Part shown: positions 1 through 64,000 of the stretch, in pieces | Layout of the letters: each line of letters opens with the position of its first letter | How positions within the stretch are numbered: position 1 is the first letter of the stretch | From: Rhodothermia bacterium | GTDB lineage: Bacteria; Bacteroidota; Rhodothermia; Rhodothermales; UBA2364 | Direction: 5' to 3' | Length of the DNA: 64,000 nt | Assembly (NCBI GenBank): GCA_017303715.1 | Contig: JAFLBZ010000005.1 | Span: forward strand, 128,511 to 192,510 | Position numbers and translations under genes: made by a program | The notes under the pieces: generated by a model | Told to the model about the DNA's origin: nothing | What the model saw: the letters and a program-made list of their open reading frames with translations, nothing else | Database searches by the model: none

Positions 1-2
1 GA

Positions 3-1526
3 ACGCCAGAATTTTGGACTTTTGCGTATGATATGAGTGGCCTTTCTTCGGTAAAGTTATATTATAGAACCGACAAAGACGGAACAAACAGCCTTACAAC
101 AACAGACAATGAAACGTATGCAGGCGGTGGAGATGTAGAGGCATGGCAGAGTATGGAAATGAATATGGTTGCGATGCCTGTTGCAAAAACCAATCCAGCG
201 CCTTTGCTCCGTGCAGAAAGGTATGGGGCTACCCTATCGGGTCTAAAGGATGTCTTGATTGATTATTATGTTGAAGCCACCGACTCCAAAGGGAATATCC
301 GTAAAACCGATATTCAACATGTGTGGATTGGATCTGGTAATACTGGAGGAAACCCCGGAACAAGCACCATTAGCTGGAGTCCGCAAAATCCAACAAAAGA
401 CGATGTGATTACCATCACGATTACAGGAGCAACGCAAGGCGCAAAACTGCACTGGGGTGTAAATACTGTAGGCTCAGCATGGCAAACCCCAAATGCCGCT
501 TATCGTCCAGCAGGTACGGTTCTTTTTGGAGCTGGGCCAGCCGTTCAAACACCCTTTAACGGGCCAGATGCCGAGAATAAACTCACCCTTTCTATTGGCC
601 CCTTTAACAATACGGCACAAGTTGTTGAAAATATTTCGTTTGTACTAAACTACAATGACAATACTTGGAACAATAACGGAGGTCAGGATTTCAAATTTAA
701 CATTTCCGGCAATTCTGGAACCAATCCTCCGACCATTACCTACACGATGGACGGAACCAAAGACGCTCCGGCAACACAATTAGCCGCTAATGGCGGTTTA
801 GACCTTCATGCACACTGGAACGGAACGTCACTCTATGTAGCTTCCACCAAAGCCTCGACGGCGGGCGGTGATGTATTTATTTTTGTTTCGGATGCTCCGG
901 GTTCTCTCAAGGCAAGTCCGTGGGGTAAAGCCGGACAAGTAGCCACTTGGTCGCGGTTCTTGGCAAATGAGCAGGACAACAACTGGGCGGGCTGGTTTGA
1001 TGCAGCAGGCAACACCAAAACAGCAACATCCCTCAAACAATCTTCTGGAACCATTCTTGAAGGCACTATAGACTTGGCAACAGAACTGGGTACAGTTCCC
1101 ACCAAAATTTACTTGGCAGTTGGAAAATTTGGGAACGGCAATGGCGGGACACTTTCCGCACAAGCACCTACTGGGAATGGTGATGGAAATTTGGATGTAA
1201 ACGAGTGGGTGGAATTTGCCCTTTCTACGGCAACCAACACCCTAAATGAGGCGGCACTCCCAACCGCATTTTTCTTAGAATCCAATTACCCAAATCCCTT
1301 TAACCCAACCACCACCATCAGCTACAACCTGCAAAAAGCGGGCGATGTTACACTGACATTGTATGACGTCACGGGTCGCATTGTACGGAGTCTGACGAAA
1401 GGGTTCCAAACAGCTGGACGATACCAAGCCCGCTTGGATGCTACCGACTTGACCAGCGGTGTCTATTTTGTGCGTTTGACGATGGAAGGCATCTCACAAA
1501 CCCGTCGGATTGTTTTGGCAAAATAA
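3..1526 (+). CDS. Secreted protein, 5'-truncated by the window edge, with a T9SS (Por) C-terminal sorting domain; the middle region looks carbohydrate-binding
   Basis: The frame stays open from nt 3 up to the listed ATG at 33 (TPEFWTFAYD-MSG), so the gene starts upstream of the window. The C-terminus NYPNPFNPTTTISYNL..LTLYDVTGRIVRSL..GVYFVRL..RRIVLAK is the classic T9SS CTD signature. Confidence 0.75.
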   Translation, partial: TPEFWTFAYDMSGLSSVKLYYRTDKDGTNSLTTTDNETYAGGGDVEAWQSMEMNMVAMPVAKTNPAPLLRAERYGATLSGLKDVLIDYYVEATDSKGNIRKTDIQHVWIGSGNTGGNPGTSTISWSPQNPTKDDVITITITGATQGAKLHWGVNTVGSAWQTPNAAYRPAGTVLFGAGPAVQTPFNGPDAENKLTLSIGPFNNTAQVVENISFVLNYNDNTWNNNGGQDFKFNISGNSGTNPPTITYTMDGTKDAPATQLAANGGLDLHAHWNGTSLYVASTKASTAGGDVFIFVSDAPGSLKASPWGKAGQVATWSRFLANEQDNNWAGWFDAAGNTKTATSLKQSSGTILEGTIDLATELGTVPTKIYLAVGKFGNGNGGTLSAQAPTGNGDGNLDVNEWVEFALSTATNTLNEAALPTAFFLESNYPNPFNPTTTISYNLQKAGDVTLTLYDVTGRIVRSLTKGFQTAGRYQARLDATDLTSGVYFVRLTMEGISQTRRIVLAK

Positions 1527-1547
1527 TGAAAACAATTTCCAACAAAA

Positions 1548-1577
1548 TAGCCCTTGTTCTGCGTTGAGCAAGGGCTA
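1548..1577. terminator. Hairpin between convergent genes (probable bidirectional terminator)
   Basis: tagcccttg-N12-caagggcta forms a 9-bp perfect stem between the stop at 1526 (+) and the stop at 1600 (-). Confidence 0.5.
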
Positions 1578-1599
1578 AATGTTTTGATGCTTAGACACG

Positions 1600-2718
1600 C
1601 TAAACTTCAATTCGTTCACGGTCTTTAAAGCGTTCAATGGCCAATTCGATTAATCGTGTGATCAAAGCGGAATAGGGAATACCTGTCGCCTCCCACATCT
1701 TGGGGTACATCGAGATCGAAGTAAAGCCCGGCATGGTATTGACCTCATTGATAAACATTTCTCCGGTTTCGCGGTTCATCAAAAAGTCCACTCGCGACAA
1801 GCCAGAACCATCAATGGCGCGATACGTTCGTATGGCTAAGTCGCGGATAAGCGCGGTTTCCTCGTCCGACAATGGAGATGGGATCAGCAGTTTACTGTCG
1901 TTATCTGCACTTCCGAGATACTTTGCTGAATAGTCATAGAACTCGTGATTGGGCACAATTTCGCCCGGAACCGATGCTAAGGGATTATCATTACCGAGTA
2001 CACTTACTTCGATCTCGCGTACATTGGGAACAGCAGCCTCAACAAGTACTTTGCGATCAAACCGAACGGCCTCCGAGATTCCTTTTCGAAGTTCCTCACG
2101 GTTTCGGCACTTGGAAATACCCACACTTGACCCCATATTGGGTGGCTTGGTAAAAACTGGGTAACCCAATGCCCCTTCCACCGCATCTAGAACTTGCTCT
2201 GGCTCGGCTTCCCACCGAGATCGTAAACAATGCCAGTAGGGCGCGACCGGAATCTCATTCGCTTTCATCACATCTTTAAACACGATTTTATCCATTCCCA
2301 CCGCCGAGGCCAAAACACCCGCCCCGACATAAGGCAGATGCGCCAATTCCAGCATACCCTGAATAGTCCCATCTTCCCCGAAAGGCCCATGTAACGCCGG
2401 AAACAGGACGTCTAAAGTGGACAATTCTTCTTTGGTTGGGAGCATCGTGGCGGAATCTGCCACTTGTTTAGGGGCATCCGGGCGTGCATGAGCGGCCCAA
2501 AAATCGGATGGCAACATTTTAGGATCGGCAAGCGCCATTAAAATGGCCAACGCATCTCGGTGGAATATCCATTTTCCCGTTTTTGTGATCCCTATCGGAA
2601 CCACTTCAAAACGTTCTTTATCTATTGCTTTAATCACAGATTGTGCAGAACGCAGGCTTACTTCATGCTCGGATGAGCGGCCACCCATCACCACGCCTAC
2701 GCGAATTTTTCCAGACAT
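1600..2718 (-). CDS. ddl: D-alanine--D-alanine ligase
   Basis: The N-terminus KIRVGVVMGGRSSEHEVSLRSA and the ATP-grasp motifs GYPVFTKPPNMGSSVGISK and INEVNTMPGFT fit Ddl, as does the 372-aa length. Confidence 0.9.
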   Translation of the reverse strand: MSGKIRVGVVMGGRSSEHEVSLRSAQSVIKAIDKERFEVVPIGITKTGKWIFHRDALAILMALADPKMLPSDFWAAHARPDAPKQVADSATMLPTKEELSTLDVLFPALHGPFGEDGTIQGMLELAHLPYVGAGVLASAVGMDKIVFKDVMKANEIPVAPYWHCLRSRWEAEPEQVLDAVEGALGYPVFTKPPNMGSSVGISKCRNREELRKGISEAVRFDRKVLVEAAVPNVREIEVSVLGNDNPLASVPGEIVPNHEFYDYSAKYLGSADNDSKLLIPSPLSDEETALIRDLAIRTYRAIDGSGLSRVDFLMNRETGEMFINEVNTMPGFTSISMYPKMWEATGIPYSALITRLIELAIERFKDRERIEV

Positions 2719-2864
2719 ATAACTCCGTTTTTACCCAAAGGGTTTTCTTTTATGAATATGAAAAGAAACTATTTTACATATGGCGAGATTGCCAATTCAA
2801 AGTAAGCCATCCGGTCACAAAAAGCCATGCCTTATCAAAATTTATGTACACATTTTTCTATGAG

Positions 2865-4091
2865 TTATAACGGAAGGACTTTTTCCCCTTGCACTTGAGA
2901 CCGATCTTCTATCCATTCGTAGTAGCTACGCAGACCAATCAGCAATATCAATGGCAAAAAAGCCATATTCAAAGACTGAGGTATTGCGGGCAAAAGCAGT
3001 AAAAAAAGAATTAAGATCAATACATTTATTTGCATATAGCGCATCTTGATTTGTTTCCAACGTCCAAACAGTGCCATGCTTGCAACCATTAGATGGGAAG
3101 GCAATAACCAAACGATATTCCAATTTTCAGGTGTAACCTTATGGTCGGTAAAAAACCACAAGCCCATAATTACCCAGCCAATGAAGCCATAAATCCCAAA
3201 CAGAACTAGGTCAAACCAAGATAGAAATCGTTTAAGCGCAGGCATTCTTGAAGCGCGTAAAGAAGCAAAAAGGAGTACCAAAAAGAGTGTCCAAGCAAGC
3301 CAAGTAGGCCAATCTGGAGATGCCGGACGGTTTGGGGACTCAAGCAATACTTTTTCAGCGCCAACAAAAGGTACAGAAGAGCCATTTTGAACGATTTTTG
3401 CATTTCCAAGTGCCTGTCGAAGGTATTCAGGCAGAAACATCACTTCTCGTTTAGTGGCCACCCGATCCGTTTTTTCGCCTAATATCAGGTCAATTCCAAA
3501 CTTTGCCCACCGTTTGTCTCTAAGGCTTTCATCCAATAAAACACGGAAAGGTTTTTGCGGATTTGGCATATTTCCCCAAATAAGGTCCTTGCCAAACGCT
3601 TTTTCAAAGACATCTCGCGGCTTAGTGGCACAATTGTCAAAGAAAAAATCATACCGGTAATAACGGTTTTCTGGACGAAAATTTTCCTTAACAAGGTCGA
3701 ATAGCCTTTCTTTTTGTGCCAGTGTTAAGTTAAGTACTTGTTCTTTAACCCCACGTTTTTCAAGATCGCGGTACGTCCTCATGAAATCCTCGAAAGACTC
3801 GACGGCCAGCATATAGTCCAACTGCCCTCGCATAAACTTCATGTAAAAGCCGGGCGTATTAAAATCAAACGTTCCGTAATTAAAAACCACATCCAATCCC
3901 TGTGCCCCATCTCGAAAACGCAAACCGGTATGACCAAAGGCACTGTACAAGGCATCCCCTTCAGAAACCGTTAACAACGTCACTTCAGCTTTATCGGAAA
4001 GCGCTACCAGTTGCGCTCGTACTGGAAGCATAGTACCCAAAATCAAAAAAACCACGATAAATACATGGGAAAAGAAACGAACAAACAACAT
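2865..4091 (-). CDS. DUF4105 (Lnb N-terminal periplasmic domain)-like membrane protein
   Basis: There is an N-terminal signal/TM segment. The motif LLTVSEGDALYSAFGHTGLRF is typical of DUF4105. The C-terminal half has several hydrophobic helices. Confidence 0.6.
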   Translation of the reverse strand: MLFVRFFSHVFIVVFLILGTMLPVRAQLVALSDKAEVTLLTVSEGDALYSAFGHTGLRFRDGAQGLDVVFNYGTFDFNTPGFYMKFMRGQLDYMLAVESFEDFMRTYRDLEKRGVKEQVLNLTLAQKERLFDLVKENFRPENRYYRYDFFFDNCATKPRDVFEKAFGKDLIWGNMPNPQKPFRVLLDESLRDKRWAKFGIDLILGEKTDRVATKREVMFLPEYLRQALGNAKIVQNGSSVPFVGAEKVLLESPNRPASPDWPTWLAWTLFLVLLFASLRASRMPALKRFLSWFDLVLFGIYGFIGWVIMGLWFFTDHKVTPENWNIVWLLPSHLMVASMALFGRWKQIKMRYMQINVLILILFLLLLPAIPQSLNMAFLPLILLIGLRSYYEWIEDRSQVQGEKVLPL

Positions 4092-4110
4092 TAAACACGT
4101 ATTTTAGGTA

Positions 4111-4986
4111 TTGAAAAAAGCCAATCCATTCACGGTAAACCATCCTGCTTTGGAAAAAACCATCTTGGCGCAAAAAACGTTTGAAGCCCTAAGAAGTGTC
4201 ATCCAAGAACCCGTTACGGAACTACAATATACAAATCCGTTCGAGCTATTGGTTGCCGTTTTACTCTCTGCACAATGCACCGATGCACGGGTTAACTTGG
4301 TTACGCCAGCCCTCTTTTCGGCTTACCCAACACCAAAAGCACTTTCTAAGGCATCCAGCGATGAGGTTTTGCCCTATATCCAATCAGTTACGTTCCCGAA
4401 CAATAAAGCCGCTCATTTAGCAAAACTAGGACGTGTTTTGGTTGAAAAACATGGCGGTGCGGTTCCCGTCTCGGTAGAAGAGATCGAAAAATTACCCGGA
4501 TGTGGGCACAAAACGGCAGAAGTTGTGGCCTCTGTCGCCTTTGGTATCCCTGCATTTCCAGTGGATACGCATGTTTTTCGGGTCTCAAACCGTATTGGGT
4601 TGGCTTCTGGCAAAAATGTAAAAGAAGTTGAGGCACAACTTAAAGCCCTTTTCCCAAAATCTGAATGGAGCGAAGGTCATCACCTACTCATTTTGCACGG
4701 CCGCTACACGTGCAAAGCCCAAAATCCGATTTGCAATACCTGTGTACTGCAAATGTGGTGTGCTTTCAAGCAGAAATTAGACCAACTCCCACCTCCAATA
4801 ACCGGATTAAAACCCAAGTCTGGTGCGTATTTCTGCACGGGATGTCAACAATACAACAATCATGTTATACCTATAACAGATTCAGATGGCGTTGAACAAG
4901 TTTCTTGCCCTGCTTGCCGTTCCACCCAGTTACATATTTCTAAATCAGGTAAAACCACCTTAAAAGTGAAGGACTACCGCGTTTAA
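4111..4986 (+). CDS. nth: Endonuclease III (DNA-(apurinic or apyrimidinic site) lyase) with a C-terminal zinc-ribbon-like extension
   Basis: The HhH-GPD core contains PFELLVAVLLSAQCTD and LPGCGHKTAEVV. The 4Fe-4S motif is C-x6-C-x2-C-x5-C (CKAQNPICNTCVLQMWC). About 70 extra residues carry CTGC..CPAC. Confidence 0.88.
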   Translation: MKKANPFTVNHPALEKTILAQKTFEALRSVIQEPVTELQYTNPFELLVAVLLSAQCTDARVNLVTPALFSAYPTPKALSKASSDEVLPYIQSVTFPNNKAAHLAKLGRVLVEKHGGAVPVSVEEIEKLPGCGHKTAEVVASVAFGIPAFPVDTHVFRVSNRIGLASGKNVKEVEAQLKALFPKSEWSEGHHLLILHGRYTCKAQNPICNTCVLQMWCAFKQKLDQLPPPITGLKPKSGAYFCTGCQQYNNHVIPITDSDGVEQVSCPACRSTQLHISKSGKTTLKVKDYRV

Positions 4987-5025
4987 ATTTTACATAAAGC
5001 ATTTATTTACAAATACATATACACC

Positions 5026-6549
5026 ATGAATAAGCACATACTTATTATTTTGGATGGATACGGAAAAGCCGTTGATCCGTCCGTTAGTGCGATAGATGCC
5101 GCGAACAAACCATTTTTAGACCACCTTTTTGCCACTTATCCCCACAGCACCTTAGAAGCGAGCGGTCTTGCAGTTGGTTTGCCAGAGGGCCAAATGGGCA
5201 ACTCAGAGGTTGGCCACATGAATTTGGGCGCCGGACGGGTGGTATATCAAGACATTACCCGCATTGATAAAGAAATAAGCGAAGGCGCTTTTTTTGAAAA
5301 CACGGTTCTGAAAGCCGCCATGCACCACGCGAAGACGAAGAGAACGAACCTCCATTTGATGGGCTTGTTTTCGGATGGCGGTGTCCATGCCTCCGATAAC
5401 CACTTGGTGGCTCTTTTAGAAATGGCCAAACGCGAAGGACTTGCGCAAGATCAGGTGAATGTGCATTGCTTTACGGATGGACGAGATACCGATCCTCATG
5501 GAAGTCTTGGGTATATGAACGATTTTTTGCAAACTGCTGCTAAAATTGGTGTCGGAAAAGTACGCTCTATCATCGGACGTTATTATGCGATGGACCGCGA
5601 CAACCGCTGGGAACGCACCTCACTCGCATATGACTTATTGGTGCATGGTGCTGGAAAAAAAATGGAGGATCCAATACAAGCCTTAAAAGAGAGTCATGTG
5701 GCTGGCATTACGGATGAATTTATGAAACCAGTCCTGATAACCGACGAGAATAACCGAAGTCCGCGTATTGCTCCAGGTGATGCAGTGATTTGCTTTAATT
5801 TCCGCTCTGATAGGATGCGTCAGATTTCTAGGCCGTTCCTCTTTGAGGACTTTTCGGGCTTCGTGGCCGACTATTTGGAAGACCTCTATTACTGCACGTT
5901 CACCTCTTACGACCAAACTTTTAAGGTTCCAGTCGCTTTTCCAAAAGTAGATATTGTTGCTCCATTGGGCGAGGTGATCTCCAAAGCGGGTTTCTCGCAG
6001 TTACGTGCCGCAGAAACAGAAAAATACCCCCATGTTACCTTCTTTTTTAATGGGGGACGAGAAACACCTTTCGAGGGTGAAAATCGTATTCTTGCTCCTT
6101 CTCCGAAAGTGGCCACCTACGACCTTAAACCGGAAATGAGTGCACCAGAACTGGCAAAGTCCGTCGCAAAAGCACTTCAAGAAAACGAATATGCCTTGGT
6201 AGTCCTTAATTTTGCGAACCCAGACATGGTAGGACACACCGGCGTTTTTGAAGCAGCCGTAAAAGCGATTGAAACGGTGGATGAATGTACCAAATTGGTG
6301 GTAGAAACGGCTTTACAGCACGGATACTCGGTAGAAATCATTGCGGATCATGGCAATGCCGATAAAATGCGGAATGAAGATGGTTCACCAAATACGGCCC
6401 ATACCACCGCTTTGGTGCCACACCTCATTATTAAAGAAGGATTCAGTGGCCCGATTCAGCAGGGGAAATTGGGGGACATTGCTCCTACCATTCTGCATAT
6501 ATTAGGCATACCAATCCCAGAAGTTATGAATGGTGTTATTCTGATTTAA
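5026..6549 (+). CDS. gpmI: 2,3-bisphosphoglycerate-independent phosphoglycerate mutase
   Basis: ILIILDGYG, NSEVGHMNLGAGR, NFANPDMVGHTG and ADHGNAD motifs are present, and the 507-aa length fits. Confidence 0.92.
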   Translation: MNKHILIILDGYGKAVDPSVSAIDAANKPFLDHLFATYPHSTLEASGLAVGLPEGQMGNSEVGHMNLGAGRVVYQDITRIDKEISEGAFFENTVLKAAMHHAKTKRTNLHLMGLFSDGGVHASDNHLVALLEMAKREGLAQDQVNVHCFTDGRDTDPHGSLGYMNDFLQTAAKIGVGKVRSIIGRYYAMDRDNRWERTSLAYDLLVHGAGKKMEDPIQALKESHVAGITDEFMKPVLITDENNRSPRIAPGDAVICFNFRSDRMRQISRPFLFEDFSGFVADYLEDLYYCTFTSYDQTFKVPVAFPKVDIVAPLGEVISKAGFSQLRAAETEKYPHVTFFFNGGRETPFEGENRILAPSPKVATYDLKPEMSAPELAKSVAKALQENEYALVVLNFANPDMVGHTGVFEAAVKAIETVDECTKLVVETALQHGYSVEIIADHGNADKMRNEDGSPNTAHTTALVPHLIIKEGFSGPIQQGKLGDIAPTILHILGIPIPEVMNGVILI

Positions 6550-6676
6550 TAACCACCATCGCTTTAACAAATGGCTATTTTTTCTGGAGGTATTTCATTT
6601 CCCAATCATATTGAATATCTTCCGGTGTTTTACCATAATGACCATAAATAAACAAATCAAAAACAGGAGAAATACA

Positions 6677-6994
6677 ATGAGCTTATTTGACAACTTAAAA
6701 AACATGGCTGAAAGTGCCCTTGAAAAAGGCAAAGAACTTGCTGGCGATGCCATGGAATTGGCACAAGAAGGTATTGAAAAAGCCAAAGACGTCGCTGGGG
6801 ATGTGGTAGAAACCGTCCAAGACGTAGCTGGGGATGCCCTCGAAAAAGGCAAAGAACTTGCTGGCGATGCCATGGAGATGGCACAAGACGGGTTCGAAAA
6901 AGCCAAAGACGTCGCTGGGGATGTAGTAGAAACCGTCCAAGACAAAATTTCCGATTTGACGGGCGGTGGAAATGATGCCGCACCAAAAGCGTAA
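6677..6994 (+). CDS. Small acidic repeat protein (105 aa) built from a duplicated 40-aa unit
   Basis: An internal ATG at 6677 is preceded by aggaga (6665-6670). The product MSLFDNLKNMAESALEKGKELAGDAMELAQEGIEKAKDVAGDVVETVQD is repeated once. The 66 nt upstream in the ORF call look non-coding. Confidence 0.6.
   Translation: MSLFDNLKNMAESALEKGKELAGDAMELAQEGIEKAKDVAGDVVETVQDVAGDALEKGKELAGDAMEMAQDGFEKAKDVAGDVVETVQDKISDLTGGGNDAAPKA
6716..6943. repeat. Tandem direct repeat, 2 x 120 nt, inside the small CDS
   Basis: gccct(t/c)gaaaaaggcaaagaacttgctggcgatgccatgga... begins at 6716 and again at 6836, with only a few substitutions. Confidence 0.9.
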
Positions 6995-7034
6995 GTTTTT
7001 CTAAAGGTTTTTTGCCAAAAGCACACAAGTAAAA

Positions 7035-7067
7035 AGGGGACGCTCAAGTCAAGAGCACCCCTTTTTT
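7035..7067. terminator. Rho-independent-type hairpin flanked by an A-run and a T-run (bidirectional)
   Basis: aaaaGGGGacGCTCaagtcaaGAGCaCCCCttttttt lies between convergent genes ending at 6994 (+) and 7083 (-). Confidence 0.6.
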
Positions 7068-7082
7068 TAATGGAAACACTGG

Positions 7083-7754
7083 TTATCGAGCCAAGCCTTT
7101 GTCCTTCCAAGCGGCCAACGTCCCAAGTGGGATTTTATCTAATGCCTGATAGAGTATGGCAAGCGGGACATTATCCCCTACAACTTTAACAATAAAACGC
7201 TCCGCAACCACAACATCCACTTCGCCAGTTTGTGTGTCCGAGCGGTATTTTTCGCGACCCGGATAACCCTTAATCGTTTTTGTACGCTCGGAAGTTGTTT
7301 CATTCTCACGGTCAATCTGGGCGTACAACCAACCAGCATGAATGGCTTTAACGCTTCTTAGCCCTCCAGAATCGTACAGGTGCATGTTGATTTCTCCTTT
7401 TTGTCCTTCATAAACTGCATGTGCCTTGGATAAACCATATCCTAAAATGGCCGTTCGCTCGCCACCGGCGTCTTTTTTGTTATACCCCCCCAAACGCGCA
7501 GGGAACAATTCCTTCAACTCCCTAAAATCAACAGGTTCTGGCCGCTTGATCACTTCTTTTAAGTCTTTTTCTGCCTGTTTAACTTCAGGAGCCACCTCTT
7601 CACCAATTCGTTTCGCTTCCTCCGCCAAACGTTTTGCATCCTCCTTAGCTTGTTGGGTTTCCTGCAACACTTGACGCGCTTCTTGGCGTTCAGCCTCAGT
7701 ACATCCGGTAACGATCAATAAGAAAACACCCAGAATTAAAATCGTTTTTTTCAT
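7083..7754 (-). CDS. Lipoprotein, unknown function (family A; paralogue of 36545..37201)
   Basis: The signal peptide has a lipobox (LLIVTGC). The C-terminal half aligns by eye with 36545..37201: GEVDVVVAERFIVKVVG...LAAWKDKG versus GEVSSLVAGRFVVSVDG...LTNWKDRG. Confidence 0.65.
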   Translation of the reverse strand: MKKTILILGVFLLIVTGCTEAERQEARQVLQETQQAKEDAKRLAEEAKRIGEEVAPEVKQAEKDLKEVIKRPEPVDFRELKELFPARLGGYNKKDAGGERTAILGYGLSKAHAVYEGQKGEINMHLYDSGGLRSVKAIHAGWLYAQIDRENETTSERTKTIKGYPGREKYRSDTQTGEVDVVVAERFIVKVVGDNVPLAILYQALDKIPLGTLAAWKDKGLAR

Positions 7755-8082
7755 ATCTCTTCTTCATTAGTTTAGTGATAAAACATCCATACGTCCTTCC
7801 CCTTGTCTGGTTTCGGATATCAAACAGATCGCACCAAGATTTTTATCGTGGCTTCTGAATAAAGGTCATATAGGGCTAAAAAGAAGATTTTTTGCGCGAT
7901 GTCTGGTAGCAATGTTGCAGTTAACTGGAGGATTGTCTGGATTTTGTCTTGCTCTAAAGCCACATTCGCACCTAATGAACATGCGGTAATTACGAAAGCG
8001 CTTTTTAAATTAAAGGGAGTCATTTAATGGTTACCGGTCAAACTGGTTACACCAAATCTTTAACTTCAAATACGCAAAAGTG

Positions 8083-9999
8083 ATGAAACAATTTTCTACA
8101 CGCTTTTTACTCCTGCTACCACTGCTCCTCATTTGGAACGTGGCAGAGGTGGTGCAGGCGCAGACCAAGAAGGTCCGCCTACCCATTGGATTGGAGAGTG
8201 CAGATGTCAACTACGACCTTTTGAGTTTTGGCAATGCCACCGCCGAAATCGTGAGCGACCCTTTCCGGCCTAACAACAAAGTAATTTCGGCTACTAAGCC
8301 TGATGGCGCGGAAACATGGGCTGGAACTATTGTCGGAAATGCAGGATTAGAGTACCCTATACAATTCTCTGCTGGTAATACGACCTTTTCTATGGATGTT
8401 TATTCGCCCATTGCAGGAATTAAGGTTTTGATAAAGTTAGAAAATGCCTCCAACGGAAGTGTTAGTGTTGAAACCTCTGCAACGGTCACAGAAGCAAATA
8501 AATGGCAAACGTTGTCTTTTGACTTCGCCAAAAATGAAACTGGTACACCAGCCTTGAACCTTTCGGCTACTTACAGCAAAGTGGTTGTCTTCATGAACTT
8601 TGGCACAACTGGTGCAGCTGATGGAAATGCGGTTTATTATTACGACAACATCTCTCACCCACCAACAGATAATTATTCTGGCCCCGTAGATCCACCATCT
8701 CCCGCTGTATTGCCCGTGACCTTTGATAGCGCAGGCGTTAATTACAACCTCGTGGACTTCGGCGGAAACGGCTCCACCATCGGTGCTGACCCAACAAATG
8801 CAGCAAACAAAGTTGCCATTACCACAAAGGGCACGAATGCGGAACTCTGGGCAGGAACAACCCTCTTCGGAACTGCTGGATTTGACAGTAAAGTCCCACT
8901 CACTGCCGCAAATACCAAAATGACGTTAAAGGTGTATGCACCACACGCACCTATCCAAGTCCGCCTCAAACTCGAAGAAGCTGCCGACCCAACCAAGACC
9001 GTAGAAACCGAGGCGACCATAACGCAGGCCAATACGTGGCAAACCGTCGAGTTTGACTTCTCAAAACAAGTAGAAGGTACTGCTGCGCTTAACCTTAGCC
9101 TCAACTATAACAAGGCTTCCGTTTTCTTTAACTTCGGTGTTACAGGAGCAGCCGCTGGCGAAAAAACCTACTATTGGGACGATTTGGCCATGTCCGCAGC
9201 TGTAAATCCACCCAAAACCTTGCCCGTGACCTTTGATACTGCTGGATTAGACTATCAGCTCGCAGACTTCGGCGGAAACGGCTCCACCATCGGTGCTGAC
9301 CCAACCAATGCGGCTAACAAAGTTGCCATTACCACAAAGGGAACGAATGCGGAACTCTGGGCTGGAACAACCCTCTTCGGAACTGCTGGATTTGATAGTA
9401 AAGTACCACTCACTGCCGCAAATACCAAAATGACGTTAAAGGTGTATGCACCACACGCACCGATCCAAGTCCGCCTCAAACTCGAAGAAGCTGCCGACCC
9501 AACCAAGACCGTAGAGACCGAAGCAACCGTTACGCAAGCCAATACGTGGCAAACACTAAACTTTGATTTTGCTAAACAAGCAGAAGGCACTGCGGCGATT
9601 AACTTCGACTATAATTACAACAAGGCATCTATTTTCTTCAACTTCGGTGTTACAGGAGCAGCCGCTGGCGAAAAAACCTACTATTGGGATGACGTAATCT
9701 TTATCTCTACCGTCCCAACAGAAACAGAAATCCCATTAGGATTTGACCTCGAACAAAACTACCCGAATCCTTTTAATCCATCAACAACCATTCCTTTTGA
9801 GCTTAACAAGTCTGGTTATGTTAAACTCTCGGTGTATGACGTTACCGGACGATTGGTGGCAAAATTGGTAAACCAGCCATTGTCCGCTGGCAATTATCGG
9901 GTTTCATTGGATGCAAGCAGCCTTAATAGCGGTATGTATTTTTATCGCTTGGAAGTGGATCAACACCAAGTGGTTAAAAAAATGACCTTACTTCGATAA
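8083..9999 (+). CDS. Secreted three-domain repeat protein with a T9SS C-terminal sorting domain
   Basis: The ATG at 8083 lies one codon after the GTG of the ORF call. The signal peptide is MKQFSTRFLLLLPLLLIWNVAEVVQAQ. There are three ~170-aa homologous modules. The C-terminus is NYPNPFNPSTTIPF..VYDVTGRLV..GMYFYRL. Confidence 0.8.
   Translation: MKQFSTRFLLLLPLLLIWNVAEVVQAQTKKVRLPIGLESADVNYDLLSFGNATAEIVSDPFRPNNKVISATKPDGAETWAGTIVGNAGLEYPIQFSAGNTTFSMDVYSPIAGIKVLIKLENASNGSVSVETSATVTEANKWQTLSFDFAKNETGTPALNLSATYSKVVVFMNFGTTGAADGNAVYYYDNISHPPTDNYSGPVDPPSPAVLPVTFDSAGVNYNLVDFGGNGSTIGADPTNAANKVAITTKGTNAELWAGTTLFGTAGFDSKVPLTAANTKMTLKVYAPHAPIQVRLKLEEAADPTKTVETEATITQANTWQTVEFDFSKQVEGTAALNLSLNYNKASVFFNFGVTGAAAGEKTYYWDDLAMSAAVNPPKTLPVTFDTAGLDYQLADFGGNGSTIGADPTNAANKVAITTKGTNAELWAGTTLFGTAGFDSKVPLTAANTKMTLKVYAPHAPIQVRLKLEEAADPTKTVETEATVTQANTWQTLNFDFAKQAEGTAAINFDYNYNKASIFFNFGVTGAAAGEKTYYWDDVIFISTVPTETEIPLGFDLEQNYPNPFNPSTTIPFELNKSGYVKLSVYDVTGRLVAKLVNQPLSAGNYRVSLDASSLNSGMYFYRLEVDQHQVVKKMTLLR
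8710..9700. repeat. Intragenic tandem duplication, period 510 nt (170 aa)
   Basis: ttgcccgtgacctttgat occurs at 8710 and 9220. The ~100-aa cores (DFGGNGSTIGADPTNAANK...TVETEAT) are identical at protein level and near-identical at nt level, whereas the edges have diverged. Confidence 0.9.
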
Positions 10000-10037
10000 G
10001 GCAAACCTGACTCAGTATATCTTGTTTGATTGAGAAG

Positions 10038-10073
10038 CCCGATTTATTCCGGTTTTGGCCTGAATGAATCGGG
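10038..10073 (+). terminator. Long hairpin downstream of the T9SS repeat protein gene
   Basis: cccgatttattc-N12-gaatgaatcggg is a 12-bp stem with one mismatch, 40 nt after the stop at 9999. Confidence 0.45.
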
Positions 10074-10449
10074 TTAGTTCTTTTGGATTTTACCATATGT
10101 TCTTACCCTTATGTTGGTCTTAACACATTGAAATACTCAATAATTTGCGGCTATTCTCTTTTTATTGGCTGTCTTTTTTTTAGTACTTTGTAAAGAGGAT
10201 TAACTTCATTCAAACGTAGCCGCTTTATCTTGTCTTCTTTTCTGATTCTAAGGATTCTTTGATTCACATACTCGACTTAAATATAGATTAAACAATAACT
10301 TGAGAAAAACTGCCTATTCTCAAATGATCCTTTTATAAAAAACCCGCAAATCACTTCACCCATATACAAGGAATTTGCTTAAATTAAAGAAAGTCACAAA
10401 CATTTGCTTGGCAGCCATTTTTAATAACGTAAATAAAAAGGCGACTAAC

Positions 10450-13400
10450 ATGGCCAAAATCTTAAAATACCATTCATTTTTTACAGGTATTTTGCTGGTT
10501 GTCTTTCACCCCATTTTGCTAACTGCACAAAATCCTTCATTTTCTTTCGAGCAAATTACAATTCAACAGGGACTCTCCCACAATACCGTATATGCCATTC
10601 TCCAAGATCGTTATGGCTTGATGTGGTTTGCCACCCACAATGGTCTAAATAAATACGATGGGTATGGCTTTAAAAACTACAATACCTCAACCAGATCAGA
10701 CCCCAATTTTGAAGGGCGAATAATAAGCACTCTTATCGAGGATCGTTCCGGCAATATTTGGGTAGGCACACAAAATAAAGGCATCAATGTACTTTGGGCA
10801 GCGACCGGAAGATTTATGGCATGTAGATCCCATTCAGTTTTATCCGCACTTGCCAATACATGGATTACCCGAATTTATGAAGACCGAAGTGGCTCCATCT
10901 GGATTACAACGATTGGGAAAGGCATCTTTACATATGACCCCACTAAAAATAGGCTTAACCAATGGAGTAAAACCAATAAAAAACTGAATAGCAATCATGC
11001 CTTCGATGTCATGCAGGATGCACAAGGTCGTATGTGGGCCGTAACCGACCAGCCTACCCTTTCTTTGTTCTCTTCTTCTAAGCAGCGTTTTTCATCAATC
11101 CCTATTGATCCAACCCAACAAATAAAACTTTTGGGCTATCGAAAGGTTCTTCGGGCTGCAAAAAATGGCACTTTATGGATTGGAACGGAACGGCAAGGCA
11201 TTTTTCAATTCAACCCATATGACAATCAGCTACAACATTACCCTTTAGATGCCGCTAAAAATTCCTATAATGAAGTTCGAGACATAGAATTTGCTCAAAA
11301 TGGAAGCATCATGGTCGGAACCGACGGTGGCGGAGTCTATTTCATACAGCCCGGAAACGCAAACATCGTTTCCTTACAGAAGGACGTTACACGGTCTGGG
11401 AGTCTTAATACCAATGCCCTCTACGACCTTTATCTTTCAAAAGACAACAATCTATGGATTGGCACCTATAATGGCGGAATCAATGTGCATAAATCAAGAA
11501 AACTACGATTTGAAAATTTTACCCACACCGGTTTTCATGATGGGGAATTGAGTCATCCATCCGTATTAAGCATCATCCAAACCAAAAATGGAAATATTTG
11601 GATGGGAACCGATGGTGGCGGCCTTAACCGCCTTGACCCCTTGACCCGAACTTTTTCCGCCAAGACACATCAGTCCAAAACAACCACTTCTTTGGCGGGT
11701 AATGTCGTCAAATCTTTGTATGAAGCACCAGATGGACGTATTTGGATCGGCTATTTCGGGCAAGGATTAGAAGTTTTTGATCCTAAAACAGGCAGTATCA
11801 AAAGAATTAACAAGCCAATCAATACGCCAGCATCGTTATTGGATGGCAACATTTGGAGTATCTCTGGCGCTCCGGATGGTAAACTTTATATAGCCATTTT
11901 AGGGGATGGGCTAATTGTTTATGACCCAACTTCCGAAACCCTTAACCATTATAAAGCAGGTTCACCAAATGCCAAAAACCTTCCATCCGATGACCTCATG
12001 TACGTCCATCGTGACCGAAACAATCGGGTTTGGATTGCAACAAGGGATCGCGGTTTGGTCTTGTTTACACCGGAAAATGGCCAATTTAAACAGTTTAAGT
12101 CTAATACAGGTGATCCCAATAGTTTGCGCGGCGCCGAAGTAAGGGTAATCTTTGAAGACCATAAAGGGGGTATTTGGGTGGGGACTGAAGACGGTGGACT
12201 GAACCAATGGAAAGGTGGAGACCAATTTTGGAATTATAATACCCACAAAGGGCTACTTTCAGAAAGCGTAATGGGCATCCAAGAAGACAAAGATGGTTTT
12301 ATTTGGGTTAGTACGATTCCGGGACTTTCTCGCATAAATCCCAAAACTGGATCAATCGAGAACTTTAATTTCCACCACCACGCTCAACCAAATCAATTCA
12401 ACCAAGCGGCCATATTGTTCAACCAATCGGGAAAACTCATGGTCGGGGGGATTAATGGGTTAATCATGCTTAAACCAAGCGAAGTCACACAATCAACCTC
12501 CATGCCGCGTGTACGCCTAACCGAATTGCGCATATTTAACGACATGATTCTCGCAGGAAAGACGTCCTCCGGTAGAACCATTTATGAAGGAAGAATAGAA
12601 GAGGTTAAAGAAATCAACCTTTCCTATTTAGACAATGCCTTTTCCATAGACTTCGCAACATCGGATTTAAGCGACCCCCAAAACAACCGATTTGAATATA
12701 AGTTAGAAGGGTTTCATTCCCACTGGCAACAATTGGAACTGCCGAGGCACTCGGTGAACTTTACCAACTTAGAACATGGAAGCTATATTTTTCGCATCAG
12801 AGGGACAAATAGCATGGGGATTTGGAGTGACAAAGAAACCTTTGTAAAAATTAATATTTCACCGCCTTTCTGGAAAACACTTCCTTTCCGTATTTTTCTG
12901 TTCATACTTTTTGGGATTTTGCTTTGGCAAGGCAACCGCCTCTTGCTTCATCGTCGGGAAAGACATCTTCGGGAAAAAATGATGGAGTCAGAGCGGGCTT
13001 TCCTTCAATTAAAAAATGAGAAGCTGGCCTCGGATTTAGCTGCAAAAAACAACCAATTGGTCTCTATGAGCTTGCAGATGGCTCATAAAAACGACTTCTT
13101 GAACAAGCTAAAACGTGAACTCAAAGACCCACCACCAACTCAAGATGTTCCACAACCAAGCCAACAACAAGTGATCAAACTCATTGATGCCGAGGTGCGG
13201 GGAGAAGATTTTTGGGAACGGTTTAATGCCTTCTTCGAGGAAACAAACAATGCATTTGCACAAGAGCTTAAACGTAAACACCCAGATTTAACCGCAAATG
13301 ACCTCCGCATCTGCTCCTTGATGCTCATCAATGTGAATACCAAAGAAATGGCCTCAATTCTTAATATCAGTCCAAAAGGTGTTGAAAAAAGCCGGTATAG

Positions 13401-13503
13401 GGTTAAGAAAAAGCTCGGCCTCTCCGCCGAAGACGATCTCGCCATTTATCTTAAGGGGTTCGGAACTATTAACGAGAGTTCGGACGAACTAATCAGTAAA
13501 TGA
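10450..13503 (+). CDS. One-component regulator: periplasmic two-component-regulator-propeller repeats + Y_Y_Y domain + TM helix + coiled coil + LuxR-type HTH
   Basis: The ATG at 10450 gives a signal peptide (MAKILKYHSFFTGILLVVFHPILLTAQ). Repeated IWVGT/LWIGT..GL propeller motifs are present. The TM segment is LPFRIFLFILFGILLW. The C-terminal HTH is LTANDLRICSLMLINVNTKEMASILNISPKGVEKSRYRVKKKLGL. Confidence 0.8.
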   Translation: MAKILKYHSFFTGILLVVFHPILLTAQNPSFSFEQITIQQGLSHNTVYAILQDRYGLMWFATHNGLNKYDGYGFKNYNTSTRSDPNFEGRIISTLIEDRSGNIWVGTQNKGINVLWAATGRFMACRSHSVLSALANTWITRIYEDRSGSIWITTIGKGIFTYDPTKNRLNQWSKTNKKLNSNHAFDVMQDAQGRMWAVTDQPTLSLFSSSKQRFSSIPIDPTQQIKLLGYRKVLRAAKNGTLWIGTERQGIFQFNPYDNQLQHYPLDAAKNSYNEVRDIEFAQNGSIMVGTDGGGVYFIQPGNANIVSLQKDVTRSGSLNTNALYDLYLSKDNNLWIGTYNGGINVHKSRKLRFENFTHTGFHDGELSHPSVLSIIQTKNGNIWMGTDGGGLNRLDPLTRTFSAKTHQSKTTTSLAGNVVKSLYEAPDGRIWIGYFGQGLEVFDPKTGSIKRINKPINTPASLLDGNIWSISGAPDGKLYIAILGDGLIVYDPTSETLNHYKAGSPNAKNLPSDDLMYVHRDRNNRVWIATRDRGLVLFTPENGQFKQFKSNTGDPNSLRGAEVRVIFEDHKGGIWVGTEDGGLNQWKGGDQFWNYNTHKGLLSESVMGIQEDKDGFIWVSTIPGLSRINPKTGSIENFNFHHHAQPNQFNQAAILFNQSGKLMVGGINGLIMLKPSEVTQSTSMPRVRLTELRIFNDMILAGKTSSGRTIYEGRIEEVKEINLSYLDNAFSIDFATSDLSDPQNNRFEYKLEGFHSHWQQLELPRHSVNFTNLEHGSYIFRIRGTNSMGIWSDKETFVKINISPPFWKTLPFRIFLFILFGILLWQGNRLLLHRRERHLREKMMESERAFLQLKNEKLASDLAAKNNQLVSMSLQMAHKNDFLNKLKRELKDPPPTQDVPQPSQQQVIKLIDAEVRGEDFWERFNAFFEETNNAFAQELKRKHPDLTANDLRICSLMLINVNTKEMASILNISPKGVEKSRYRVKKKLGLSAEDDLAIYLKGFGTINESSDELISK

Positions 13504-13515
13504 CGTTCACGCGCT

Positions 13516-14103
13516 CTAATTTGATTGTAGCTTCGAATAAGGTGTAATATGAAGTTCTTGGGTCAACCTATTTGCAAACGCATTCAATGCAAGGTCTTTG
13601 GCGATTGGTTTGACAACTTGCCAAACAACCAATAACACACTCCCAACGGACGTTGGAGGCGCAAGTTCAACGGCCTGTGGCGTTATAACGGTTCTTTCTA
13701 ATTGGCCACGCAAGGCATCCATCCTTGTCAGATCATTTGTGTACGTTAATGACATGATAGGTTTACCAAACTTATAATTACGAATAGATTGATGTAAGCT
13801 CAATAATGTGGCCTCATGAACCAAGACTATCTCATCGTATTTTTGGATGGCCTTTGCTTGTTCTGCATTCGGTAGTGTTTTTATTTTTCTTCCAAATTGT
13901 TCCGTCTCTTTTTTGTTCATCTCTAAACGATTAATAAGCGTTGTATCCACCTTTATGACTAAGTTTTGAGCCAATCGGAGGGTAACAACCACTTTTCCTG
14001 TCGTTTTTGATGAAAAAACATCACTTGCTTTATTAAAGACTTTACAACCTGAAAGGGTCAAAAGACAAAAAGCACTTATCAAATAAAAAGATTTTTTTTT
14101 CAT
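13516..14103 (-). CDS. Small lipoprotein, family B (paralogue of 14157..14690 and 35464..36030)
   Basis: The lipobox is LLTLSGC. It aligns by eye with 35464..36030: RLA..IK.D..IN.L...KAI..Y..IV.VH...I..Y..G.PI. Confidence 0.6.
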   Translation of the reverse strand: MKKKSFYLISAFCLLTLSGCKVFNKASDVFSSKTTGKVVVTLRLAQNLVIKVDTTLINRLEMNKKETEQFGRKIKTLPNAEQAKAIQKYDEIVLVHEATLLSLHQSIRNYKFGKPIMSLTYTNDLTRMDALRGQLERTVITPQAVELAPPTSVGSVLLVVWQVVKPIAKDLALNAFANRLTQELHITPYSKLQSN

Positions 14104-14156
14104 GTTGATTAATTCATTTTTTCGGATTTAGTTTTGGCATAAGTCATTCCTGACTT

Positions 14157-14690
14157 TCATTTATTTTTCGAGCTTTCCAGCTCATTAAAATTAATTATTT
14201 GCAAATCAACCGTCAAAACCTCTGCAAAATAAGCCAAGACCATGCTACGTGCTGGCGCTTTTATTGCTTGATAAATAGAAGCCGAAATTGCAGATGGGTC
14301 TTTCATCGCTTTAGGCTTTAGCAAGCCCGACTCATTCATCCTATCAAAGAGAATTTTATAGTTAAGTTGAATATTTTCAAAAAAGGTATTAAACCTACCA
14401 ACCTTTATAGTCGTTCCAATTTTATACGCTAATATATCTTTTTTAAGGGCCAACAACCCCGCTTTCTGTGCAGTTTGAATATTTTGGTATAGTTGGGTAT
14501 ATTCCCCTGCTTTATTTGGCCCTATGTTTTTAAGGATCCAGCCTAGTGCTTCTGTATCATTCTTAAACCTTTCAAAAGAATCAACAACTTTGGGTTCTAT
14601 CCGAACAACTTTTCTATGCATGAGGTGGACACCATCAATTCTACAACCTGTGAAAAGGGACAATACAATTAAGGCTATATATTTTTTCAT
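14157..14690 (-). CDS. Small lipoprotein, family B (divergent paralogue)
   Basis: The lipobox is SLFTGC. It has the same length and layout as 13516..14103, and the C-terminus matches: IYQAIKAPARSMVLAYFAEVLTVDLQI versus VVWQVVKPIAKDLALNAFANRLTQELHI. Confidence 0.55.
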   Translation of the reverse strand: MKKYIALIVLSLFTGCRIDGVHLMHRKVVRIEPKVVDSFERFKNDTEALGWILKNIGPNKAGEYTQLYQNIQTAQKAGLLALKKDILAYKIGTTIKVGRFNTFFENIQLNYKILFDRMNESGLLKPKAMKDPSAISASIYQAIKAPARSMVLAYFAEVLTVDLQIINFNELESSKNK

Positions 14691-14765
14691 ATTTTACCTC
14701 AATGATTTAGCGTGTTTAAGGTTATTAGATATAAACATGTTTGTTAAAGTCCAATACTTCCTTAT

Positions 14766-15590
14766 TTAACTTTTTACGACTAATGCTTTCCTGAAAATAG
14801 TAGCAAGGTTTTTGTAGGGTAAAAACCCTTTACCACTTATCTCCCACAATATTTTTTCAGGATGGTAAGCCATGAAACCACCATCATATTGACGATCATC
14901 ATACCCTGTCAATACAAGTGTAATTTCCTTCATACTGGGAAGTACCTTGCCATCAAAACCAGAAGATACAGTAAAGAACTCTTCTAAACTTTTTTCATTT
15001 AAAACCAACTCAACAATGATAAGTGATTTTTTATTAATTTCATGCCGTAGTGACTTGATAAGCTGTATTTCGGATAGCCCACCAATATCCATATTTTTAA
15101 CTTTAATGTCCTTTTGAGCCATTTGTTCTACATTTTCAATAATATTATCAGAACAAAATAGCCCTACCTGGGACGAAGGTACAAGACCTTTAAACTCGAC
15201 GACTTTTTGCAAAGAGTCCCATGCAACATTTTTAGTGCAATCCGCATAATTAATGGCCATTTTATGCAACATACCGGGAGAAAAAACAAGCATTTCTGGT
15301 TTTTCAGTAGCGTGGGTATTTATCCAACTAAGTGTGCTTGCAAAACTTATTGCAACGGCTTTTTTCATGTATTCTGGCGCCCCTAACGCAAAAACGGGGG
15401 TTTTCTCAAAATTTGTTACATATGGAGGAAGTCCTTCATCGTCAAAGATGATTCCTGTTGGTTTTGGAATTGTATCTTGCAACGAAGATGACTTATATCG
15501 TAGTTGCGAAGCAACTTTAAAAGCTGGACGAGTAGTTGTGCCACATGCAATAAGCCCAAAAAGTAATGGGCAAATAAGGAAGTTACGCAT
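14766..15590 (-). CDS. Lipoprotein resembling a catalytically inactive papain-like (C1) domain
   Basis: The lipobox is FGLIACG. Blocks shared with the neighbouring C1 peptidases are FSPG and LVLTGYDDRQYDGGFMAYHP versus HAVTVVGYDDQKDGGAFEIMNSWG. The Cys-motif position (CTAWS) reads ASTLSW and the His position reads E. Confidence 0.5.
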   Translation of the reverse strand: MRNFLICPLLFGLIACGTTTRPAFKVASQLRYKSSSLQDTIPKPTGIIFDDEGLPPYVTNFEKTPVFALGAPEYMKKAVAISFASTLSWINTHATEKPEMLVFSPGMLHKMAINYADCTKNVAWDSLQKVVEFKGLVPSSQVGLFCSDNIIENVEQMAQKDIKVKNMDIGGLSEIQLIKSLRHEINKKSLIIVELVLNEKSLEEFFTVSSGFDGKVLPSMKEITLVLTGYDDRQYDGGFMAYHPEKILWEISGKGFLPYKNLATIFRKALVVKS

Positions 15591-15781
15591 AATTGAAATG
15601 AGTTTAATGAATTGAGTTTGTCACAACAAAAGACAGTAAACACTAAAGTACAAGAACAACAACTGTTTTTGTCATGAGATAATTGCGAAGTGAGAGGTAT
15701 TAAGTGAAAAGATATTTTAACAATTAGCATCTTAGTAAACATAAATATCAATTCACGTTTTGTATTTTGAATTATTTCATA

Positions 15782-17236
15782 TTATTCAACCTCCATTTCC
15801 AATATTAAAACAACGAGACCTTGTTCATTTGACTTCACCCTGAATGATATTTTTTCTTGAGAATATTCAATTTTGGCATCAGGAATTCGTCTTGATAGTA
15901 ATACTCTATTAAGTTTTTCTGAAATAGTACCTGTTTTTTCTTGTTTTAGTAAAGACATTATTGCATCAAAATCCAATTTTTCAGTGGAATATAAAACAAT
16001 AAAATAATCCGTTGTCTTAAAGTCACTCGCCTCAAATACATGCTTTTCGCTTGGAATAGCCGTCTCATTTATTAATTCCCCAAAACTTTTATAGTTCATA
16101 TAAGGATCTATATTTTCCTCATATGGAAACAATTTTGTTATTTCACCTCTTAAGTCTGACCCTATAGCATAAACAAATGCAGGTTCACTATTTTCTATTA
16201 CAAGACGATATTGTAATTGCTGGGGAATAGGTTTTTCGGTACGGTAATGACTTTGTATGATGCGAGACAGCCTTGGCGCCCCATATTTTTTATTAGATAT
16301 TGTTTTAATAACCCTTCCATACCTATCTTCAACCCTAAATGAGCCACTTAATGTTTTCGTTGGTGTGGGCAAATGATTGCGTTTTGGAATTAATTCAATC
16401 GCCATATCTGTAAAATGAGCAAAGTCATCGTATTTTATCCACCAAAATCCTTTATCCCCCCACGCTGTTCCCCAGCTGTTCATGATTTCAAAAACGCCTC
16501 CATCCTTAGTATCATTATAACCGACAACCGTCATCGCATGCCCAATAGTACCGCTTTCCCCGACTGGTTTCCATGCCCCAATTTGATAGTTCCTTAAACT
16601 TTCCCATGCCTCACGGGTAAAACTCATTCCAATCATGACCGGATACTTTTGAGCCAGTGATTTTTTAACATTTCCAACTTTTTTAGACAGATCTCTTTCA
16701 TTGATATCAAATAATCGAGCATAGCCTTCTAACTTGGAAAATTCCCAATTCTTAATAGACGGCAACTCATGATCTTGTGGACAATCAGACCTAATTTCTG
16801 CCATACGGGGAGCGCCTACATTTTTTAAGGTTTCTAATATTGGCACCAAATCCCCTCCTTGGCTACACGTTTCATCTGCTGGAAAAGACAGTCTATAGAT
16901 AGACCCCGCATTATACATCTCACGGCTGATCACGTTAGGCGATCGCCAATTTCGATTTTGTGCCTCAAGAATTACACGGGCATGAGCCGCAGACCATGCC
17001 GTACAAGTTTCGTACTCACCTTGATCGCCCGGAGTTGGGGCAAAAGGACGAAGAGAAATTTCTTTTGGCAGATTTTCACCACTCCTTGTGGTAAATGAAA
17101 TTTTTTGAGGTAGTCTTTGATAAGAATCAATTGACAATTTAGTGGTAACAAGCCCCTGGGAAAACAAAAGATTTACCTCTAATGTCGTAGTCAGTATAAT
17201 GACAGCCCAACAAAATATTTTCTTTCCTAAAATCAT
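15782..17236 (-). CDS. Secreted papain-family (C1) cysteine peptidase with a DUF4384-like C-terminal domain
   Basis: A signal peptide is present. In QGEYETCTAWS the Gln is 6 residues before the Cys, as in papain. GHAMTVVGYNDTKDGGVFEIMNSWGTAWGDKGFWWIKY supplies the His and the Asn-Ser-Trp-Gly block. The C-terminus PAFVYAIGSDLRGEITKLFPYE..YFIVLYSTEKL matches the DUF4384 pattern. Confidence 0.8.
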   Translation of the reverse strand: MILGKKIFCWAVIILTTTLEVNLLFSQGLVTTKLSIDSYQRLPQKISFTTRSGENLPKEISLRPFAPTPGDQGEYETCTAWSAAHARVILEAQNRNWRSPNVISREMYNAGSIYRLSFPADETCSQGGDLVPILETLKNVGAPRMAEIRSDCPQDHELPSIKNWEFSKLEGYARLFDINERDLSKKVGNVKKSLAQKYPVMIGMSFTREAWESLRNYQIGAWKPVGESGTIGHAMTVVGYNDTKDGGVFEIMNSWGTAWGDKGFWWIKYDDFAHFTDMAIELIPKRNHLPTPTKTLSGSFRVEDRYGRVIKTISNKKYGAPRLSRIIQSHYRTEKPIPQQLQYRLVIENSEPAFVYAIGSDLRGEITKLFPYEENIDPYMNYKSFGELINETAIPSEKHVFEASDFKTTDYFIVLYSTEKLDFDAIMSLLKQEKTGTISEKLNRVLLSRRIPDAKIEYSQEKISFRVKSNEQGLVVLILEMEVE

Positions 17237-17251
17237 ATTTTTTTTAAATGA

Positions 17252-18688
17252 CTATTTAATATCCATTTCAAGAATCATCATGACCACATCTTTCCCTTTA
17301 CTTTTTGCAGTAAATGACACTTTAGTTTTATCAAACCGGACATTGTCATCTTTTAGGAGACGATCACCCAATACTTTGGATAATCTTTCGGCAAAATTCC
17401 GACCTTGTGTTGTCTTTACTTGGGCAATAATCGCATTAATATCCAGCTCTTCTTTTGAATATAATACCGCCAGATAATCCGTCCCGCCTCCAGCAGAAGT
17501 AGCCTCAAAAGCAAAATCCTCACCGGGTAAAGAGATTTCGTTCTCCTTTCCGGTTATTGCTGCACTAACATAATCCCCATTTTCGTCTTGATATGGAAAC
17601 AATGTATTTATTTCATTGGTTTTATCCCCACCGATAACATACATAAAAGCAGTCTCATTATTTTTAACGAGGAGGCGATAAGGTGTTCCTGCGTTGATTT
17701 GGCTTTTTACTTTGTATTGACTTTTTTGTAGTCCAACTAATTTTGGTGCACCGTACGATAGGTTATATTGCGTATTCAGTTCTTTCCCATTTAGATCAAT
17801 AAGTCTAAAAGACCCCGCCAAATCAATTGTATTTGTTTTTTCTGAAATGGCAATCATTTCATACGCCTCTTTAACATTCAAAGCAAAATCATTGTATTTT
17901 ATCCAGATATAGCCATTATTTGCCCATGCTTCCCCCCACGAGTTCATGATTTCGAAAGCCCCGCCATCTTTTTGGTCATCATACCCGACAACGGTGACAG
18001 CATGTCGCACATTCCCACCGTCCAAGGTTGCTTGCCATACGTGTTTGTTGCTGGGTTTTAATAAGGACTTTCCACAACTGTCACAATATAGACCTACAAT
18101 AACGGGATTACCTTGAGAGAGTGCCAATTTTACAGCATCTATTTTCGCCTGTTGACTGGATTCTGGCTTAAATAGCCGATTGTATCCGGCTATTTTAAAT
18201 CCTTGAGCTTCATTTAAAAAAGGCAACGCCTCGCTCATATCTACACAATCTTTACTAAAACTTCCTTTTGTTGCAATTCCTTTACTTTGGAGATTATCTA
18301 ATGCAGCCCAAATATAGATGCCCTCAGAGCAATTAACATCGGAGGGATCTTTTGTTAGCGCATAAATGAATCCTGGAGAGAATGCTTTTTCTGATATTGT
18401 GGACGGGTTACTTATTTTCTCTTGCCGTGCATGAAGGATGGTTCTTGCTGCATACCCCACAGACCATGCCGTGCAGGTTCCGTAATTCGCTTGATGCCCG
18501 GGCTTTGGTGCAAACTGTTTAATAGATGCCCTCTCTGGTACTTTATCATAGGTATTCGCTGTTCTTGGTGCTGAGTAAGCGATTAAACGATATTTATTCT
18601 CGTCATATTTTGCCCCTGTCACATTAAATTGCGCCGATACAGCAGGGAGAGTAAACAGGAAAAATATTAATAATAAAAGCTGTTTCAT
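17252..18688 (-). CDS. Secreted papain-family (C1) cysteine peptidase with a DUF4384-like C-terminal domain (tandem paralogue)
   Basis: The signal peptide is MKQLLLLIFFLFTLPAVSAQ. Catalytic motifs are QANYGTCTAWS and RHAVTVVGYDDQKDGGAFEIMNSWGEAWANNGYIWIKY. The C-terminus is TAFMYVIGGDKTNEINTLFPYQ..DYLAVLYSKEEL. Confidence 0.8.
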   Translation of the reverse strand: MKQLLLLIFFLFTLPAVSAQFNVTGAKYDENKYRLIAYSAPRTANTYDKVPERASIKQFAPKPGHQANYGTCTAWSVGYAARTILHARQEKISNPSTISEKAFSPGFIYALTKDPSDVNCSEGIYIWAALDNLQSKGIATKGSFSKDCVDMSEALPFLNEAQGFKIAGYNRLFKPESSQQAKIDAVKLALSQGNPVIVGLYCDSCGKSLLKPSNKHVWQATLDGGNVRHAVTVVGYDDQKDGGAFEIMNSWGEAWANNGYIWIKYNDFALNVKEAYEMIAISEKTNTIDLAGSFRLIDLNGKELNTQYNLSYGAPKLVGLQKSQYKVKSQINAGTPYRLLVKNNETAFMYVIGGDKTNEINTLFPYQDENGDYVSAAITGKENEISLPGEDFAFEATSAGGGTDYLAVLYSKEELDINAIIAQVKTTQGRNFAERLSKVLGDRLLKDDNVRFDKTKVSFTAKSKGKDVVMMILEMDIK

Positions 18689-18760
18689 AAGAAATCTATT
18701 TTGAGTGATTTAGTGGCATTGGGAACGATAATCAGGATAACATTATTGCTCCCTTAAAAC

Positions 18761-18778
18761 ATCCCTTATAATAGGGGT
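18761..18778. promoter_or_regulatory. Candidate operator, ATCCCT-N6-AGGGgT (one mismatch), ~80 nt upstream of the C1 peptidase pair
   Basis: atccct tataat aggggt lies in the 18689-18920 intergenic region. The same half-sites and spacing occur at 24006, 24207 and 29283. Confidence 0.45.
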
Positions 18779-18872
18779 TTTCAGATTATGGTTCTCGCCA
18801 TTTCGCAGTACTTTTTTTACTTTCCAAATGTTATGAAAGAAAAGCAATGTATCCGAACGTGGTGATATCAAG

Positions 18873-18909
18873 TTTTGGGGCATACTACCCGCAGTAAAAT
18901 GCCCCAAAT
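18873..18909. terminator. Strong hairpin just downstream of the caspase-PEGA gene
   Basis: tttggggcat-N15-atgccccaaa is a 10-bp perfect stem 12 nt after the stop at 18921 (minus strand). There is no clear U-tract on the minus strand, so terminator function is uncertain. Confidence 0.4.
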
Positions 18910-18920
18910 AATTTTCATCT

Positions 18921-20891
18921 TTAGAAAGAAGCTACAATACTAGCGCCTTTGATTGAAGGATTAAGGTGTATAGACACCTTTACCCGCTCACTTAAAACCT
19001 TTTCTAAATACTTGTTATAGTCCATCTTTACAATGCGACCAATTTCAAAGATTGCAGATAGACCCCAAATAGCGCCTAAGCTTGGGACAGCGTATTGTGC
19101 AATATTGTATGCACTTTTTACGTTAGCATTTTGCTCCTTTTCCAATTTTGCCGCTTCTTTGTTGTATTGATCTTCAGCAAAGGGCCGTCCATATAAAATG
19201 AGACCTGCTGCAAAACTTCCTCTTAAGAGAAATTTAGTACCATGGCCAATGATGTCTTTGCGAAATCTTCCTCTGGCCTCTTCCTCTGGTGTAATTTCTA
19301 GCCGGACTGTTTCTTGCATTGTTTTTGATTCTTTAACATCAACGACTAAAAGTTTAGGGGTATGTTTAGGCTTTGTCAGAAGAATCCGTTGTTCCCCGTA
19401 CCCTAATTCAATATTGAGGGGTGTTTTCCCGTGAACTTTATCTTTTAAGGTGACAACTGCTCCATCTGGGATGGTATATAATTGGAGTAGTGTAGATATT
19501 TTTTCCAGAACGAACTCGAAAGATTGTTCATCTTGTGTTAAGTCTATTGAAGTATTTTGGATAGGCTTGTATCCTGAAGCGTCAACGGTAATCACATAGC
19601 GCCCTTTTTTAAATTCCTTGCTTGTAGAACCTGTTGAGATCAATTCATTGTTGATCGTAATACTTGCATTTTCTGGTACCACTTTAAATCTAACAAGAGT
19701 AGTTTCTCTTGATAGATTAATCTCAACAATTAAATCCTCATCCGGTTTTATCTCAACTTCTTTGTATTCTGTATTATACCTATCCTTACGCACCTCAAAT
19801 TTATACAAGCCGGGATCTATCCTATATTCAAATGTATTACTTGTTGCATAACCTAATTGTTTACTATCTAAAAAAATGCGTGCATTATCAACGTTAGTTT
19901 TCAAAGTAATTTTTGACTTAAATGCTTGTTTTGAACTAACATCCATAAGTATAGGATTTTCAACAAGCATTTCCTCCAATCTTCGAGGTGTTAGTTCGAA
20001 GAAAAAGCTACCGTTATCCGGACTAAATGCACCTTCGATTGGAGTTTGTTTTCCCCCTTTCATTTTGGCGTAATAAGGTACACGAGCCATGATATATTGG
20101 AAGAGTTCTTTGGAAATAACGATATTATCCTTATTTTCGTCAGCCTTACCTTTTTCAAGCCCCTCGAGTAGAACATACATCAAAGCACTGTGTTGCCAAT
20201 CTGCAGACTCAACAACTTCTTCATCCGCAGAACCTGCTGTTATAATTTCGCGACTTTTTTGAGACCAAACATTTTTCAAGTATGCACGTGTAAACTCTCC
20301 TCCACTACCACTCCTTGTTGTCGCCAGTCCACTATAACAAGCATCTATTAAAAATAGAACATGTTTGGGAATAAACTGGTCAGAAAAGTCTCTAAGTTCA
20401 TTCATTTTAACGGATGTACCAAAGAGAGACTTCGTATCAACGTCATGATTTAACAAAAAACCGAGTGGTTGATCCTTTCTACCACCTGTCTGGCCATGAC
20501 CAGCATAATAGATGAGTAAGGATGAATTTTCGGAAACGCTGTCGTTTGTAAATCTTTCAAGAGTAGAAATAATATTTGATCTCGTAGCATTTTCATCTAA
20601 CAAGATAAATATATTATCTTCTTTATATCCAAATTTATCCTTCAATAAACGCTTCATTGCTACAGCATCTTCTGCGGCATAAGTTAAAGGTCTAACATTG
20701 GAATCTTGATATTTATTAATTCCGATCAAAACAGCGTATCTCTCATCGTATGTTGAAGCCATATCTACTGATGATAAGACCCCTTCCGTAGAACTGCCTG
20801 GTGGTAATGTGTTTGGATTATCTTGTCCTAATACGTCTTGCGACTTCAAGGCTATCAATAAAAAAAACAACGTTAGTATGTAAGATTTCAT
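18921..20891 (-). CDS. Secreted caspase-like (C14) peptidase + three PEGA domains + C-terminal domain ending in Phe
   Basis: A signal peptide is present. The caspase motifs are YAVLIGINKY, the His motif LLIYYAGHGQ and the Cys motif LFLIDACYSG. The PEGA-like units are NARIFLDSKQLGYA, ENASITINNELISTG and DGAVVTLKDKVHGKTPLNIELGYG. The last residues are IKGASIVASF. Confidence 0.8.
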   Translation of the reverse strand: MKSYILTLFFLLIALKSQDVLGQDNPNTLPPGSSTEGVLSSVDMASTYDERYAVLIGINKYQDSNVRPLTYAAEDAVAMKRLLKDKFGYKEDNIFILLDENATRSNIISTLERFTNDSVSENSSLLIYYAGHGQTGGRKDQPLGFLLNHDVDTKSLFGTSVKMNELRDFSDQFIPKHVLFLIDACYSGLATTRSGSGGEFTRAYLKNVWSQKSREIITAGSADEEVVESADWQHSALMYVLLEGLEKGKADENKDNIVISKELFQYIMARVPYYAKMKGGKQTPIEGAFSPDNGSFFFELTPRRLEEMLVENPILMDVSSKQAFKSKITLKTNVDNARIFLDSKQLGYATSNTFEYRIDPGLYKFEVRKDRYNTEYKEVEIKPDEDLIVEINLSRETTLVRFKVVPENASITINNELISTGSTSKEFKKGRYVITVDASGYKPIQNTSIDLTQDEQSFEFVLEKISTLLQLYTIPDGAVVTLKDKVHGKTPLNIELGYGEQRILLTKPKHTPKLLVVDVKESKTMQETVRLEITPEEEARGRFRKDIIGHGTKFLLRGSFAAGLILYGRPFAEDQYNKEAAKLEKEQNANVKSAYNIAQYAVPSLGAIWGLSAIFEIGRIVKMDYNKYLEKVLSERVKVSIHLNPSIKGASIVASF

Positions 20892-20951
20892 GAAATTAAA
20901 GATTTAAAATGTGATCAAGAAGTTTTGTAATAAGTGTCAGACTCAGACTAT

Positions 20952-22649
20952 TTAATCAAGTACTTTAACCAGTCTAAAGCCAATATTGGCATTTTTTTTA
21001 TTGGGGTCAAAAAAATACCTATGCTCTAACCCTTTTGCTTCATGTATAAAGGAGCCTCCACGGATTACTTTAAGTGGGTATCCAGTTTGTACATTATTAA
21101 CAGGGTCTATATTTGGCGCATTTTGATAGTATTTACCATCATACCAATCCATTGTCCATTCCCATACATTGCCAATTACGTCAAAAATTTCCCAATTATT
21201 TGGCGGGTAATTTCCAACTGACATACTACTACCTACTCCACTTATAGACGTCGTGCAATCGGCACAATTTGCTCTACCAGTGCCTATGAATTCTCCCCAT
21301 GGAAAACGATCCACACTTCCAGCACGTGCTATATATTCCCATTCAGCCTCGGTAGGTAATCTATAGCTATGTATATTTTCTTTAGCATTTAACCGCTTGA
21401 TAAATTCTTGAACTTCATACCAAGATATATTTTCAACTGGATTCGATAGGTTACTTTTATTTTTACTGGGGTTATCTCCCATAACCATAAGCCATTGTTC
21501 TTGTGTAACTTCATATTTCCCTACATAGAAATCATTTGTGATTATAATCTCCTTTCGTGGTGACGAATCAGATTTTTCATCTTCCAGACTTCCCCTCATA
21601 AACACACCTTTATCTATCAAGACAAATTCTATACCGTAATTATTTTTAATATATTTGGGATATATATTTTCTTTTTTTGGATTTTTTACATTTTTTTTAT
21701 TGTTAATGGTAATGTTTATTGAAGGTTTAGGATCAATAAATGAAACTTGTGTTTTGGGTTTAACTAATGGCTCTTTTGGAGTATTTAAATCAATTTTTTC
21801 TTTGGCTTTTGGCTTAAAATAAAAATCGGAAAAGAGAATTCCTGAGCAGTCTGGGATTTGACCTCTTTCAGTAATGCTGCTTACTTTAACCGAAACTTTT
21901 CTACAGATCTCGTCCACTCCTACCCCTTCCTCCAAAATAGCGCCAGCAAGAGCCTCCGTAAAAACACCATTCTGGGCATCTTCGTATTCCCGTGCAGTTC
22001 CATTTGGACGGGTTCCGTAGATAATTTTCGCATTAACGACTTGATCCAACCCGACATTAAGACCACTTTGCCACCCAGCAACTCTTAGGGCTGGCAGTAC
22101 ACGACAAGCATCTAGAATAAGAATTTTAGTTATGTCTTTGGCTTTCTCGGCAAGTTTCCGTTGGATGTCTTCAATTGAGAGCGAGCCTTCAGCCATTCTG
22201 TCTGGTCTGTCAGTGGCGGCTTCAATGCCGGCCAGCCAATTCCCTGTTCCATATTGAAAACCATGGCCAGCAAAGTAAAAAACAACCGCTTCTTCATCTC
22301 CTTTAACCTTGCCCATAAACTGATCTACAGCATTTTGCATGCCCGACCTTGTTTGATTTACCGCCTTGATAACCGTAAAACCCAAATTCCTTAACGTCTG
22401 CTCCATCAATAACACATCCTCTTCAGGCTTACTCAGTTTTGGTAGGTAGCGATATTGTTCATTTCCCATAAGGAGGGCAAGCCGCTTATTAGCGCCTGTA
22501 GGCTTCACAATGGGCGCTCTCTCCACAAATTTGCGGCTTTCCTGGGCTGAGACTGTTACATAAACACTAAAAAACAATATATAAAAAGCTTTATTTATCA
22601 ACTTTATCAAGACTTTTAATCTTAAAATACGCAGATTAGCATTATACAT
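20952..22649 (-). CDS. Secreted caspase-like (C14) peptidase fused to an FGE/SUMF1 (formylglycine-generating-enzyme family) domain
   Basis: A signal peptide is present. The caspase motifs are LALLMGNEQY, VVFYFAGHGFQ and ILILDACR. The C-terminal FGE-type motifs are FYVGKYEVTQEQW, PVENISWYEVQEFIKRLN, YRLPTEAEWEYIARAGS, NVWEWTMDWY, VIRGGSF and GFRLV. Confidence 0.8.
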   Translation of the reverse strand: MYNANLRILRLKVLIKLINKAFYILFFSVYVTVSAQESRKFVERAPIVKPTGANKRLALLMGNEQYRYLPKLSKPEEDVLLMEQTLRNLGFTVIKAVNQTRSGMQNAVDQFMGKVKGDEEAVVFYFAGHGFQYGTGNWLAGIEAATDRPDRMAEGSLSIEDIQRKLAEKAKDITKILILDACRVLPALRVAGWQSGLNVGLDQVVNAKIIYGTRPNGTAREYEDAQNGVFTEALAGAILEEGVGVDEICRKVSVKVSSITERGQIPDCSGILFSDFYFKPKAKEKIDLNTPKEPLVKPKTQVSFIDPKPSINITINNKKNVKNPKKENIYPKYIKNNYGIEFVLIDKGVFMRGSLEDEKSDSSPRKEIIITNDFYVGKYEVTQEQWLMVMGDNPSKNKSNLSNPVENISWYEVQEFIKRLNAKENIHSYRLPTEAEWEYIARAGSVDRFPWGEFIGTGRANCADCTTSISGVGSSMSVGNYPPNNWEIFDVIGNVWEWTMDWYDGKYYQNAPNIDPVNNVQTGYPLKVIRGGSFIHEAKGLEHRYFFDPNKKNANIGFRLVKVLD

Positions 22650-23319
22650 TTAGAATTACTTTAATTTTGAAGAAAAAATTTATCAGTAAAACAGATAAGA
22701 CATACTATAAAGAAGACAGTAATATCGCTTTATCTACCATAATAAGATAAAAAAACCAGATTAACAACATCAAACAAACCCGTACCATGAATATTAAGTT
22801 AACATTATTCTGTTTTATTAAGATATTTTAAATAGAAAACAAGGTCTATCAGCACCCAGTTTATATGTAAAGGCACGTCCTTGTCTTGGATAAATACTTT
22901 AAATTAAATGACTTAATCACCAGCAAACATGTCCGTCGAGCGGTGCGGAAAGAAAATCGCAATAAACACTTGTAGCGAATGTTTAGTGCAAATTACAGTT
23001 ATGGCATTAATACCAATTTGGATATTGGCCTTCTTGACTGGTTAGAACAAAATGGTGGGCAATCGTAGAAAAAAGCAAAAGAGTATTTCTATGTGTTTAC
23101 TGCTTATTATAAAAAAATACAAATATTATCTTTTTTAAGCATTACTTCCGCCGATGTCACATTTATGAAATACTCTTTTGCTTAAGCGCAGTGACAAATC
23201 AGTACGCAAGAATTTATTAATTTTATGTTTTTTTAATAATTTTGCTACATTCAGAATAAGATATCCCCTATTTAATGTCAAGGATATAAAGAACACAACT
23301 CTACAATTTCTTTTAATCC

Positions 23320-23967
23320 TCACAATCTTTTGGGATGAATCAAGCCCTCTTGGATTGCTTTTACGACAGCTTCCACGTTCGAGCCAGCATGTAGCTTCTG
23401 GTAGATATTTTTAACATGGGAATTAACGGTATGGGTACTTATGAACAGGGTTTCTCCGATCTCTTTTTGAGAACGTCCCTTTGCCATCTCTTCCAAAACT
23501 TTTTTCTCTGCATTGGTGAGTTTTTGCCCTTCAGACCGATTCTCGGCCTTTCGGAAAGATGACAACACCCGCTGCGCCACTCTTGGCGGCATAGGCATAC
23601 CTCCCCCCACAGCCAAGTCAATCGCGGCAAGCAAATCCACATCCGATGCATCCTTTAGTAGATAGCCAGATGCGCCTTCTTCCAATGCCCTAAAAATGGA
23701 CTGGTCATCATCATTTATCGTGAGCATTACGATCGTCACCAGTGGCCATTTCTTTTTAAGATGGCCAACACAAGAGATGCCATCCATTGCCCCCATATTG
23801 ATGTCCATCAAAATAACATCTGGCGATTGTTGGTTCTTTTGTGCTTCAAGTGCTTCCTCTCCCGATGCAAAAGCGCCAGTACAGATCAGCAATTTCGAGT
23901 CCTCAATCAAAGAAAGTAGGCTTTCTCGGTAGCGTTTATTGTCTTCTACGGTCCAAATCCGAAGCAT
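23320..23967 (-). CDS. Response regulator, NarL/FixJ family (REC + LuxR-type HTH)
   Basis: The REC domain shows VEDN..DVILMDINM..VMLT. The HTH is LTNAEKKVLEEMAKGRSQKEIGETLFISTHTVNSHVKNIYQKL. Confidence 0.88.
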   Translation of the reverse strand: MLRIWTVEDNKRYRESLLSLIEDSKLLICTGAFASGEEALEAQKNQQSPDVILMDINMGAMDGISCVGHLKKKWPLVTIVMLTINDDDQSIFRALEEGASGYLLKDASDVDLLAAIDLAVGGGMPMPPRVAQRVLSSFRKAENRSEGQKLTNAEKKVLEEMAKGRSQKEIGETLFISTHTVNSHVKNIYQKLHAGSNVEAVVKAIQEGLIHPKRL

Positions 23968-24005
23968 CTTTTTTCTTTAGAATAGGGAACTTGTATGTTC
24001 ATCAA

Positions 24006-24023
24006 ATCCCTTAATTTAGGGAT
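24006..24023. promoter_or_regulatory. Candidate operator, exact ATCCCT-N6-AGGGAT, ~45 nt upstream of the RR gene
   Basis: aa atccct taattt agggat tt sits in the RR / lipoprotein-HK divergent intergenic region. Confidence 0.5.
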
Positions 24024-24206
24024 TTTTTTATTTTCAATATAGGTTACGGGTTAATCAAGTTGATTGAAGGCAGTTTGAATGTCATGACTGGGTTTTGCAT
24101 CCCATTGTCTTTCGTTGTGACCATCCAGCAGTAGATACGTGTTTTTCTCCTCTACAAATATTCATGACCAACCCCTTATTTCTTTATTTGCATCAATAGC
24201 CCTAAC

Positions 24207-24224
24207 ATCCCTTATTTTGGGGAT
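24207..24224. promoter_or_regulatory. Candidate operator, ATCCCT-N6-gGGGAT (one mismatch), ~50 nt upstream of the lipoprotein-HK operon
   Basis: atccct tatttt ggggat at 24207-24224. The downstream ORF starts at 24272. Confidence 0.45.
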
Positions 24225-24271
24225 TGCAAATTATGTTACTTCGTTTGTAAATTTCCCAAACCCACAAAATC

Positions 24272-24955
24272 ATGCACTTTGTTTTTTTCTACACATATTT
24301 TGGTTTATCCAGCAGTATAGGCTTGATATTTCTGTATATACTTTCTGGTTGTAGTCATCCAATACAAACAAAGACCTTTACTAACCAAGGAAACTTAGCG
24401 GATAATGATACTTTAGAGGTTGCCTCTGCTTCTTTGCTTAGAATTGAAGAGGGATTAGAAGCTCAGGATGCTACACGCATTCGTGAGGGGATCGAGACCC
24501 TTATGCAAAACAACATCTTGATTATATCTACCGAGGTACGTCCAAACGGTCAATTTACCTATAAAAACCTTCTAAACGAAGCCAAATCTTTCCGTAACAC
24601 TCCACCTGATGAGTTAGCAAAGATAGACAGATTGCTGGAGGTTTTAGAAAGGCCACAACAACCATTATTAATGGTAAATGTTTGTCGTGCCAAACTTACC
24701 AAGAAAAATGAGACCTCTTCCAATTGTACCATAAAAACCTTCAGAAATGGAGATTTGAGGGTTTTAGTTCGGACGGTACCCCAAGACATTGAGTGGCGTT
24801 TAGAGGGCAACAATCTTACTTCTTGCACAGGTTGTTGGCAAATCTGGAAAGGCTCTGGGAGAATCCAATGGATCACGCAAAAAAACCAAACACATCTTGT
24901 TTTGATACGCAATTTAAGTTCAGTGTCTGGCACATTCCTGCTTACATGGAACTAA
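24272..24955 (+). CDS. Putative lipoprotein, translationally coupled to the sensor kinase
   Basis: The hydrophobic N-terminus has the lipobox ILSGC. Its stop overlaps the kinase ATG (ATGGAACTAA, 24946-24955). Confidence 0.5.
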   Translation: MHFVFFYTYFGLSSSIGLIFLYILSGCSHPIQTKTFTNQGNLADNDTLEVASASLLRIEEGLEAQDATRIREGIETLMQNNILIISTEVRPNGQFTYKNLLNEAKSFRNTPPDELAKIDRLLEVLERPQQPLLMVNVCRAKLTKKNETSSNCTIKTFRNGDLRVLVRTVPQDIEWRLEGNNLTSCTGCWQIWKGSGRIQWITQKNQTHLVLIRNLSSVSGTFLLTWN

Positions 24956-27906
24956 GAAATTATGTCTATTTTTGCTATTTTTTCAGTTTAATCGGCAGCA
25001 CCTCCATTTTACACGCCCAGTCGAAGGAGTATTGGGGGCTTCACCGTGTTCAAGACAAGGCTACACTGCATTTGGCAGAATTGGGCATTAATGCAATGGT
25101 AGATACAGACAGTGGCGACCTTTGGTTAGCCTCTTCAAAAGGTTTGTTTCTACATAATGGCTATACATTAGAGCAGTTTTGCAGTCAGATTGAAGGGGTC
25201 ACTGCTTTAACAAGATTACCAGATGGCCGGATTTTTGCGATGGACATGCACAATATGGCCTTTCTGGTTTATCCCACCCAGAACGATTCATTTGCTTGCT
25301 CACCCCTCTTTACCTTGTCTGATACAAACATCCTACGAGTTGTCGCAAGCAAGAACCACAATGGCTTTTATTACTGGCTGGCTTCAGAATACAATGTTCA
25401 TATCTATCGTAACAACACCAAAATCGCTAAATTGACCTTTCCGAATGGCGTAAAAGACATCAGGTACTTAGGTAGTGTTGTATCAGTGGTTTCGGGGCAA
25501 GAAATTTATTTTTGCCACGAAAATGGTCGTTGTGTTGTCCATACTTTTTTCAACAATGTCACCCATTTCTATAAAATAGGCGGGGATCAATGGTACGGAA
25601 CCGAAACCAATGGGCTGTGGATACAAACTGGTAAGACCATACGACAAGTGCTAAAAGGAAGTATTTTCCATCTTCACCCCGCTGCAAACAACCCTTCCAC
25701 TTTATTCGCCGCTACAGATGAAGGTATTTTTTTAGTCAATGCCCGCAACCATCATACCACTACCCTTAGTACGGGAAAGTGTTCTCTTGGCTTAACAGGA
25801 GACCATGTAATTTGGTGTGCAGATACACAAAACCTATTCCGCGCCATTATAAACCCTGATGGATTCCGGTTTTATTCCAAAGAAAATAGCTTACTCCATT
25901 CCTCTGATGTTCGAGACATTTCGGAATTAGATAACGGCCAAATAGCTATTCTGAACGGCTCGAATATAAGTTTCTTTAATCAAGGGAAACTACAATTCAA
26001 TTTAGAAACAAAAGACCAGTGGATCACCAAAATAGAACGAGCAACACACAATGAGATATGGATATTGTCCGAAGAAAAAAACTTATCATTATACAATTAT
26101 GTTGACCATAAAATGAGAACATTTAAGCCATTGCCTTTCCCTCCTAACGAAATAGCAGACCTTTTCTCAACACCATCCGGAGTCGTTTATATCGCTTCAA
26201 CAAAGGGTCTTTTCATCTTAAAAACAGATGGCTCACTCCAACCAAGCACCTTTAGACCCGCCGATATTCGGTTGGTTACTCTTGATAGGGAAGACCTTAT
26301 TTTACACCTGCAAGATGAAGGAATCTGGCGATTTCGCCCAAAAGAAAACACCTATCACCGCATAATCTCATTTCCTTGTGGATCGTCTGTACGTGGGATG
26401 TTTACGGATGCTCAAAGACGAATATGGATTGGAACAGAAAAAGGCTTATTTTATCTACAAAAATCTTCCTGTGAACAAGCTCCTCATTGGCCAAAAGAAA
26501 GAAGGGTACGTGCCCTATCTGGAGATGCAAAGAATGGGCTATGGGTAGTCGGAGAAAATACATTTTTTTCGCCAGAACTCTACCGCATTAATCTGTCCAA
26601 ACCCAGTTGGTTTCCAGTGTCTCTACCTTGGTTAAATGACTATACTGGATACCTACACAACTTGCCAAGCATACAAGGAAAAAATGGTCATATTTATTTT
26701 TTAGGACAACTCGGATTACTCGAAATAAACACACAAATAAATCATCATGATCTTATTGACTTTTCCGGCATTCAGCTTTTTGCACGGGATAAAGTGGTGC
26801 CCATCAAACAAGTAGCCCATAATGTTTTTGAAGTTAGAGAAGTTTTGCCACATTACCAAAACGACTTTTCTTTCTCCTTTCGTTTTCTTGACCATGAATC
26901 CGTTTCGATGGCGTATAAGTTGGTGGACTGGATGCCAAATTGGGCTTTACAAAGCGGAGATACCCCACTTAAGTTTGGAGGTTTATTGCCCGGAACTTAC
27001 GAACTTTATGTTTATATATCGCAACGAAATGGCCAATGGAGTTCAAAACCATTACAGATAAAATTTCAGATAAACCCGCCTTGGTGGATGCAACCCATTT
27101 CACGATTGCTTTTCTTCTCGGTCTTGGTTTTATTGGGGTGGTGGGGAAACAATCGGTGGAATCATGCCAAACGAAAACGCGAGGAAAATACTTTGGCCCT
27201 CCGAAAAAGCCGCCAAGAGGCCAAAGAAATGGCCATAGTAGCAGAACGGGAAAGATTAGAAGCAACCGAAAAATTACGAGAAGCCGCATGGCAGGCCGCC
27301 GAAACGAGGCGCAAAGACCGAAAACAATGGGAACAAGACCTCCACGATGAGCTTGGTGGACAACTCGGTGCCATAAAAAACCGATTACAAGTCCTAAAAA
27401 AACAACCAGAAGCCCAACCCCTAAAAGATACCCTTATCGCCATCGTTGATGAGGTGACCGATGCCTCAAAACAGCTTCGCCATTCCCGTTGGATGGTTGA
27501 CCCAACCGCTGATTATGCAGAAGCAGTTGTCGGTAGAATTGTTGGAATGGCGGTCGAAATGCTTTCCGGCCTCCGGCTCGACTTAGACTACCCCGAAGAA
27601 GTTCCGAACTTTGGAATTGATTTTAATGACCGAAAGAATCTGATTCTCGCCATTAAAGAGGCATTTCATAACATTTTAAAACATGCCCATGCAAGTATTA
27701 TCCACCTCTTTATACGTCTTCAGGATGGCGTATTATACGTTTCAATTCAAGATGATGGTAGCGGTTTTGACCCTTCCTTGATTTCATCAGGTGGTCACGG
27801 CCTTCGCAATATGCAAGAAAGATTGGCCGCATCCGGTGGGAGGTGTACCTTGACTTCAATCCCTAAAAAGGGTACAAAAATTGTTTTTGAACTGCCTCTA
27901 AAATAA
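24946..27906 (+). CDS. Sensor histidine kinase: periplasmic beta-propeller/Y_Y_Y-type sensor + TM + HisKA_3 + HATPase_c (NarX/LiaS class)
   Basis: The ATG at 24946 gives the signal peptide MELRNYVYFCYFFSLIGSTSILHAQ. The TM segment is LLFFSVLVLLGWW. The H-box is DLHDELGGQLGAI. The ATPase motifs are HNILKHAHA, DDGSGFD and GGHGLRNMQERL. Confidence 0.85.
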   Translation: MELRNYVYFCYFFSLIGSTSILHAQSKEYWGLHRVQDKATLHLAELGINAMVDTDSGDLWLASSKGLFLHNGYTLEQFCSQIEGVTALTRLPDGRIFAMDMHNMAFLVYPTQNDSFACSPLFTLSDTNILRVVASKNHNGFYYWLASEYNVHIYRNNTKIAKLTFPNGVKDIRYLGSVVSVVSGQEIYFCHENGRCVVHTFFNNVTHFYKIGGDQWYGTETNGLWIQTGKTIRQVLKGSIFHLHPAANNPSTLFAATDEGIFLVNARNHHTTTLSTGKCSLGLTGDHVIWCADTQNLFRAIINPDGFRFYSKENSLLHSSDVRDISELDNGQIAILNGSNISFFNQGKLQFNLETKDQWITKIERATHNEIWILSEEKNLSLYNYVDHKMRTFKPLPFPPNEIADLFSTPSGVVYIASTKGLFILKTDGSLQPSTFRPADIRLVTLDREDLILHLQDEGIWRFRPKENTYHRIISFPCGSSVRGMFTDAQRRIWIGTEKGLFYLQKSSCEQAPHWPKERRVRALSGDAKNGLWVVGENTFFSPELYRINLSKPSWFPVSLPWLNDYTGYLHNLPSIQGKNGHIYFLGQLGLLEINTQINHHDLIDFSGIQLFARDKVVPIKQVAHNVFEVREVLPHYQNDFSFSFRFLDHESVSMAYKLVDWMPNWALQSGDTPLKFGGLLPGTYELYVYISQRNGQWSSKPLQIKFQINPPWWMQPISRLLFFSVLVLLGWWGNNRWNHAKRKREENTLALRKSRQEAKEMAIVAERERLEATEKLREAAWQAAETRRKDRKQWEQDLHDELGGQLGAIKNRLQVLKKQPEAQPLKDTLIAIVDEVTDASKQLRHSRWMVDPTADYAEAVVGRIVGMAVEMLSGLRLDLDYPEEVPNFGIDFNDRKNLILAIKEAFHNILKHAHASIIHLFIRLQDGVLYVSIQDDGSGFDPSLISSGGHGLRNMQERLAASGGRCTLTSIPKKGTKIVFELPLK

Positions 27907-28013
27907 CACGGGGAATGATTATGCCATATTTAGCACCAGCAGGACAACATCTTTTTACCTATATTCCGGTGTTTGTGCCTCTCTAAAGCCTCTTTCTTAC
28001 CTGTGCTGTGTTG

Positions 28014-28835
28014 TCCTTCAGGGCTAAAGCCCAATGCGATTCGGGGCCTACTACCCCGCCCTAAAGGACGGAGTTAATGCCTTCCTCCACTTTGCATCTC
28101 TGCCTAGCTATTGCTTTTGGGTTGCTCTCACCTCCGCCCTGAAGGACGGAGTTAATGTTTTGGTGTTTTCCTCTTCGCGCTCTTGGGTGATGTTGCAAAA
28201 CGCCTTTTAACCCCATGCTTCAGCGTGGGGTTGCCTGCGACGATCAAACGCTCGGCTTTAGCCATGACAATTCGTAGAAATTCGTCATCAAACGCTCGAC
28301 CCAGCCCCGTAGGGGTGGCCTCTTCGTAGAATGCCATTCCCAAGCCACGCCCAGCCCCGTAGGGGTGGCCTCTTCGAAGAATGCCATTCCCAGCGCACAG
28401 CATTCGCCTTTTGCCATCGTTCAGGGCTAAAGCCCAATGCGATTCGGGGCCTACTACCCCGCCCTAAAGGACGGAGTTAATGCCGTGCTCCACTTTGCAT
28501 CTCTGCCAAGCTATTGCTTTTGGGTTGCACTCACCCTTGCCCTGAAGGACGATGCACGGCATACACGTTGGGCATCTTTCAGGGCTAAAGCCCCTCTTTT
28601 ATTGGTTGCTCTCACCTCCGCCCTAAAGGACGGAGTTAATGTTTTGGTGTTTTCCTCTTCGCGCTCTTGGGTGATGCTGCAAAACGCCTTTTAACCCCAT
28701 GCTTCAGCGTGGGGTTGTCTGCGACGATCACACGCTTGGCTTTAGCCATGAATATTCGTAGAAATTCGTCATCAAACGCTCGACCCAGCCCCGTAGGGGT
28801 GGCCTCTTCGAAGAATGCCATTCCCAGCGCACGGC
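28014..28835. repeat. Composite hairpin-rich repeat, two tandem copies (~400-420 nt each)
   Basis: ttcagggctaaagcccaatgcgattcggggcctactaccccgccctaaaggacggagttaatgcc starts near 28017 and again near 28421. Each copy continues into ttttggtgttttcctcttcgcgctcttgggtgatg..aaccccatgcttcagcgtggggtt..ccagccccgtaggggtggcctcttcg. The sub-motifs are small palindromes (gggctaaagccc, ccgccctaaaggacgg, aacccca-N10-tggggtt). Confidence 0.9.
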
Positions 28836-29282
28836 AAAGCAACCTTGATGAATCAGGAAAATCCGGACATGAAAGATGCGACTTGCCGAGATTTGTTACA
28901 TCATCGCATATCCCAGAAATAGCCCGTTTGCCCTACTTGTGGTCTATTAAACCGGATTTCCCTGCATCATTTTTGCCGAAAGAGAAAGTGCTTTATGAGA
29001 GGTGCATTTTGATCTTTTTATCCTTTAATAAAGATATTATGTATTAAAACGATTAAATAAACGGTATTTTGATCATATATTTAAAACCTAAAGTTACCAC
29101 CCTACCATCCATCAGTAATCATGAACAACCAACAGCTTAATATTTTTAAACATCCGTTGAGAACAACATATACACGGCATTGTCTTCAATATTTGTGTAG
29201 CGGCATAAGGTCAATATCTAAAGGACACGCATGAAACTTTATACCGCTTTGACCTAAGTTACTGCCAACCCCTTCCTTGAGC

Positions 29283-29300
29283 ATCCCTCGAATTAGGGAT
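29283..29300. promoter_or_regulatory. Candidate operator, exact ATCCCT-N6-AGGGAT, upstream of the caspase-PKD gene
   Basis: atccct cgaatt agggat lies ~290 nt upstream of the ATG at 29590. An extra half-site, aaaatccctcc, occurs at ~29332. Confidence 0.45.
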
Positions 29301-29589
29301 ATTTACCTGTAAGTATTGCGTATAAAGGTCAAAATCCCTCCTTTAATAAAACAAGCAAACCAATATATAACAACAACTTACAACCTCACCTCTTTCTGAT
29401 TTGAATGTCAATATTTATTTTTAATGGTGCTTGGTCGCCGTTCAAATCTTGTTTTTGCCATCTGTTCTTGCTATTTTGGCACTACATTTTGTATCTCCCA
29501 CCAGATCATACGCAGTTTTACCGTGTTGGCACTGTCATCACAGCCCCTTCGCAGGAGCAATTCCGCTACTTCAATACTGGTCTTTTGTC

Positions 29590-32202
29590 ATGTTGAAATT
29601 TACGAATAGAACCCGCCTCCCTTGGCATCTTGTATATTGCCTTTTTACCATCGGCTATGTTTTGATCCCTGAAACACTTTTGGCCCAACCAGCGCCTAAG
29701 GCACCCGGCGTAGTCCGTATAGACAAAAAGGTCATGTTGGTGGTCAGTAATCAAAACTATGATGACCAAAGGTACAAGCTCAACAAACCCCACGCCGATG
29801 CAGACAGCATCTCATCGGTCTTTACCAAATTAGGCTATCAGGTAATTTCAGCCAAAGATGTGACGGAGAAAGAATTGGCGCGGAAGATCAATGAATTCCG
29901 TACACAAGCAAGGGGTGCAGATATCATCGGATTTTTTTATTCCGGACATGGTTTTAGGTTGCCCAATAACTCAAGAAATTTCCTGATGTTACGAGACTTC
30001 GACGCGACTTCCTCCGATGAAGCGGAGGCGAATAGTGTATCCATCGAGTCCATTCTCCAGAAAATGAATAGTGCCTCAACCAATGCCAAAAAACTCATCT
30101 TAGTGGATGCGTGCAGTTCGGAGCTAACGTTTGTACAAAAAGGGGATGAAGGCAGCAAAAGCGACATAGATTTTACGGGTATTTCCGAAGTGACCATCCT
30201 CACCGCCACCCAGCCGCTTAATGTGGCCTTAGAGCGTGACGACCAGCCCAATGGCCTTTTTACCGCCGCCATTCTAAAGCATATTCGCAAACGCGGGATG
30301 GAAATCTCCGAATTTATGAGGGCCGTAAAGCGGGATGTGGACGAAGCCTCCGGCGGCAGGCAATCCCCTTGGCAACAAGGCGGGTTTTCCAATGCCTTCT
30401 ATTTGGCGGGCGATCCCTGCTTGGGGAACATACCCAAGTTCTTAGAGGCCCCCAAATACCCAACCAGCCTGAAAGCAGGGGAAAATGGGTTTTTCCAAGT
30501 CCGGTCTAACGGCAACAACGTCGTTATAAATTGGGACTTTGGGGATGGCTCGGCCTTTAACGGAGCCAATATTCCCCACATCTATACCAAAGAAGGGACA
30601 TACCAAGTAACCGTAACCGCCTCCAATACCTGTGGTGAAGACCAAACAAGTTTCCCCATCACAGTTCTCCCACCGCCCAATCCCTGCGAAAACAAAGCCC
30701 CCAATATTACCCGTTTGGATGTCCTCGCGAATGCCCCAACCGTGAATGAAAACGTGCGGTTCGAGTCCGAGGCCACAGGTACAGACTTAGACTACCTCTG
30801 GGATTTTGGGGATGGGAAGCAGGAACAAGGCCGGATTTTATGGCATAGCTTTACACAAGCCGGAACCTATATCGGAAAACTCGTGGTTTCTAACCAATGT
30901 GGCAAAACCGAAAAACCTTTTAGTGTTGTCATTAAACCACCTACCGATCCCTGCTTAAACAACAACCCCGCTATTCTTCAATTTGAGGTTCCCTCTACCG
31001 GAACCACCGCAGACATCTTGCGCTTTGCTGCAAAAGGGACTGGAACGGGATTAGAGTACGAATGGGATTTTGGCGATGGGCTTTCCGATCAATCCGTAAA
31101 TCCGGTTCACAGCTATACCAAACCCGGAAAATACACCGTAAAACTCACTATAAAAAATCAGTGTAGCGAGGCCACACAATCCAAATCCATCCAGATTACC
31201 CCGCCCATAGATCCTTGCAAAGACAACGAGCTACGCATCAACCGCTTGCTCATTCCAGAAAGCATCTCAGAAGGTGTACCCGTCACCTTGGGGGCTTCCG
31301 TAACAGGCCGCGATTACCTGAGCCTTTGGGATTTTGATGACAACACTCCCAAAGAACGGTCTGCGGCGCCTACCCATACCTTTGCAAAGGCGGGCCGCTA
31401 CAAACTGACCTTGGCCGTCACCAATACCTGTGGTGGTGTAGATACCCAAAGCCGCATAATAGAGGTGAAGCCCAATCCATGTAGGGACAAAAAAACCGTG
31501 GTTGGGGACTTGGCCCTCCCAGCAACCGCAGAGGAAGGCCAAACCATTAAGTTGGCTATTACGGCCCCGCAACCAGACCTCACCTATTCTTGGCAATTTG
31601 GCGACGGAAAAACGGCCCAAAGCCCACAAGTAGAACACCGCTATGAACGTGCCGGACGTTATACCGTGCGGGTAACGGCTAATGGAACTTGTGGCGCGGA
31701 TACCCAGCAACGAACAATCGAGGTTAAACCCCATCCTTGTGCGCAAAACAAACCCGAAGTTTGGGGCTTAAAACCCTCCTCCATCATTATCACAGGCCAA
31801 CCCGCCACATTTAGTGTCCAAAGCAAGGGCAAAGACCTAAAAATTACTTGGGACTTTGGGGATGGAACCACTGCCGAGGGCCTGAACCCCAGCCATACCT
31901 ACCAAAAAGAAGGGGAATACACCATAAAAGTGGTGGCCGAAAACGATTGTGGCGTCTCCGAGGCGGCAAGCCTAAGCCTAAAAGCAAAGATGCCTCCAAG
32001 TGTGGTGGTAAAACCAGAGGTTAAAACCCCACCTCCCTCCCCCAAGACACTCCCAACCAAAAAAGGACTGGGTATGACGGCTAAATTAGGCAGCGGGGGC
32101 GTACTGGCGGCTGTCCTTACCTATGCAGTGGTGAAGCTCACCGGAGGACAACCCAACAATACCCCAACCATTGCACTACCACCACCCCCTCCCACAAACT
32201 AA
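29590..32202 (+). CDS. Caspase-like (C14) peptidase + six PKD domains + C-terminal hydrophobic anchor and Pro-rich tail
   Basis: The ATG at 29590 gives a signal peptide ending LLAQ, whereas the ORF call starts at a TTG at 29431. The caspase motifs are VMLVVSNQNY, IIGFFYSGHGF and LILVDACSSE. WDFGDG..H.Y...G.Y.V.L...N.CG units occur six times. The C-terminus is GGVLAAVLTYAVVKL followed by PPPPPTN. Confidence 0.8.
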   Translation: MLKFTNRTRLPWHLVYCLFTIGYVLIPETLLAQPAPKAPGVVRIDKKVMLVVSNQNYDDQRYKLNKPHADADSISSVFTKLGYQVISAKDVTEKELARKINEFRTQARGADIIGFFYSGHGFRLPNNSRNFLMLRDFDATSSDEAEANSVSIESILQKMNSASTNAKKLILVDACSSELTFVQKGDEGSKSDIDFTGISEVTILTATQPLNVALERDDQPNGLFTAAILKHIRKRGMEISEFMRAVKRDVDEASGGRQSPWQQGGFSNAFYLAGDPCLGNIPKFLEAPKYPTSLKAGENGFFQVRSNGNNVVINWDFGDGSAFNGANIPHIYTKEGTYQVTVTASNTCGEDQTSFPITVLPPPNPCENKAPNITRLDVLANAPTVNENVRFESEATGTDLDYLWDFGDGKQEQGRILWHSFTQAGTYIGKLVVSNQCGKTEKPFSVVIKPPTDPCLNNNPAILQFEVPSTGTTADILRFAAKGTGTGLEYEWDFGDGLSDQSVNPVHSYTKPGKYTVKLTIKNQCSEATQSKSIQITPPIDPCKDNELRINRLLIPESISEGVPVTLGASVTGRDYLSLWDFDDNTPKERSAAPTHTFAKAGRYKLTLAVTNTCGGVDTQSRIIEVKPNPCRDKKTVVGDLALPATAEEGQTIKLAITAPQPDLTYSWQFGDGKTAQSPQVEHRYERAGRYTVRVTANGTCGADTQQRTIEVKPHPCAQNKPEVWGLKPSSIIITGQPATFSVQSKGKDLKITWDFGDGTTAEGLNPSHTYQKEGEYTIKVVAENDCGVSEAASLSLKAKMPPSVVVKPEVKTPPPSPKTLPTKKGLGMTAKLGSGGVLAAVLTYAVVKLTGGQPNNTPTIALPPPPPTN

Positions 32203-32250
32203 CACCTAAAATCACCTCCCGATCTCGCTATGGTGATTTAAACCCCAATC

Positions 32251-35046
32251 ATGGATAACCAGCCACGCGCTACCATGTATAAAGATACCAAATACCGCAC
32301 CCTTACTTGGCTTTTGGCCCTGTGCCTCACCCCCCCCCTCTTGCACGCCCAAGACTTTTGGGAGCAGACCAATGGTCCTAATGGTGGATTGATAAGCGCC
32401 TTAGCCATCAAGTCTGGCGGGACGATTTTTGCAGGGACAAGTAACGGCGTATTTTCGTCCTCGAACAACGGTACTTCATGGACGGCGGTCAATTCGGGGC
32501 TGACCAATACCAATGTTTATGCCTTAGCGATCAATGCCAATGGGACGATCTTTGCAGGAACTTGGGGCGGCGGCGTTTATTCCTCTGCCAACAACGGCGC
32601 TTCATGGACGCAGGTCAATTCGGGACTTACCAATACTGATGTCCGTTCTTTAGCGATCAATGCCAATGGGACAATCTTTGCAGGAACAGACGGCGGCGTT
32701 TATTCCTCTGCCAACAATGGTGCTTCATGGACGCAGGTCAATTCGGGGCTGACCAATACTACTGTCTCTTCTTTGGCGATTAATGCCAATGGGATGATCT
32801 TTGCAGGTACTGGCGGCGGCGTATTTTCATCCTCAAATAACGGTGCTTTCTGGACGCAGGTCAATTCGGGACTTACCAATAAGAGTGTCTTATCTTTGGC
32901 GATTAATGCCAATGGGACAATCTTTGCAGGTACTAACGGAGGCGTATTTTCGTCCTCGAACAATGGTGCTTCGTGGACGGCGGTCAATTCGGGGCTGACC
33001 AATACTGCTGTCTCTTCTTTGGCGATTAATGCCAATGGGACGATCTTTGCCGGTATTGACGGCGGCGGCGTATTTTCGTCCTCGAACAACGGTACTTCTT
33101 GGACGCAGGTCAATTCGGGACTTACCAATAAGAGTGTCTGGTCTTTGGTGATTAATGCCAATGGAACACTCTTTGCCGGTACTTACGGCGGCGTATTTCG
33201 CTCGAAATACTCCACAACTATCCCCACCCCCATTTCACCCGCCGACGGTGCAACGGGCGTAAGTGTCAGTACCGCACTCACATGGTCAGCCGTAAGTGGT
33301 GCAACGGGGTATGATGCACAAGTCTTTGCGGGAAGTAGCTGTTCGGGAACGATACTTAGAAGCCTCTCTAATCAAAATGTAACGACATGGAGTCCATCTG
33401 GTTTAGCTAACAATACCCAATATTGCTGGCAGGTACGGGCAGTCAATGCTGGCGGAAGCAGTCCTTGGACTTCAAGAACGTTTACCACGCTTGCTTTGGC
33501 CAAAGTAAACTTAAGCACGCCAGTTTCGGCCTCGTTAATCAATGGCAGTACAGCCTCCCTACAATGGCAAATCGCCCAAGGTGCAACAGGGTATCAGGTA
33601 CAAATCCAGACTTCAAATTCATTCACAGACACCGTACCCACACCAGTTGGTACTTCCAGTACAAGTTTTTCGGCCACCAATCTTAACATCAACTTTTTGT
33701 ATTATTGGCGGGTACGTGCCGTATCGGGCAACAACTTTGGCCCTTGGTCGGACACATGGAGTTTATACACCTACCCCCAAACCATAACCCACGCCACCAG
33801 TAAAACGTTTTCGGACATCACATCGTCCAATAGTTACCGCATGGTTGGTATTCCCGGCGTGGGCTTTGCGATCGCTGGAACGCTTACGGGCGTAGAAGGC
33901 ACCGATTGGGCCTGCTACACGCCACCTTATATCAACAATACCTATGCCAAATGTGGAAGTACATTTGAAGCCGGCAAGGGCTATTGGTTGGTTTCCAAAA
34001 ACAATTGGAGCGTAAATGGAAATACCAGTCCTGTCGCGCTAAACCAAGCCAAATTTTATGCCATCCCACTGAGTAATGGTTGGAACATTATCAGCAACCC
34101 TTTTAATCTTGAGGTTAGTTGGGCAACGGTTTTGGATCGAAGCCAATTATCGGGGAGTATTTATGGGTTTAAAGACAGGACATTCCAAACAAGTAGTACC
34201 CTACAGCCCTACGAAGGGTATTTTTACTACAACCAACAAGCGGCACTAACGAATTTACTCGTTCCCTACCCCTTCTCTGGTGCGGAGGTTATGACCAAAA
34301 CAGAAATAGAACGCCCGGAATCCTTGGTGATTTCAGCAGAAAACGCTTCGGGAGACCGTGTTGCCATCCGTACAGGCTGGCACGCCAAGGCATCGGTGGC
34401 GTTAGACCCCTTAGACGATTTTGTCCCGCCCACGCATTTTTCCGCTTTAGCACTCCGGATATTAAACGACCATTTAGAGACCGATTATAAATGGCTTGCA
34501 CAGGACTTCCGACCCGATCTGGCCTCAGGAGTCACGTATCCAATTGCACTTTTTGTTAATAAAAGCGGTGAAATCCAATTATCTATACAAAACAAGAAGC
34601 TATTGGGGATGTTCAATGCCTTGCTTATAGACCCAATCGCCAAAAAAACCTACCGCCTCGACGAAAACACCCCTACCAAACTTATGCTTCCTGCGGGAGA
34701 ACGCCTTTTCCAACTGATGATCGCCCCAGAGTCGGCCCTCATAGAAACAGAACAGACGTATTTGCCTAAAGAACTTGGCTTCTCCGGCAACTACCCCAAT
34801 CCGTTTACCCACCAAACCACTATCGGCTTTGCACTGCCCACAAAACAAGTGGTTAAGTTGACAATTTTTGATCTAAATGGACGCATCGTCCGGACGTTAA
34901 TCAACGAAGATCTCCCCGCCGGTAACCATGAGTTTTTGTGGGATGGAAAACTTTCTTCTGGGCAAACAGCACCAACCGGAACCTACCTCTTGCGCCTCGA
35001 AGCCTCAAAACAACACCTAATCCGTAAAATGGTCTTGGTGAAATAA
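32251..35046 (+). CDS. Secreted BNR/Asp-box beta-propeller + two FN3-like domains + T9SS C-terminal sorting domain
   Basis: The signal peptide ends LLHAQ. There are 6-7 copies of GGVFSSSNNGASWTxVNSGLTNxxVxSLAINANGTIFAGT, containing the S-x-x-x-G-x-SW Asp-box-like motif. FN3-like segments include TALTWSAVSGATGYDAQVF. The C-terminus is NYPNPFTHQTTIGF..IFDLNGRIV..GTYLLRL. Confidence 0.8.
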   Translation: MDNQPRATMYKDTKYRTLTWLLALCLTPPLLHAQDFWEQTNGPNGGLISALAIKSGGTIFAGTSNGVFSSSNNGTSWTAVNSGLTNTNVYALAINANGTIFAGTWGGGVYSSANNGASWTQVNSGLTNTDVRSLAINANGTIFAGTDGGVYSSANNGASWTQVNSGLTNTTVSSLAINANGMIFAGTGGGVFSSSNNGAFWTQVNSGLTNKSVLSLAINANGTIFAGTNGGVFSSSNNGASWTAVNSGLTNTAVSSLAINANGTIFAGIDGGGVFSSSNNGTSWTQVNSGLTNKSVWSLVINANGTLFAGTYGGVFRSKYSTTIPTPISPADGATGVSVSTALTWSAVSGATGYDAQVFAGSSCSGTILRSLSNQNVTTWSPSGLANNTQYCWQVRAVNAGGSSPWTSRTFTTLALAKVNLSTPVSASLINGSTASLQWQIAQGATGYQVQIQTSNSFTDTVPTPVGTSSTSFSATNLNINFLYYWRVRAVSGNNFGPWSDTWSLYTYPQTITHATSKTFSDITSSNSYRMVGIPGVGFAIAGTLTGVEGTDWACYTPPYINNTYAKCGSTFEAGKGYWLVSKNNWSVNGNTSPVALNQAKFYAIPLSNGWNIISNPFNLEVSWATVLDRSQLSGSIYGFKDRTFQTSSTLQPYEGYFYYNQQAALTNLLVPYPFSGAEVMTKTEIERPESLVISAENASGDRVAIRTGWHAKASVALDPLDDFVPPTHFSALALRILNDHLETDYKWLAQDFRPDLASGVTYPIALFVNKSGEIQLSIQNKKLLGMFNALLIDPIAKKTYRLDENTPTKLMLPAGERLFQLMIAPESALIETEQTYLPKELGFSGNYPNPFTHQTTIGFALPTKQVVKLTIFDLNGRIVRTLINEDLPAGNHEFLWDGKLSSGQTAPTGTYLLRLEASKQHLIRKMVLVK
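32386..33200. repeat. Intragenic tandem repeats, period ~120-123 nt (propeller blades), with high nt identity between units
   Basis: tggacgcaggtcaattcggg(g/a)ct(g/t)accaata..gcgat(c/t)aatgccaatgggac(g/a)atctttgcagg recurs through this interval. Confidence 0.85.
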
Positions 35047-35108
35047 ACGTTTTTTGGGTTCATTACAAGCTATGGATCATCGAGTTTTGGACAACGCCAT
35101 ATGCGTTA

Positions 35109-35175
35109 TCCTTCAGTGCTAAAGCCTTTTGATTCTTGGTTGCCATGTCATCGCCCTAAAGGACGGAGTTAATGA
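35109..35175. repeat. Single degenerate unit of the hairpin repeat family
   Basis: ccttcagtgctaaagcc..ttggttgccatgtcatcgccctaaaggacggagttaatg matches the 28575-28640 unit. Confidence 0.75.
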
Positions 35176-35463
35176 GCTGCTTTTACACATGTATTTTCGC
35201 ACAGTTAGCCTTCCCGAAACGATGGCGCAAATGTGGGATTAAGCCTTCCTTTTGGTTGTTCGATCTCACCAACCTGATAAGCGGCGGCGGCCACATGCTT
35301 TCCCGCACGAAGATGCCCTCATACTTCAGATCGGAGCCACTGCGCCTTAGACTATAACCAAGTTCCTAGGCTATGGCACACCTCTCCACGCTGAAAGACG
35401 ATGACCATTCTAAATCCAATTCATTAAAAAACAATATTTTAACACCTGCAAATCACATTAGCC

Positions 35464-36030
35464 TTGAATACCATGAAACCCACTGTGTACCCCTACTTCA
35501 CCCTTTCCATGTTGTTGTTTATCCTTTCGGGATGTGCCCATACCCAAGGCCCTAAAACAACCGTTTTTAGACTTGCACACGGAACCATCATTAAAATTGA
35601 CCCCGTGGTAATCAATCAATTGGATCAAATAAAGCAAGAAGTGGAGAATATGGCAAACCAATTCCCCAACCTCTCCGCTGAAAAGCAGGAAAAAGCCATC
35701 GTCTTATACAACCAAATCGTTGAGGTTCATCAATATGCCATTCGGTTTTTAGAACAAAAAATTGTCTCGTACCAAGCAGGAAACCCCATAAAAAGCAGCA
35801 GCTTTGACTTAGAGTTCCGAAAAATCATGTCCGACACCGGTGAATTGAAAACCCTTATTCTTTCAGAGGATATTTTACCGCCTCCACAATCTTCGGCATC
35901 CACTTCCTCCACGCTTCTGCAACGCATCACTACCGAAGCAAGGGTCTTGGTGTTGGGTTCTTTTGCAAAAGCCATCACCAGAGAATTGTATATGAGCCGA
36001 TTTGAACAACGCCGTCCTTCTGGGCGGTGA
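35464..36030 (+). CDS. Small lipoprotein, family B (paralogue of 13516..14103)
   Basis: The lipobox is FILSGC. The by-eye alignment with 13516..14103 is given under that feature. The last ~7 codons and the stop lie inside the first 64-nt repeat unit. Confidence 0.6.
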   Translation: MNTMKPTVYPYFTLSMLLFILSGCAHTQGPKTTVFRLAHGTIIKIDPVVINQLDQIKQEVENMANQFPNLSAEKQEKAIVLYNQIVEVHQYAIRFLEQKIVSYQAGNPIKSSSFDLEFRKIMSDTGELKTLILSEDILPPPQSSASTSSTLLQRITTEARVLVLGSFAKAITRELYMSRFEQRRPSGR

Positions 36031-36330
36031 GATCCGCACGCAAGAACCAGAGGGCTTTAGCCCTGAAAGATAACGCCGTCCTTCTGGGCGGTGAGATCCG
36101 CACGCAAGAACCAGAGGGCTTTAGCCCTGAAAGATAACGCCGTCCTTTAGGGCGGTGAGATCCGCACGCAAGAACCAGAGGGCTTTAGCCCTGAAAGATG
36201 TCACGGCTAAAGCCGAAGATCGGCCACCTGCACGAAACCCCACACTAAAGCATGGGGTTAAAAGGCGTCTCGCAACGTCACCCAATAAGGCTGCGAGAAC
36301 GGCACAAAAAACACTAAAGGGTTGTAAAAA
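36011..36330. repeat. Three tandem 64-nt units of the hairpin repeat family (inverted orientation) followed by the aacccca/tggggtt module
   Basis: gccgtcctt(c/t)t(g/a)ggcggtgagatccgcacgcaagaaccagagggctttagccctgaaagataac starts at 36011, 36075 and 36139. It is followed by aaccccacactaaagcatggggttaaaaggcg, the reverse complement of the 28.2-kb module. Confidence 0.9.
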
Positions 36331-36493
36331 AGTGTTATCGCTTATTTTTTCTATAGAACGGCTTTTGCGCATCCCCTAAATGGGCGGCGTTAAGAAATGT
36401 TTTGCGTGCTTGAGATCTCCGAAATGATAAGTGTGTTTAACGAATAAGCCAACTCGTTTCATCATAATACCTTAACACATCCACCATTCACCG

Positions 36494-36519
36494 ATAAAAA
36501 AAGCCGAGTTTCCTCGGCT
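36494..36519 (-). terminator. Rho-independent terminator of the family-A lipoprotein gene
   Basis: The minus strand reads agccgag-gaaa-ctcggct followed by ttttttt, 25 nt after the stop at 36545. Confidence 0.7.
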
Positions 36520-36544
36520 GAATATTGGCTTGCTGATGAAAGGG

Positions 36545-37201
36545 TTATTGGACGCCACGATCTTTCCAATTGGTAAGCTGACTGGTATTAACCGACGCCA
36601 GAGCCGCTTTCAATTCTTCCGCACTGACCTTCCGGCCATCAACCGAGACCACAAATCGCCCCGCCACCAACGATGAAACCTCACCTTCTTGATTGGTATG
36701 GTTGAATTTTTCAAGGCTTGGATTACCGTTGATTTTGGTTGTGCGTTCGTAACCGTTGGCATCTTCCCGTTCAAAACTGCTATTGATCCATGCAAATCCG
36801 AGCATGGCAAAGCCCTTCATGCTGCCGGTATCGGTGATCTTAATGGAAATGGATTTATCGCCGATTTCGTAACGAGCGCCTGCATTCGAGACATTGAAGC
36901 CCATTGTGCCCACTTTTTCGCCCTCCAAGTTACTTTGTGGTGCGCCGCCTACGTTTGCAGGAAGTGCAGATTGTAAATCTTTGAAAGGCACTGGATCTAC
37001 ATTTTGGGTCTTGCCATCGTTGTTTTGCATGGCTGACAAGCCTTCGAGGGCTTTTTGTGCTTCTTTCGCAGCAGATTGTAAATCTTGGACTGCTGGCGTA
37101 GTTTCGGTAACCACCGTTTTTTCGGCTTCGCCACCACAGCCAATGAGCGTTGATATCCAAAAAGCGAGAACATAAAAGGTGGTTTTTGATTTGTTTAACA
37201 T
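36545..37201 (-). CDS. Lipoprotein, unknown function (family A; paralogue of 7083..7754)
   Basis: The lipobox is STLIGCG. The C-terminal similarity to 7083..7754 is described under that feature. Confidence 0.65.
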   Translation of the reverse strand: MLNKSKTTFYVLAFWISTLIGCGGEAEKTVVTETTPAVQDLQSAAKEAQKALEGLSAMQNNDGKTQNVDPVPFKDLQSALPANVGGAPQSNLEGEKVGTMGFNVSNAGARYEIGDKSISIKITDTGSMKGFAMLGFAWINSSFEREDANGYERTTKINGNPSLEKFNHTNQEGEVSSLVAGRFVVSVDGRKVSAEELKAALASVNTSQLTNWKDRGVQ

Positions 37202-37325
37202 GCGTTTCTCCGTTGGTGATGAATTGAATTAAGGACTATTGGGTATTTATTATTCTTACAAACGTTTTTCCATTGAAAATAGGTCAATCGAAAAGGAAAA
37301 ATGTGCCCAAAAAAATAAGGGTAAC

Positions 37326-37778
37326 TCAGGGCACTTCAAGCATAATGTTACGCTTAAACGCACAACCAAGCTCAATCATAGAAGCGGTTTTGGCTACGCC
37401 GGGTAAAGGATCAATCTTTTGATAGAGGATTTGGCGCATGTGCTCGTGGCTTTTGGCCAAAATTCGGAGGTAAAGCGTAAAATTTCCTGTAATATAATAA
37501 CATTCTGTGACCTCTGGGATTTTCTTTAGGGCCTCGATCACCTTTCCAGAATCTGCGTCCTTCTCTAGGGTTATTCCTGTGAAGGCAGCCCAATCGTACC
37601 CCATTTTTTTCTCATTCAATAACGGCTTTATTCCTGCCAAAATCCCTTGCTCCATGAGTTTGTTCACCCGCTGATGAACCATCGTATGCGAAATGCCCAA
37701 GGACGTCGCGATACTGGAAAAAGGCATCCGCCCATCGGTTTCCAATAGTTGCAAAATTTTCACATCAAATATATCCAT
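37326..37778 (-). CDS. lrp: Lrp/AsnC family transcriptional regulator
   Basis: The N-terminus is DIFDVKILQLLETDGRMPFSSIATSLGISHTMVHQRVNKL, followed by a RAM domain. The length is 150 aa, and the gene is divergent from an amino-acid catabolic gene. Confidence 0.85.
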   Translation of the reverse strand: MDIFDVKILQLLETDGRMPFSSIATSLGISHTMVHQRVNKLMEQGILAGIKPLLNEKKMGYDWAAFTGITLEKDADSGKVIEALKKIPEVTECYYITGNFTLYLRILAKSHEHMRQILYQKIDPLPGVAKTASMIELGCAFKRNIMLEVP

Positions 37779-37929
37779 GCTTCAGTTTTATCTTATACCA
37801 TTTTAGAAAAACAAAATATACAACTTATAAAAAGAAATTATTTATTAATTTAATTTATTGTCTCAAATTTCCTACATTTTATCTTTACATTCATCTTGCA
37901 ATCTCCACCCTTTAAACCTCAAACGCAAC

Positions 37930-39207
37930 ATGAAACCCACTGCCCTTTATCCACAAGAGTACTATATTGACTTAGAAGATCGTTTTGGCGCGCATAACTA
38001 TCACCCAATGCCAGTGGTTTTGGTTCGGGGCGAAGGCGTGTTTTTGTGGGATATAGCCGATAAACGTTACTACGACTTTCTTTCTGCTTACTCGGCGGTC
38101 AATCAAGGGCATTGTCATCCGCGAATTGTAGGGGCGCTCATCGAACAAGCACAAAAACTTACCCTGACCTCACGGGCATTCCACCATAACTTATTGGGAG
38201 CATTTGAAAGAACATTATGCAAGACATTTGATTATGACAAAGCGCTCGTCATGAACTCTGGTGTGGAGGCCGTAGAAACTGCACTTAAACTTTGCAGGAA
38301 ATGGGCATATACCGTCAAAGGCATTCCCGAAAACGAGGCTGTGATTGTTTTTGCAAAGGACAACTTCCACGGACGAACCCTTTCGGTGATCTCTGGCTCT
38401 ACAGATCCCAGTAGCCGGACAGGGTTTGGGCCACATATGGCGGGCATTGAACATGTTCCTTACAACGATTTGTCGGCCTTAGAAGACGTTTTAAGTAGTA
38501 ATGCCTACATTGCCGGATTTATCGTGGAGCCACTCCAAGGTGAGGCTGGCGTCGTGGTTCCAGATGAAGACTATTTGCGTAAAGCCACCGAGCTTTGTCA
38601 CAAACATGGCGTACTTTTTATTGCCGATGAGGTGCAAACGGGTATTGCCAGAACCGGAAAATTATTGGCAACTTGCGGAAATTGTACTTGTAAAAAAAGT
38701 TGTGGGCACAAACCGGAGATAAAGCCAGACCTTTTAATTCTTGGAAAGGCTCTTTCGGGTGGTGTGATACCGGTTTCAGCGGTTTTGGCCCGCGATGAGA
38801 TCATGTTAACCATTCGACCCGGTGAACATGGCTCCACCTTTGGTGGAAACCCGCTTGCTTGTGCGGTCGGTATCGCCGCCTTACAAGTAGTGGAAGAGGA
38901 GGGATTGGCGGAAAATGCTGCACGGTTAGGCGAAATTTTCAGGGGAGGTCTTAGAGAAATAGCCGGACGTTACCCTATCATCCAAACTGTACGAGGAAAA
39001 GGCTTGCTAAATGCCATTGTTATCAACAGTGAGGAGACTTCCGACCTTGCTTATCGCTTGTGCTTAACATTTATGCAGAATGGCTTATTGGCCAAACCTA
39101 CGCATGGAAATAAGATAAGACTTGCGCCACCCTTGGTCATTACAGATGATCAAATAAGAGATGTCTTGTACATTATTGAAAAATCCGTAAGCGAATGTAC
39201 TTCTTGA
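37930..39207 (+). CDS. rocD: Ornithine--oxo-acid aminotransferase
   Basis: The ATG at 37930 gives [41 protein letters not shown]. Other motifs are [24 protein letters not shown] and [15 protein letters not shown] (PLP Lys). Confidence 0.85.
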
Positions 39208-39585
39208 ACACAAAAGGAACCTCCTTAAGATTGTTATACTTAGGAAAACTAATTTTATTTAAAGTAACAATCAGACTTAAAACCATATTAAAAAATCTAC
39301 ATCACCTCAATAATATTTTCTCCAAGTTCGTATTCGATAAGCCTCAACGTCCAAAACCCATTTCGCTTTTTAACGTATAGTACAAGTATGAGTGAAAATG
39401 CCACCGATTCTCCCAAATCAAAGTTTTTTTTAAAATATTTCCATTTTATACTTTACTTTGGTATATTATTGCTGTATTTTATGGTTTAGTAGATTTGGAT
39501 TTTATTCCAATTAGGCTGTACTCATTTCAAAAATTAAGCCTAAACACTACTTAACCCACTTTTAGTCATTCAAAAACATATTACC

Positions 39586-40209
39586 ATGGCAGGTAACAGA
39601 CAGAAAAAATGGCTTAGCCTTCAAGAGGCAGCCGACCAACTTGGCGTGCACTTTACAACAGTCCGTCGTTGGGTTGATCAAGGAGCAATACCTACCCTTC
39701 TTACCCCTGGAGGACACCGTCGGTTCTCTCCAGAAGATTTGGAAGAGTTTGCTCGCAAACATCGTCGTCACTACATTCGCGAAGGTATTGAGGACAGTTG
39801 GCAACGCCACGCTTTGAGCCATACTCGCGACGCTATTCATATGACCCGTTCCACATGGTCTAGCCGTTTTGGATCGGAAACATCAATCGAATTACGTCGC
39901 CTTGGTAAGCAACTCATGGACGTAATGATGCAATTTATCAGCGCCGAAGACCTCCAAGCCCATCGTCTATTGGATCAAGCGGAAGAAATTGGCCGTCACT
40001 ACGGCGAAATTATGGTTAAAGGTAAAATGTCTTTGCCAGACATGCTCAACTCCATTTCATTCTTCAAAAATAGCTTGATTGAAGCGACCGTTTCGATGCC
40101 CGAATCACAAGCAAAACCACAATTGAATAGCCAAATCATTCGTCGTATCAACGAGGTGATGGGTGCTGTTGAATTGGCGCTTGCCGGCGTTTACGAGCGT
40201 TATCACTGA
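39586..40209 (+). CDS. Excisionase/MerR-type HTH DNA-binding protein with a C-terminal helical domain
   Basis: WLSLQEAADQLGVHFTTVRRWVDQGAIPTLLTPGGHRRF is the HTH_17-type motif. Confidence 0.6.
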   Translation: MAGNRQKKWLSLQEAADQLGVHFTTVRRWVDQGAIPTLLTPGGHRRFSPEDLEEFARKHRRHYIREGIEDSWQRHALSHTRDAIHMTRSTWSSRFGSETSIELRRLGKQLMDVMMQFISAEDLQAHRLLDQAEEIGRHYGEIMVKGKMSLPDMLNSISFFKNSLIEATVSMPESQAKPQLNSQIIRRINEVMGAVELALAGVYERYH

Positions 40210-40229
40210 GCAACCCGCTAAGTTACGAA

Positions 40230-40263
40230 GCCGCATCTCACATGAGAGGCGGCTTTTCTTTTT
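40230..40263 (+). terminator. Rho-independent terminator
   Basis: gccgcatctc-acat-gagaggcggc is a 10-bp stem with one mismatch, followed by ttttcttttt, 20 nt after the stop at 40209. Confidence 0.7.
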
Positions 40264-40310
40264 GTAGCCCCAACCTAAGATTACCCATAAGTTAAGAGCG
40301 ATCCACTTGT

Positions 40311-41516
40311 ATGAGTACCCCCTTGAAACGCTTCAATCCGCAATCTCCCATTTTGGTTCTTGCCCCACACCTTATTTTTCCGCTACGAAATGGTGGCGAT
40401 ATTGGCGCAGCCGAGCATTGGGGGCCGGTCAGCAAATTTGTGCCATTTGTCTTGATTGTAGGTGCAAATACCCTTACCCGCTACGAGAACGGAAAAATAG
40501 TAGAGCAAACTCGTTTTAAAAACACCTTTCGTCATACCAAAATTGCTGGATTTCGTGCATTGCTTAAAGGATCGCATTATCTAATTGAGAAATTTCTTAC
40601 CCCTGCATTCCAAAAACAAGCTGCAACACATATACAAAACCCACTTTTCGAGAATGTGGTTTGTAGTCATCTTTGGAGTACCATATTACTCCCCTATGAT
40701 GGCCGTTCGCGCTTTGTCCTAATCCAGTCCCACAACGATGATTTTCAGTGGTTTCAGCATTTAGCGAACCATGCTACAAATTTTGCTGCGCGAGAAACAG
40801 CTTTGACTTCTAAGGCATGGACTCAGCGTTTTATGCAAAAAAAAGGGACTCACTTCTGGTTTTTCCATTGCACAGAGCGTGACCAATCAGGCTATGCAGC
40901 GGTTTGCCCTGAACACCTTTCTTTTGTCATGCCTGTTGGGGTGGATGTAAGTCTTCAGGTTCCCGTCCAACTTCCTGCCAAACACCGTTTGCACTTCATC
41001 TTTACGGGTGCACTAAGTGTTACGATGAATTTCGATGCACTTTGTAATTTCCGAGACCATTATTATCCTACATTTAAGGCTGAATTTGGGGATAATTTGG
41101 ATATTTCTGTCGTTGGAAGTTCACCTTCGGAGGCGATGAAACAACTTTGTAGCGAGCAAGGGTGGGAAATTTTCGGCAATGTCACGGATGAGGAATTAAA
41201 ACAACACTTTCAGCAGGCAACGTTCTCACTTTTGCCTTTTGGATATGCAACGGGTTCAAAGCTAAAATTGCTAAAATCGCTCTCATTTGGGGTTCCCTTT
41301 TTATCTACAAACCATGCCTCTCCCGGAGCAATGCCCCATTTACCGCATTGCGTTTTCTCCGATGAACCCGATAAGTGGGTCTCTGCGGTGAAAGAGGTGC
41401 GCGACAATGGGATTACCGTGCAAGATCGGGAAGCATTGCTTGCCTATGCCAGACAGTTCTCTTGGCCTACATTGGCCGAAAAAATGTTTGCCCAACTAAA
41501 ACATTTGCCAATGTGA
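40311..41516 (+). CDS. Probable glycosyltransferase (GT-B fold, GT1/GT4-like C-terminal half)
   Basis: ILVLAPHLIFPLRNGGDI resembles an N-terminal GT4 motif. The C-terminal FTGALS..ISVVGS..LPFGYATGSKLKLLKSLSFGVPFLST resembles the donor-binding half. The assignment is weak. Confidence 0.45.
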   Translation: MSTPLKRFNPQSPILVLAPHLIFPLRNGGDIGAAEHWGPVSKFVPFVLIVGANTLTRYENGKIVEQTRFKNTFRHTKIAGFRALLKGSHYLIEKFLTPAFQKQAATHIQNPLFENVVCSHLWSTILLPYDGRSRFVLIQSHNDDFQWFQHLANHATNFAARETALTSKAWTQRFMQKKGTHFWFFHCTERDQSGYAAVCPEHLSFVMPVGVDVSLQVPVQLPAKHRLHFIFTGALSVTMNFDALCNFRDHYYPTFKAEFGDNLDISVVGSSPSEAMKQLCSEQGWEIFGNVTDEELKQHFQQATFSLLPFGYATGSKLKLLKSLSFGVPFLSTNHASPGAMPHLPHCVFSDEPDKWVSAVKEVRDNGITVQDREALLAYARQFSWPTLAEKMFAQLKHLPM

Positions 41517-41649
41517 GGTTACGAGCAAAACTTCATCGTCTTATGTCAAAATGATGAATACGCCAAAGTTATAATGGCGTATTGGATTGGTTTCCCGTTC
41601 CAATACGCCAATTTAAACCGCTTGTCCCTGAACCATTGTCAAATTTACT

Positions 41650-43293
41650 TTAGGCTTCATAGACTGCTTGCCACAACCCATATCCACCGTTTAGACTGAA
41701 TGATTTTATGCCGTGATGTTGCAAAATCCGGTGTGCTAAATAACCGCGTAATCCCACCTGACAAACCAAAGCATACGTTTTGTTGGTATCGAAGCGATGG
41801 AGGTTTGCCCGCAAAGTGTCAACTTCGATATTAATAGCGTTTGGTATGTGGCCTTGTTCAAACTCTTTTGGGGTTCTGACATCCACCAGGACCACATCTT
41901 CCCGCTCCAGCCAGCCTGACAAGTCGTCAAAATTGACAGTTTGGAGTGTTCCTTCGAGCAAGTTTTGTGCTGCATATCCGGCAATGTTAACCGGGTCTTT
42001 GGCAGAATTATACGGCGGAGCATATGCCAACTCGATATCCGATAGGTCATAAATGGTTAATCCTCCACGAATGGCCGTCGCAATGACATCAATTCGTTTA
42101 TCCACCCCTTCCTTACCAAACGCCTGCGCGCCGAAGATTGTCCCGTCCTCCGAAAAATTGAGTTTTAAGACAATATTTGATGCATCAGGATAATAACCGG
42201 CATGGCTCCCACGGGTAACGGTGATGGTTTTATAGGGAATATTCCACCGTTTTAGGCTTTTTTCATTTAATCCTGTTGCGGCAATGGTGTAATCAAAAAA
42301 CTTGAGGATGGAAGTTCCCAAGGCACCTTGGTAAGCGGTTTGGTGATTGGTCAGCATATTGTCTGCCACAATCCGTCCTTGCCGATTCGCAGGCCATGCC
42401 AAGGGGATCAAAACCTGTTGATGTGCAATACGGTGCGTCACCTCGATGGCGTCTCCAACAGCGTAAATGTTCGGATCGGAAGTCTGGAGGTATTCATTAA
42501 CGGCAATCCCGCCGGTTTGGCCTATCGTTAAGCCAGCATCGCGGGCCAAGATATTTTCGGGACGAACACCAATGGCAAAAATGACGGCTTCCGTTTCGAT
42601 CGAAGAGCCTATATTTAAAGATACCTTTAGGCCGTTCCTTGTTTCTTCAAAAGCGGTAACACCAGTATTAAGACGGATATCAACACCTTTGCGCTTGGCT
42701 TCTTTTTCGGCCATACGAGCAAATTCAACATCTATAGGAGCCATCACTTGGTTGCTCAATTCCACCAAAACTACTTTTTTGCCAATTTCGATTAGGTTTT
42801 CCGCCACCTCCAAGCCAATAAAGCCGCCGCCAACAACCAAAATGTGCGTTTTGTCACGGATTGTTTCGATGATGTTGTCCATGTCGTGGACGTTGCGCAG
42901 GGTTTTTACTTTTGAAGAAAAAATGCCGAGAATAGGCGGACGGAAAGGCTCTGCACCCGGAGAAAGTAAAAGTTTGTCATACGTTTCCGAATAAATTTCT
43001 TGTGTGTTTAGGTTTTTGACCGTCACCCTGCGATTTTCGGGGTCCATGTGCAGGACTTCTTGACGAATACGTACATCTAAACCATACCTTTCTTTTAGGC
43101 TTCTGGGTGTTTGGAGCAGGAGTTTTTCGCGGTCTTCTATGATACCACCAATATGGTAGGGCAATCCACAATTTGCAAAACTAACGTGTTCTCCCCGCTC
43201 AAAAAGAATGATCTCATGGTGTTCTCCGAGTCGGCGCATCCGAGCGGCGGCAGTTGCGCCTCCGGCAACGCCACCTACAATCAAAATTTTCAT
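41650..43293 (-). CDS. cdr: CoA-disulfide reductase / NADH oxidase family flavoprotein fused to a C-terminal rhodanese domain
   Basis: The internal ATG (end coordinate 43293) gives MKILIVGGVAGGATAAARMRR. The redox Cys lies in SFANCGLPYHIGG. The rhodanese part shows VLVDVRTPKEFEQGHIPNAINI and the active-site loop VCQVGLRG. Confidence 0.82.
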   Translation of the reverse strand: MKILIVGGVAGGATAAARMRRLGEHHEIILFERGEHVSFANCGLPYHIGGIIEDREKLLLQTPRSLKERYGLDVRIRQEVLHMDPENRRVTVKNLNTQEIYSETYDKLLLSPGAEPFRPPILGIFSSKVKTLRNVHDMDNIIETIRDKTHILVVGGGFIGLEVAENLIEIGKKVVLVELSNQVMAPIDVEFARMAEKEAKRKGVDIRLNTGVTAFEETRNGLKVSLNIGSSIETEAVIFAIGVRPENILARDAGLTIGQTGGIAVNEYLQTSDPNIYAVGDAIEVTHRIAHQQVLIPLAWPANRQGRIVADNMLTNHQTAYQGALGTSILKFFDYTIAATGLNEKSLKRWNIPYKTITVTRGSHAGYYPDASNIVLKLNFSEDGTIFGAQAFGKEGVDKRIDVIATAIRGGLTIYDLSDIELAYAPPYNSAKDPVNIAGYAAQNLLEGTLQTVNFDDLSGWLEREDVVLVDVRTPKEFEQGHIPNAINIEVDTLRANLHRFDTNKTYALVCQVGLRGYLAHRILQHHGIKSFSLNGGYGLWQAVYEA

Positions 43294-43412
43294 GTTTGTA
43301 CTTTTTTTGTTATCAATAAGCGTAAAATACCAACTTGTAATAACAAGAGAATACAAGGCATTTATTTTGATTTTGTTTTCACGCCAACCGCATCGGCTCT
43401 TCAAAGTTTGCG

Positions 43413-44903
43413 TTAAACAACTTCTTCAAAGTCTTTTAAGATCACCTTTTCAGTGGTTTCAGCTGTAAGCAAGACGCCCGGAACACCAGCACCCGGATGG
43501 GTACTGGCTCCTACAAAGTATAAACCAGCAACATCCTCACTACGGTTATGTGGTCGGAAGACTGCTGTTTGGGTCAGTTTTGGCTCAACGCCCCACGCAG
43601 AACCATAAGTGCTGTTCCGGAATTTCTGAAAATCATTCGGGGTAAAGAGTTCCAAGACCTCTAAATTGGCTTTCAAGTCTTTCATCCCAAATTCATGCTC
43701 AAGGAAATGGAGAATTTTTTCAGCGAAAGGTTGCTTTTGGGCTTCCCAATCCAATCCCGAGAGGTTATTCGCAACTGGAACGAGGACATACAAACTTTCA
43801 CAACCTTCCGGAGCCATCTCTGGATCCGTTCGCGTTGGTGCGTGGAGGTACATCGAGAAGTCATCAGGCAAGATTTTCTTATCAAAAATGTCCTCAATCA
43901 AGGGTTTATACCGCTCGGAAAGAATCAAGGTATGGTGTAAAAGTTGCGGATATTGCTTTTTTGTACCCATATACATCAGGAAGCAGGCCATAGCCACATC
44001 TGTTTTTTCAATTTTATTGGCGTGCCATTTTTTTCGCCACTGGGGTTCGATGAGGTCTCGATAGGTGTGTAAAATATCCGCATTCGAGACCACCAAATCT
44101 GCTTCAAGGGTTTCATGTGCCGTTTTTACCCCGGTCACGTGTCCACTTTCCACCATAATTTGTCGGACTTCTGCGTTTGTCCGAATTTTGCCGCCTAATT
44201 TTAAGAACAATTTTTCAAACGCCTGAACGACGCTGTACATGCCTCCTTTTGTAAACCAGACGCCACCCTCTTTTTCAAGGAAAGGGATCATTTGATAAAC
44301 CGCTGGGGCACGGAATGGATTTCCACCAATAAATAGGGGATGAAACGAAAACATGAAGCGGTGTCGGAAGTCCTTGAAATATCTTTTTGCCATGCCATAA
44401 GAGGTAAGAAAAGCGCCCAATTTGATAGCTTTTGGTGTAAATTCCAACATAGACTTGGCGGTCATAAAAGGAGAAGAGCCCAAACCTTCTAAGATCACCG
44501 CCTCGTATAGGGCTTTACTTTTTTTCATAAATCGGTCATAGCCGACTTCTGCATCTTTTTGGTTATATCGCGCCATTTGCGCCTTCATGTTAGCGGCATC
44601 GCCGTTATAGTCCAAGTACGAACCGTCATGGAAGTACACCCGATAAAAGGGGTCAAGGGGAATTAGGTCTAAATAATCCTCCATTTTTTCGCCAGCAGCA
44701 CGGAATACCGCACGGATGATTTCTGGGGCAGTGATGAGCGAAGGCCCCATATCGAAGACGTAACCGTCTTTCTGAAGTTGGTAAGCATGACCACCTACTT
44801 TGGTGTTTTTTTCTACAATAACGGTTTCAAAACCTCTTGCTTGCAACCTTATTGCTACGCTTAGGCCGCCAAAACCGGAACCAATGACAATTGCTTTGGG
44901 CAT
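43413..44903 (-). CDS. crtI: Phytoene desaturase (CrtI) family oxidoreductase
   Basis: The FAD-binding motif is KAIVIGSGFGGLSVAIRL. The C-terminal signature is GLYFVGASTHPGAGVPGVL. Substrate specificity is not inferable from the sequence. Confidence 0.75.
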   Translation of the reverse strand: MPKAIVIGSGFGGLSVAIRLQARGFETVIVEKNTKVGGHAYQLQKDGYVFDMGPSLITAPEIIRAVFRAAGEKMEDYLDLIPLDPFYRVYFHDGSYLDYNGDAANMKAQMARYNQKDAEVGYDRFMKKSKALYEAVILEGLGSSPFMTAKSMLEFTPKAIKLGAFLTSYGMAKRYFKDFRHRFMFSFHPLFIGGNPFRAPAVYQMIPFLEKEGGVWFTKGGMYSVVQAFEKLFLKLGGKIRTNAEVRQIMVESGHVTGVKTAHETLEADLVVSNADILHTYRDLIEPQWRKKWHANKIEKTDVAMACFLMYMGTKKQYPQLLHHTLILSERYKPLIEDIFDKKILPDDFSMYLHAPTRTDPEMAPEGCESLYVLVPVANNLSGLDWEAQKQPFAEKILHFLEHEFGMKDLKANLEVLELFTPNDFQKFRNSTYGSAWGVEPKLTQTAVFRPHNRSEDVAGLYFVGASTHPGAGVPGVLLTAETTEKVILKDFEEVV

Positions 44904-44983
44904 TTTTTTGTGTGGATGGTTAAGAAAGTTTATCCTAAAAGTCTTGCCACAAAGCGATTGTTCCCTGCATGTCTGCGGCGAAC

Positions 44984-45982
44984 TTATCGGTTTTTCTTTG
45001 CCAAAACCACTGCACGAATAGGTGCTGGATACCCTTCTATCGTTTTTGCGGGATCAATGGCATCTAAAAAATCGGGTAAGGATTCAAACGTCATCCAAGC
45101 GGTTCTGCGTTGTTCTTGGGTGGATGTCGGTGTAACGTCCACCGTTCTTATCTCCTTAAATCCAGCCAAGTGTAACCACTTTTCCAGAAGGGATACGGAT
45201 GGAATTGACCAAACATTGCGCATTTTAGCATAGCGATTATATGGAAACAGGCACTTTTCATCATGATCAGACAAGACCAGTGTCTCTAATACCAATTCGC
45301 CATTTGGTTTAAGAAATCCCAAAAGTTCTTTAAGGTGTAGTATTGGATCTCGGCGATGATATAAGACGCCCATCGAAAAAACGGTATCAAACGCGGCATT
45401 GTTTTTAGGGATCATTTCCACCCCCAAAGGCAAAACCACGTTCCGAAAACGATCGGTAAGCGGTATCATTTTTGCGATCAATGCCCACTGCAAAACAAAC
45501 AAAAGAAAGGGATCTACACCAACCACTTGACGAGCGCCAGCCTTTAACATCTGCCAGCCATAAAAACCGTTCCCACTCCCTATGTCCAACACCATTCGGT
45601 CTTGGAGCGATGAAAGATGTGGTGCAAGACGTGCCCATTTCCAATCGGAACGCCACTCGGTGTCTATGAACAGTTCAAAAAGTTGGAATGGCCCTTTACG
45701 CCATGGGTGAAACTGCCTTAAGGATTCTTCAAAGCGTTGTAATTCTGCCTCCTCTAAGGGTTCATTTTTTGTCAAAGAGATTGGCCCATCTGCCCGCCAA
45801 TGAGTCGCTTCATGCGAAACAGCCTCGAATGCCGCCAACCATTTTGGCAAATCTCCGTGTCGGAAAACCGTTTCAAAAGCGGGTTCCGTCCAAAATGCCC
45901 AATCTTGGAGCGGTGTGCTTTTTAGTTGTTCGTGAAGATAAGCATAGGCTTGCTTCAAAAAAGTAGTTGGGATTTCGGTCAT
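44984..45982 (-). CDS. cmoB: tRNA U34 carboxymethyltransferase
   Basis: HPWRKGPFQLFELFIDTEWRSDWKW and VLDIGSGNGFYGWQM are present. The gene overlaps the cmoA stop by 4 nt. Confidence 0.85.
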   Translation of the reverse strand: MTEIPTTFLKQAYAYLHEQLKSTPLQDWAFWTEPAFETVFRHGDLPKWLAAFEAVSHEATHWRADGPISLTKNEPLEEAELQRFEESLRQFHPWRKGPFQLFELFIDTEWRSDWKWARLAPHLSSLQDRMVLDIGSGNGFYGWQMLKAGARQVVGVDPFLLFVLQWALIAKMIPLTDRFRNVVLPLGVEMIPKNNAAFDTVFSMGVLYHRRDPILHLKELLGFLKPNGELVLETLVLSDHDEKCLFPYNRYAKMRNVWSIPSVSLLEKWLHLAGFKEIRTVDVTPTSTQEQRRTAWMTFESLPDFLDAIDPAKTIEGYPAPIRAVVLAKKNR

Positions 45983-46704
45983 TTCAAGGCCATAATTGAG
46001 AAGAAATTAAGGCTTTGGAACCAAACCTCGCAGCTTTTAAAGCCCGCTTCTCTCAAGCGATCGCGGTGTGTTTCGATGGATTCTGGGATCAAAACATGTT
46101 CGATAGCTGCCCGTTTTTGTGCAATTTCCAAATCTGAGTAACCATTTACCCGTTTAAAATAATGGTGCAGTGTGGTGAAGCGGTTTTGTTTCTCCACATC
46201 GGTAAACAGTGTTTTTTCAGAGATGAGCAAGATACCACCCTCAACCATACCCGTATAAATTTTGCGAAGTAGTGCCAAACGGTCTTCTATGGGTACAAAC
46301 TGAAGTGTGAAATTCATGGTGACGACCGAAGCCCGTTTTATCTCAACCTCTCGAATGTCCGCACATACGAATTGCACCAAAACGGTTTGGTCCTCATTTG
46401 TAAACAATTTCTGGCAGGCATCCACCATTGCAGGTGCATTATCAACACCAATTAAAGTGCAACCTTTCGCTTTAACGTGGGTGCGAATGGCATGACAGGT
46501 AGCCCCTAAAGAAGCACCCAAGTCATAAAGTTGTGTGTACGATTTAGCATAATAACCCGCCAAAACGCCACTCATCGCAATTACATGGGCATAACCGGGC
46601 ACAGACCGCTGGATCATGTCGGGAAAAACTTCCACCACTTGATCATCAAATACAAATTCGGCTACCGGATCCAAGGGACGGCGATAAAGATCATCCTGCT
46701 TCAT
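45979..46704 (-). CDS. cmoA: Carboxy-S-adenosyl-L-methionine synthase
   Basis: FVFDDQVVEVFPDMIQRSVPGYAHVI and LYDLGASLGA are present. The length is 241 aa and cmoB is adjacent. Confidence 0.85.
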   Translation of the reverse strand: MKQDDLYRRPLDPVAEFVFDDQVVEVFPDMIQRSVPGYAHVIAMSGVLAGYYAKSYTQLYDLGASLGATCHAIRTHVKAKGCTLIGVDNAPAMVDACQKLFTNEDQTVLVQFVCADIREVEIKRASVVTMNFTLQFVPIEDRLALLRKIYTGMVEGGILLISEKTLFTDVEKQNRFTTLHHYFKRVNGYSDLEIAQKRAAIEHVLIPESIETHRDRLREAGFKSCEVWFQSLNFFSIMALK

Positions 46705-46709
46705 GGGTT

Positions 46710-48017
46710 TTATGCTCCTTCATCTGGCTCGGCCCATTCATCATATGCTTCTCGACGAATAACAGCGCCCAAGGCCGAAAGTTTTCCTTCAATATCTTCG
46801 TAGCCGCGATCGAGGTGGTAAATCCTATGAACATGTGTTTCACCCTCGGCCACCAAGCCGCCCATGACCAAGGAAACACTGGCGCGAAGATCGGTACTCA
46901 TTACATGTGTGCCTTGGAGGGTGGTATTTCCCTGAATGACCACCTCGTTACCCACGACAATGGCATTTGCACCCATCCGCATCAATTCAGGAATATGTTT
47001 AAAACGATCGGTATATACCGTATCGCGTAACTTGGAGTTGCCCTGAGCTTGCGTCATCATCACCGTCCACTGCGCTTGCAAATCGGTTGGGAACCCCGGA
47101 TAAATTCCGGTGTCAACATTCACGGACTGAATAACTTCTGGCGTTACAACCTCTATAAAATTTTTGCCCCAACTAAAAGACGTTCCCGTTTTGGCAAAGG
47201 CACTTAGAAAGGCATCGCCCAAATGGAGTGGTTCTGCATCTACGATTCGAAGGGTTTCACCCGCTGAGCCAGCCATTGCCGCCGTCATCATGAACGTCCC
47301 AAGTTCAATACGGTCTGGGCAATTCCGAAAATCTGCTGCATGAAGTGCCGAAACCCCTTCGATTTCGAGGGTATGACTGCCAATGCCTTCAATTTGCGCC
47401 CCCATTGCCTTTAGCATTTCACAAAAAACAACGACATCTGGCTCGCAAGCTGCGTTTTCAAGTCGTGAATACCCTCTTGCCGTAACTGCCCCCAAGAGCA
47501 AATTCACGGTAGCGCCCACACTGGATGGCTCAAACCGAAAAACGCCGCCCCGCAAGCGGCCACCGGGAGCTGAGGCCACTACATAACCATGCTCAAACTT
47601 GATCTCGGCTCCCAAGGCTTCCAACCCCTTGAGATGTAAGTCCACCGGACGTGGTCCCCATGCACAACCACCGGGTAAAGAGACCCTTGCCGTCCCTCCT
47701 TTTCCCAAAAGTGCGCCCAGCATATAAAAGGAAGCCCGCATTTTTTTGACCAATTCATACGGTGCTTCAAAACGATTGAGCGTAGAGGGATCAATGTGCA
47801 ACGTGTGGCTTTCTGCATCATAATTTATCTGTGTACCCGTAAAACCGATGACTTTGGAAAACGTGTAAATGTCTCGCAGCGCCGGAATATTGGTTAATTC
47901 TAGCGGGCCATCGGCCAATAAGGCAGCAGACATCAGGGTTAATGCGGTATTTTTACTGCCAGAAACCGGAATTTCGCCACGTAATTGGTGGCCTCCTTCT
48001 ATAATTAACTTTTCCAT
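46710..48017 (-). CDS. murA: UDP-N-acetylglucosamine 1-carboxyvinyltransferase
   Basis: MEKLIIEGGHQLRGEIPVSGSKNTALTLMSAALLA and LPGGCAWGPRPVDLH (active-site Cys) are present. Confidence 0.92.
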   Translation of the reverse strand: MEKLIIEGGHQLRGEIPVSGSKNTALTLMSAALLADGPLELTNIPALRDIYTFSKVIGFTGTQINYDAESHTLHIDPSTLNRFEAPYELVKKMRASFYMLGALLGKGGTARVSLPGGCAWGPRPVDLHLKGLEALGAEIKFEHGYVVASAPGGRLRGGVFRFEPSSVGATVNLLLGAVTARGYSRLENAACEPDVVVFCEMLKAMGAQIEGIGSHTLEIEGVSALHAADFRNCPDRIELGTFMMTAAMAGSAGETLRIVDAEPLHLGDAFLSAFAKTGTSFSWGKNFIEVVTPEVIQSVNVDTGIYPGFPTDLQAQWTVMMTQAQGNSKLRDTVYTDRFKHIPELMRMGANAIVVGNEVVIQGNTTLQGTHVMSTDLRASVSLVMGGLVAEGETHVHRIYHLDRGYEDIEGKLSALGAVIRREAYDEWAEPDEGA

Positions 48018-48204
48018 TAAAGATTATTTTTAAAGTTTAGCCAATTAAGATAGTATAAATCAACTAATTAAACGAAGCAGGGAATCTAAATTCTCTCCAA
48101 GATTTAACTTGAACGTAGTCTTTCCTCTCGATAACCAAAAGTCTGTAACCATTCTTACTGCTCATGCGTCCAGATCATAAAGTTCACCTTTCCACCCAAA
48201 TGAC

Positions 48205-48762
48205 GTGAGCGAATTAAACGAGAACGAACTGATGCTGGCCATAAGGGAGGGCGAACTGCACCACCTAAGTACTTTGTTCGAGCTTTATCAAATTCCGTTG
48301 TTCAATTTTTTCCTTCGCCTGACGAATGATCGGGTGATGAGCGAGGATTTTGTCCAAGATGTCTTTATACGTGTCCTAAAATACCGCCATACCTACCGAG
48401 GAGAGGGCACGTTTAAGGGCTGGATTTTCAATTTAGCAAGAAACATTTGTATGGATCATTTTCGGAAAACAAAGCGTGAAATCAATGGTATAGAAGAGCA
48501 AACTTTGGCCCAAATCCCAGACGAAAACTGGGAAGGCCATTTGGAAAGTGACCAAGCGGCTCATTATGTCCAACTTGCGCTCTCACGCCTTACCCCGGAT
48601 TACCGCGAGGTTCTGATCCTAAGCCGATATCATGATATGAAATATGAGGAGATTGCCACGATGCTTAACTGCTCGGTGGCAGCGGTCAAGGTGCGGGTAC
48701 ACCGTGCCATGAAAGCCCTCCGAACCCACTACTTCACCCTTACCCGTGAACAGGGAACTTAA
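48205..48762 (+). CDS. ECF (sigma-70 family) RNA polymerase sigma factor
   Basis: Region 2 reads EDFVQDVFIRVLKYRHTYRGEGTFKGWIFNLARN. Region 4 reads YREVLILSRYHDMKYEEIATMLNCSVAAVKVRVHRA. The start codon is GTG. Confidence 0.85.
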   Translation: MSELNENELMLAIREGELHHLSTLFELYQIPLFNFFLRLTNDRVMSEDFVQDVFIRVLKYRHTYRGEGTFKGWIFNLARNICMDHFRKTKREINGIEEQTLAQIPDENWEGHLESDQAAHYVQLALSRLTPDYREVLILSRYHDMKYEEIATMLNCSVAAVKVRVHRAMKALRTHYFTLTREQGT

Positions 48763-48772
48763 ATAGAACATC

Positions 48773-49594
48773 ATGAGCACCATTCCTGAACACGATTGGC
48801 CAGACTTCTGGCTTGCCAATGAGCAAACACCTGATATGCTCGACCCTGTTGCGGAAAAAAGCATTCAGGAATACCGTTATCTTTGGTCGGTTATGGCCAC
48901 TATACCTAACGAAAAACCGTCCATACGATCTTCCGAGCGGTTTTATCGTTTTCTCAATGATGCTTTAGCCTCCGAAATGCAGCCACAAAAACGGCGCAAT
49001 CCTGCAAAGCCTTCGTGGAAGCAGCAAATCATACCTCAATGGCAAACGAGTGTCAGGCTACGCATCGTCTGGCAATTGGGTTTTGGGACGGTTTGTATAT
49101 GTGCGGGATTGTTCATCGGGCGCCTCTTTTATTCTCCCTCGCAACTGGATATGGCAGAATTTGCACAACTTAGACGCGATGTTTATGCTTTGCAAGACCA
49201 AGTAGCGCTCAATATGCTGCAACAAGTCTCTGCTTCGGATCGCCTTGCGGGAATAGACCGCATTCGGGCTATCAATGCTCCGGCTCCAGCGGCAACCGCC
49301 ACGCTCTTGAGGTTGCTGAACAATGATCCCAATGTGAATGTAAGGCTTTCTGCGGCGGATGCGTTGATGTATTATGTTCAAAATAATCCCACTTTAATCA
49401 AGCAAGTAGAGGAAAGTTTTGCTAAACAAAGTTCTCCCATCGTCCAAAGCGTTTTGATTGAGATGCTCCTGCAGTCCAAGGAAAAATCGTCTGTCAGAAT
49501 GTTAGAAGAGGTACGGGATCAAACGGTAGAACCAGCCATTAAATCACAAATTATGCAGCGATTAAGCACCATCCAAAACACGCAACAACCTTAA
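48773..49594 (+). CDS. Probable anti-sigma factor: single TM helix and periplasmic HEAT-repeat-like domain
   Basis: It lies immediately downstream of the ECF sigma gene. The TM segment is WQLGFGTVCICAGLFIG. The C-terminus LLRLLNNDPNVNVRLSAADAL is HEAT-like. Confidence 0.6.
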   Translation: MSTIPEHDWPDFWLANEQTPDMLDPVAEKSIQEYRYLWSVMATIPNEKPSIRSSERFYRFLNDALASEMQPQKRRNPAKPSWKQQIIPQWQTSVRLRIVWQLGFGTVCICAGLFIGRLFYSPSQLDMAEFAQLRRDVYALQDQVALNMLQQVSASDRLAGIDRIRAINAPAPAATATLLRLLNNDPNVNVRLSAADALMYYVQNNPTLIKQVEESFAKQSSPIVQSVLIEMLLQSKEKSSVRMLEEVRDQTVEPAIKSQIMQRLSTIQNTQQP

Positions 49595-49621
49595 CGAATG
49601 ACTTGCCTTAACCACCATTTT

Positions 49622-50404
49622 ATGCAAAAGATTGGGAAAAGAAGTGCGCAGATGCTGTCTTTGGGCGCAGCGCTTTTGTTGTTCGCGTTTAATGCCTTTG
49701 GCCAAAGTTTTAAGCGTGAAATCACCTTCAGTAATCCCAATAAAGCCGGAACGGTTCGCATGGAACTCTGGTATGGGGATGTGACAATTACCGGAACCCA
49801 AGACAAAAAGGTCATCGTGGTCTATAAAGTGGAAGAAAAACCTCTTGCCTCTGCCGGTGATGGGGTTTCTCAGACGGCAAGAAGCACCGATCTTGAGTTT
49901 TCGGAAGCCGCCAATGTTCTGCGAATCGTGCGCCCATTTCAACGGCGAGACTTTAACGACCCGATGTCGGTTAATGTGCGGATGCCGTCAAATACCAAAT
50001 TGGTGCTTACGTCACTCGGTGGGCCAATCACCATTCGCAAGATCCAAGGCGAGGTGGAAGTCACCAATAAAAATGGTAAGGTTTTACTTTTTGATATGGC
50101 AAACTCGGCCTTGGTAAACACACAAAATGGCGACATTATTGCAACCTTTAACCGCGTTCTGGCCAGTAAAAGCATCAGTTTGGTTTCGATGAATGGAGAT
50201 GTGGAGCTAACCATGCCCTCCACGCTTCAGGCTACGGTAAACCTTCAAACCTACAAAGGGGAGATCAATTCCGATTTCAAAATTAACCGCAATAACCACC
50301 CTACCGGATGGGGGCAACGGGTCATTAAAGGAACCATTGGAACGGGCGCCACGCCCGTAAAACTTTCGTCCATCAATGGTGACATCTGGCTACGTCGGAA
50401 ATAA
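49622..50404 (+). CDS. DUF4097-type beta-strand repeat protein (putative adhesin fold), secreted
   Basis: The signal peptide is MQKIGKRSAQMLSLGAALLLFAFNAFGQ. The repeated motifs are GDVTITG, GPITIRK, NGDIIATF, NGDVELTMP and NGDIWLRR. It is the third gene of the ECF operon. Confidence 0.65.
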   Translation: MQKIGKRSAQMLSLGAALLLFAFNAFGQSFKREITFSNPNKAGTVRMELWYGDVTITGTQDKKVIVVYKVEEKPLASAGDGVSQTARSTDLEFSEAANVLRIVRPFQRRDFNDPMSVNVRMPSNTKLVLTSLGGPITIRKIQGEVEVTNKNGKVLLFDMANSALVNTQNGDIIATFNRVLASKSISLVSMNGDVELTMPSTLQATVNLQTYKGEINSDFKINRNNHPTGWGQRVIKGTIGTGATPVKLSSINGDIWLRRK

Positions 50405-50541
50405 AACCTGAAAGGCTTAAAATATTTGTGCATGACATTTTTCCAAATCACTTGTAAAACCCTAAAAAAAAGCTTATTTTTGAAAGCTATATATATCAAT
50501 GATTTTTCATTATGCGTTATTTACGCACAAAACCCAAAATC

Positions 50542-50895
50542 ATGTACACCTTATTGATTGTTTTTATTGCACTTACAGCCTTGTTCATTATTGCGGTTGT
50601 TCTTTTGCAAAGTGGTAAGGGAGATGGCCTTGCCGGTGTAGCAGCCGCTGGTTATACAACCCAGTTGCTTGGCTCGCGTCAAGCACCCGATGTTTTGGAG
50701 AAAGCCACTTGGGTAGGTGCTGGCGTTTTTATCTTGTGTTGTATTCTTGCGCCCCTCGCCGTTAACAAAACCGATACGCAACGGGTGCTTCAAGCGCCAA
50801 CGACCACAACGGCTCCGGCTTCGCGCCCGACAACGCCTCCAGCATCAACCCCGACTCCCCCTCCGGCCTCCACACCAAAACCGGCCGGGAATTAA
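50542..50895 (+). CDS. secG: Preprotein translocase subunit SecG with a Pro/Thr-rich tail
   Basis: The ATG at 50542 gives MYTLLIVFIALTALFIIAVVLLQSGKGDGLAG, and a second TM helix follows. Confidence 0.8.
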   Translation: MYTLLIVFIALTALFIIAVVLLQSGKGDGLAGVAAAGYTTQLLGSRQAPDVLEKATWVGAGVFILCCILAPLAVNKTDTQRVLQAPTTTTAPASRPTTPPASTPTPPPASTPKPAGN

Positions 50896-50931
50896 GGTGA
50901 GGAATTGAGGTATTGTGAAGGATCACGTTTT

Positions 50932-50959
50932 AGCCACTTCGTTTGAGGTGGCTTTTTTT
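50932..50959 (+). terminator. Rho-independent terminator after secG
   Basis: agccac-ttcgtttgag-gtggct is followed by ttttttt. Confidence 0.7.
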
Positions 50960-51097
50960 ATGCGGAAACAGATGTGCGGATATTTTTCCATGTTTGAATA
51001 TCCACCTCTATAACAAGCATAAAAAATCCCATCAAGTCCTTTTGGTATTCGATGGGATTTTTCATTGCCTTTAGCCTAACAAATTGTTAAAAAACAA

Positions 51098-52750
51098 TCA
51101 CTTCCTTGCTGCTTCAAATTCTGCACCGCGTTTCCACTTTGGCCAAGAACCGTTCATAGCCAAAGTATAGCCCAGCCTCAAGCAAACACGCATTTGCTGT
51201 ACCAAACCTCCCATTGGCCAAGTCGGATCAAATTCGTCTGCGGGTTGGTGGTAGCGCAAAGCCGTGTAAGCGGCTTCCATTTCTTGTGCATATCCGGCTG
51301 GCTTGCCGATAAATTGTTTTCCGCTATTTAGGAAAAAGGCTGGAACGCCCATTCGTGCAAAAGACAGTTGATCACTCCGGAAAAACAAACCGGCATTCGG
51401 ATTTGGATCTGGCGAAACGGTCATGCCCTCCGCAAATGCGGCTTTTCGTAACAAATGCAGCATGTCACTGGTTTCCGCACCAATCCCAGAGAGGTCTTTT
51501 GTGCGTCCATGTACGTTCCCTGAGTCCACATTCAGGTTTGCCACAATCTTATTCATTGGAAACGTGGGATGCGAGGCATAATACGCCGATCCCAACAACC
51601 CTGATTCTTCAGCAGTAACCGAAAGAAATAAGATAGAGCGTTTGGGCGCAATAGCCGCATTTTTCAAAGCCGTAGCCATCGTTATCATCATGGCTACACC
51701 AGAGGCATTGTCCACCGCACCGTTATAAATCATATCGCCATGTTTATCGGGTTTTCCAACGCCCAAATGGTCGTGATGCGACGTAAAAAGAATGGCCTCG
51801 TCTGGTTTCTCGGTTCCCGGAAGGACACCAATAACATTGCTTCCGGAAAAATAGCGTAAAGCATATTTCATCTCCGCCGAGACCGTCACGGGTAAGACAC
51901 GTGGTTTAAAGTTCCGATCCGCCGCTTCAACAAACCATTCCTCCAATGTAGAACCACTGGCTACAGCCAACTTCTCCGCCATTTCCTGCGAAATCCAAGA
52001 TTTTAGTTCGAGCGGATTGGCCGGAGGTGTGGCAAATTGAATTTGTTCTCTGGCAGCGCCATTACCAACTACCGCAAAAGGATAACTTGCAGTTGGTGTG
52101 GTATGAATCAATAAAATACCTTTTGCGCCTTTTCTCCGCGCTTCCTCTTGCTTATACGTCCAGCGACCAAAATAGGTGAGCGTGTCACCTTTAAACCGAG
52201 TGGGTTCGTTATCGGTGGGTGGTGGATCGTTGACGAATGAAACAACAATTTTACCACGAACATCTAACCCTTTGTAATCATCCCAATTGCTGCCCGGAGC
52301 AACAATACCATAACCCACAAAAACAAGTTCGGCATTAGTTTTTACCGACTCCGCCGCAAGGTCTGTCGAAGCTGTAAAGCCAGTTCCGAAGTCACCGGAG
52401 AAGGTTCCATTTGCTCCCGAAAACGTTAGGGGTTTTACAACCGAGGGTGTAGATCCGAGCAGCGGGACTTCTTGAAACCACGAGCCATCTTTTCCGCCCG
52501 GCGTCAAGCCAGCCGCCTTAAATTGTTCCGAGATGTAATTTACTGCCCGCTTCTCGCCGTCTGTTCCCGTTCCGCGCCCTTCCATCATATCGTGGCTAAG
52601 CGTTCTTAGGTGTTTACGCACCGTTACAGAATCAATGCCCTTTAAGAAATCTACATTATAGACAGTTGTCTCGGTTTCTACGGATACCTTCGGGCCAGAA
52701 GAACATGCAGCAAACCATAAACCGATCCATAAGACGAGTGCTTTTTTCAT
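51098..52750 (-). CDS. M28 family metallopeptidase (aminopeptidase) with a PA domain; lipoprotein
   Basis: The lipobox is LWFAACS. The motifs are MEGRGTGTDGEKRA, FTSHHDHLG, NGAVDNASG and SVTAEESGLLGS. Confidence 0.85.
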   Translation of the reverse strand: MKKALVLWIGLWFAACSSGPKVSVETETTVYNVDFLKGIDSVTVRKHLRTLSHDMMEGRGTGTDGEKRAVNYISEQFKAAGLTPGGKDGSWFQEVPLLGSTPSVVKPLTFSGANGTFSGDFGTGFTASTDLAAESVKTNAELVFVGYGIVAPGSNWDDYKGLDVRGKIVVSFVNDPPPTDNEPTRFKGDTLTYFGRWTYKQEEARRKGAKGILLIHTTPTASYPFAVVGNGAAREQIQFATPPANPLELKSWISQEMAEKLAVASGSTLEEWFVEAADRNFKPRVLPVTVSAEMKYALRYFSGSNVIGVLPGTEKPDEAILFTSHHDHLGVGKPDKHGDMIYNGAVDNASGVAMMITMATALKNAAIAPKRSILFLSVTAEESGLLGSAYYASHPTFPMNKIVANLNVDSGNVHGRTKDLSGIGAETSDMLHLLRKAAFAEGMTVSPDPNPNAGLFFRSDQLSFARMGVPAFFLNSGKQFIGKPAGYAQEMEAAYTALRYHQPADEFDPTWPMGGLVQQMRVCLRLGYTLAMNGSWPKWKRGAEFEAARK

Positions 52751-53574
52751 GCGATTATGTGTTTATTTGGTTGAATCAAGGAATATACCGTGTTCCATAA
52801 AACAGATCAAGGGAAGTGCGAAGTTTAAAAAGCAGTCCTAAGGATCACGAATTGCGTATTGCGCGAGGTCACTTTGGGATCACCTCTATCTTATAGAATG
52901 ATGTGTTGTTCAATAATGGCAAGGCGACCCTTAGGAAAATCCACCGGATAACCCAGCCAACATGCTTGGCTACTTTCAGTGAACATGCTTGGCTTTGGCT
53001 ACGATCAACTAGTTTTCCCTCGTCATATAAAGATGCCACTCCTACGGGGCTTTGTTGTACATTAAAATGTTGAACAAGCCCTTGTAATACTATGATTTAT
53101 GTAATCCCGTAAGTTCTGACATGACGCTCTTGAGGCCGGAACTGGCTTTTGCAGGCTTCCACTTGATTAACACATAATACACGTTAAATCATTACTATCT
53201 TTTTAAGTTAATGGATGGCTAATACAATTTTTTTGATGTTGGATTTATCTTTCCACCCAAGTTCACTGAAAAGAGCATTTTTGCGAGAACAAAATTAAAT
53301 TAAAAAAATCATATTCTCGAAAAATAAAATCAAATAACCTATTGCTTTCTTATTTCCAAATGTTGTATAATGCCGGAGTTAAACGTAATAGACCCAAAAG
53401 ATCATGCCCAACAAGCGCAGTCCATATACCAAACGAATCATGTCAATGAACCTAAAAGGGATCATGGTCACGTCTGTACGGTTTTTGGGCAACGATCTAA
53501 AGATTGGTTCTAAGGGCTTAAACCTACCTAGATTACGAAGGTATTAACCGGAAATAATCTACTATAAGTGCAAG

Positions 53575-53601
53575 CCCGCTCTAACCGAGACGGGTTTTTT
53601 T
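53575..53601 (+). terminator. Orphan rho-independent-type terminator in a 1.4-kb non-coding stretch
   Basis: cccgctc-taacc-gagacggg is followed by ttttttt. No convincing ORF lies upstream. Confidence 0.5.
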
Positions 53602-53772
53602 GTACCAACAATAAACCAAATAACACATGCACGACATTGCGGCAAGTTCCATACATTGGGGTATGGACAAAAGCCAATATTTATCATACAAAGATATTGC
53701 ATCGCATTTATTTTTTGGAAGGATATATTTTCGATCCTGACAGGTATTTTATTATCTGAATTATCGAATTAA

Positions 53773-53804
53773 CCCGGCCTTCCAAAAGAGATGTCGGGTT
53801 TTTT
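53773..53804 (+). terminator. Second orphan terminator-like hairpin
   Basis: cccggc-N14-gtcggg is followed by tttttt. Confidence 0.45.
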
Positions 53805-54158
53805 ATTTCTATGAACAGCAACCTTAAACGCCAAATATCATGCGACACAATATAAACTCTCGTCTCCAAGACAACGTGCGGAACCACAAAGAGGAATAGA
53901 TCGCCCAGCAGGATCCTAAGTCATTGGTGCAATTGGCTCTATGCTATCGAAAAATGTACCTCCGCACTTTCGATGATCGAGGAAATTGAGTAATAGCCTG
54001 AAAGAAACGAGCGGAAACAGGTATAAATACTTTTTTTTCGACTTAACACCAGATTTACACAACTTTTTTCATTGGAGAAAACAATGAACTCACAGCGCAC
54101 AACTATGACAAGAAACCTAATTCTTCTTCATTCAACATGCAAAAATCAATAGAAAACC

Positions 54159-55463
54159 ATGAGTGCCCCAAACAGATACCGGGCAAAGTACAACACGAGG
54201 GGTCGCGCCCGCCGCCAGAAAGTGGCTAACAAGCGATTGGCCCGACTTGCCCAACAACAATCAGATTGCGAAATAGACTTGGCTTTACGTCGCTCCGGTG
54301 GACTTTTGAATAAGACGATGCTCCATCATTTAGCACGCGGTAAGGCAAAAACACTGGCCTATGATCACCCTCTTTTTGTTCTGAATGAGGTAGATTTATC
54401 TCGAAAGTCTTGGCAAAAAGCCACTCATTTGTTGGGTATTTTGTTGTCTAAAGGCATCAAACCGCTGTTAACGCCCGAATTTATCGTGGCCATCTGTAGA
54501 GTGGCGCCCTTGAAACAACGTCGTGATCCCAATTTATGGAAGCCTCGCGAAAAGAGTGCATGGAAGTTGTTTACGTCGTTTATTCGGCATACGTTTGTGC
54601 AATACGATGTGCCCGAATCCTTTTACAACCTTCTGTATTTTCATCAAACAATAGCGTTGGATGTGGTCTTAACCTTGTTTGATACGGCAGCCAAAGGAGA
54701 GAGTATCGCCAATTTGGGTTTGAAAGGCATTGGTGGCGTATATCTTACGCGCCAAATGAGTCACCAACTCATAAACTTACGCTTTTCTAACCTTTGGGAG
54801 GCATTGCGCTATGTGCAAATTACTGGGCAAGGCGGCTCACACCAATTGGCGAGTACACTTTGTCGAAAATTTGTGCTGCATCAGGCATTTGTTTTCGAAG
54901 CAAAAATGGTGCGCATGTTGGGCTTCTTTGCCCGACAAACCACCGACGATGTGGAACAGTTGGAAAAAATCCTGATATGGCTTCTGGAATGCTTTCCAGA
55001 TGGGAATGTACCAGACCTTCACCGACGCAGCATCGCATCCCTTCAGCGGGAAATGGATCAATTCCGCCACGACGCACTTTTGGCGAAAAATGCAACGGTG
55101 GTAGCCTACCAACCTTCTGGTTGTAAACCCGCAACTTTTCTTGAAGTTGGCGAAGGTGGTTTGCTCCTGAATACGTTTGAATTGGTCGAGATTAGTGGGG
55201 ACAAACAACTTTTGGCCGAAGGTCGTGCGATGAAAAATTGCGTTTTCACGTATCGGGGCGATGTGCTAAGGGGTGAGGCTTCCATTTGGAGTCTTCGTAA
55301 GAACGGAATTCGCCTTGCCACCATAGAGGTGGCTAACCCACTAAAGGTTTTGATGCAGGTTAAACGCAAGTGTAATGCTCCAGCCGACGAAGAAACCAAA
55401 AAGTATGTTTTGAAATGGGCAGAACACGAATGTTTGGCAGTCTCCAACTTTGTTTGGTTTTAA
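54159..55463 (+). CDS. PcfJ-like protein
   Basis: The C-terminal block LLAEGRAMKNCVFTYRGDVLRGEASIWSLRKNGIRLATIEV..LMQVKRKCNAP matches the PcfJ domain pattern, a family usually found on plasmids and ICEs. Confidence 0.6.
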   Translation: MSAPNRYRAKYNTRGRARRQKVANKRLARLAQQQSDCEIDLALRRSGGLLNKTMLHHLARGKAKTLAYDHPLFVLNEVDLSRKSWQKATHLLGILLSKGIKPLLTPEFIVAICRVAPLKQRRDPNLWKPREKSAWKLFTSFIRHTFVQYDVPESFYNLLYFHQTIALDVVLTLFDTAAKGESIANLGLKGIGGVYLTRQMSHQLINLRFSNLWEALRYVQITGQGGSHQLASTLCRKFVLHQAFVFEAKMVRMLGFFARQTTDDVEQLEKILIWLLECFPDGNVPDLHRRSIASLQREMDQFRHDALLAKNATVVAYQPSGCKPATFLEVGEGGLLLNTFELVEISGDKQLLAEGRAMKNCVFTYRGDVLRGEASIWSLRKNGIRLATIEVANPLKVLMQVKRKCNAPADEETKKYVLKWAEHECLAVSNFVWF

Positions 55464-55583
55464 TGCGGGCATTAATCAAGGTAAGAGAGGGTGTATTCCA
55501 AAAATATGCCCTCCTTTTTAACCTTAGTACATGTTCGAATCGAGAAATGCAACGTTAAAGTTTTACACATCTTACTGGTAAAA

Positions 55584-56198
55584 CTAAGCCAATCGTTCGA
55601 GTTCTGCAATCCATTTATCAATAGCAGCAATATCGCCATGTTCAATGTGGTCAATCAACTTAGAAATTTGGCTTTTGGTATCGGCTAAGTTGTCTTCTAA
55701 GGCAGTATAAGGCACACCGCGTAAGAAACCTTCGCCTTCTAAGCCTGCAACTTTAGCAACATAGTTGCTTGAAATACCTTCTAAGTAATTTTGAACATCT
55801 CTAAGTTTAGCTTTTAAGCCTTCTAATATCACAATCTGTTGCCCAAATGAATTTGCCATAATAGTTTCATTTTTTGCTGTTTGAGTTTGAGAATTTGGGG
55901 TTGTTTGTCGTGTTTCGTAGCTACCTTTTGCTTTTTCTGAATCTTTGGCGTTACTTTCCTCTTGATTTTGGGAGCTTGGGGCTTCTCGTTGCTCTTTGTA
56001 GATACCATTTGCTTTTTCTAAGCCTTTGGTATAACCTTGTTCGTATCCATTGTGGTACTCGCTCATTAAATGGTCGCCACCGGGGAATAGGGATTGGAAA
56101 AAGGTTTTGAGGTCAGGCAAAAGGCGCTTGCCTTGATTTGATGTTGCATCTTGAACGCCTTGTTCAAAGCCTGTTTTATAGGAATCTGTTCCAAACAT
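55584..56198 (-). CDS. Hypothetical protein with a low-complexity centre and helical C-terminus
   Basis: This is a 204-aa ORF with no recognisable motif. It overlaps the tail of the HNH open frame. Confidence 0.4.
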   Translation of the reverse strand: MFGTDSYKTGFEQGVQDATSNQGKRLLPDLKTFFQSLFPGGDHLMSEYHNGYEQGYTKGLEKANGIYKEQREAPSSQNQEESNAKDSEKAKGSYETRQTTPNSQTQTAKNETIMANSFGQQIVILEGLKAKLRDVQNYLEGISSNYVAKVAGLEGEGFLRGVPYTALEDNLADTKSQISKLIDHIEHGDIAAIDKWIAELERLA

Positions 56199-56542
56199 TT
56201 TGGTTTCTTTTGGGGTTTCCTTGGTTTTTTTCTGCCGTAAAGGTAAATATATTCATCTTCTTCTAAGACATAACCTTTTGTATTGCCTTCTACATGGGCA
56301 TCAGTTCTATGGCAATCTTCACATAGTGCAACACAATTATCTAAGCTGTTGTCTTTGCTTACTGAAACTGGATTGATGTGGTGAAACTCAATAAGCACGT
56401 CTGCTCTCTCGAAATTTGCACCACATAAACCACAACGTCCTTTTTGTCTGCCAACGGCAAAGTTTTTGGTTATTTCTGAAAATCCTATATCTTCTATGCC
56501 GTTTCTAAGCCAAAGGCTTCTTCTGGTAAAAGTTCTATACGT
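56066..56542 (-). pseudogene. HNH endonuclease domain ORF lacking a plausible start codon
   Basis: The frame is open from 56542. It encodes GRCGLCGANFERADVLIEFHHINPVSVSKDNSLDNCVALCEDCHR, a CxxC..HH..N..CxxCH HNH motif. The first start-like codon is the GTG at 56398, inside the motif. Confidence 0.55.
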
Positions 56543-56747
56543 TTAATCTCTATCCCGATGGCTTCGCAACCTTCCAAGGCTATTTTGAGCGCTTGGTCTA
56601 AGGAATGCGCCTCTAAGTCGAAATGAATGGAAGCAACTTCATTGCTCATGCTGGGCAAAGCATCGCCCTAGAATTGTGGAAACAGTTGCTCTGCTAAGGC
56701 TGGCAAGTTGGGCAAAGTGGCTAAAATAAAGCGAAAACTATATGTAT

Positions 56748-56997
56748 TCATGACTTTTCCTCTAATTGGGAATGTGGACAATCTGCAATAAGCCGCAAGA
56801 TGCGCTTTGCGTGGTTCTCTGGATTTCTTGGCGTAGAATATACGGTAATGATGCACCCGCTTCCTGATGCTTCTGTGCAATATAAAAAGCCCCACACATG
56901 CGCTTGACCACCTGCTTTTTCTACACGCCAACCCAAAGATACGGCGTATTTGAGGGCTTTGCCTATTTCTTTATTGGGGTACTTCGTGAGTGGTCAT
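56748..56997 (-). pseudogene. Small Cys-containing protein gene disrupted by a 1-nt frameshift in a C4/G4 run
   Basis: The frame starting at the ATG at 56997 reads MTTHEVPQ*. Shifting one base in gggg (56976-56979) continues as PNKEIGKALKYAVSLGWRVEKAGGQAHVWGFLYC..VYSTPRNPENHAKRI. Confidence 0.5.
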
Positions 56998-57072
56998 GGG
57001 TAATAAATTGGCTTTTTTCAAACTGCGTTTGGTTGTTTCCGAAAATCCCATATCTTTCCAGATAAAAGTGCT

Positions 57073-57471
57073 TTATTTGTTTTTTAAAATGGGAACATTG
57101 TACCGATGAATATTGGTGTCATCTGTAATCAAGGTTAATTGTTCCGTCTGGGCTTGAATAATTAACATACGGTCAAATGGGTCTCGATGATGGTTCTCCA
57201 ACATTTTCAAGGCAAATAAGTGGTTTTTTTTAATCGGGAGCAAATGAAAGGCATTTTGGTTCACTTCATCTTGGATCATGGATTCGATAGTATCTTCTCC
57301 CAATAGGGGTAATTTTCCTAAATTGGTTTTGATTTCCAATTCCCAAATGGAGGCAAAACTAATGAAGATCACGGATTCTTCTAATGAAATCATGCGTTTT
57401 ATCGAATCCGAAAGTTTGGTATCGTCATAGCGCCACCAAAGTAAGATGTGTGTATCAAGCAAATACTTCAT
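57073..57471 (-). CDS. vapC: Type II toxin, PIN-domain ribonuclease VapC
   Basis: MKYLLDTHILLWW, SFASIWELEIK, HRDPFDRMLIIQA and LITDD are present. The length is 132 aa and there is a 4-nt overlap with the upstream antitoxin. Confidence 0.85.
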   Translation of the reverse strand: MKYLLDTHILLWWRYDDTKLSDSIKRMISLEESVIFISFASIWELEIKTNLGKLPLLGEDTIESMIQDEVNQNAFHLLPIKKNHLFALKMLENHHRDPFDRMLIIQAQTEQLTLITDDTNIHRYNVPILKNK

Positions 57472-57698
57472 ACCAAATCATCCTCTCTTGACCAAAACGA
57501 ATTTGGCAATTCATCATTAAAGTTTTCTGGAATCACAACGCCTTTACCCATACCTAAACCCGACCTGCGTTTAGCGTGTACTTTTGCAATAGGTGGTTGC
57601 TCGATGAGGGGAGCGACTTTTAGCCAATCCTTATAACTTAACACAACCCAAAGCGGTTGATTGTTCTCATCTACGATAAATTGCTTTTCAATAGTCAT
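57468..57698 (-). CDS. Type II antitoxin partner of VapC
   Basis: This is a 76-aa ORF overlapping the vapC start. The C-terminal GLGMGKGVVIPENFNDELPNSFW resembles the tail typical of antitoxins paired with this VapC subfamily. Confidence 0.7.
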   Translation of the reverse strand: MTIEKQFIVDENNQPLWVVLSYKDWLKVAPLIEQPPIAKVHAKRRSGLGMGKGVVIPENFNDELPNSFWSREDDLV

Positions 57699-58135
57699 AT
57701 TGTTTGTTTGTTTAGCTTTCTTGCTTTTTCTATACCCGAACCCAAAGTGATGGCTTTGCCTATTTCGTTATTGGGGGTGCTTTATAATAAAAAAATGGAG
57801 ACTCTTGTCTTGATGTTTTTAGATAAATTCTCTCTATTCATATAAGGCAAGGTTTTTCAAAAGTATCCACCCACTCGTTTTATTTTCTGTTTCGGGGTGT
57901 ATATATTCCACATATGCAAAACCACAAGACACTTCTGTAGGTTCAACTAGGTCGCCTTCAACTAAAAAAGCATCAGTGCGTGTTGAAAAAGAAGGCTCTT
58001 CAAAAAAAGAGGTTTGCTTTTTAACAAAATATGTCCCCGAAATGCTTTCTGTCTTCCAAGCACTAGAAAATTTAATCTGTTCACGATCCCAAAACTTGAT
58101 TTGAAAACCTTCATTCGAAGGTATCCATTTTAAAC

Positions 58136-59727
58136 TTAATCTTTGTATCCATGCGGTTTTTGCATCAGCGTTTGTAATCGGGTTTTCAGTTCATTGGCAG
58201 GCAAATAATCCATTTTAACTTTGGTATTAGCAGAAGGTTGCCCCAATTGGGTATTGATTATGGCATGATATGGCTCAAGGTTTAAAGGCGCATCGTTTTC
58301 AGTTCCCATCAACTTGCGGCAATCCATTGAGTTGGCTAAGGTAAACGCCATGCGTAATTTAAGTTGGTCTTTGCTGTCATCGTCTATATCCACCCCTTTA
58401 AAAGATTGAGAACTCAGCAACAAATGAATACCAAATGCTGCGCCTCGTCTTACCAAATCATTCACCACTTTGTTCATCTCTATCTTGGTTTGGCGGTCGG
58501 TAAACAGTACTTGTACTTCATCAATAATAACAAAAATACGCGGCAAAACGGCATTGGTTTGCCCAAACTGCCTTGCCATCTTGTTAAACTCATTTATCCG
58601 TTTTGCGCCTACTTCTATAAATTGTTTGGCACGTTGCGCTAATTCGGTTTGCAGGTGCTGTTAAGCATGAACGCCAACCATTTTATCCGAGCCACCGCCA
58701 TCAATCAGCGTTTGTACGTTGGGGTGTTGCTTAAAATGTATAAATTCAACGCCTTCTTTAAAATCCATCAATCAAAGCCGAATTTCATTTGGAGCGTATT
58801 TTTCGCCTATCTGCAAAATGAGGTTGTTTAAAAAAGTAGATTTCCCTGATTGGCTAACGCCGCCAAGCAATCCGCCATAAACTTTGGTCGTATCGCCCAT
58901 CGCAAAATACTGTGTTTCTCTGCCTTTTGTGCCAATTGGGATTTCTAAGAAATTGGGTTCTTGGTTTCGGTTTTGTTGCAAAGGTACTTTAAGCCGTTCG
59001 ATCTGCGCGAGCAATGCTTCTTTCTTTACTTCGGTTGGTTTAAAGCCAAAATGTTGTATGCCTTCCGTAAGTGGCTGTGGGATATTGAAAGGTTGTCCAT
59101 TTTGTAGCAGTGGCGTTTGCTCAAATCTGATAAAAGGCTTTCGGTGTTGGTTGCTATATATTCAGGATTTTTATGAAGCAACGTAAACACGCCTGCTTTA
59201 CTTCCATGCGCCACAATTTCGGCAATGTCTTTGTCTTGGCTTTCGGTAAATCCTTTGGGATAATTTGCCATCAACACCCAATAATAAGGTTCGGGTTGCG
59301 TATCAGACGCATTAAATTCCTGCAAGGAGTGATAACGAGCGCCTAATATGTTGTCATTTACCTCTCGGATATGGTTTTTTAATGCCGCTACGCCTGCTTT
59401 AATCTGTTCTTCGGTATGAAAAAACTGTACCACATCGGTATCTTTCAGTTCCTTCAAAAATTTGAAATGGTTGGCAAGTCCATCATCAAAAACTCGAATT
59501 TTTATCTGATTTGGGAATTGGATAAGGCTTTTTAAGACCATTTCCTGCATTTGCAAAAAAGGGAAATCTTCTCCTTTAAACAAAATGCCTTTATTGGGCG
59601 AAAGCAAGACGGGAAGGTCTATTCTTTCAAATGTGCCTATTTGCACCGTTTCGGGGAAACTTGCTTTTATGATTTGATGTTTCATAGCAATGACCGCACT
59701 TTTTAACAAAAAAAGTTCAAAATTCAA
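58136..59727 (-). pseudogene. FtsK/SpoIIIE-family ATPase gene, disrupted by one frameshift and two in-frame stops
   Basis: Walker A is GGVSQSGKST (ORF 58772..59014). Walker B is RIFVIIDEVQ (ORF 58136..58579). These two ORFs and the stretch between them share one frame, interrupted by TGA (58774-58772) and TAA (58663-58661). The N-terminal ORF 59026..59727 is in a different frame. Confidence 0.7.
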
Positions 59728-59839
59728 GTTATTCTTTTACATTGCTCAAGACAAAAAAGGAGGCATCTACCATCAAAGATACCTCCTTTAGCTATATAAT
59801 TGATTCGTTCCTTTGTATTTTCAACACCTCTTCAAATCA

Positions 59840-61138
59840 TCACAGCAACAACAGTTGTGGTTCTTCCAGATACTGTTTTACTTCTGAGAGGAAGGCCGCG
59901 CCAACGGCTCCATCTACCACACGGTGATCACAAGAGAGGCTCAACGCCATACGTTTACCCGGAACCACCGTTCCATCTTTCACCACAGGTACATCCCGAA
60001 TGGTTCCGATGGCCAAAATTGCGGCATTAGGTGGATTAATAATAGCCGTAAACCGTTCTATGCCAAACATCCCCAGATTGCTGGTGGTGAAGGTAGAGCC
60101 TTCCCATTCTGTGGGTTCGAGGGTTCGGGCGCGGGCACGACCAGCAAATTCCTGCGTTTCGGCAGCGATTTGCGACAAGCCCTTTTGGTCGGCATTGCGG
60201 ATAACGGGCGTAACCAAGCCTTCGTCAACAGCCACGGCAATGGCGACATTCACGTAATCGTATTGGCGGATTTCCCCTTCGGACTCCAAGTAAGAAGCAT
60301 TCACCATTGGATGGTGGCGTAAAGCAACCGCACAAGCCTTGGTGACCAAATCGTTATAGGAGATTTTTGACAATTTCCGCGACTCGGCCAATTTATTCAT
60401 CTCGGTACGGAAGGCAATGGCACGCTCCATATCGGCATCCACCTGCAAATAAAAATGCGGGGAGGTGAACTTGCTCTCTGCCAATCGCCTTGCAATTGTG
60501 CGGCGCATGGGCGTGATTTTTAGCGACTTATACGCCCCAATTCCTAATGCCGGAGCCGCTTTTGGTGCGGGTGTAGTTGCGGGTAATGGTGCAACGGGTT
60601 GTATTGCTCTTGTTGCAGGTGCTGGAACCGTAGCGGGTGTTGTAACTGCACCAACGTGTTCTACATCACGCTTTACGATGCGGCCTTCCGGACCACTTCC
60701 GGCAATACCCGATAGCGAAACGCCTTTTTCTTCTGCAATTTTACGAGCCAAAGGTGAGGCCTTTATCCGTCCATCATCGTTTGAAGATACAACTGAAGGC
60801 ATTTCCTGTGTAGTATTTGCGTCCTCCACCACTGGAGCGGCTGTAGATTCTACACCATTCGATTGCCCATATTTGGCCAAGATTGCAGAAAAGTCCTCAT
60901 TTTCTTTTCCGAGAACAGCAATTAGGCCACCAATGGGAACCGACTCCCCTTCCCCTATCATCCGTTTGAGCAAAACACCATCGTCATAAACTTCAAGATC
61001 CATGGTTGCCTTGTCCGTCTCCACTTGGGCCACAACATCGCCAGATTTCACCTTTGCACCTTCTTCCACCAACCAAGCGACCAAGAGACCTTCCTCCATT
61101 GTGTCGCTCATTTTGGGCATTTCAACCGCAATAGCCAT
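59840..61138 (-). CDS. pdhC: Pyruvate dehydrogenase complex E2, dihydrolipoyllysine-residue acetyltransferase
   Basis: The lipoyl motif VETDKATMDLE, the E3/E1-binding segment ASPLARKIAEEKGV and the catalytic SCDHRVVDGA are present. Confidence 0.9.
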   Translation of the reverse strand: MAIAVEMPKMSDTMEEGLLVAWLVEEGAKVKSGDVVAQVETDKATMDLEVYDDGVLLKRMIGEGESVPIGGLIAVLGKENEDFSAILAKYGQSNGVESTAAPVVEDANTTQEMPSVVSSNDDGRIKASPLARKIAEEKGVSLSGIAGSGPEGRIVKRDVEHVGAVTTPATVPAPATRAIQPVAPLPATTPAPKAAPALGIGAYKSLKITPMRRTIARRLAESKFTSPHFYLQVDADMERAIAFRTEMNKLAESRKLSKISYNDLVTKACAVALRHHPMVNASYLESEGEIRQYDYVNVAIAVAVDEGLVTPVIRNADQKGLSQIAAETQEFAGRARARTLEPTEWEGSTFTTSNLGMFGIERFTAIINPPNAAILAIGTIRDVPVVKDGTVVPGKRMALSLSCDHRVVDGAVGAAFLSEVKQYLEEPQLLLL

Positions 61139-61188
61139 AAGATTAATTTTTTTGGGGTTAGCAATATTATAAATAGCAGGGATTAACC

Positions 61189-62172
61189 TCAGTTGGCGTA
61201 CATCACGGCTTTACAAGCCTTAACGATTTCGTCCACTGTTGGAACCCAGAGTTCGATTAGGTTTTTGGCATAGGGCGCCGGAACATCTTTGTTCGTTACC
61301 CGCAAAACAGGCGCATCCAAATGGTCGAAGGCTTCCGCCTGAATGCGATAGGCCACTTCGGACGCAATAGACGCCAACGGATTGCTCTCGTCCACCACCA
61401 CACAACGGTTGGTTTTCCGAACGGAGTGAAGTACGGTCGGGATGTCCATCGGGCGTATGGTGCGCAAGTCAATGACCTCGGCTTCGTAACCCATTTTTGA
61501 AAGTTCCTCGGCGGCGGTCATGACCGTCCAATATGCCTTGTTCCACGTTACGATGGTGACGTGTTTCCCTTCGCGCCCAATCCGTGCCTTGCCAATCGGA
61601 ATCAAATAGTCTGGATGGTCAGACACTTCGCCTTTCATGCCATACATTACCTCCGACTCCATAAACAGCACCGGATCATCGTCACGGATTGCAGATTTAA
61701 GGAGTCCTTTTGCGTCGTCTGGATTAGAGATGGAGATCACCTTGAGACCCGGAACGTTTGCATAAAAGAATTCAAGCGAGTTTGAATGGGTTGCGCCAAG
61801 TTGTCCTGCAGAGCCATTTGGCCCACGAAAGACGATGGGGATGCTGTATTGGCCGCCAGACATGTAGCGAATACGGGCGGCATTGGACAAAATCTGATCT
61901 GCCGCCACCATGCTAAAGTTCCACGTCATAAACTCAATAATGGGGCGTAATCCCATCATTGCTGCGCCCACACCCAGTCCAGAAAAGCCCGTTTCCGAGA
62001 TAGGCGAATCTATCACCCGCTTTTCCCCAAAGTGGTCTAACATGCCTTGACTCACCTTATAAGCACCATTGTATTCTGCCACTTCTTCGCCGATAAGGAA
62101 CACATTTTCGTCGCGCTCCATTTCTTCCCACAACGCCGCACGAAGGGCTTCCCGTAATTGTAATATTGCCAT
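61189..62172 (-). CDS. pdhB: Pyruvate dehydrogenase E1 component, beta subunit
   Basis: REALRAALWEEMERDENVFLIGEEVAEYNGAYKVSQG and VIDSPISETGFSGLGVGAAMMGLRP are present. Confidence 0.9.
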   Translation of the reverse strand: MAILQLREALRAALWEEMERDENVFLIGEEVAEYNGAYKVSQGMLDHFGEKRVIDSPISETGFSGLGVGAAMMGLRPIIEFMTWNFSMVAADQILSNAARIRYMSGGQYSIPIVFRGPNGSAGQLGATHSNSLEFFYANVPGLKVISISNPDDAKGLLKSAIRDDDPVLFMESEVMYGMKGEVSDHPDYLIPIGKARIGREGKHVTIVTWNKAYWTVMTAAEELSKMGYEAEVIDLRTIRPMDIPTVLHSVRKTNRCVVVDESNPLASIASEVAYRIQAEAFDHLDAPVLRVTNKDVPAPYAKNLIELWVPTVDEIVKACKAVMYAN

Positions 62173-62214
62173 AATACGTTATATTTGAGTTTAAAACCGT
62201 TTCGGATGTCCGAA

Positions 62215-63375
62215 TCAGCAGATGAAGGGGTAATCTTGTTGTACATAAACATCCTCCCACATGGTTTCGGTGGGTGGGAATGCACTATTTTCCGCAAAAC
62301 TCACGCTATCCAACGCAATTTGGTTGATCTCTTCGTCCCACGCATCAATTTCTTCAGCGGTTGCGAGACCCTTGTTTTCGAGGTACAACTTTAGGCGGAT
62401 AATGGGGTCTTGGTTCTGACGGTTTTCCATTTCCTCTTTTGTACGATACTTCTGTGGGTCGGACATGGAGTGGCCCCGATAGCGGTAGGTACGAATTTCC
62501 ACAAAGCTTGGTTCGCCTTTCCGTGCCCATTCTACGTGTTGTTTAAGTTGTTTATAGACCTGCAACACATCCATGCCATTAATCAATCCGCAGTGCATTC
62601 CATAAGCTTCACCGCGTTTGTATAGTTCGAGTGTAGCCGAGGAGCGATCCACCGCTGTTCCCATGCCATAGATATTGTTTTCGACAATAAACACCACAGG
62701 TAAATTATAAAGCCCAGCCAAATTTGCAGCCTCGTGAACCGCTCCTTGTTGTGCCGCGCCATCACCCATAAAGGCCAAGCAGACATTATCCGTGCCTTTA
62801 TATTTAAGGCCGAAGGCAATTCCAGCACCAACCGGAATTTGCCCACCGACGATGCCGTGGCCGCCGCACATGCCATTTTTTTTATCAAAGAAGTGCATAG
62901 AGCCGCCTTTTCCACGAGAATAGCCGTCTATCCGGCCAAACAGTTCGGCCATACAGCCATTAGGGGTCATGCCTAATGCCAAGCCGAGGCCATGATCTCG
63001 ATAGGCGGTTATCACCTGATCTTCCCCAATGCGCAGGACATGCCGCACAGCAGCCGATATGGCTTCTTGCCCATTATAGAGGTGCAAAAATCCACCAATA
63101 CGTTGGCGGCCATAGGCTTGCGCCGCACGCTCTTCGAAGCGCCGTTGAAGCATCATATTGCGGTACATATCGCACACGGCTTCGTCGCTCAGCCCCAATG
63201 CCCGATGGTCGTTATCGTCAATCGGCGCCAAGTCAATCAGGCGGTCTATACTGTCATAAGCGGTCATAGGAGCAACTCCATTGGTTTTGCCTGTTTCCGA
63301 AAGGCCGGTTTCTTGTTTTTTCTTTGCCATGAATCCGGGTTTTAAGGGTAAATGTTCTAAATCAAATCGGGACAA
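62215..63375 (-). CDS. pdhA: Pyruvate dehydrogenase E1 component, alpha subunit
   Basis: The TPP motif is FMGDGAAQQGAVHEAANLAGLYNLPVVFIVENN. YRYRGHSMSDP is also present. An alternative start at 63330 (MAKKKQ) is possible. Confidence 0.88.
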   Translation of the reverse strand: MSRFDLEHLPLKPGFMAKKKQETGLSETGKTNGVAPMTAYDSIDRLIDLAPIDDNDHRALGLSDEAVCDMYRNMMLQRRFEERAAQAYGRQRIGGFLHLYNGQEAISAAVRHVLRIGEDQVITAYRDHGLGLALGMTPNGCMAELFGRIDGYSRGKGGSMHFFDKKNGMCGGHGIVGGQIPVGAGIAFGLKYKGTDNVCLAFMGDGAAQQGAVHEAANLAGLYNLPVVFIVENNIYGMGTAVDRSSATLELYKRGEAYGMHCGLINGMDVLQVYKQLKQHVEWARKGEPSFVEIRTYRYRGHSMSDPQKYRTKEEMENRQNQDPIIRLKLYLENKGLATAEEIDAWDEEINQIALDSVSFAENSAFPPTETMWEDVYVQQDYPFIC

Positions 63376-63570
63376 TATACGCTATACTTCCGTTTACCTG
63401 AAACCTGTTACACAAAAAAACCAACCTTCGGGCGATACAAGCACATTTGGAATCGCTTCCAAACACTGCCTTCACATATCTTTTATTTTTTTCATGTTTC
63501 ATTTTCACTTCTATAAACAATGGTGTAACTTAAAACTTCATTTTTTCATCGGATCAATCCGTTTACGTTT

Positions 63571-64000
63571 ATGATGAACTATATATGGGCAGGACTCATT
63601 ATCTTGAGTTTGCTTTTTGCTTTGGGAAAAGACTTCTCCGAAATCAACCAAGATCGGTATCGTAATGGCCAATCGTTACCGGTCTCCTTGCATTTTCCGG
63701 AAGGTTATAAGCCCAATCAGGTTAACCAGCCTATTTCGCTTACCATAAAAGCAAACACCTATGCTCAATTCTACGGTATTGAACACAAAGAAGCCTTAGA
63801 ATACGAAGGAAAAATTCGCAACACGTCTAAAGGTCAAGAGATCAGTTTTGCAGAAGGTGCAACCTTGCCAGAACCCTTGGCCACCATACAGAAGACGACC
63901 AACAAGAAAGGCAAAGACCTTCAGGCTTTTGTAGGAAAACTAAATCTGAAAGGAGATTCGGTCGCTTACGCCTCGGTACGATTTCAGCCTGTACGGTTTG
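63571..64000 (+). CDS. Membrane protein, 3'-truncated by the window edge (possibly a nucleoside-recognition/SpmA-like family member)
   Basis: From the ATG at 63571 the frame stays open to the window end (143 codons). The N-terminus MMNYIWAGLIILSLLFAL resembles SpmA-type proteins. It is absent from the ORF track because there is no stop. Confidence 0.5.
   Translation, partial: MMNYIWAGLIILSLLFALGKDFSEINQDRYRNGQSLPVSLHFPEGYKPNQVNQPISLTIKANTYAQFYGIEHKEALEYEGKIRNTSKGQEISFAEGATLPEPLATIQKTTNKKGKDLQAFVGKLNLKGDSVAYASVRFQPVRF

Follow-up and report, generated by a model that had tools for sequence, protein, structure and literature searches.

Papain-like peptidases carrying DUF4384 are habitually encoded beside exported caspase-like genes

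Two adjacent minus-strand genes encoding exported papain-like proteins lie in the window, by which we mean the whole 64,000-nucleotide stretch of a Rhodothermia MAG that was analysed. PapA (17252..18688; 478 aa; MBN8587513.1, annotated as 'hypothetical protein') and its tandem paralog PapB (15782..17236; 484 aa; MBN8587512.1, annotated as 'C1 family peptidase') are separated by a spacer of 15 nt (17237..17251) that reads TAG-tcatttaaaaaaaat-ATG. These lengths, coordinates and spacing are exactly those given in the preliminary description of the locus. The common architecture that it proposed is also borne out. The two proteins align across 440 residues with 38% identity (E 7e-98). Each consists of a signal peptide, a papain (C1) domain and a DUF4384 module. 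The signal peptides were judged from the sequence itself, both N-termini being hydrophobic and signal-peptide-like. Residues 21-49 of PapA (nt 18542-18628, minus strand) form a short conserved extension at the N-terminus. It is followed by the papain-like catalytic domain, which was placed by conserved residues and fold match at about residues 50-283 (17840..18541, minus strand). The C-terminal module (17255..17839, minus strand) comprises the DUF4384 beta-sandwich followed by two helices and three strands, and the DUF4384 Pfam match within it covers residues 333-413 (nt 17450-17692, minus strand). The papain domain of PapB occupies about nt 16382-17074 and its C-terminal module nt 15785-16378, both on the minus strand.

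The Pfam Peptidase_C1 model (PF00112) scores 38.6 bits in PapA and 42.7 bits in PapB against a gathering score of 20.7, and is matched by all 54 aligned relatives. In both proteins, only the C-terminal half of the model (positions ~118-206) is aligned, from which the two C1 domains are assigned to a divergent subfamily of the papain family (MEROPS C1A). The preliminary description had claimed a complete Gln/Cys/His/Asn set. It is present in both proteins (Q66, C72, H229 and N249 in PapA, and the corresponding residues in PapB) and is near-invariant across 84 family members (Q66 and N249 in 84/84, C72 in 82/84, H229 in 83/84), the full tetrad being kept in 82 of the 84 C1 domains. On the strength of this conservation, the C1-DUF4384 enzymes look active. 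C120 and C148 are also nearly invariant across the family, which is consistent with a disulfide and is counted toward export. An AlphaFold (AF2) model of PapA (pLDDT 90.2, pTM 0.90) returned papain folds in Foldseek, with xylellain (3ois) as the best match (E 2e-15) and procathepsins and cathepsins among the others (E 1e-15 to 1e-11 and target TM-scores 0.7-0.8 for xylellain and cathepsins together), so that a papain fold is predicted for PapA. The N-terminal extension contains conserved family positions (G25, Y33, L42 and P51, the last just beyond it). No conserved Arg/Lys cleavage site could be named in the extension from the family alignment; a basic residue is semi-conserved in two neighbouring columns (41-46% in each), and K/R57, where the catalytic domain begins, is 85% conserved.

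The C-terminal DUF4384 assignment (PF14326) of the preliminary description holds at the level of the family, although both window proteins score below the gathering score of 27 (PapA 24.1 bits, E 3.7e-5; PapB 19.6 bits, E 1e-3). Their alignments span almost all 81 positions of the model. Of 54 aligned relatives, 51 match it at E<=1e-3 (best 5.7e-12), several long family members exceed the cut-off with 33-43 bits, and most C1-DUF4384 homologues have precomputed PF14326 annotation. By profile HMM, the C1 domain is thus above cut-off in both proteins, and sequence comparison through the family confirms DUF4384. A separate model of the PapA C-terminal module had a pLDDT of 90.2, and a Foldseek search of the isolated module against the PDB found only generic Ig-like sandwiches (best E 0.017). 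The domain order and the interdomain linker are conserved across the family; the linker before DUF4384 is Pro-rich (PKP…) and contains no conserved basic cleavage site in the family alignment.

In a neighbor-joining tree, PapA and PapB are sisters (74/100 bootstrap) and nest within an older C1-DUF4384 family. The duplication called for dating in the preliminary description is, as judged from the tree and the 36-38% identity, lineage-specific, rare, and either old or fast-evolving. Full-length C1-DUF4384 proteins occur in at least 529 species-level loci and in 3,075 clusters at 50% identity (E<=1e-30); the best 150 of these 3,075 clusters all fall below E 1e-123 and nearly all cover the full profile. 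The family also reaches Treponema and Rhodobacteraceae. This distribution means that the architecture long predates the window locus, and the comparison points to an old, widespread, uncharacterised family of exported papain-like cysteine peptidases whose members are predicted to begin with a signal peptide and a short conserved extension, followed by the C1 domain, the Ig-like sandwich of DUF4384 and, last, a small alpha/beta tail. Ten family members are unusually long; the added parts consist of Ig-like domains or of an alpha/beta-hydrolase (DUF900), and no caspase/C1-DUF4384 fusion was found among these ten.

Upstream of PapA on the same strand are two exported caspase (C14) genes. CaspPEGA (18921..20891, minus strand; 656 aa) is immediately upstream and carries three PEGA domains and a C-terminal tail (Peptidase_C14 67.8 bits; PEGA 70.7 bits). 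CaspFGE (20952..22649, minus strand; 565 aa) has a hydrophobic N-terminus and a C-terminal FGE-sulfatase-like domain (Peptidase_C14, PF00656, 102.4 bits; FGE-sulfatase 132 bits). Both exceed the C14 cut-off of 21.4 bits and have the His-Cys dyad. As the preliminary description had held, the neighbouring caspases are devoid of DUF4384, with no Pfam match in either. CaspPEGA has a full-length relative in a Rhodothermales locus, L042 (33% identity over 658 aa, E 6e-110), where the caspase-PEGA gene is 111 bp upstream of a C1-DUF4384 gene, the same type of pair as in the window; the CaspFGE architecture likewise adjoins C1-DUF4384 genes in loci L033 and L040. A stable RNA hairpin (18874..18908, minus strand; -20.3 kcal/mol, z -3.47, 0/200 shuffles as stable) begins 13 nt past the CaspPEGA stop, within the 232 nt that separate this gene from PapA. 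It is not followed by a U-tract and was not flagged by the terminator scan; it is possibly a terminator or a processing site. This gap with its strong hairpin, set between CaspPEGA and PapA, is a feature of the window that speaks against a joint module. Scans for sigma-70 promoters, intrinsic terminators and Bacteroidetes-type promoter motifs remained at chance level, so co-transcription of the papains with the caspases in one operon is no more than putative. A LuxR-type response regulator (23320..23967, minus strand; Pfam Response_reg and GerE) lies further upstream and is a possible regulator.

Downstream of PapB, d274 (14766..15590, minus strand) is a lipoprotein (lipobox LIAC) and a third papain-like paralog, without DUF4384. 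Its residues 81-270 are matched by the family C1 HMM (E 3.5e-10), all 11 of its phmmer matches among the ORFs of the compared loci are C1-DUF4384-family genes, and hhalign against profile A1 gave a probability of 83%. In d274 the catalytic His is substituted (…EITLVLTGYDD) and YHPE stands in place of NSWG, by which the protein is predicted to be catalytically dead. Two small lipoproteins follow, d177 (14157..14690, minus strand; lipobox FTGC) and d195 (13516..14103, minus strand), the last gene of the same-strand run. They are paralogs of each other (24% identity, E 2e-13), and neither had relatives in the 82 compared loci. Neither d177 nor d195 matched a known family in Pfam, NCBIfam, PHROG or PADLOC, and the downstream lipoproteins of the window showed no similarity to known inhibitor families. 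The two papains, predicted to be active, together with the dead papain lipoprotein, the two lipoprotein paralogs and the two caspases, form a lineage-specific expansion in this Rhodothermia MAG. Each of the seven proteins of the same-strand run has either a lipobox or a hydrophobic N-terminus, and the partner caspases of other genomes nearly all have signal-peptide-like N-termini, which together indicate export. The Por_Secre_tail sorting domain was found by Pfam in window proteins at 8080-9999 and 32251-35046, and in none of PapA, PapB and the window caspases, which are therefore not classed as T9SS cargo.

The neighbourhoods of 82 of the at least 529 species loci were analysed. A caspase (C14) ORF lies within 300 bp of the C1-DUF4384 gene in 51 of the 82 loci, on the same strand in 49, and the proportion is 36/57 when the count is restricted to loci flanked by 3 kb or more on each side. 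C14 caspases are the only neighbour family conserved across the 82 loci. The pairing was found in Bacteroidota, Rhodothermales, Ignavibacteria, Spirochaetes and Rhodobacteraceae, counted here as five phyla, and both the gene order and the type of caspase partner track clades of the C1 tree. Culturable carriers of the pair include Mucilaginibacter flavidus, Flavihumibacter soli and strains of Sphingobacterium, Maribacter and Ruegeria/Epibacterium. The C1-DUF4384 gene is thus shown to be habitually paired with an adjacent, same-strand gene for an exported caspase-like protein in about two thirds of species, a tie stronger than the preliminary description had suspected. That description had regarded an architecture both common and unlinked to caspase genes as contrary to its proposal; common it is, but linked to caspases. 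The His-Cys dyad is kept in all 66 caspase domains examined, by which the partner caspases look active, and their accessory modules vary widely (MORN, DUF7477, TPR, Sel1, WD40, OmpA+WD40, PEGA, FGE-sulfatase). In 17 of the 57 full-flank loci no caspase occurs within 10 kb and the neighbours are unrelated housekeeping genes, so the C1-DUF4384 enzyme can evidently exist without an adjacent caspase partner. We found no published description of the pair, except for an uncommented row of a supplementary table in which a metacaspase of Ruegeria sp. TM1040 stands next to a 'peptidase C1A, papain' (PMC3501461).

To our knowledge, no role has been assigned to DUF4384. Among the accessory domains of cyanobacterial orthocaspases it ranks fifth in frequency (23/473; PMC8283722). 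It is fused to orthocaspases in cis (PMC7475262), and proteins combining a trypsin-like domain, a pseudo-orthocaspase and DUF4384 are known (PMC6426788). It is also one C-terminal domain class of Csx30, which the caspase-like protease Csx29 cleaves (bioRxiv 10.1101/2022.08.17.504292). The usual fusion to caspases mentioned in the preliminary description is accordingly on record, but it is not caspase-specific: DUF4384 is also found with kinases, and is therefore not a dedicated caspase adaptor. The cis-fusion of caspase and DUF4384 rests on this literature and not on the profile searches made here. With the partner-caspase profile (A4), no PF14326 appeared among the matches listed, all of which were at most 429 aa; PEGA, WD40, Sel1, Glucodextran_B and CHAT domains did occur among them. 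A DUF4384-only profile (A2), searched for other N-terminal partner domains, matched 29 short proteins (107-241 aa) that gave no architecture information; most came from short contigs and are likely fragments, with a few stand-alone genes on long contigs. Within the 82 loci, a DUF4384 profile built from the family matched 83 ORFs, every one of which belongs to the C1 family; no partner caspase was matched.

We infer that the PapA/PapB family and the caspases constitute an extracytoplasmic two-protease module, most probably a cascade, a reading that we favour with modest confidence. The published DUF4384-caspase fusions and Csx30 supply a Rosetta-stone argument for the link between papain and caspase. 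The module would be placed in the periplasm or at the envelope, with the variable-domain caspase as the targeting or initiating component and the C1-DUF4384 enzyme as the constant partner; in the window, CaspPEGA and CaspFGE would be the partners of the papains. The caspase homologue would process or activate the papain-like proenzyme, or the reverse, and DUF4384 would serve as a regulatory or docking module that ties the protein to a caspase-type protease. Orthocaspases cleave after basic residues (PMC6426788).

A somewhat unlikely alternative, which we nevertheless take seriously, is that the two enzymes work independently, as degradative proteases that are secreted or periplasmic and are only co-regulated within an island for proteolysis or nutrient acquisition. 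They would act on the same external substrates rather than on each other, and DUF4384 would bind substrates or the envelope. About 30-38% of family genes lack a caspase gene as direct neighbour; sensor regulators and T9SS cargo proteins bearing CBM, fn3 or PKD domains are encoded nearby in the window; the DUF4384 Ig-like sandwich has no specific structural relative; and PEGA, OmpA, FGE-like and Sel1 are typical envelope- or ligand-binding modules. However, simple co-regulation explains poorly why the caspase, as sole conserved neighbour, is adjacent on the same strand (0-250 bp) in five phyla, and it leaves the recurrent fusions of DUF4384 to caspase-type domains (PMC8283722, PMC6426788) unexplained.

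DUF4384 could instead act mainly within its own chain, serving the papain domain as a pro-domain or chaperone and being removed by the caspase without any docking, a reading that we consider unlikely. The pTM of 0.90 for full-length PapA suggests packing of DUF4384 against the protease domain of the same protein, and such predicted packing would suit an intramolecular role no less well than docking. The fixed interdomain arrangement implied by the two-domain model, the conserved domain order and linker, and the synthesis of classical C1 enzymes as zymogens (PMC10380794) all point the same way, but a Pro-rich linker devoid of a conserved basic cleavage site does not.

It may further be speculated, and we regard this as quite doubtful, that the C1-DUF4384/caspase pair is a widespread extracytoplasmic surveillance-and-execution system, a periplasmic counterpart of caspase cascades. 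The repeat or lectin-like module of the caspase (MORN, TPR, Sel1, WD40, PEGA, FGE-like) would recognise a foreign or damaged envelope component, and the caspase would then cut the papain-DUF4384 proenzyme as a common executioner, which would break down the invader or set off autolysis of the envelope. A role of DUF4384 as a general 'caspase-substrate handle' would then account for its fusions to caspases, Csx30 and other proteases.

A cytoplasmic caspase-type anti-phage or abortive-infection system, of the kind seen in gasdermin-protease, Craspase and STAND-caspase systems, is highly improbable. The caspase domains do match the generic PADLOC 'caspase' model, the NCBIfam model caspase_w_EACC1 scores 87.9 and 55.6 bits in the window caspases (below its curated cut-off of 140), and the variable repeat domains resemble the sensor modules of conflict systems; but all components have signal peptides or lipoboxes, PapA and PapB have no significant PADLOC match, PADLOC, PHROGs and NCBIfam made no specific system assignment, and Pfam found no NTPase, gasdermin or CRISPR-associated protein in the cluster ORFs and the nine ORFs flanking it on both sides (5026-13503 and 23320-35046). 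The local swap of DUF4384 from caspases to papain-like genes that the preliminary description had envisaged is rejected as extremely improbable: the window caspases lack the module that the adjoining papains carry, and DUF4384-caspase fusions exist elsewhere (PMC8283722), but the distribution of C1-DUF4384 across species (at least 529 loci and thousands of clusters), the exclusive match of the family DUF4384 profile to C1-family genes, and the nesting of PapA and PapB in an old family all contradict it.

Several known systems share components with the proposed two-protease module. Xylellain (3ois), Lpg2622 (6a0n) and the short bacterial C1A enzymes share with PapA the papain fold, as modelled, and the Gln/Cys/His/Asn site, and the alignment of PapA with xylellain covers the whole 267-residue xylellain chain. 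The N-terminal extension of PapA may correspond to the N-terminal region of xylellain, which is reportedly involved in an unusual activation mechanism (Leite et al. 2013, cited in PMC10380794). Identity to xylellain-type enzymes is about 20%, however, and beyond the papain fold PapA and PapB have a signal peptide, a DUF4384 module of 195 residues and a conserved caspase gene as neighbour. Cyanobacterial orthocaspase-DUF4384 proteins and the alphaproteobacterial proteins with trypsin-like, pseudo-orthocaspase and DUF4384 domains also share components with the window (PMC8283722, PMC7475262, PMC6426788), the alphaproteobacterial case alone including a second protease. In those fusions one polypeptide contains all the parts, and the caspase is in many cases a pseudo-enzyme, whereas in the window DUF4384 is on a papain-like enzyme, the neighbouring gene encodes a caspase that retains its dyad, and every part is exported. 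In Type III-E Craspase, the DUF4384-bearing Csx30 is the functional partner or substrate of the caspase-type Csx29 (bioRxiv 10.1101/2022.08.17.504292), but Craspase operates in the cytoplasm under RNA guidance, and its Csx30 has no protease character. As a working model of a cascade, the nearest parallel is provided by the staphylococcal operons, which are unrelated in sequence to the window. In sspABC and scpAB, which encode V8 protease, staphopain and staphostatin, the gene for an exported papain-like proenzyme stands beside that for its activating protease, and small accessory proteins are encoded downstream. In staphylococci the enzyme encoded upstream is a serine protease, whereas that of the window is a caspase homologue.

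Caspase homologues are abundant in bacteria, and we know of almost none, particularly among the exported ones, with a known function or substrate. A single Saprospiraceae genome encodes 28 (PMC3501461), and a 2023 review of papain-family evolution set multidomain prokaryotic C1 peptidases aside, unanalysed (PMC10380794). The partnership of a constant and a variable component across five phyla turns the exported caspases, the multidomain C1 peptidases and DUF4384 into the subject of a testable hypothesis. The pairing proposes a candidate substrate or activator for exported orthocaspases and, for DUF4384, a role as a link to caspase-type proteases. The pair is a tractable two-gene system for biochemistry, and the expansion in the window, with its two papains, dead paralog, two caspase types and lipoprotein paralogs, could reveal how specificity is paired between the partners.

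Two tandem genes on the minus strand, PapA (17252..18688; 478 aa; annotated 'hypothetical protein') and PapB (15782..17236; 484 aa; annotated 'C1 family peptidase'), are separated by a 15-nt spacer (TAG-tcatttaaaaaaaat-ATG), a gap short enough to make their co-transcription plausible. Pfam Peptidase_C1 scored 38.6 bits in PapA and 42.7 bits in PapB, above the cut-off of 20.7. DUF4384 scored 24.1 bits (E 3.7e-5) and 19.6 bits (E 1e-3), respectively, slightly below its cut-off of 27; the domain was detected in 51 of 54 aligned relatives (best E 5.7e-12), and its assignment in both proteins is confirmed at the profile level through these family members. Q66, N249, C120 and C148 do not vary in the 54-relative alignment, and C72 and H229 hardly do. 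Because C120 and C148 are nearly constant in the full set of 84 sequences as well, they probably form a disulfide. The N-terminal two thirds of an AlphaFold model of PapA (pLDDT 90.2, pTM 0.90) resemble papain-fold structures, with xylellain (3ois; E 2e-15) the best match, followed by procathepsin K and Lpg2622. The C-terminal 195 residues, modelled separately (pLDDT 90.2), are predicted to fold into a beta-sandwich with two helices and three strands after it; a structure search found no solved relative of this module (best E 0.017). In every feature that sequence or model allows to be checked, PapA and PapB are predicted to be Peptidase C1 members. The tandem C1-DUF4384 pair of the preliminary description is thereby upheld, its coordinates, lengths and spacing being exact and its domains, catalytic residues and predicted fold in agreement.

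That description had further read the pair as DUF4384 swapped between protease classes at one locus. This reading fails, since relatives share the architecture at no fewer than 529 loci in a species scan with a single genome for each species, and 3,075 proteins (E<=1e-30) matched the profile in an exhaustive search against 1.84 billion cluster representatives. Nearly all of the 80 loci kept from the species scan align almost end to end, and the relatives come mainly from Bacteroidota, and also from Ignavibacteria, Rhodothermales, Spirochaetes and Rhodobacteraceae. The best 150 of the 3,075 proteins all fall below E 1e-123, and nearly all span essentially the whole profile. A word-indexed protein search returned 103 clusters, most annotated PF00112+PF14326, with identity to PapA of at most 39% throughout. 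The fusion is thus very common and was not created at the PapA-PapB locus. Some family members reach ~1,000 aa and combine C1, DUF4384, an Ig-like (Glucodextran_B-like) domain and a DUF900 alpha/beta-hydrolase (L042, 9860-12967; P0202 and P0218); many of the neighboring caspases described below have the same Ig-like type ahead of their caspase domain. In two members from Cytophagales (L053 and L061) the catalytic Cys is replaced by Ser, and in L053 also the His by Gln; these may be pseudo-enzymes or represent a nucleophile switch.

Using profiles made from the window's own domains, we searched 82 related loci, translated into six-frame ORFs. At 51 of them, the C1-DUF4384 gene has a caspase (C14) ORF no more than 300 bp away, and 49 of these 51 adjacent caspases share its strand (28 upstream, 21 downstream). 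Where at least 3 kb of flank is present on each side, the proportions are 36/57 within 300 bp and 40/57 within 10 kb. Assuming 28 caspase genes in a genome of several Mb, the size being our own estimate, chance adjacency is estimated to be of the order of 0.1-1%. The gene number is that of the caspase-richest genome known (PMC3501461). Clustering of all neighbors across loci identified the caspase as the sole conserved one, and in the 17 full-flank loci that lack one, the C1-DUF4384 gene has unrelated housekeeping genes as neighbors. The preliminary description, sound in its observation, was thus right only in part in its interpretation: the papain-DUF4384 genes are tied to caspases by adjacency, and a module swap at the locus is not supported. 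Three Flavobacteriia loci without a caspase (L045, L046 and L064) share a ~167-aa gene of an unnamed family directly downstream of C1-DUF4384, followed in L045 by a protein with CHASE2, an accessory domain of bacterial caspases.

Pfam confirmed the caspase calls, and partner architectures are very diverse. In one type, the caspase is C-terminal and comes after a signal peptide, a variable N-terminal region (MORN, DUF7477, TPR, WD40 or OmpA+WD40) and an Ig-like domain; in the other, a signal peptide precedes an N-terminal caspase, and Sel1, FGE-sulfatase or PEGA completes the protein. Almost every partner starts with a signal-peptide-like sequence, and His and Cys are kept in 66/66 caspase domains. 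In the C1 tree, partner type and gene order track clades, an indication that the pair is inherited as a unit. Caspase-FGE partners also occur in L033 and L040. In L042 (Rhodothermales), a caspase-PEGA gene 111 bp upstream of C1-DUF4384 encodes a full-length match to CaspPEGA of the window (33% identity over 658 aa, E 6e-110). Expansion at the Flavihumibacter soli locus (L008, 11500-20237) is on the caspase side, not the papain side, with four tandem caspase genes after C1-DUF4384; the domain scan covered the first of these, a TPR-caspase. In Mangrovibacterium (L001, 1361-14278), C1-DUF4384 has ahead of it an ECF-type sigma factor, a small reverse-transcriptase-like ORF and five FGE-sulfatase-domain genes, one of them matching weakly over a short stretch, and behind it, at a distance of 1.7 kb, a 370-aa caspase; FGE and caspase occur here in separate genes.

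PapA and PapB belong to a run of seven minus-strand genes: CaspFGE (20952-22649; caspase and FGE-sulfatase-like domain), CaspPEGA (18921-20891; caspase and three PEGA domains), PapA, PapB and the lipoprotein genes d274, d177 and d195. A hydrophobic N-terminus is common to all seven products, and d274, d177 and d195 also carry lipoboxes. A hairpin 13 nt past the CaspPEGA stop codon (18874-18908, minus strand; -20.3 kcal/mol, z -3.47, no shuffle as stable) lacks a U-tract and may serve as a terminator or a processing site dividing the caspase genes from the papain genes. Promoter and terminator scans of the locus gave results at chance level, and any transcriptional coupling of the papain pair to the caspase pair is hypothetical here. 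The 274-aa d274 (14766-15590; annotated 'hypothetical') is a third, truncated paralog of the papain domain without DUF4384, in which the catalytic His is replaced and YHPE stands in place of NSWG. The family's own C1 HMM matches it at E 3.5e-10, all 11 phmmer matches among ORFs of related loci are C1-DUF4384-family genes, and hhalign gave the papain relationship a probability of 83%. By its residues d274 is a predicted catalytically dead paralog, and it may serve as an anchor, decoy or regulator. The small lipoproteins d177 (14157-14690) and d195 (13516-14103) are mutual paralogs (24% identity, E 2e-13) that matched no known family and had no relatives in the 82 loci; like the proteases, they occur as a duplicated pair, which makes them candidates for cognate inhibitors or anchors.

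GC content across the protease cluster (~14000-26000) is 0.33-0.40 versus 0.42-0.51 (about 0.45) in the flanks, suggesting an island gained by horizontal transfer. Y_Y_Y/propeller-type sensor regulators flank the cluster, a Reg_prop/Y_Y_Y-LuxR one-component regulator (10375-13503, plus strand) on one side and a Reg_prop/Y_Y_Y histidine kinase (24793-27906, plus strand) on the other, and a LuxR-type response regulator (23320-23967, minus strand) lies upstream. A third caspase gene, 7 kb away (29431-32202, plus strand; 923 aa), carries six PKD domains; three exported caspases, each differently decorated, thus occur within a 12-kb part of the window. T9SS cargo proteins are encoded at 8080-9999 and 32251-35046. 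Pfam detected no T9SS sorting domain in PapA or PapB, which are for this reason predicted not to be T9SS cargo.

PapA and PapB are sisters in a neighbor-joining tree (74/100 bootstrap), in a clade that includes members from Saprospiraceae, Aureispira, Cyclobacteriaceae and Melioribacteraceae. The two proteins are 38% identical in an alignment over their whole length (E 7e-98), and at 36-38% identity the duplication is either old or fast-evolving. A second nearby copy was found in only one of the 82 other loci (L073, opposite strand), in agreement with the rarity of papain-family duplications in prokaryotes (PMC10380794). The tandem pair in itself is an unremarkable, lineage-specific expansion within a common family that databases already annotate.

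Across phyla, two apparently active, exported cysteine peptidase classes are thus encoded side by side, with C1-DUF4384 as the constant member and the caspase as the member with a highly variable putative binding module. We infer that both cooperate outside the cytoplasm. Cyanobacterial orthocaspases carry DUF4384 in cis in 23 of 473 cases (PMC8283722). The domain also occurs with trypsin-like and pseudo-orthocaspase domains in single proteins (PMC6426788), forms one class of the C-terminal domain of Csx30, the substrate of caspase-like Csx29, and is often fused to protease domains (bioRxiv 10.1101/2022.08.17.504292). These fusions provide a Rosetta-stone argument for joint work of papain and caspase; the main rival, that they are co-regulated yet independent degradative enzymes, seems to us less likely. 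A cytoplasmic defence system is unlikely, as every component has a predicted export signal. Classical C1 enzymes are zymogens (PMC10380794), and orthocaspases cut after basic residues (PMC6426788). PapA has a conserved N-terminal extension of 30 residues, and pro-forms are among its best structural matches. Because of these zymogen features and the DUF4384 fusions, we favor a cascade in which the caspase homologue and the papain-like proenzyme would process one another, with DUF4384 as a regulatory or docking element. Its closest working analogy is a staphylococcal protease-cascade operon, with no homology to the window genes. That caspase and C1-DUF4384 form a functional module is in our judgment somewhat favored by the balance of evidence; we are less confident of the direction of the cascade.

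We found no description of the pair in the open-access literature. One pair, in Ruegeria sp. TM1040, is present without comment in a supplementary table of a 2012 metacaspase survey, which says only that other proteolysis domains occur in 23 metacaspase operons (PMC3501461). The exported caspase/papain-DUF4384 partnership therefore appears to be previously undescribed. It is this conserved partnership, rather than the tandem pair, that merits attention, as it offers testable roles for orthocaspases, multidomain bacterial C1 peptidases and DUF4384.

Follow-up and report, generated by a model that had tools for sequence, protein, structure and literature searches.

The Locus

The window, meaning the whole 64-kb stretch of Rhodothermia DNA analyzed here, holds a NarL-type two-component system in the company of genes for secreted papain-like and caspase-like proteases. 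Its relevant features are the following, the inverted repeats and the half-site being given with no strand.

10375-13503: one-component LuxR-type protein, membrane-spanning, 1042 aa, with a GerE helix-turn-helix (HTH)
13516..15590, minus strand: three small lipoprotein genes, family unknown, downstream of the C1 pair
17252-18688 and 15782-17236, minus strand: two paralogous secreted papain-like (C1) peptidases with DUF4384, predicted operon of site 1
18750..18755: half-site TCCCTT, 12 nt before the left arm of site 1
18761..18778: site 1, ATCCCTTATAATAGGGGT, one mismatch
23066..23183, minus strand: terminator-like hairpin with a 17-bp closing stem, -32.6 kcal/mol, then UUUUUU
23320..23967, minus strand: NarL/FixJ-family response regulator (RR; REC and GerE HTH), proposed binder
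24006..24023: site 2, ATCCCTTAATTTAGGGAT, exact
24207..24224: site 3, ATCCCTTATTTTGGGGAT, one mismatch
24272..24955, plus strand: lipoprotein-like protein, 227 aa, no family match, first gene of the kinase operon
24946..27906, plus strand: sensor histidine kinase (HK) with Reg_prop beta-propeller, Y_Y_Y, HisKA_3, and HATPase domains
29283..29300: site 4, ATCCCTCGAATTAGGGAT, exact
29590..32202, plus strand: secreted caspase-like (C14) peptidase with six PKD domains (caspase-PKD), predicted target of site 4
32251..35046, plus strand: gene 48 nt past caspase-PKD, its beta-propeller/fn3 product ending in a type IX secretion sorting tail

The translated RR, MBN8587516.1, has a receiver domain (Response_reg, E 5.9e-23) in which E8-D9, D55, T83, and K105 are all present, and a GerE HTH (E 1e-17, residues 149-204) whose recognition helix is STHTVNSHVKNIYQKL. 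The receiver residues, the GerE HTH and the nearby HisKA_3 kinase place it in the NarL/FixJ family. The kinase gene is divergent from the RR gene and encodes both HisKA_3 and HATPase_c; it likely starts at 24946, overlapping the stop codon of the lipoprotein gene. A sequence-only reading of this DNA had counted two regulators with a NarL/LuxR-type HTH, and the RR and the one-component protein do both carry GerE/LuxR HTH domains.

The terminator-like hairpin lies 137 nt past the RR stop codon and sets the RR gene apart from caspase-FGE and caspase-PEGA. Among the protease genes, the C1 pair is presumably co-transcribed with the three small lipoprotein genes, and caspase-PKD, which is 870 aa long as annotated by NCBI and has a signal-peptide-like N-terminus, would share its transcript with the beta-propeller/fn3 gene. 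Known RNA families and tRNAs were searched for in the window, and none was found.

Four Palindromes Around the Two-Component System

When the 64-kb window is searched for ATCCCT-N6-AGGGAT with at most one mismatch, four matches are returned, two of them exact, and these are the very sites that the sequence-only reading had listed. Only 0.08 matches are expected at this threshold, and none of 100 shuffled sequences reached four; that reading had put the expectation for an exact copy at far less than one per 64 kb. All four palindromes are intergenic, as had been noted, falling within the ~17% of the window that is non-coding, and they span 10.5 kb around the two-component system. The other intergenic regions are free of the motif, as the sequence-only reading had noted for those it scanned, the region upstream of caspase-FGE among them.

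Site 1 precedes the first C1 peptidase gene by 72 nt, with its center 81.5 nt from the ATG at 18688, and is downstream of the hairpin that trails caspase-PEGA. The TCCCTT next to it is possibly an auxiliary half-site; a similar arrangement, at an offset of 11 nt, is seen at a metagenome locus (L203). Between site 2 and the start codon of the RR, downstream of it, there are 38 nt (center 47.5 nt from the ATG at 23967), and site 3 is found 47 nt upstream of the lipoprotein-HK operon (center 56.5 nt from the ATG at 24272). Both fall in the 304 bp of divergent control region that the RR gene and this operon share, their centers being 201 bp apart. Site 4 precedes the ATG annotated for caspase-PKD at 29590 by 289 nt, with its center ~298 nt away, but is only 131 nt from the TTG that opens the longest caspase-PKD ORF. 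A strain that shares 98.4% identity with the window preserves this site in full. Of the four transcription units for proteases, just two have a site, the C1 pair and caspase-PKD, to which the proposed tie between regulators and protease genes is limited; caspase-FGE and caspase-PEGA have none.

The pattern has sharp limits. Reduced to its core, CCCT-N6-AGGG with at most one mismatch, it occurs 12 times in the window, where only the four sites are intergenic, and the 8-base core adds no further intergenic site there. Weaker sites with two or three mismatches show no excess in the window (23 found, 24.4 expected), the bare hexamer is not enriched in its intergenic DNA, and the 8.4 kb to its left contain no site. 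What is over-represented is thus confined to upstream non-coding DNA, as an operator should be.

The Motif Beside Homologous Regulators

An orthologous locus was not found: besides the RR itself, the nearest homologue in a search of 5.8 billion proteins is 49% identical, and a genome-contig scan with the RR gave homologues of at most 43% identity. Other contigs from the same organism carry no evolutionary signal, because their DNA is 98-100% identical. The comparison was made with more distant relatives. Across 32 Bacteroidota loci with RR homologues of 36-43% identity, the density of exact CCCT-N6-AGGG is 0.61 per kb beside the ends of the RR gene and 0.02 per kb elsewhere. Further copies are found ~170 nt upstream of the HK gene at L005 and L008. 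The Chitinophagaceae loci have two to three sites each, and the two kinases checked (L006 and L008) have the Reg_prop/Y_Y_Y/HisKA_3 composition of the kinase in the window. More loosely, 26 of 46 loci have a C-rich inverted repeat that precedes the RR start by 15-90 nt, for a background of 20%.

The motif also extends beyond this group. In Acinetobacter, ATCCCTAATTCTAGGGAT precedes a homologous RR gene by ~63 nt, and the palindrome stands upstream of that gene in four diverged species, exact in several, ANC 3813 and ANC 4169 included; its right half is invariant across the four, while the flanks vary more. When metagenomes were scanned without bias for the exact motif (120 loci, 764 kb), it turned up 66 nt ahead of an HK-RR operon at L120 and L192, and 27 nt after an RR gene at L203, where the recognition helix, AHTVNTHVKHIYEKL, is a near-match to that of the RR in the window. 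The motif class thus accompanies homologous regulators in Chitinophagaceae, in Acinetobacter, at L203, and at L120/L192. This recurrence beside homologous two-component genes supports the adjacent RR as binder over the LuxR-type protein.

Part of the comparison counts against an operator: most exact occurrences in the metagenomes are not beside an RR gene. Nor is any such motif seen at the three closest RR homologues examined (P0002, P0004, and P0036; 47-49% identity, on GC-rich contigs). The palindrome is absent from several loci whose RR shares the helix HVKNIYQKL, and the RR of L120/L192 has a recognition helix different from that of the RR in the window, so that the relation between helix and motif is a loose one. 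As a side observation, P0004 adjoins a Y_Y_Y/HisKA_3 kinase and FGE-sulfatase/sulfatase genes.

A Predicted Set of Operators

From the sequence, we predict the four palindromes to be operators of the RR encoded at 23320-23967, with a probability of roughly 0.6. The motif is an 18-bp inverted repeat, in agreement with the earlier remark that such geometry is usual for dimers with a NarL/LuxR HTH, and two of its copies stand at the regulator's own promoter region, as would be expected under autoregulation. The long distance of site 4 from the annotated start codon, ~290 nt, weighs against the prediction. The beta-propeller/Y_Y_Y kinase (24946-27906) would detect an extracytoplasmic signal and phosphorylate the RR, a dimer of which would then bind the palindrome with one GerE HTH on each ATCCCT arm. 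Through sites 2 and 3, the RR and the lipoprotein-HK genes would be autoregulated; through sites 1 and 4, the C1-peptidase operon and the operon of caspase-PKD and its type IX secretion cargo would come under the same signal.

The direction of control is suggested by the homologous systems. At the Bacteroidota loci, the center of the palindrome lies 31-32 nt upstream of the TA in a -7 box, which reads TAnnTTTG, or TAnnTTTA before HK genes. This spacing holds at promoters of three classes, those preceding the HK, those preceding the RR, and those that follow the RR, and puts the center of the site ~42 nt upstream of the transcription start. In the window itself, a sigma-70 scan stayed at background (33 found, 26.6 expected) and the Bacteroidota box TAnnTTTG was not enriched upstream of genes. 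Since promoter elements could not be assigned there, the choice between activation and repression rests on analogy, and by that analogy the RR probably activates transcription.

The same RR could conversely bind the palindromes and repress, with negative autoregulation and with proteases that are de-repressed once it is released. The unassigned promoters leave room for such a reading, and sites 2 and 3 are centered so close to their ATGs (47.5 and 56.5 nt) that, with leaders of at least 30 nt, they would overlap the core promoter. Against this, the Chitinophagaceae palindrome keeps its fixed 31-32 nt from the -7 box and so occupies the -33/-35 position, which is typical of activators; the promoters inspected (L011 and L019) have no TTG -33 element; and site 3 shows the matching spacing, a Bacteroidota -7-like box, TAAATTTC (24248-24255), starting 32 nt from its center. 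Repression is for these reasons judged unlikely.

A Different Binder, Hairpins, and Chance

Could another protein bind these sites? The sequence-only reading had also put forward the one-component LuxR-type protein (10375-13503), and a factor encoded outside the window might serve as well, whether a second NarL-type RR or a CRP-like dimer, since CRP-like dimers likewise use N6-spaced palindromes. Only 64 kb of the genome are in view, a GerE HTH and a likeness to BguR-type one-component regulators speak for the 1042-aa protein, and the different recognition helix of the L120/L192 RR, which stands beside the motif, points the same way. The LuxR-type protein, however, has no visible tie to the motif: no site is found around its gene, and its recognition helix, SPKGVEKSRYRVKKKL, differs from the helix of the RR subfamily. 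At L006, L008, and Acinetobacter L043, moreover, the motif lies beside the RR and HK genes, and the HK is the sole ORF of that size, as judged from ORF lists only. Among the window genes scanned against Pfam there is no Crp/Fnr-type gene. A binder other than the RR at 23320-23967 thus has only a small chance of being the right answer.

Palindromes can also act as nucleic-acid hairpins, be they terminators, attenuators, or RNA processing sites. Each of the four sites folds into a 6-8-bp stem (-5 to -10 kcal/mol), both mismatches become G-U wobbles on the plus strand, and site 2 is terminator-like on that strand, its stem being followed by a T-run. Yet the genes flanking sites 2 and 3 are divergent, so that no transcript is there to terminate, the T-run is peculiar to site 2, and at site 1 the strand with the wobble is antisense to the target gene. 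Moreover, the CCCT/AGGG arms are conserved across phyla without compensatory changes, and the fixed spacing to the -7 box fits a promoter element. With weak hairpins, and a single T-run that falls between divergent starts, the sites do not qualify as intrinsic terminators, and a function as RNA structure is very improbable. Interspersed repeats of the REP or MITE kind were considered as well: when the four sites are aligned with 40-nt flanks, conservation is restricted to ~20 bp, and because the similarity ends there, the sites are not copies of a mobile repeat.

Lastly, the motif was picked after the sequence had been inspected, and its apparent significance might come from that post hoc choice. 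A correction was therefore made over all 6-Nx-6 palindromes with x from 0 to 12 and at least three G/C per arm. Some family of this kind reaches four or more matches in 122 of 200 Markov simulations (61%), so the raw count of four is weak by itself. The actual pattern is far stricter: at least two exact copies among at least four occur in only 4 of 400 simulations across all x, and in a single one of the 400 when x is fixed at 6. Given this rarity and the intergenic placement of all four sites (probability ~8e-4), their gathering inside 10.5 kb around the two-component system, and the independent recurrence of the motif beside homologous systems, chance is excluded for practical purposes.

Implications

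More speculatively, CCCT-N6-AGGG, centered at about -42, may represent an undescribed and broad NarL-type RR specificity class, which here would wire a surface sensor to secreted proteases; we hold this wider proposal as a tentative one. If it is true, the class would reach across Rhodothermia, Chitinophagaceae, flavobacteria-like contigs, and Acinetobacter. The operator prediction, if right, would give a binding motif and an activator-type promoter architecture to the uncharacterized family of beta-propeller/Y_Y_Y kinases with NarL-type RRs, systems that occur in Bacteroidota and Rhodothermia and have related regulators in other groups. Bacterial caspase homologues are usually discussed for an intracellular role in cell death. 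In this Rhodothermia organism, orthocaspase and papain-like secreted proteases would instead be induced by an external signal, as a signal-induced extracellular "caspase" arsenal. The predicted regulon leaves the accepted view of how such systems work unchanged. For reporter assays or DAP-seq, the palindrome offers a simple 18-bp handle.

Comparison with Known Systems

In the literature searched, no paper gives this palindrome for a response regulator, and no characterized Acinetobacter regulator matches that of L043. The nearest parallel by family is NarL itself. E. coli NarL and NarP bind 7-2-7 sites of 16 bp, in which the heptamer TACYYMT is arranged as an inverted repeat. Here too, a NarL-family RR is paired with a HisKA_3 kinase and would bind an inverted repeat as a dimer, and the half-sites are C-tracts of the same polarity, a C-run then T inward, mirrored by A then a G-run. 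NarL (1a04) is also among the closest solved structures (E 2e-25). The differences are nonetheless clear, for the present site covers 18 bp (6-6-6) with a CCC-GGG gap of 8 bp rather than ~4, the sensor is a beta-propeller/Y_Y_Y protein and not NarX-like, and the predicted targets are secreted proteases instead of respiratory genes. The RR is not NarL proper, scoring 132.9 bits against a cut-off of 250 for equivalog NF007935, nor is it UvrY/GacA (104.9 bits, equivalog cut-off 280); UhpA, FimZ, and EvgA are among the listed matches, all under their curated cut-offs.

The GacA/UvrY/SirA box, TGTAAG-N6-CTTACA, has the identical 6-N6-6 geometry over 18 bp and is likewise read by a dimer of a NarL/FixJ-family RR, but its half-site sequence is unrelated, and GacA targets small-RNA genes. 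The sites of NreC (TAGGG-N4-CCCTA) and DosR/DevR (GGGAC-N-GTCCC) resemble the present one in having CCC/GGG triplets as the specificity core of a NarL-family palindrome; they differ in their opposite polarity, with the G-run first, and in their spacing. The DevR structure (3c3w) is a detectable relative of the RR. The best matches among solved structures are RRs of the VraR/LiaR type (5hev, E 2.6e-29), whose operons are autoregulated and include a HisKA_3 kinase. The Firmicutes kinases that serve as their sensors are intramembrane, and the known VraR/LiaR sites are unrelated in sequence to the palindrome described here.

On the sensory side, the Reg_prop/Y_Y_Y periplasmic module of the kinase in the window is shared with the Bacteroides hybrid two-component systems and with BguR-type membrane-spanning one-component regulators, which combine a beta-propeller, Y_Y_Y, a transmembrane segment, and GerE (bioRxiv 10.64898/2026.01.10.698779). 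The overall architecture of the latter equals that of the window protein at 10375-13503. In the two-component system, by contrast with both of these groups, the sensor is split from the output, as a classical HK with a separate NarL-type RR.

Non-Random Occurrence of the Palindrome

A motif search of the window for ATCCCT-N6-AGGGAT with up to one mismatch returns four matches, the very sites that the sequence-only reading had named: site 1 (18761-18778), site 2 (24006-24023), site 3 (24207-24224) and site 4 (29283-29300). The copies starting at 24006 and 29283 are exact, and those starting at 18761 and 24207 have one mismatch. At this threshold 0.08 matches are expected and none of the shuffles reached four, while at two to three mismatches the excess vanishes (23 matches vs. 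24.4 expected in the window). The eight-base core CCCT-N6-AGGG, again with up to one mismatch, has 12 matches in the window, and the intergenic ones are sites 1-4 only. Since the bare hexamer is ordinary (33 copies, 9 intergenic), it is the paired arrangement that is striking.

Because the motif was chosen after the sequence had been read, the search space was simulated in full under a Markov-1 model, covering all 6-Nx-6 palindromes with x = 0-12 and three or more G/C per arm. Four or more matches were reached by some palindrome family in 122 of 200 simulations, which makes the raw count weak evidence. The combination of two or more exact copies with a total of four or more is far rarer (4/400 simulations, and 1/400 at x = 6), and other G/C-containing families attain it in the real window only through a duplicated repeat at 27.9-28.9 kb. 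The non-coding ~17% of the window, moreover, contains all four sites, a placement with a chance of ~8e-4. The observation is therefore real and non-random, and a chance origin of the four-site pattern is excluded. When the sites are aligned with 40-nt flanks, conservation extends over ~20 bp only, and they were accordingly rejected as copies of a mobile element.

The duplicated repeat is a REP/MITE-like interspersed element with two tandem copies of ~400-480 nt (94% identical, 27950-28850) and a fragment at 35100-35181, past the type IX secretion cargo gene. Small hairpin units (TTCAGGGCTAAAGCCC, CGCCCTAAAGGACGGAGTTAATG, CCCAGCCCCGTAGGGGTGG) make up the element, which explains the window's other over-represented palindromes, AGGGCT-N2-AGCCCT and ACCCCA-N10-TGGGGT. 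The one ORF scanned within it (28667-29047) has no Pfam match.

Genes Around the Sites

The genes concerned, with domain content as assigned by Pfam, are as follows:

10375-13503, plus strand: one-component protein, Reg_prop/Y_Y_Y/GerE
15782-17236, minus strand: papain-like C1 peptidase with DUF4384
17252-18688, minus strand: papain-like C1 peptidase with DUF4384
18921-20891, minus strand: caspase-like C14 peptidase with PEGA domains (caspase-PEGA)
20952-22649, minus strand: C14 peptidase with FGE-sulfatase domain (caspase-FGE)
23320-23967, minus strand: response regulator (RR), REC + GerE
24272-24955, plus strand: 227-aa protein (lipoprotein), no family match
up to 27906, plus strand: sensor histidine kinase (HK), Reg_prop/Y_Y_Y/HisKA_3/HATPase
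29431/29590-32202, plus strand: C14 peptidase with six PKD domains (caspase-PKD)
32251-35046, plus strand: beta-propeller protein with type IX secretion tail

The most probable HK start, at 24946, puts the 5' end of the gene over the stop codon of the 227-aa gene, and the two would form one operon. Site centres lie 81.5 nt from the start codon of the C1 peptidase, 47.5 nt from that of RR, 56.5 nt from that of the lipoprotein and ~298 nt from that of caspase-PKD, which the NCBI annotation (870 aa) places at 29590. It is at this last distance that the predicted regulon is weakest. The peptidases have signal-peptide-like N-termini.

The proposed tie to protease genes is narrower than first claimed: it holds for the C1-peptidase pair and caspase-PKD, that is two of four protease units, one of them with its site far upstream, and it fails for caspase-FGE and caspase-PEGA, whose upstream regions carry no match in the window search at up to one mismatch. 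A minus-strand hairpin at 23066-23183, 137 nt past the RR stop, has a closing stem formed by a perfect 17-nt inverted repeat (17 bp; -32.6 kcal/mol; z = -2.9 vs. shuffles) and is followed by UUUUUU. It is likely a terminator, in a 670-nt stretch ahead of caspase-FGE that is otherwise empty, and read-through from the RR promoter into caspase-FGE and caspase-PEGA is therefore unlikely.

G+C content is 0.33-0.39 over the C1/caspase cluster (14000-24000) vs. 0.44-0.47 on either side, which may point to horizontal acquisition of the cluster as an island. In a contig from another sample (L082, SRR8926553), position 22642 is joined straight to 20543 and most of the caspase-FGE gene is gone; the contig is either an assembly chimera or from a strain in which recombination between the two caspase paralogues deleted the stretch. 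In L091, a strain with 98.4% identity to the window, 87 nt (29083-29169) are missing ~115 nt upstream of site 4, with the palindrome intact.

Recurrence with Homologous Regulators

By every domain criterion RR belongs to the NarL/FixJ family. It scores under the listed NCBIfam equivalog cut-offs (NarL, 132.9 vs. 250 bits), and among solved structures VraR and NarL are nearest to it. Among 5.8 billion proteins no relative exceeds 49% identity, and in species-representative genomes none exceeds 43%, while the organism's other contigs are 98-100% identical in DNA; direct footprinting is thus impossible. To judge from the more distant loci compared (L-numbers), the motif does accompany RR homologues, in four independent settings.

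Several Acinetobacter species carry ATCCCTAATTCTAGGGAT ~63 nt ahead of a homologous RR gene (33-36% identity; recognition helix SKFTVDVHVKNIYQKL vs. STHTVNSHVKNIYQKL in the window). The palindrome is exact in L043, L050, L052 and L059, while L042 and L041 deviate from it at one and two positions, respectively. The right half, AATTCTAGGGAT, does not vary in an alignment of four diverged species, and the flanks are more variable, most of all in L042. In L043, L042, L050, L052 and L059 the RR gene is apparently an orphan and has the palindrome within its promoter region. Its neighbours in L043 (Acinetobacter sp. ANC 3813, 4264-10519) are a transposase fragment and a cluster for a chaperone-usher pilus. 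Among regulators already characterised, none was identified that matches the L043-type RR.

In Chitinophagaceae and related Bacteroidota, a ~990-aa kinase gene precedes the homologous RR gene. The kinases scanned (L006, L008) share the Reg_prop/Y_Y_Y/HisKA_3 architecture of the window HK, which is 23% identical to that of L008 (E = 5e-22). Two or three palindromes of the same geometry occur per locus (ATCCCTCCATTGAGGGGT, ATCCCCTCAATTGAGGGAT, TTCCCTCATTTGGGGGTA; exact ATCCCTACTTTAAGGGAT in L025), in the HK-RR gap, ~70 nt past the RR gene and ~170 nt ahead of the HK gene. Exact CCCT-N6-AGGG occurs at 0.61/kb beside RR gene ends vs. 0.02/kb in the remaining 451 kb, and 26 of 46 loci (background, 20%) have a C-rich inverted repeat at 15-90 nt ahead of the RR start.

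An unbiased scan of metagenome contigs for exact ATCCCTNNNNTTAGGGAT gave 120 loci (764 kb), most of which should be chance matches. NarL-type RR genes are present in six, with the site at an operon boundary in three; chance would give such close adjacency in ~0.1 locus in 120, a rough estimate and not a measured base rate. In L120 and L192 (one species), the distance from the site to the HK-RR operon downstream is 66 nt, an outer-membrane beta-barrel gene points away on the other side, and the RR recognition helix differs. In L203 it lies 27 nt past the RR gene (helix AHTVNTHVKHIYEKL), with an extra ATCCCT half-site 11 nt upstream, as window site 1 has TCCCTT 12 nt upstream. The L120/L192 palindrome (5745-5762 and 2339-2356) is exact and has a GGGGGAT half-site nearby; the organism is low-GC and flavobacteria-like, and its kinase is TPR/HisKA_3.

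Some evidence runs the other way: the three closest RR homologues, on GC-rich contigs, are without the motif, the palindrome is absent from several loci with the same recognition helix, and the L120/L192 RR has a different one. One of the closest homologues (L084, 2999-9732; 47% identity) adjoins a Reg_prop (faint)/Y_Y_Y/HisKA_3 kinase and lies next to FGE-sulfatase and sulfatase genes, echoing the caspase-fused FGE domain of the window.

Linking the palindrome to NarL/LuxR regulators was right in kind, and the predicted binder can be narrowed to RR, with whose homologues the motif recurs. The one-component protein is a weaker candidate: the window search finds no motif near its gene, its helix SPKGVEKSRYRVKKKL is unlike that of the RR subfamily, and the ORF lists of motif-bearing L006, L008 and L043 contain no frame of its size besides HK. 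Beside its gene lies one (8080-9999) for a CBM-containing type IX secretion protein, which differs from strain to strain (L088).

Promoter Position and Proposed Mechanism

The Chitinophagaceae and related loci have a recognisable Bacteroidota -7 box, TAnnTTTG, at the promoters of RR and of the gene after it, and a near-match, TAnnTTTA, ahead of the HK genes in L005, L008 and L009. The TA of the box follows the centre of the palindrome at a distance of 31-32 nt, which puts the centre at roughly -42. Site 3 has the same 32-nt spacing to TAAATTTC (24248-24255). This position in the homologous systems, together with site 3, favours RR as a putative activator. Repression is possible, as sites 1, 2 and 4 have no assignable promoter element in the window. 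Action at the RNA level, as a hairpin or terminator, is argued against: site 2 is terminator-like, but it alone is so and sits between divergent gene starts, the site hairpins are weak (-5 to -10 kcal/mol), and it is arm sequence, not pairing alone, that is kept across phyla.

The most economical reading would thus run in four steps. The beta-propeller/Y_Y_Y kinase would detect an extracytoplasmic ligand and phosphorylate RR, whose receiver residues are complete (E8-D9, D55, T83, K105; the partner kinase is HisKA_3). An RR dimer would then occupy the 18-bp palindrome, with autoregulation through sites 2 and 3, while sites 1 and 4 would tie the C1-peptidase and caspase-PKD operons to the same signal. 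Overall, comparative genomics supports a solid regulon prediction for what is an uncharacterised family of two-component systems.

No paper describing ATCCCT-N6-AGGGAT for any regulator was found in the literature. The NarL heptamer, TACCCCT, resembles the window half-site in composition and polarity, but NarL palindromes have a 16-bp 7-2-7 arrangement instead of 18 bp. The GacA box, TGTAAG-N6-CTTACA, is an 18-bp palindrome of the same spacing. NreC (TAGGG-N4-CCCTA) and DosR use G/C triplets, with polarity opposite to that of the window motif. [quoted passage not shown]

The 10-mer CCAACCCCTT occurs at 24167-24176 and 29267-29276, preceding site 3 by 40 nt and site 4 by 16 nt, and half-site-like TCCCTT (18750-18755) and ATCCCT (29334-29339) flank sites 1 and 4, respectively; as auxiliary half-sites, these elements may allow RR to bind in higher-order complexes.

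Follow-up and report, generated by a model that had tools for sequence, protein, structure and literature searches.

Fusions of prokaryotic metacaspases or orthocaspases to FGE-sulfatase domains have been known since 2012 (Asplund-Samuelsson et al. 2012, PMC3501461), and such caspase-FGE proteins rank among the multi-domain caspase homologues most often met in bacteria. Orthocaspase-CLec proteins of cyanobacteria are described as DGR variable proteins, together with their paralogues (PMC7517822), and FGE/CLec domains have been proposed as sensors linked to caspase/trypsin effectors (PMC7159879, PMC10907252, PMC7517822, PMC12642450, PMC13581612). Here we analyse a protein of this kind encoded in a 64-kb stretch of DNA, hereafter the window. 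The initial annotation held that the domain combination is on record in orthocaspase surveys with no functional test, which is accurate (PMC3501461, PMC7159879, PMC7517822). Since the combination has been known from 2012 onwards, the window protein is a new divergent member and not a new kind of system: both the architecture, of which it is a divergent instance, and the sensor idea have been published before.

Like the described orthocaspase-FGE fusions, the window protein comprises a Peptidase_C14 domain, a variable linker and a C-terminal FGE-sulfatase domain, with the His/Cys dyad intact and the FGE cysteine pair absent; an N-terminal hydrophobic segment is also present in many of these fusions. 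It differs from them in its low identity to any member found (31-36%), in lacking the scaffold cysteine of most members and in having no DGR nearby. Its host is a Rhodothermia/Bacteroidota-type MAG as opposed to a cyanobacterium, and its gene lies amid genes for exported cysteine proteases.

Other known systems resemble one part of the protein or another. The protease half finds its best match, in sequence as in structure, in the MALT1 paracaspase, with which it has an LDxCR motif and three acidic S1 residues in common, but MALT1 is a scaffold protein of the eukaryotic cytosol and carries death and Ig domains, whereas the window protein is bacterial, predicted to be exported and fused to an FGE-type domain. 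The FGEs (human SUMF1 and the enzymes of S. coelicolor and T. curvata) have the fold and the motifs RLPTEAEWEYAAR, NVWEW, RGGS and GFR in common with the window protein, which in contrast lacks the catalytic cysteines, is structurally less similar to FGEs than to non-catalytic relatives and has no sulfatase gene nearby. Treponema denticola TvpA (2y3c) is among the best structural matches of the C-terminal domain (TM 0.71, rmsd 3.1). In TvpA-type DGR variable proteins, variability and ligand binding both map to the C-terminal RGGSW...GFRL segment; unlike their loci, the window has neither a template repeat nor a gene for a reverse transcriptase or an Avd/HRDC accessory protein. PvdO, the top structural match, and PorK/GldK are periplasmic (a prediction in our case) and possess the FGE fold devoid of the cysteine pair, as does the window protein, which differs in having no lipobox and no adjacent T9SS ring or pyoverdine genes. 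Finally, the sensor-protease plus latent-effector modules (PMC12642450) and the vWA-MoxR/STAND systems with FGS domains (PMC7159879, PMC13581612) follow a similar logic, in which a caspase-like protease with a swappable sensor, FGE included, sits beside a conserved partner gene. In the window, however, all components of the gene run are predicted to be exported and no NTPase is present, and the partner is a papain-like C1-DUF4384 protease as opposed to an MBL, alpha/beta-hydrolase, Pepco or EACC1 protein.

Domain layout and the protease half

The initial annotation had read the open reading frame as a caspase fused to an FGE/SUMF1-fold domain, with caspase His/Cys motifs in the N-terminal half and a run of FGE-family motifs in the C-terminal half. 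All of this is borne out. Peptidase_C14 (PF00656) matches over its full model (1-233/233) with an E-value of 4e-29 and FGE-sulfatase (PF03781) over model positions 4-255/255 with 2.8e-38, both far beyond chance (Table 1). Every quoted motif is found, FAGHG starting at residue 126, LDACR at 179, YRLPTEAEWEYIARAG at 429, NVWEW at 494, RGGSF at 530 and GFRLV at 557. The linker between the two domains contains 13 Lys in 52 residues, and it is of variable length and unalignable across homologues (alignment A1). In the predicted structure each domain is confident individually, with a pTM of 0.49 for the whole and pLDDT below 50 at aa 291-326. A disordered linker of about 50 residues, as modelled, fits tethering or clustering better than rigid allostery.

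Table 1 Features of the caspase-FGE gene and its neighbourhood (window coordinates)
Feature	Position	Strand	Basis or remark
Caspase-FGE ORF, 565 aa + stop	20952..22649	-	ATG-to-stop ORF, exact span
Predicted Sec signal peptide, aa 1-35	22545..22649	-	Basic n-region, then hydrophobic stretch AFYILFFSVYVTVSA
Peptidase_C14 (caspase) domain, aa 55-277	21819..22487	-	Pfam, MALT1 sequence match, Foldseek
Catalytic His129 codon (FAGHG)	22263..22265	-	Invariance in alignment A1; codon confirmed
Catalytic Cys182 codon (LDACR)	22104..22106	-	Invariance in alignment A1; codon confirmed
Interdomain linker, aa 281-332, disordered, Lys/Pro/Asn-rich	21654..21809	-	pLDDT and composition
FGE-sulfatase-family domain, aa 341-562, predicted catalytically dead	20964..21629	-	Pfam, Foldseek, NCBIfam scores
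CADC loop, Cys462/Cys465	21255..21266	-	Low-confidence loop; sole cysteines of FGE half
RGGSF...GFRLV segment, aa 530-561, Cys-free, putative ligand-contact surface	20967..21062	-	Alignment and family entropy
Exported caspase with three PEGA domains, next downstream, 60-bp gap	18921..20891	-	Pfam
Two tandem paralogous exported papain-like C1 + DUF4384 proteases	17252-18688, 15782-17236	-	Pfam
Three lipoprotein genes, tail of run	14766-15590, 14157-14690, 13516-14103	-	Lipobox LIAC, FTGC, LSGC
LuxR-type response regulator, candidate	23320-23967	-	Pfam
Reg_prop/Y_Y_Y histidine kinase, candidate regulator	24793-27906	+	Pfam

The protease half looks active, judging from its sequence. It has the caspase-hemoglobinase fold of family C14 with its p20-like core, and matches MALT1 both in sequence (2.6e-15) and in structure (3v4o, target-normalised TM 0.80, Foldseek). 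His129 and Cys182 form the catalytic dyad and are invariant among the 26 sequences of alignment A1 (the window protein and 25 homologues). The acidic S1 pocket of the family is present by alignment: Asp78, Asp180 and Glu221 fall on the MALT1 residues that we take to be D365, D462 and E500. Asp-specific caspases have a basic S1 pocket, unlike this acidic Arg/Lys-type pocket. Since the LDxCR motif and the three acidic S1 residues are common with MALT1, cleavage after a basic residue, Arg or Lys, is predicted.

Loss of the formylglycine site

The catalytic pair of the FGEs is a copper-binding CxxxxC motif that follows RGGS (human C336/C341). The initial annotation had proposed an alignment to characterised FGEs and a structural model, and both were made. 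In the HMMER alignment, 'RGGSYLCHDSYC' of S. coelicolor FGE (6muj/2q17) pairs with 'RGGSFI-HEAKG' of the window protein, so that the first FGE cysteine faces a gap and the second Gly540. The window protein contains no cysteine beyond residue 465, and CxxxxC after RGG occurs in 0/44 caspase-FGE sequences and in 0/87 other FGE-domain ORFs of the fetched loci. With both copper-binding cysteines gone, the C-terminal domain is predicted to be incapable of making formylglycine, and its non-enzymatic nature as a formylglycine generator is supported. The fold and signature motifs of an aerobic copper-dependent FGE are thus accompanied by loss of the copper-binding pair, on which ground true FGE function was ruled out. 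This removes, for the window protein and every relative examined, the speculated coupling of proteolysis to formylglycine modification. It also agrees with the first half of the earlier suggestion that the FGE-fold domain is non-enzymatic and binds a ligand. An intact FGE site together with a neighbouring sulfatase had been named as the finding that would overturn that suggestion; the cysteine pair is absent and the 64-kb window has no sulfatase gene. Among window ORFs of at least 180 aa, Pfam detects no sulfatase (the CxPxR-bearing substrate of an FGE), DinB domain or reverse transcriptase.

The best PDB sequence matches of the FGE-like domain are true FGEs (5e-18), and PorK structures match at about 4e-11. 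In the structural model the fold is nearer to the non-catalytic PvdO and TvpA (target-normalised TM 0.73 and 0.71, Foldseek) than to true FGEs (0.57-0.66). No NCBIfam model reaches its cut-off. The top match, GldK (TIGR03525), reaches 78.5 where the cut-off is 350, and covers only the C-terminal part; the scores are 73 against 500 for PvdO, 58.5 against 360 for EgtB, 49.7 against 420 for SenA, 39.1 against 400 for OvoA and 55.6 against 140 for caspase_w_EACC1. Membership in the PorK/GldK family was ruled out on this score and on the absent lipobox, and an EgtB-like enzyme on the undetected DinB domain and scores far under the cut-offs.

Predicted export and the neighbouring proteases

Export was predicted heuristically, from hydrophobicity together with a rule for cleavage sites. 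The hydrophobic stretch AFYILFFSVYVTVSA has a Kyte-Doolittle value of 2.14, and the likely cleavage, VSA/QE, falls at about Ala35/Gln36; a Gln right after the cleavage site is the Bacteroidetes 'Q-rule'. In the structural model the signal peptide forms an isolated helix, with disorder after it at aa 36-52. Signal-peptide-like N-termini are found in the window protein and in 18/26 homologues, and six of the remaining eight are N-terminally truncated gene calls. No lipobox is present in the caspase-FGE protein, which we infer to be Sec-exported to the periplasm or the cell surface. Given the N-terminal signal peptide, any sensing would take place in one of these compartments and not in the cytoplasm.

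The caspase-FGE gene opens a same-strand run of seven genes, all of whose products bear a signal peptide or a lipobox (7/7) and four of which encode cysteine proteases. Both the signal peptide and this exported run were overlooked in the initial annotation. The adjacent caspase matches Peptidase_C14 (1.5e-18) and PEGA (9.4e-20) in Pfam and has an N-terminal signal-peptide-like segment. Of the catalytic residues of the C1-DUF4384 family, alignment A2 shows Gln66, His229 and Asn249 without exception and Cys72 in at least 90% of sequences. The three lipoproteins at the tail of the run match nothing in Pfam, NCBIfam or PADLOC; the second and third are paralogous to each other (E 2e-13), none has a homologue in 166 related loci, and a search of 1.84 billion representative proteins with the first (14766-15590) returned only itself. 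As the lipoproteins have no homologues in other caspase/C1-DUF4384 loci, the protease pairing alone is conserved.

This pairing recurs: a caspase gene adjoins a C1-DUF4384 gene in 22 of the 42 closest loci versus 1 of 40 distant ones, and the accessory domain of the adjoining caspase varies by locus (MORN, TPR, WG repeats, Sel1, CsgG-like, PEGA, FGE). We propose that the caspase-FGE protein belongs to a recurring Bacteroidota-type pairing, in which a caspase with a swappable binding domain stands beside a C1-DUF4384 protease. This ties the protein, which is predicted to act outside the cytoplasm, to a recurring association of exported caspases and papain-like C1-DUF4384 proteases. Its caspase domain is 31-36% identical to all C1-DUF4384-adjacent caspases and, being equally distant from each, does not cluster specifically with them.

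The seven genes may be co-transcribed, although a 232-bp gap precedes the C1 genes. Scans for promoters and terminators gave counts no better than those of shuffled sequence and are therefore uninformative for this organism, and tRNA and Rfam scans of the window returned nothing. The LuxR-type and Y_Y_Y proteins are candidate regulators of the protease genes by proximity alone. The window also encodes T9SS cargo proteins and other peptidases, and the PEGA and PKD domains of the neighbouring caspases are modules typical of surface display. For the seven proteins of the run and the caspase-PKD protein, PADLOC gave a match to its generic 'caspase' model only, which indicates no known defence system. 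Neither a linked STAND/MoxR/vWA NTPase nor a latent effector (MBL, alpha/beta-hydrolase, Pepco, EACC1) is encoded in the window, which is also free of any other NTPase, of vWA, MoxR and effector-associated domains and of further defence genes of known type.

Putative ligand surface, proposed mechanism and alternatives

The entropy of the caspase-FGE family peaks at aa 535-554 (2.4-2.8 bits), and the RGGSF...GFRLV segment is the counterpart of both the FGE cysteine-pair loop and the DGR variable region. True DGR targets occur among related caspase-FGE and FGE-only genes in four loci (L019, L084, L043 and L009), this evidence of diversification coming from relatives about 25-35% identical and none of it from the window gene. 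In L019 a template repeat lies just downstream of the caspase-FGE gene, and each of the 15 mismatches coincides with an adenine of the template. The L084 locus encodes secreted FGE proteins that a DGR targets; a C1-DUF4384 gene follows immediately downstream of them, and a caspase gene comes about 1.7 kb after it. The variability of the stretch equivalent to the cysteine pair and its hypermutation in L019 support a ligand-binding role, the second half of the earlier suggestion, and the FGE-like domain is most likely a ligand-binding module. That it may also be the sensor which triggers the protease, as the initial annotation put forward, is a hypothesis.

The window protein itself has the C-terminal CLec/FGE fold of a DGR variable protein (TvpA, 2y3c, TM 0.71) and, by its entropy peak, the variable segment. 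The cognate template repeat and the reverse transcriptase or accessory gene are absent from the window: no repeat of the 3' FGE segment (20940-21200) occurs at 12-34 kb or in the full 64 kb (best E 0.35), and no RVT_1 or HRDC (Avd/HRDC accessory) domain is found among the window ORFs. A DGR acting on the gene was thereby ruled out locally, and the window copy would be at most a fixed, non-diversifying allele. Its segment, aa 530-561, is atypical in having no scaffold Cys, of which most relatives have one, and in being two or three residues shorter, so it could be degenerate and not specialised.

Based on the above data, we propose that the protein is an exported caspase with a ligand-recognition FGE-like domain that works in the envelope, which we regard as the best overall explanation and a reasonably probable one. 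Removal of the signal peptide at about Ala35/Gln36 would leave a mature protein made of protease domain, linker and FGE-fold domain. The former, of orthocaspase/paracaspase type with an intact His129-Cys182 dyad, would cut after Arg or Lys, while the FGE-fold domain would recognise a ligand in or on the envelope through its RGGSF...GFRLV surface. Ligand binding would carry the tethered protease to its target, and a multivalent ligand could gather several protease domains and switch them on through proximity, the way caspases and MALT1 are activated; for the window protein such MALT1-like activation by dimerisation is assumed by analogy only. The protein would probably act together with the co-directional caspase-PEGA and the two C1-DUF4384 proteases. 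Envelope-level conflict or defence and the processing of surface proteins are both possible roles.

A bolder form of this proposal, which we consider rather doubtful, makes the protein the sensor arm of an envelope protease cascade, in which binding of a non-self ligand lets the caspase cleave and activate the neighbouring C1-DUF4384 proteases. The recognition domain of such a cascade is FGE-like here and PEGA, TPR, Sel1, MORN or WG elsewhere, and it is DGR-hypermutated in some relatives. If true, such a cascade would parallel, outside the cytoplasm, the 'sensor-protease plus latent effector' defence modules that work within it, and by coupling proteolysis to recognition it would carry the 'sensor-protease' logic of bacterial immunity into the periplasm.

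The alternative that survives best, unlikely but deserving serious weight, is a housekeeping protease whose FGE-like domain is a passive anchor, fixing it to a constant self-component of the envelope with no sensing or triggering. The anchor might be a glycan, peptidoglycan or a PorK/GldK-like periplasmic assembly, and the protease would be constitutively degradative or nutritional, one among the many exported peptidases of a T9SS-bearing bacterium. The match to GldK/PorK, a structural periplasmic lipoprotein of the same fold, and to the PorK structures points this way, as do the long flexible linker suited to tethering, the T9SS cargo and peptidase genes, the PEGA and PKD domains of the neighbouring caspases and the window's lack of a DGR. 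However, the GldK score lies far under its cut-off and the lipobox is missing; the accessory domain of C1-DUF4384-paired caspases is swapped between loci for ligand- or protein-binding repeats, and hypermutation of the equivalent surface in relatives is hard to square with a constant self ligand.

Two further alternatives are much weaker than an envelope recognition protein. A cytoplasmic immune sensor-protease of STAND, vWA-MoxR or Avs type, which would sense a phage protein and cause abortive infection through its caspase, is suggested by published models of FGE/CLec sensors with caspase/trypsin effectors (PMC7159879, PMC10907252, PMC12642450, PMC13581612) and by the generic PADLOC 'caspase' match and the sub-cut-off NCBIfam match to 'caspase, EACC1-associated type'. 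It is very unlikely in view of the signal peptide predicted here and in most homologues, the export signals of the six other products of the run, the EACC1-type score of less than half its cut-off and a window free of NTPase, vWA, MoxR, EACC1, Pepco and effector-associated domains. Equally improbable is an FGE-like domain with other chemistry, for example redox or metal-dependent chemistry at the CADC loop, just as EgtB, OvoA and SenA reuse the fold. Cys462 and Cys465, the only cysteines of the domain, form a CxxC, the homologue P0075 has a similar NCxxC, and the EgtB, OvoA and SenA matches, though weak, and the NCBI name 'nonheme iron enzyme' fit such chemistry; against it, other family members do not consistently retain the CxxC (A1), which sits in a low-confidence loop, the EgtB and OvoA scores are far below threshold, and the DinB domain is not found in the protein. 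The iron site of EgtB and OvoA lies in this N-terminal DinB domain.

A genuine FGE that matures sulfatases by converting Cys to formylglycine while its caspase processes them, a dual modification speculated on in the 2012 survey (PMC3501461), would account for the strong Pfam match, the signature motifs and the true FGEs at the top of the PDB sequence matches, but has next to no probability given a cysteine pair missing here and in every caspase-FGE sequence examined, a window devoid of sulfatase genes and a fold nearer to PvdO and TvpA.

An exact-sequence look-up of the caspase-FGE protein returned no record, and the homology search surfaced an identical protein (P0001) from a Rhodothermia bacterium MAG. 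Its NCBI name, 'SUMF1/EgtB/PvdO family nonheme iron enzyme', is misleading for this protein.

Protease half and probable export of the caspase-FGE protein

The caspase-FGE gene is one uninterrupted ORF from ATG to stop, encoding 565 aa, and its two Pfam matches confirm the fusion of a caspase to an FGE (formylglycine-generating enzyme) domain proposed in the initial annotation, all of whose cited motifs are present. The combination was, as stated there, already known: it was published in 2012 with 33 sequences, ranking fifth in spread among the accessory domains of prokaryotic metacaspases (PMC3501461). Since this architecture is known and the protein combines a C14 peptidase fold and its catalytic dyad with an FGE-sulfatase fold, it is a rather divergent member of the published kind. 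Assignments as a catalytic FGE, an EgtB-type enzyme, PorK/GldK, a local target of a diversity-generating retroelement (DGR) or an NTPase-centred defence system were each rejected. An identical protein deposited from a 'Rhodothermia bacterium' MAG (P0001) bears the public name 'SUMF1/EgtB/PvdO family nonheme iron enzyme', which, judged by the sequence, is misleading: it leaves out the caspase domain and suggests an unsupported catalytic FGE-superfamily function.

Features of the caspase-FGE protein, its surroundings and one homologous locus
Feature	Position	Strand	Remarks
Caspase-FGE gene	20952-22649	-	
Peptidase_C14	aa 55-277		Pfam E 4e-29, model covered entirely
FGE-sulfatase	aa 341-562		Pfam E 2.8e-38, model covered almost entirely
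Caspase motifs	His129; Cys182		FAGHG; LDACR
FGE-family motifs	429; 494; 530; 557		YRLPTEAEWEYIARAG; NVWEW; RGGSF; GFRLV
Caspase with three PEGA domains	18921-20891	-	60-bp gap from caspase-FGE gene; GHG/DAC motifs intact, signal peptide
Two tandem paralogous papain-like C1 + DUF4384 proteases, exported	17252-18688, 15782-17236	-	
Three lipoproteins, tail of run	14766-15590, 14157-14690, 13516-14103	-	
Third caspase, six PKD domains and C-terminal hydrophobic anchor	29431-32202	+	GHG/DAC motifs intact, signal peptide
Reg_prop/Y_Y_Y protein	10375-13503	+	C-terminal end LuxR-type HTH-like by reading; not confirmed by Pfam
LuxR-type response regulator	23320-23967	-	
Reg_prop/Y_Y_Y histidine kinase	24793-27906	+	
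Three Por_Secre_tail (T9SS sorting) proteins	32251-35046, 33-1526, 8080-9999	+	
L019 (homologous locus): caspase-FGE gene with DGR-type template repeat	8792-11046		

The caspase half seems to be active. Neither His129 nor Cys182 varies in an alignment with 25 full-length homologues of the caspase-FGE type, whose identity to the window protein is 31-36%. The MALT1 paracaspase is its top PDB match by sequence (2.6e-15) and also by fold (3v4o, target-normalised TM 0.80); 'ILDACR' lies opposite MALT1 'LLDMCR', and Asp78, Asp180 and Glu221 align onto MALT1 Asp365, Asp462 and Glu500, respectively, its S1-pocket residues. Orthocaspases and metacaspases cleave after Arg or Lys, and from the alignment with the acidic S1 residues of MALT1 we infer this specificity for the caspase half.

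By a heuristic call, the N-terminal sequence MYNANLRILRLKVLIKLINKAFYILFFSVYVTVSA|QE resembles a Sec signal peptide, and would do so even with translation starting at an internal TTG. Signal-peptide-like N-termini occur in 18 of the 26 aligned family members, six of the other eight being N-terminally truncated gene calls. The protein is very probably exported, and its predicted extracytoplasmic location is a useful or mildly new point. The window holds no NTPase, vWA, MoxR or known defence gene, and a cytoplasmic abortive-infection sensor is a highly improbable reading of the protein.

The FGE-like domain and a segment variable across its family

The initial annotation had left open whether the copper-binding Cys pair is kept. 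It is absent: in a HMMER alignment to S. coelicolor FGE (6muj, 2q17), which places 'RGGSYLCHDSYC' opposite 'RGGSFI-HEAKG', the first position is a gap and the second is Gly540. In most caspase-FGE homologues the second position still has a Cys, and the pair itself occurs in none of 44 caspase-FGE sequences and none of 87 other FGE-domain ORFs of the fetched loci. Its apparent loss throughout the caspase-fused FGE family is a useful or mildly new point. A Pfam scan of ORFs of 180 aa or more detected neither a sulfatase gene nor a DinB domain within the 64-kb window. An intact FGE active site together with a sulfatase had been named as the observation that would speak against a non-enzymatic domain; with the Cys pair absent and no sulfatase in the window, this objection falls away.

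The NCBIfam superfamily models all score far under their cut-offs (GldK 78/350, PvdO 73/500, EgtB 58/360). Structure modelling, also proposed initially, gave an AlphaFold2 model with a mean pLDDT of 78 and each domain confident on its own, in which the C-terminal domain is closer in fold to the non-catalytic PvdO and the DGR variable protein TvpA (target-normalised TM 0.73 and 0.71) than to real FGEs (0.57-0.66). The loss of the Cys pair, the sub-cut-off scores and the PvdO/TvpA-like fold bear out the earlier view of the domain as non-enzymatic; it is almost certainly no FGE, and a true FGE function is extremely unlikely despite the family motifs. Also improbable is a CxxC-based chemistry: Cys462 and Cys465, the sole cysteines of the C-terminal half, both lie in a low-confidence loop. 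They belong to a CADC motif (window 21255-21266, aa 462-465; pLDDT below 50 for aa 452-472) that may be a periplasmic disulfide or metal site; a similar NCxxC is found in the homologue P0075, not family-wide.

Variability in the caspase-FGE family is maximal at aa 535-554 (2.4-2.8 bits), between the conserved anchors RGG(S/G)W and GFRL. This stretch is the site of the Cys pair in FGE and the part rewritten by DGRs in targets of the C-type-lectin (CLec) or FGE fold. At L019, a caspase-FGE gene of 626 aa, both domains confirmed by Pfam, is followed 250 bp downstream by a 126-nt sequence repeating its 3' end; 15 of 15 mismatches fall at adenines of the downstream (template) copy, whose translation is Asn-rich ('RGGSWNNPSQNCRASNRNNWNPSKRNNNLGFRLAR'). 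Because the tested ORFs of this 17-kb locus include no reverse transcriptase, the gene may be a remote DGR target or the repeat an orphan template. The adenine-specific signature recurs on FGE-only proteins at three further loci (L009, L043, L084). The window contains no template repeat of the caspase-FGE 3' segment and no reverse transcriptase, so its copy can be no more than a fixed allele. Cyanobacteria are already known to have orthocaspase-CLec DGR targets and non-diversified paralogues of these (PMC7517822). The ligand-binding role suggested at the outset is supported by the variability peak and the DGR rewriting of the corresponding stretch in L019, and the domain probably binds a ligand.

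Proposed mode of action

We propose that the protein would be exported and its signal peptide removed, leaving a caspase domain predicted to be a competent Arg/Lys-directed protease. A disordered, Lys-rich linker, roughly 50 residues long (13 Lys in 52), separates the domains and would tether the caspase to the non-catalytic FGE-fold domain, whose C-terminal surface would recognize a ligand and localise the protease on its target. By analogy only, a multivalent ligand could cluster and activate the protease; that a ligand triggers it is a tentative proposal. The low pTM of the AlphaFold2 model (0.49) and the disordered linker argue against a rigid intramolecular switch. The main alternative dispenses with sensing: the FGE-like domain would be a passive envelope anchor and the protease constitutive and degradative, which we consider rather unlikely. 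A sensor interpretation of this architecture has several precedents, FGS/FGE domains having been proposed as sensors or 'neutralising' binders linked to caspase/trypsin effectors (PMC7159879, PMC10907252, PMC12642450, PMC13581612).

Gene neighbourhood and pairing with C1-DUF4384 proteases

The caspase-FGE gene heads a run of seven same-strand genes, every product of which has a signal peptide or lipobox, and five exported cysteine proteases (three caspases and two C1) lie within 18 kb. The G+C content of the run is 33-39% vs 42-51% in its flanks (window 14000-24000), which suggests horizontal acquisition. Periplasm-sensing regulators bracket the run on both sides, which hints at control of the protease genes by a periplasmic signal. 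All three lipoproteins are lineage-specific; the first (274 aa) matched only itself among 1.84 billion representative proteins, and the other two are mutual paralogues (24% identical). As a guess, they could inhibit the proteases or confer immunity to them.

The C1-DUF4384 family is small (about 100 clusters, named sources mainly Bacteroidota). We fetched 83 of its loci and scanned them with profiles made from our own alignments. A caspase gene lies within 600 bp in 22 of the 42 closest loci, in most cases directly upstream and co-directional, the intervening gap being -20 to +70 bp; such an adjoining caspase is present in 11 of the 20 of these loci that have at least 2 kb on both sides, and in only one of 40 more distant loci. 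Nearly all partner caspases have a signal peptide, and their accessory domains vary by locus (MORN, TPR, WG repeats, Sel1, CsgG-like, PEGA, FGE); at two further loci (L028, L112) a caspase-FGE is itself the direct partner of C1-DUF4384. No description of this exported pairing was found in the searchable literature, and its recurrence is a useful or mildly new point, which would be more significant if the two proteases formed a recognition-coupled cascade. In one Ser/Thr-kinase family, DUF4384 and FGE-sulfatase replace each other as the C-terminal domain (bioRxiv 10.1101/2025.01.12.632604).

At L084 (1-17000, Mangrovibacterium MAG) a DGR lies directly upstream of the C1-DUF4384 gene, and a caspase gene follows about 1.7 kb beyond the latter. 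The DGR comprises a template (8028-8157), an HRDC accessory gene, four paralogous secreted FGE-fold targets and a reverse transcriptase of 173 aa that seems truncated; the N-terminal domain of the targets is found again at 15768-16544, in a gene downstream of the caspase gene. L002 (7000-11809, GCA_030157185.1) has caspase genes in tandem, in the order C14, C14, C14-FGE, and such paralogue arrays ending in an FGE fusion may be another recurring arrangement.

The non-coding stretch 28014-28836 of the window contains direct repeats of 235 and 135 nt (94% identity) and three copies of a 53-nt unit, and scans for tRNAs and Rfam families gave nothing; it may be a degenerate, duplicated gene fragment or a small mobile element. 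The Por_Secre_tail proteins of the window imply the presence of a type IX secretion system in the organism; this sorting domain is absent from all caspase and C1 proteins of the window. One of the Por_Secre_tail proteins (32251-35046) contains six copies, spaced 123-126 nt, of a repeat encoding 'NGGVFSSSNNGASWTQVNSGLTNT...'.
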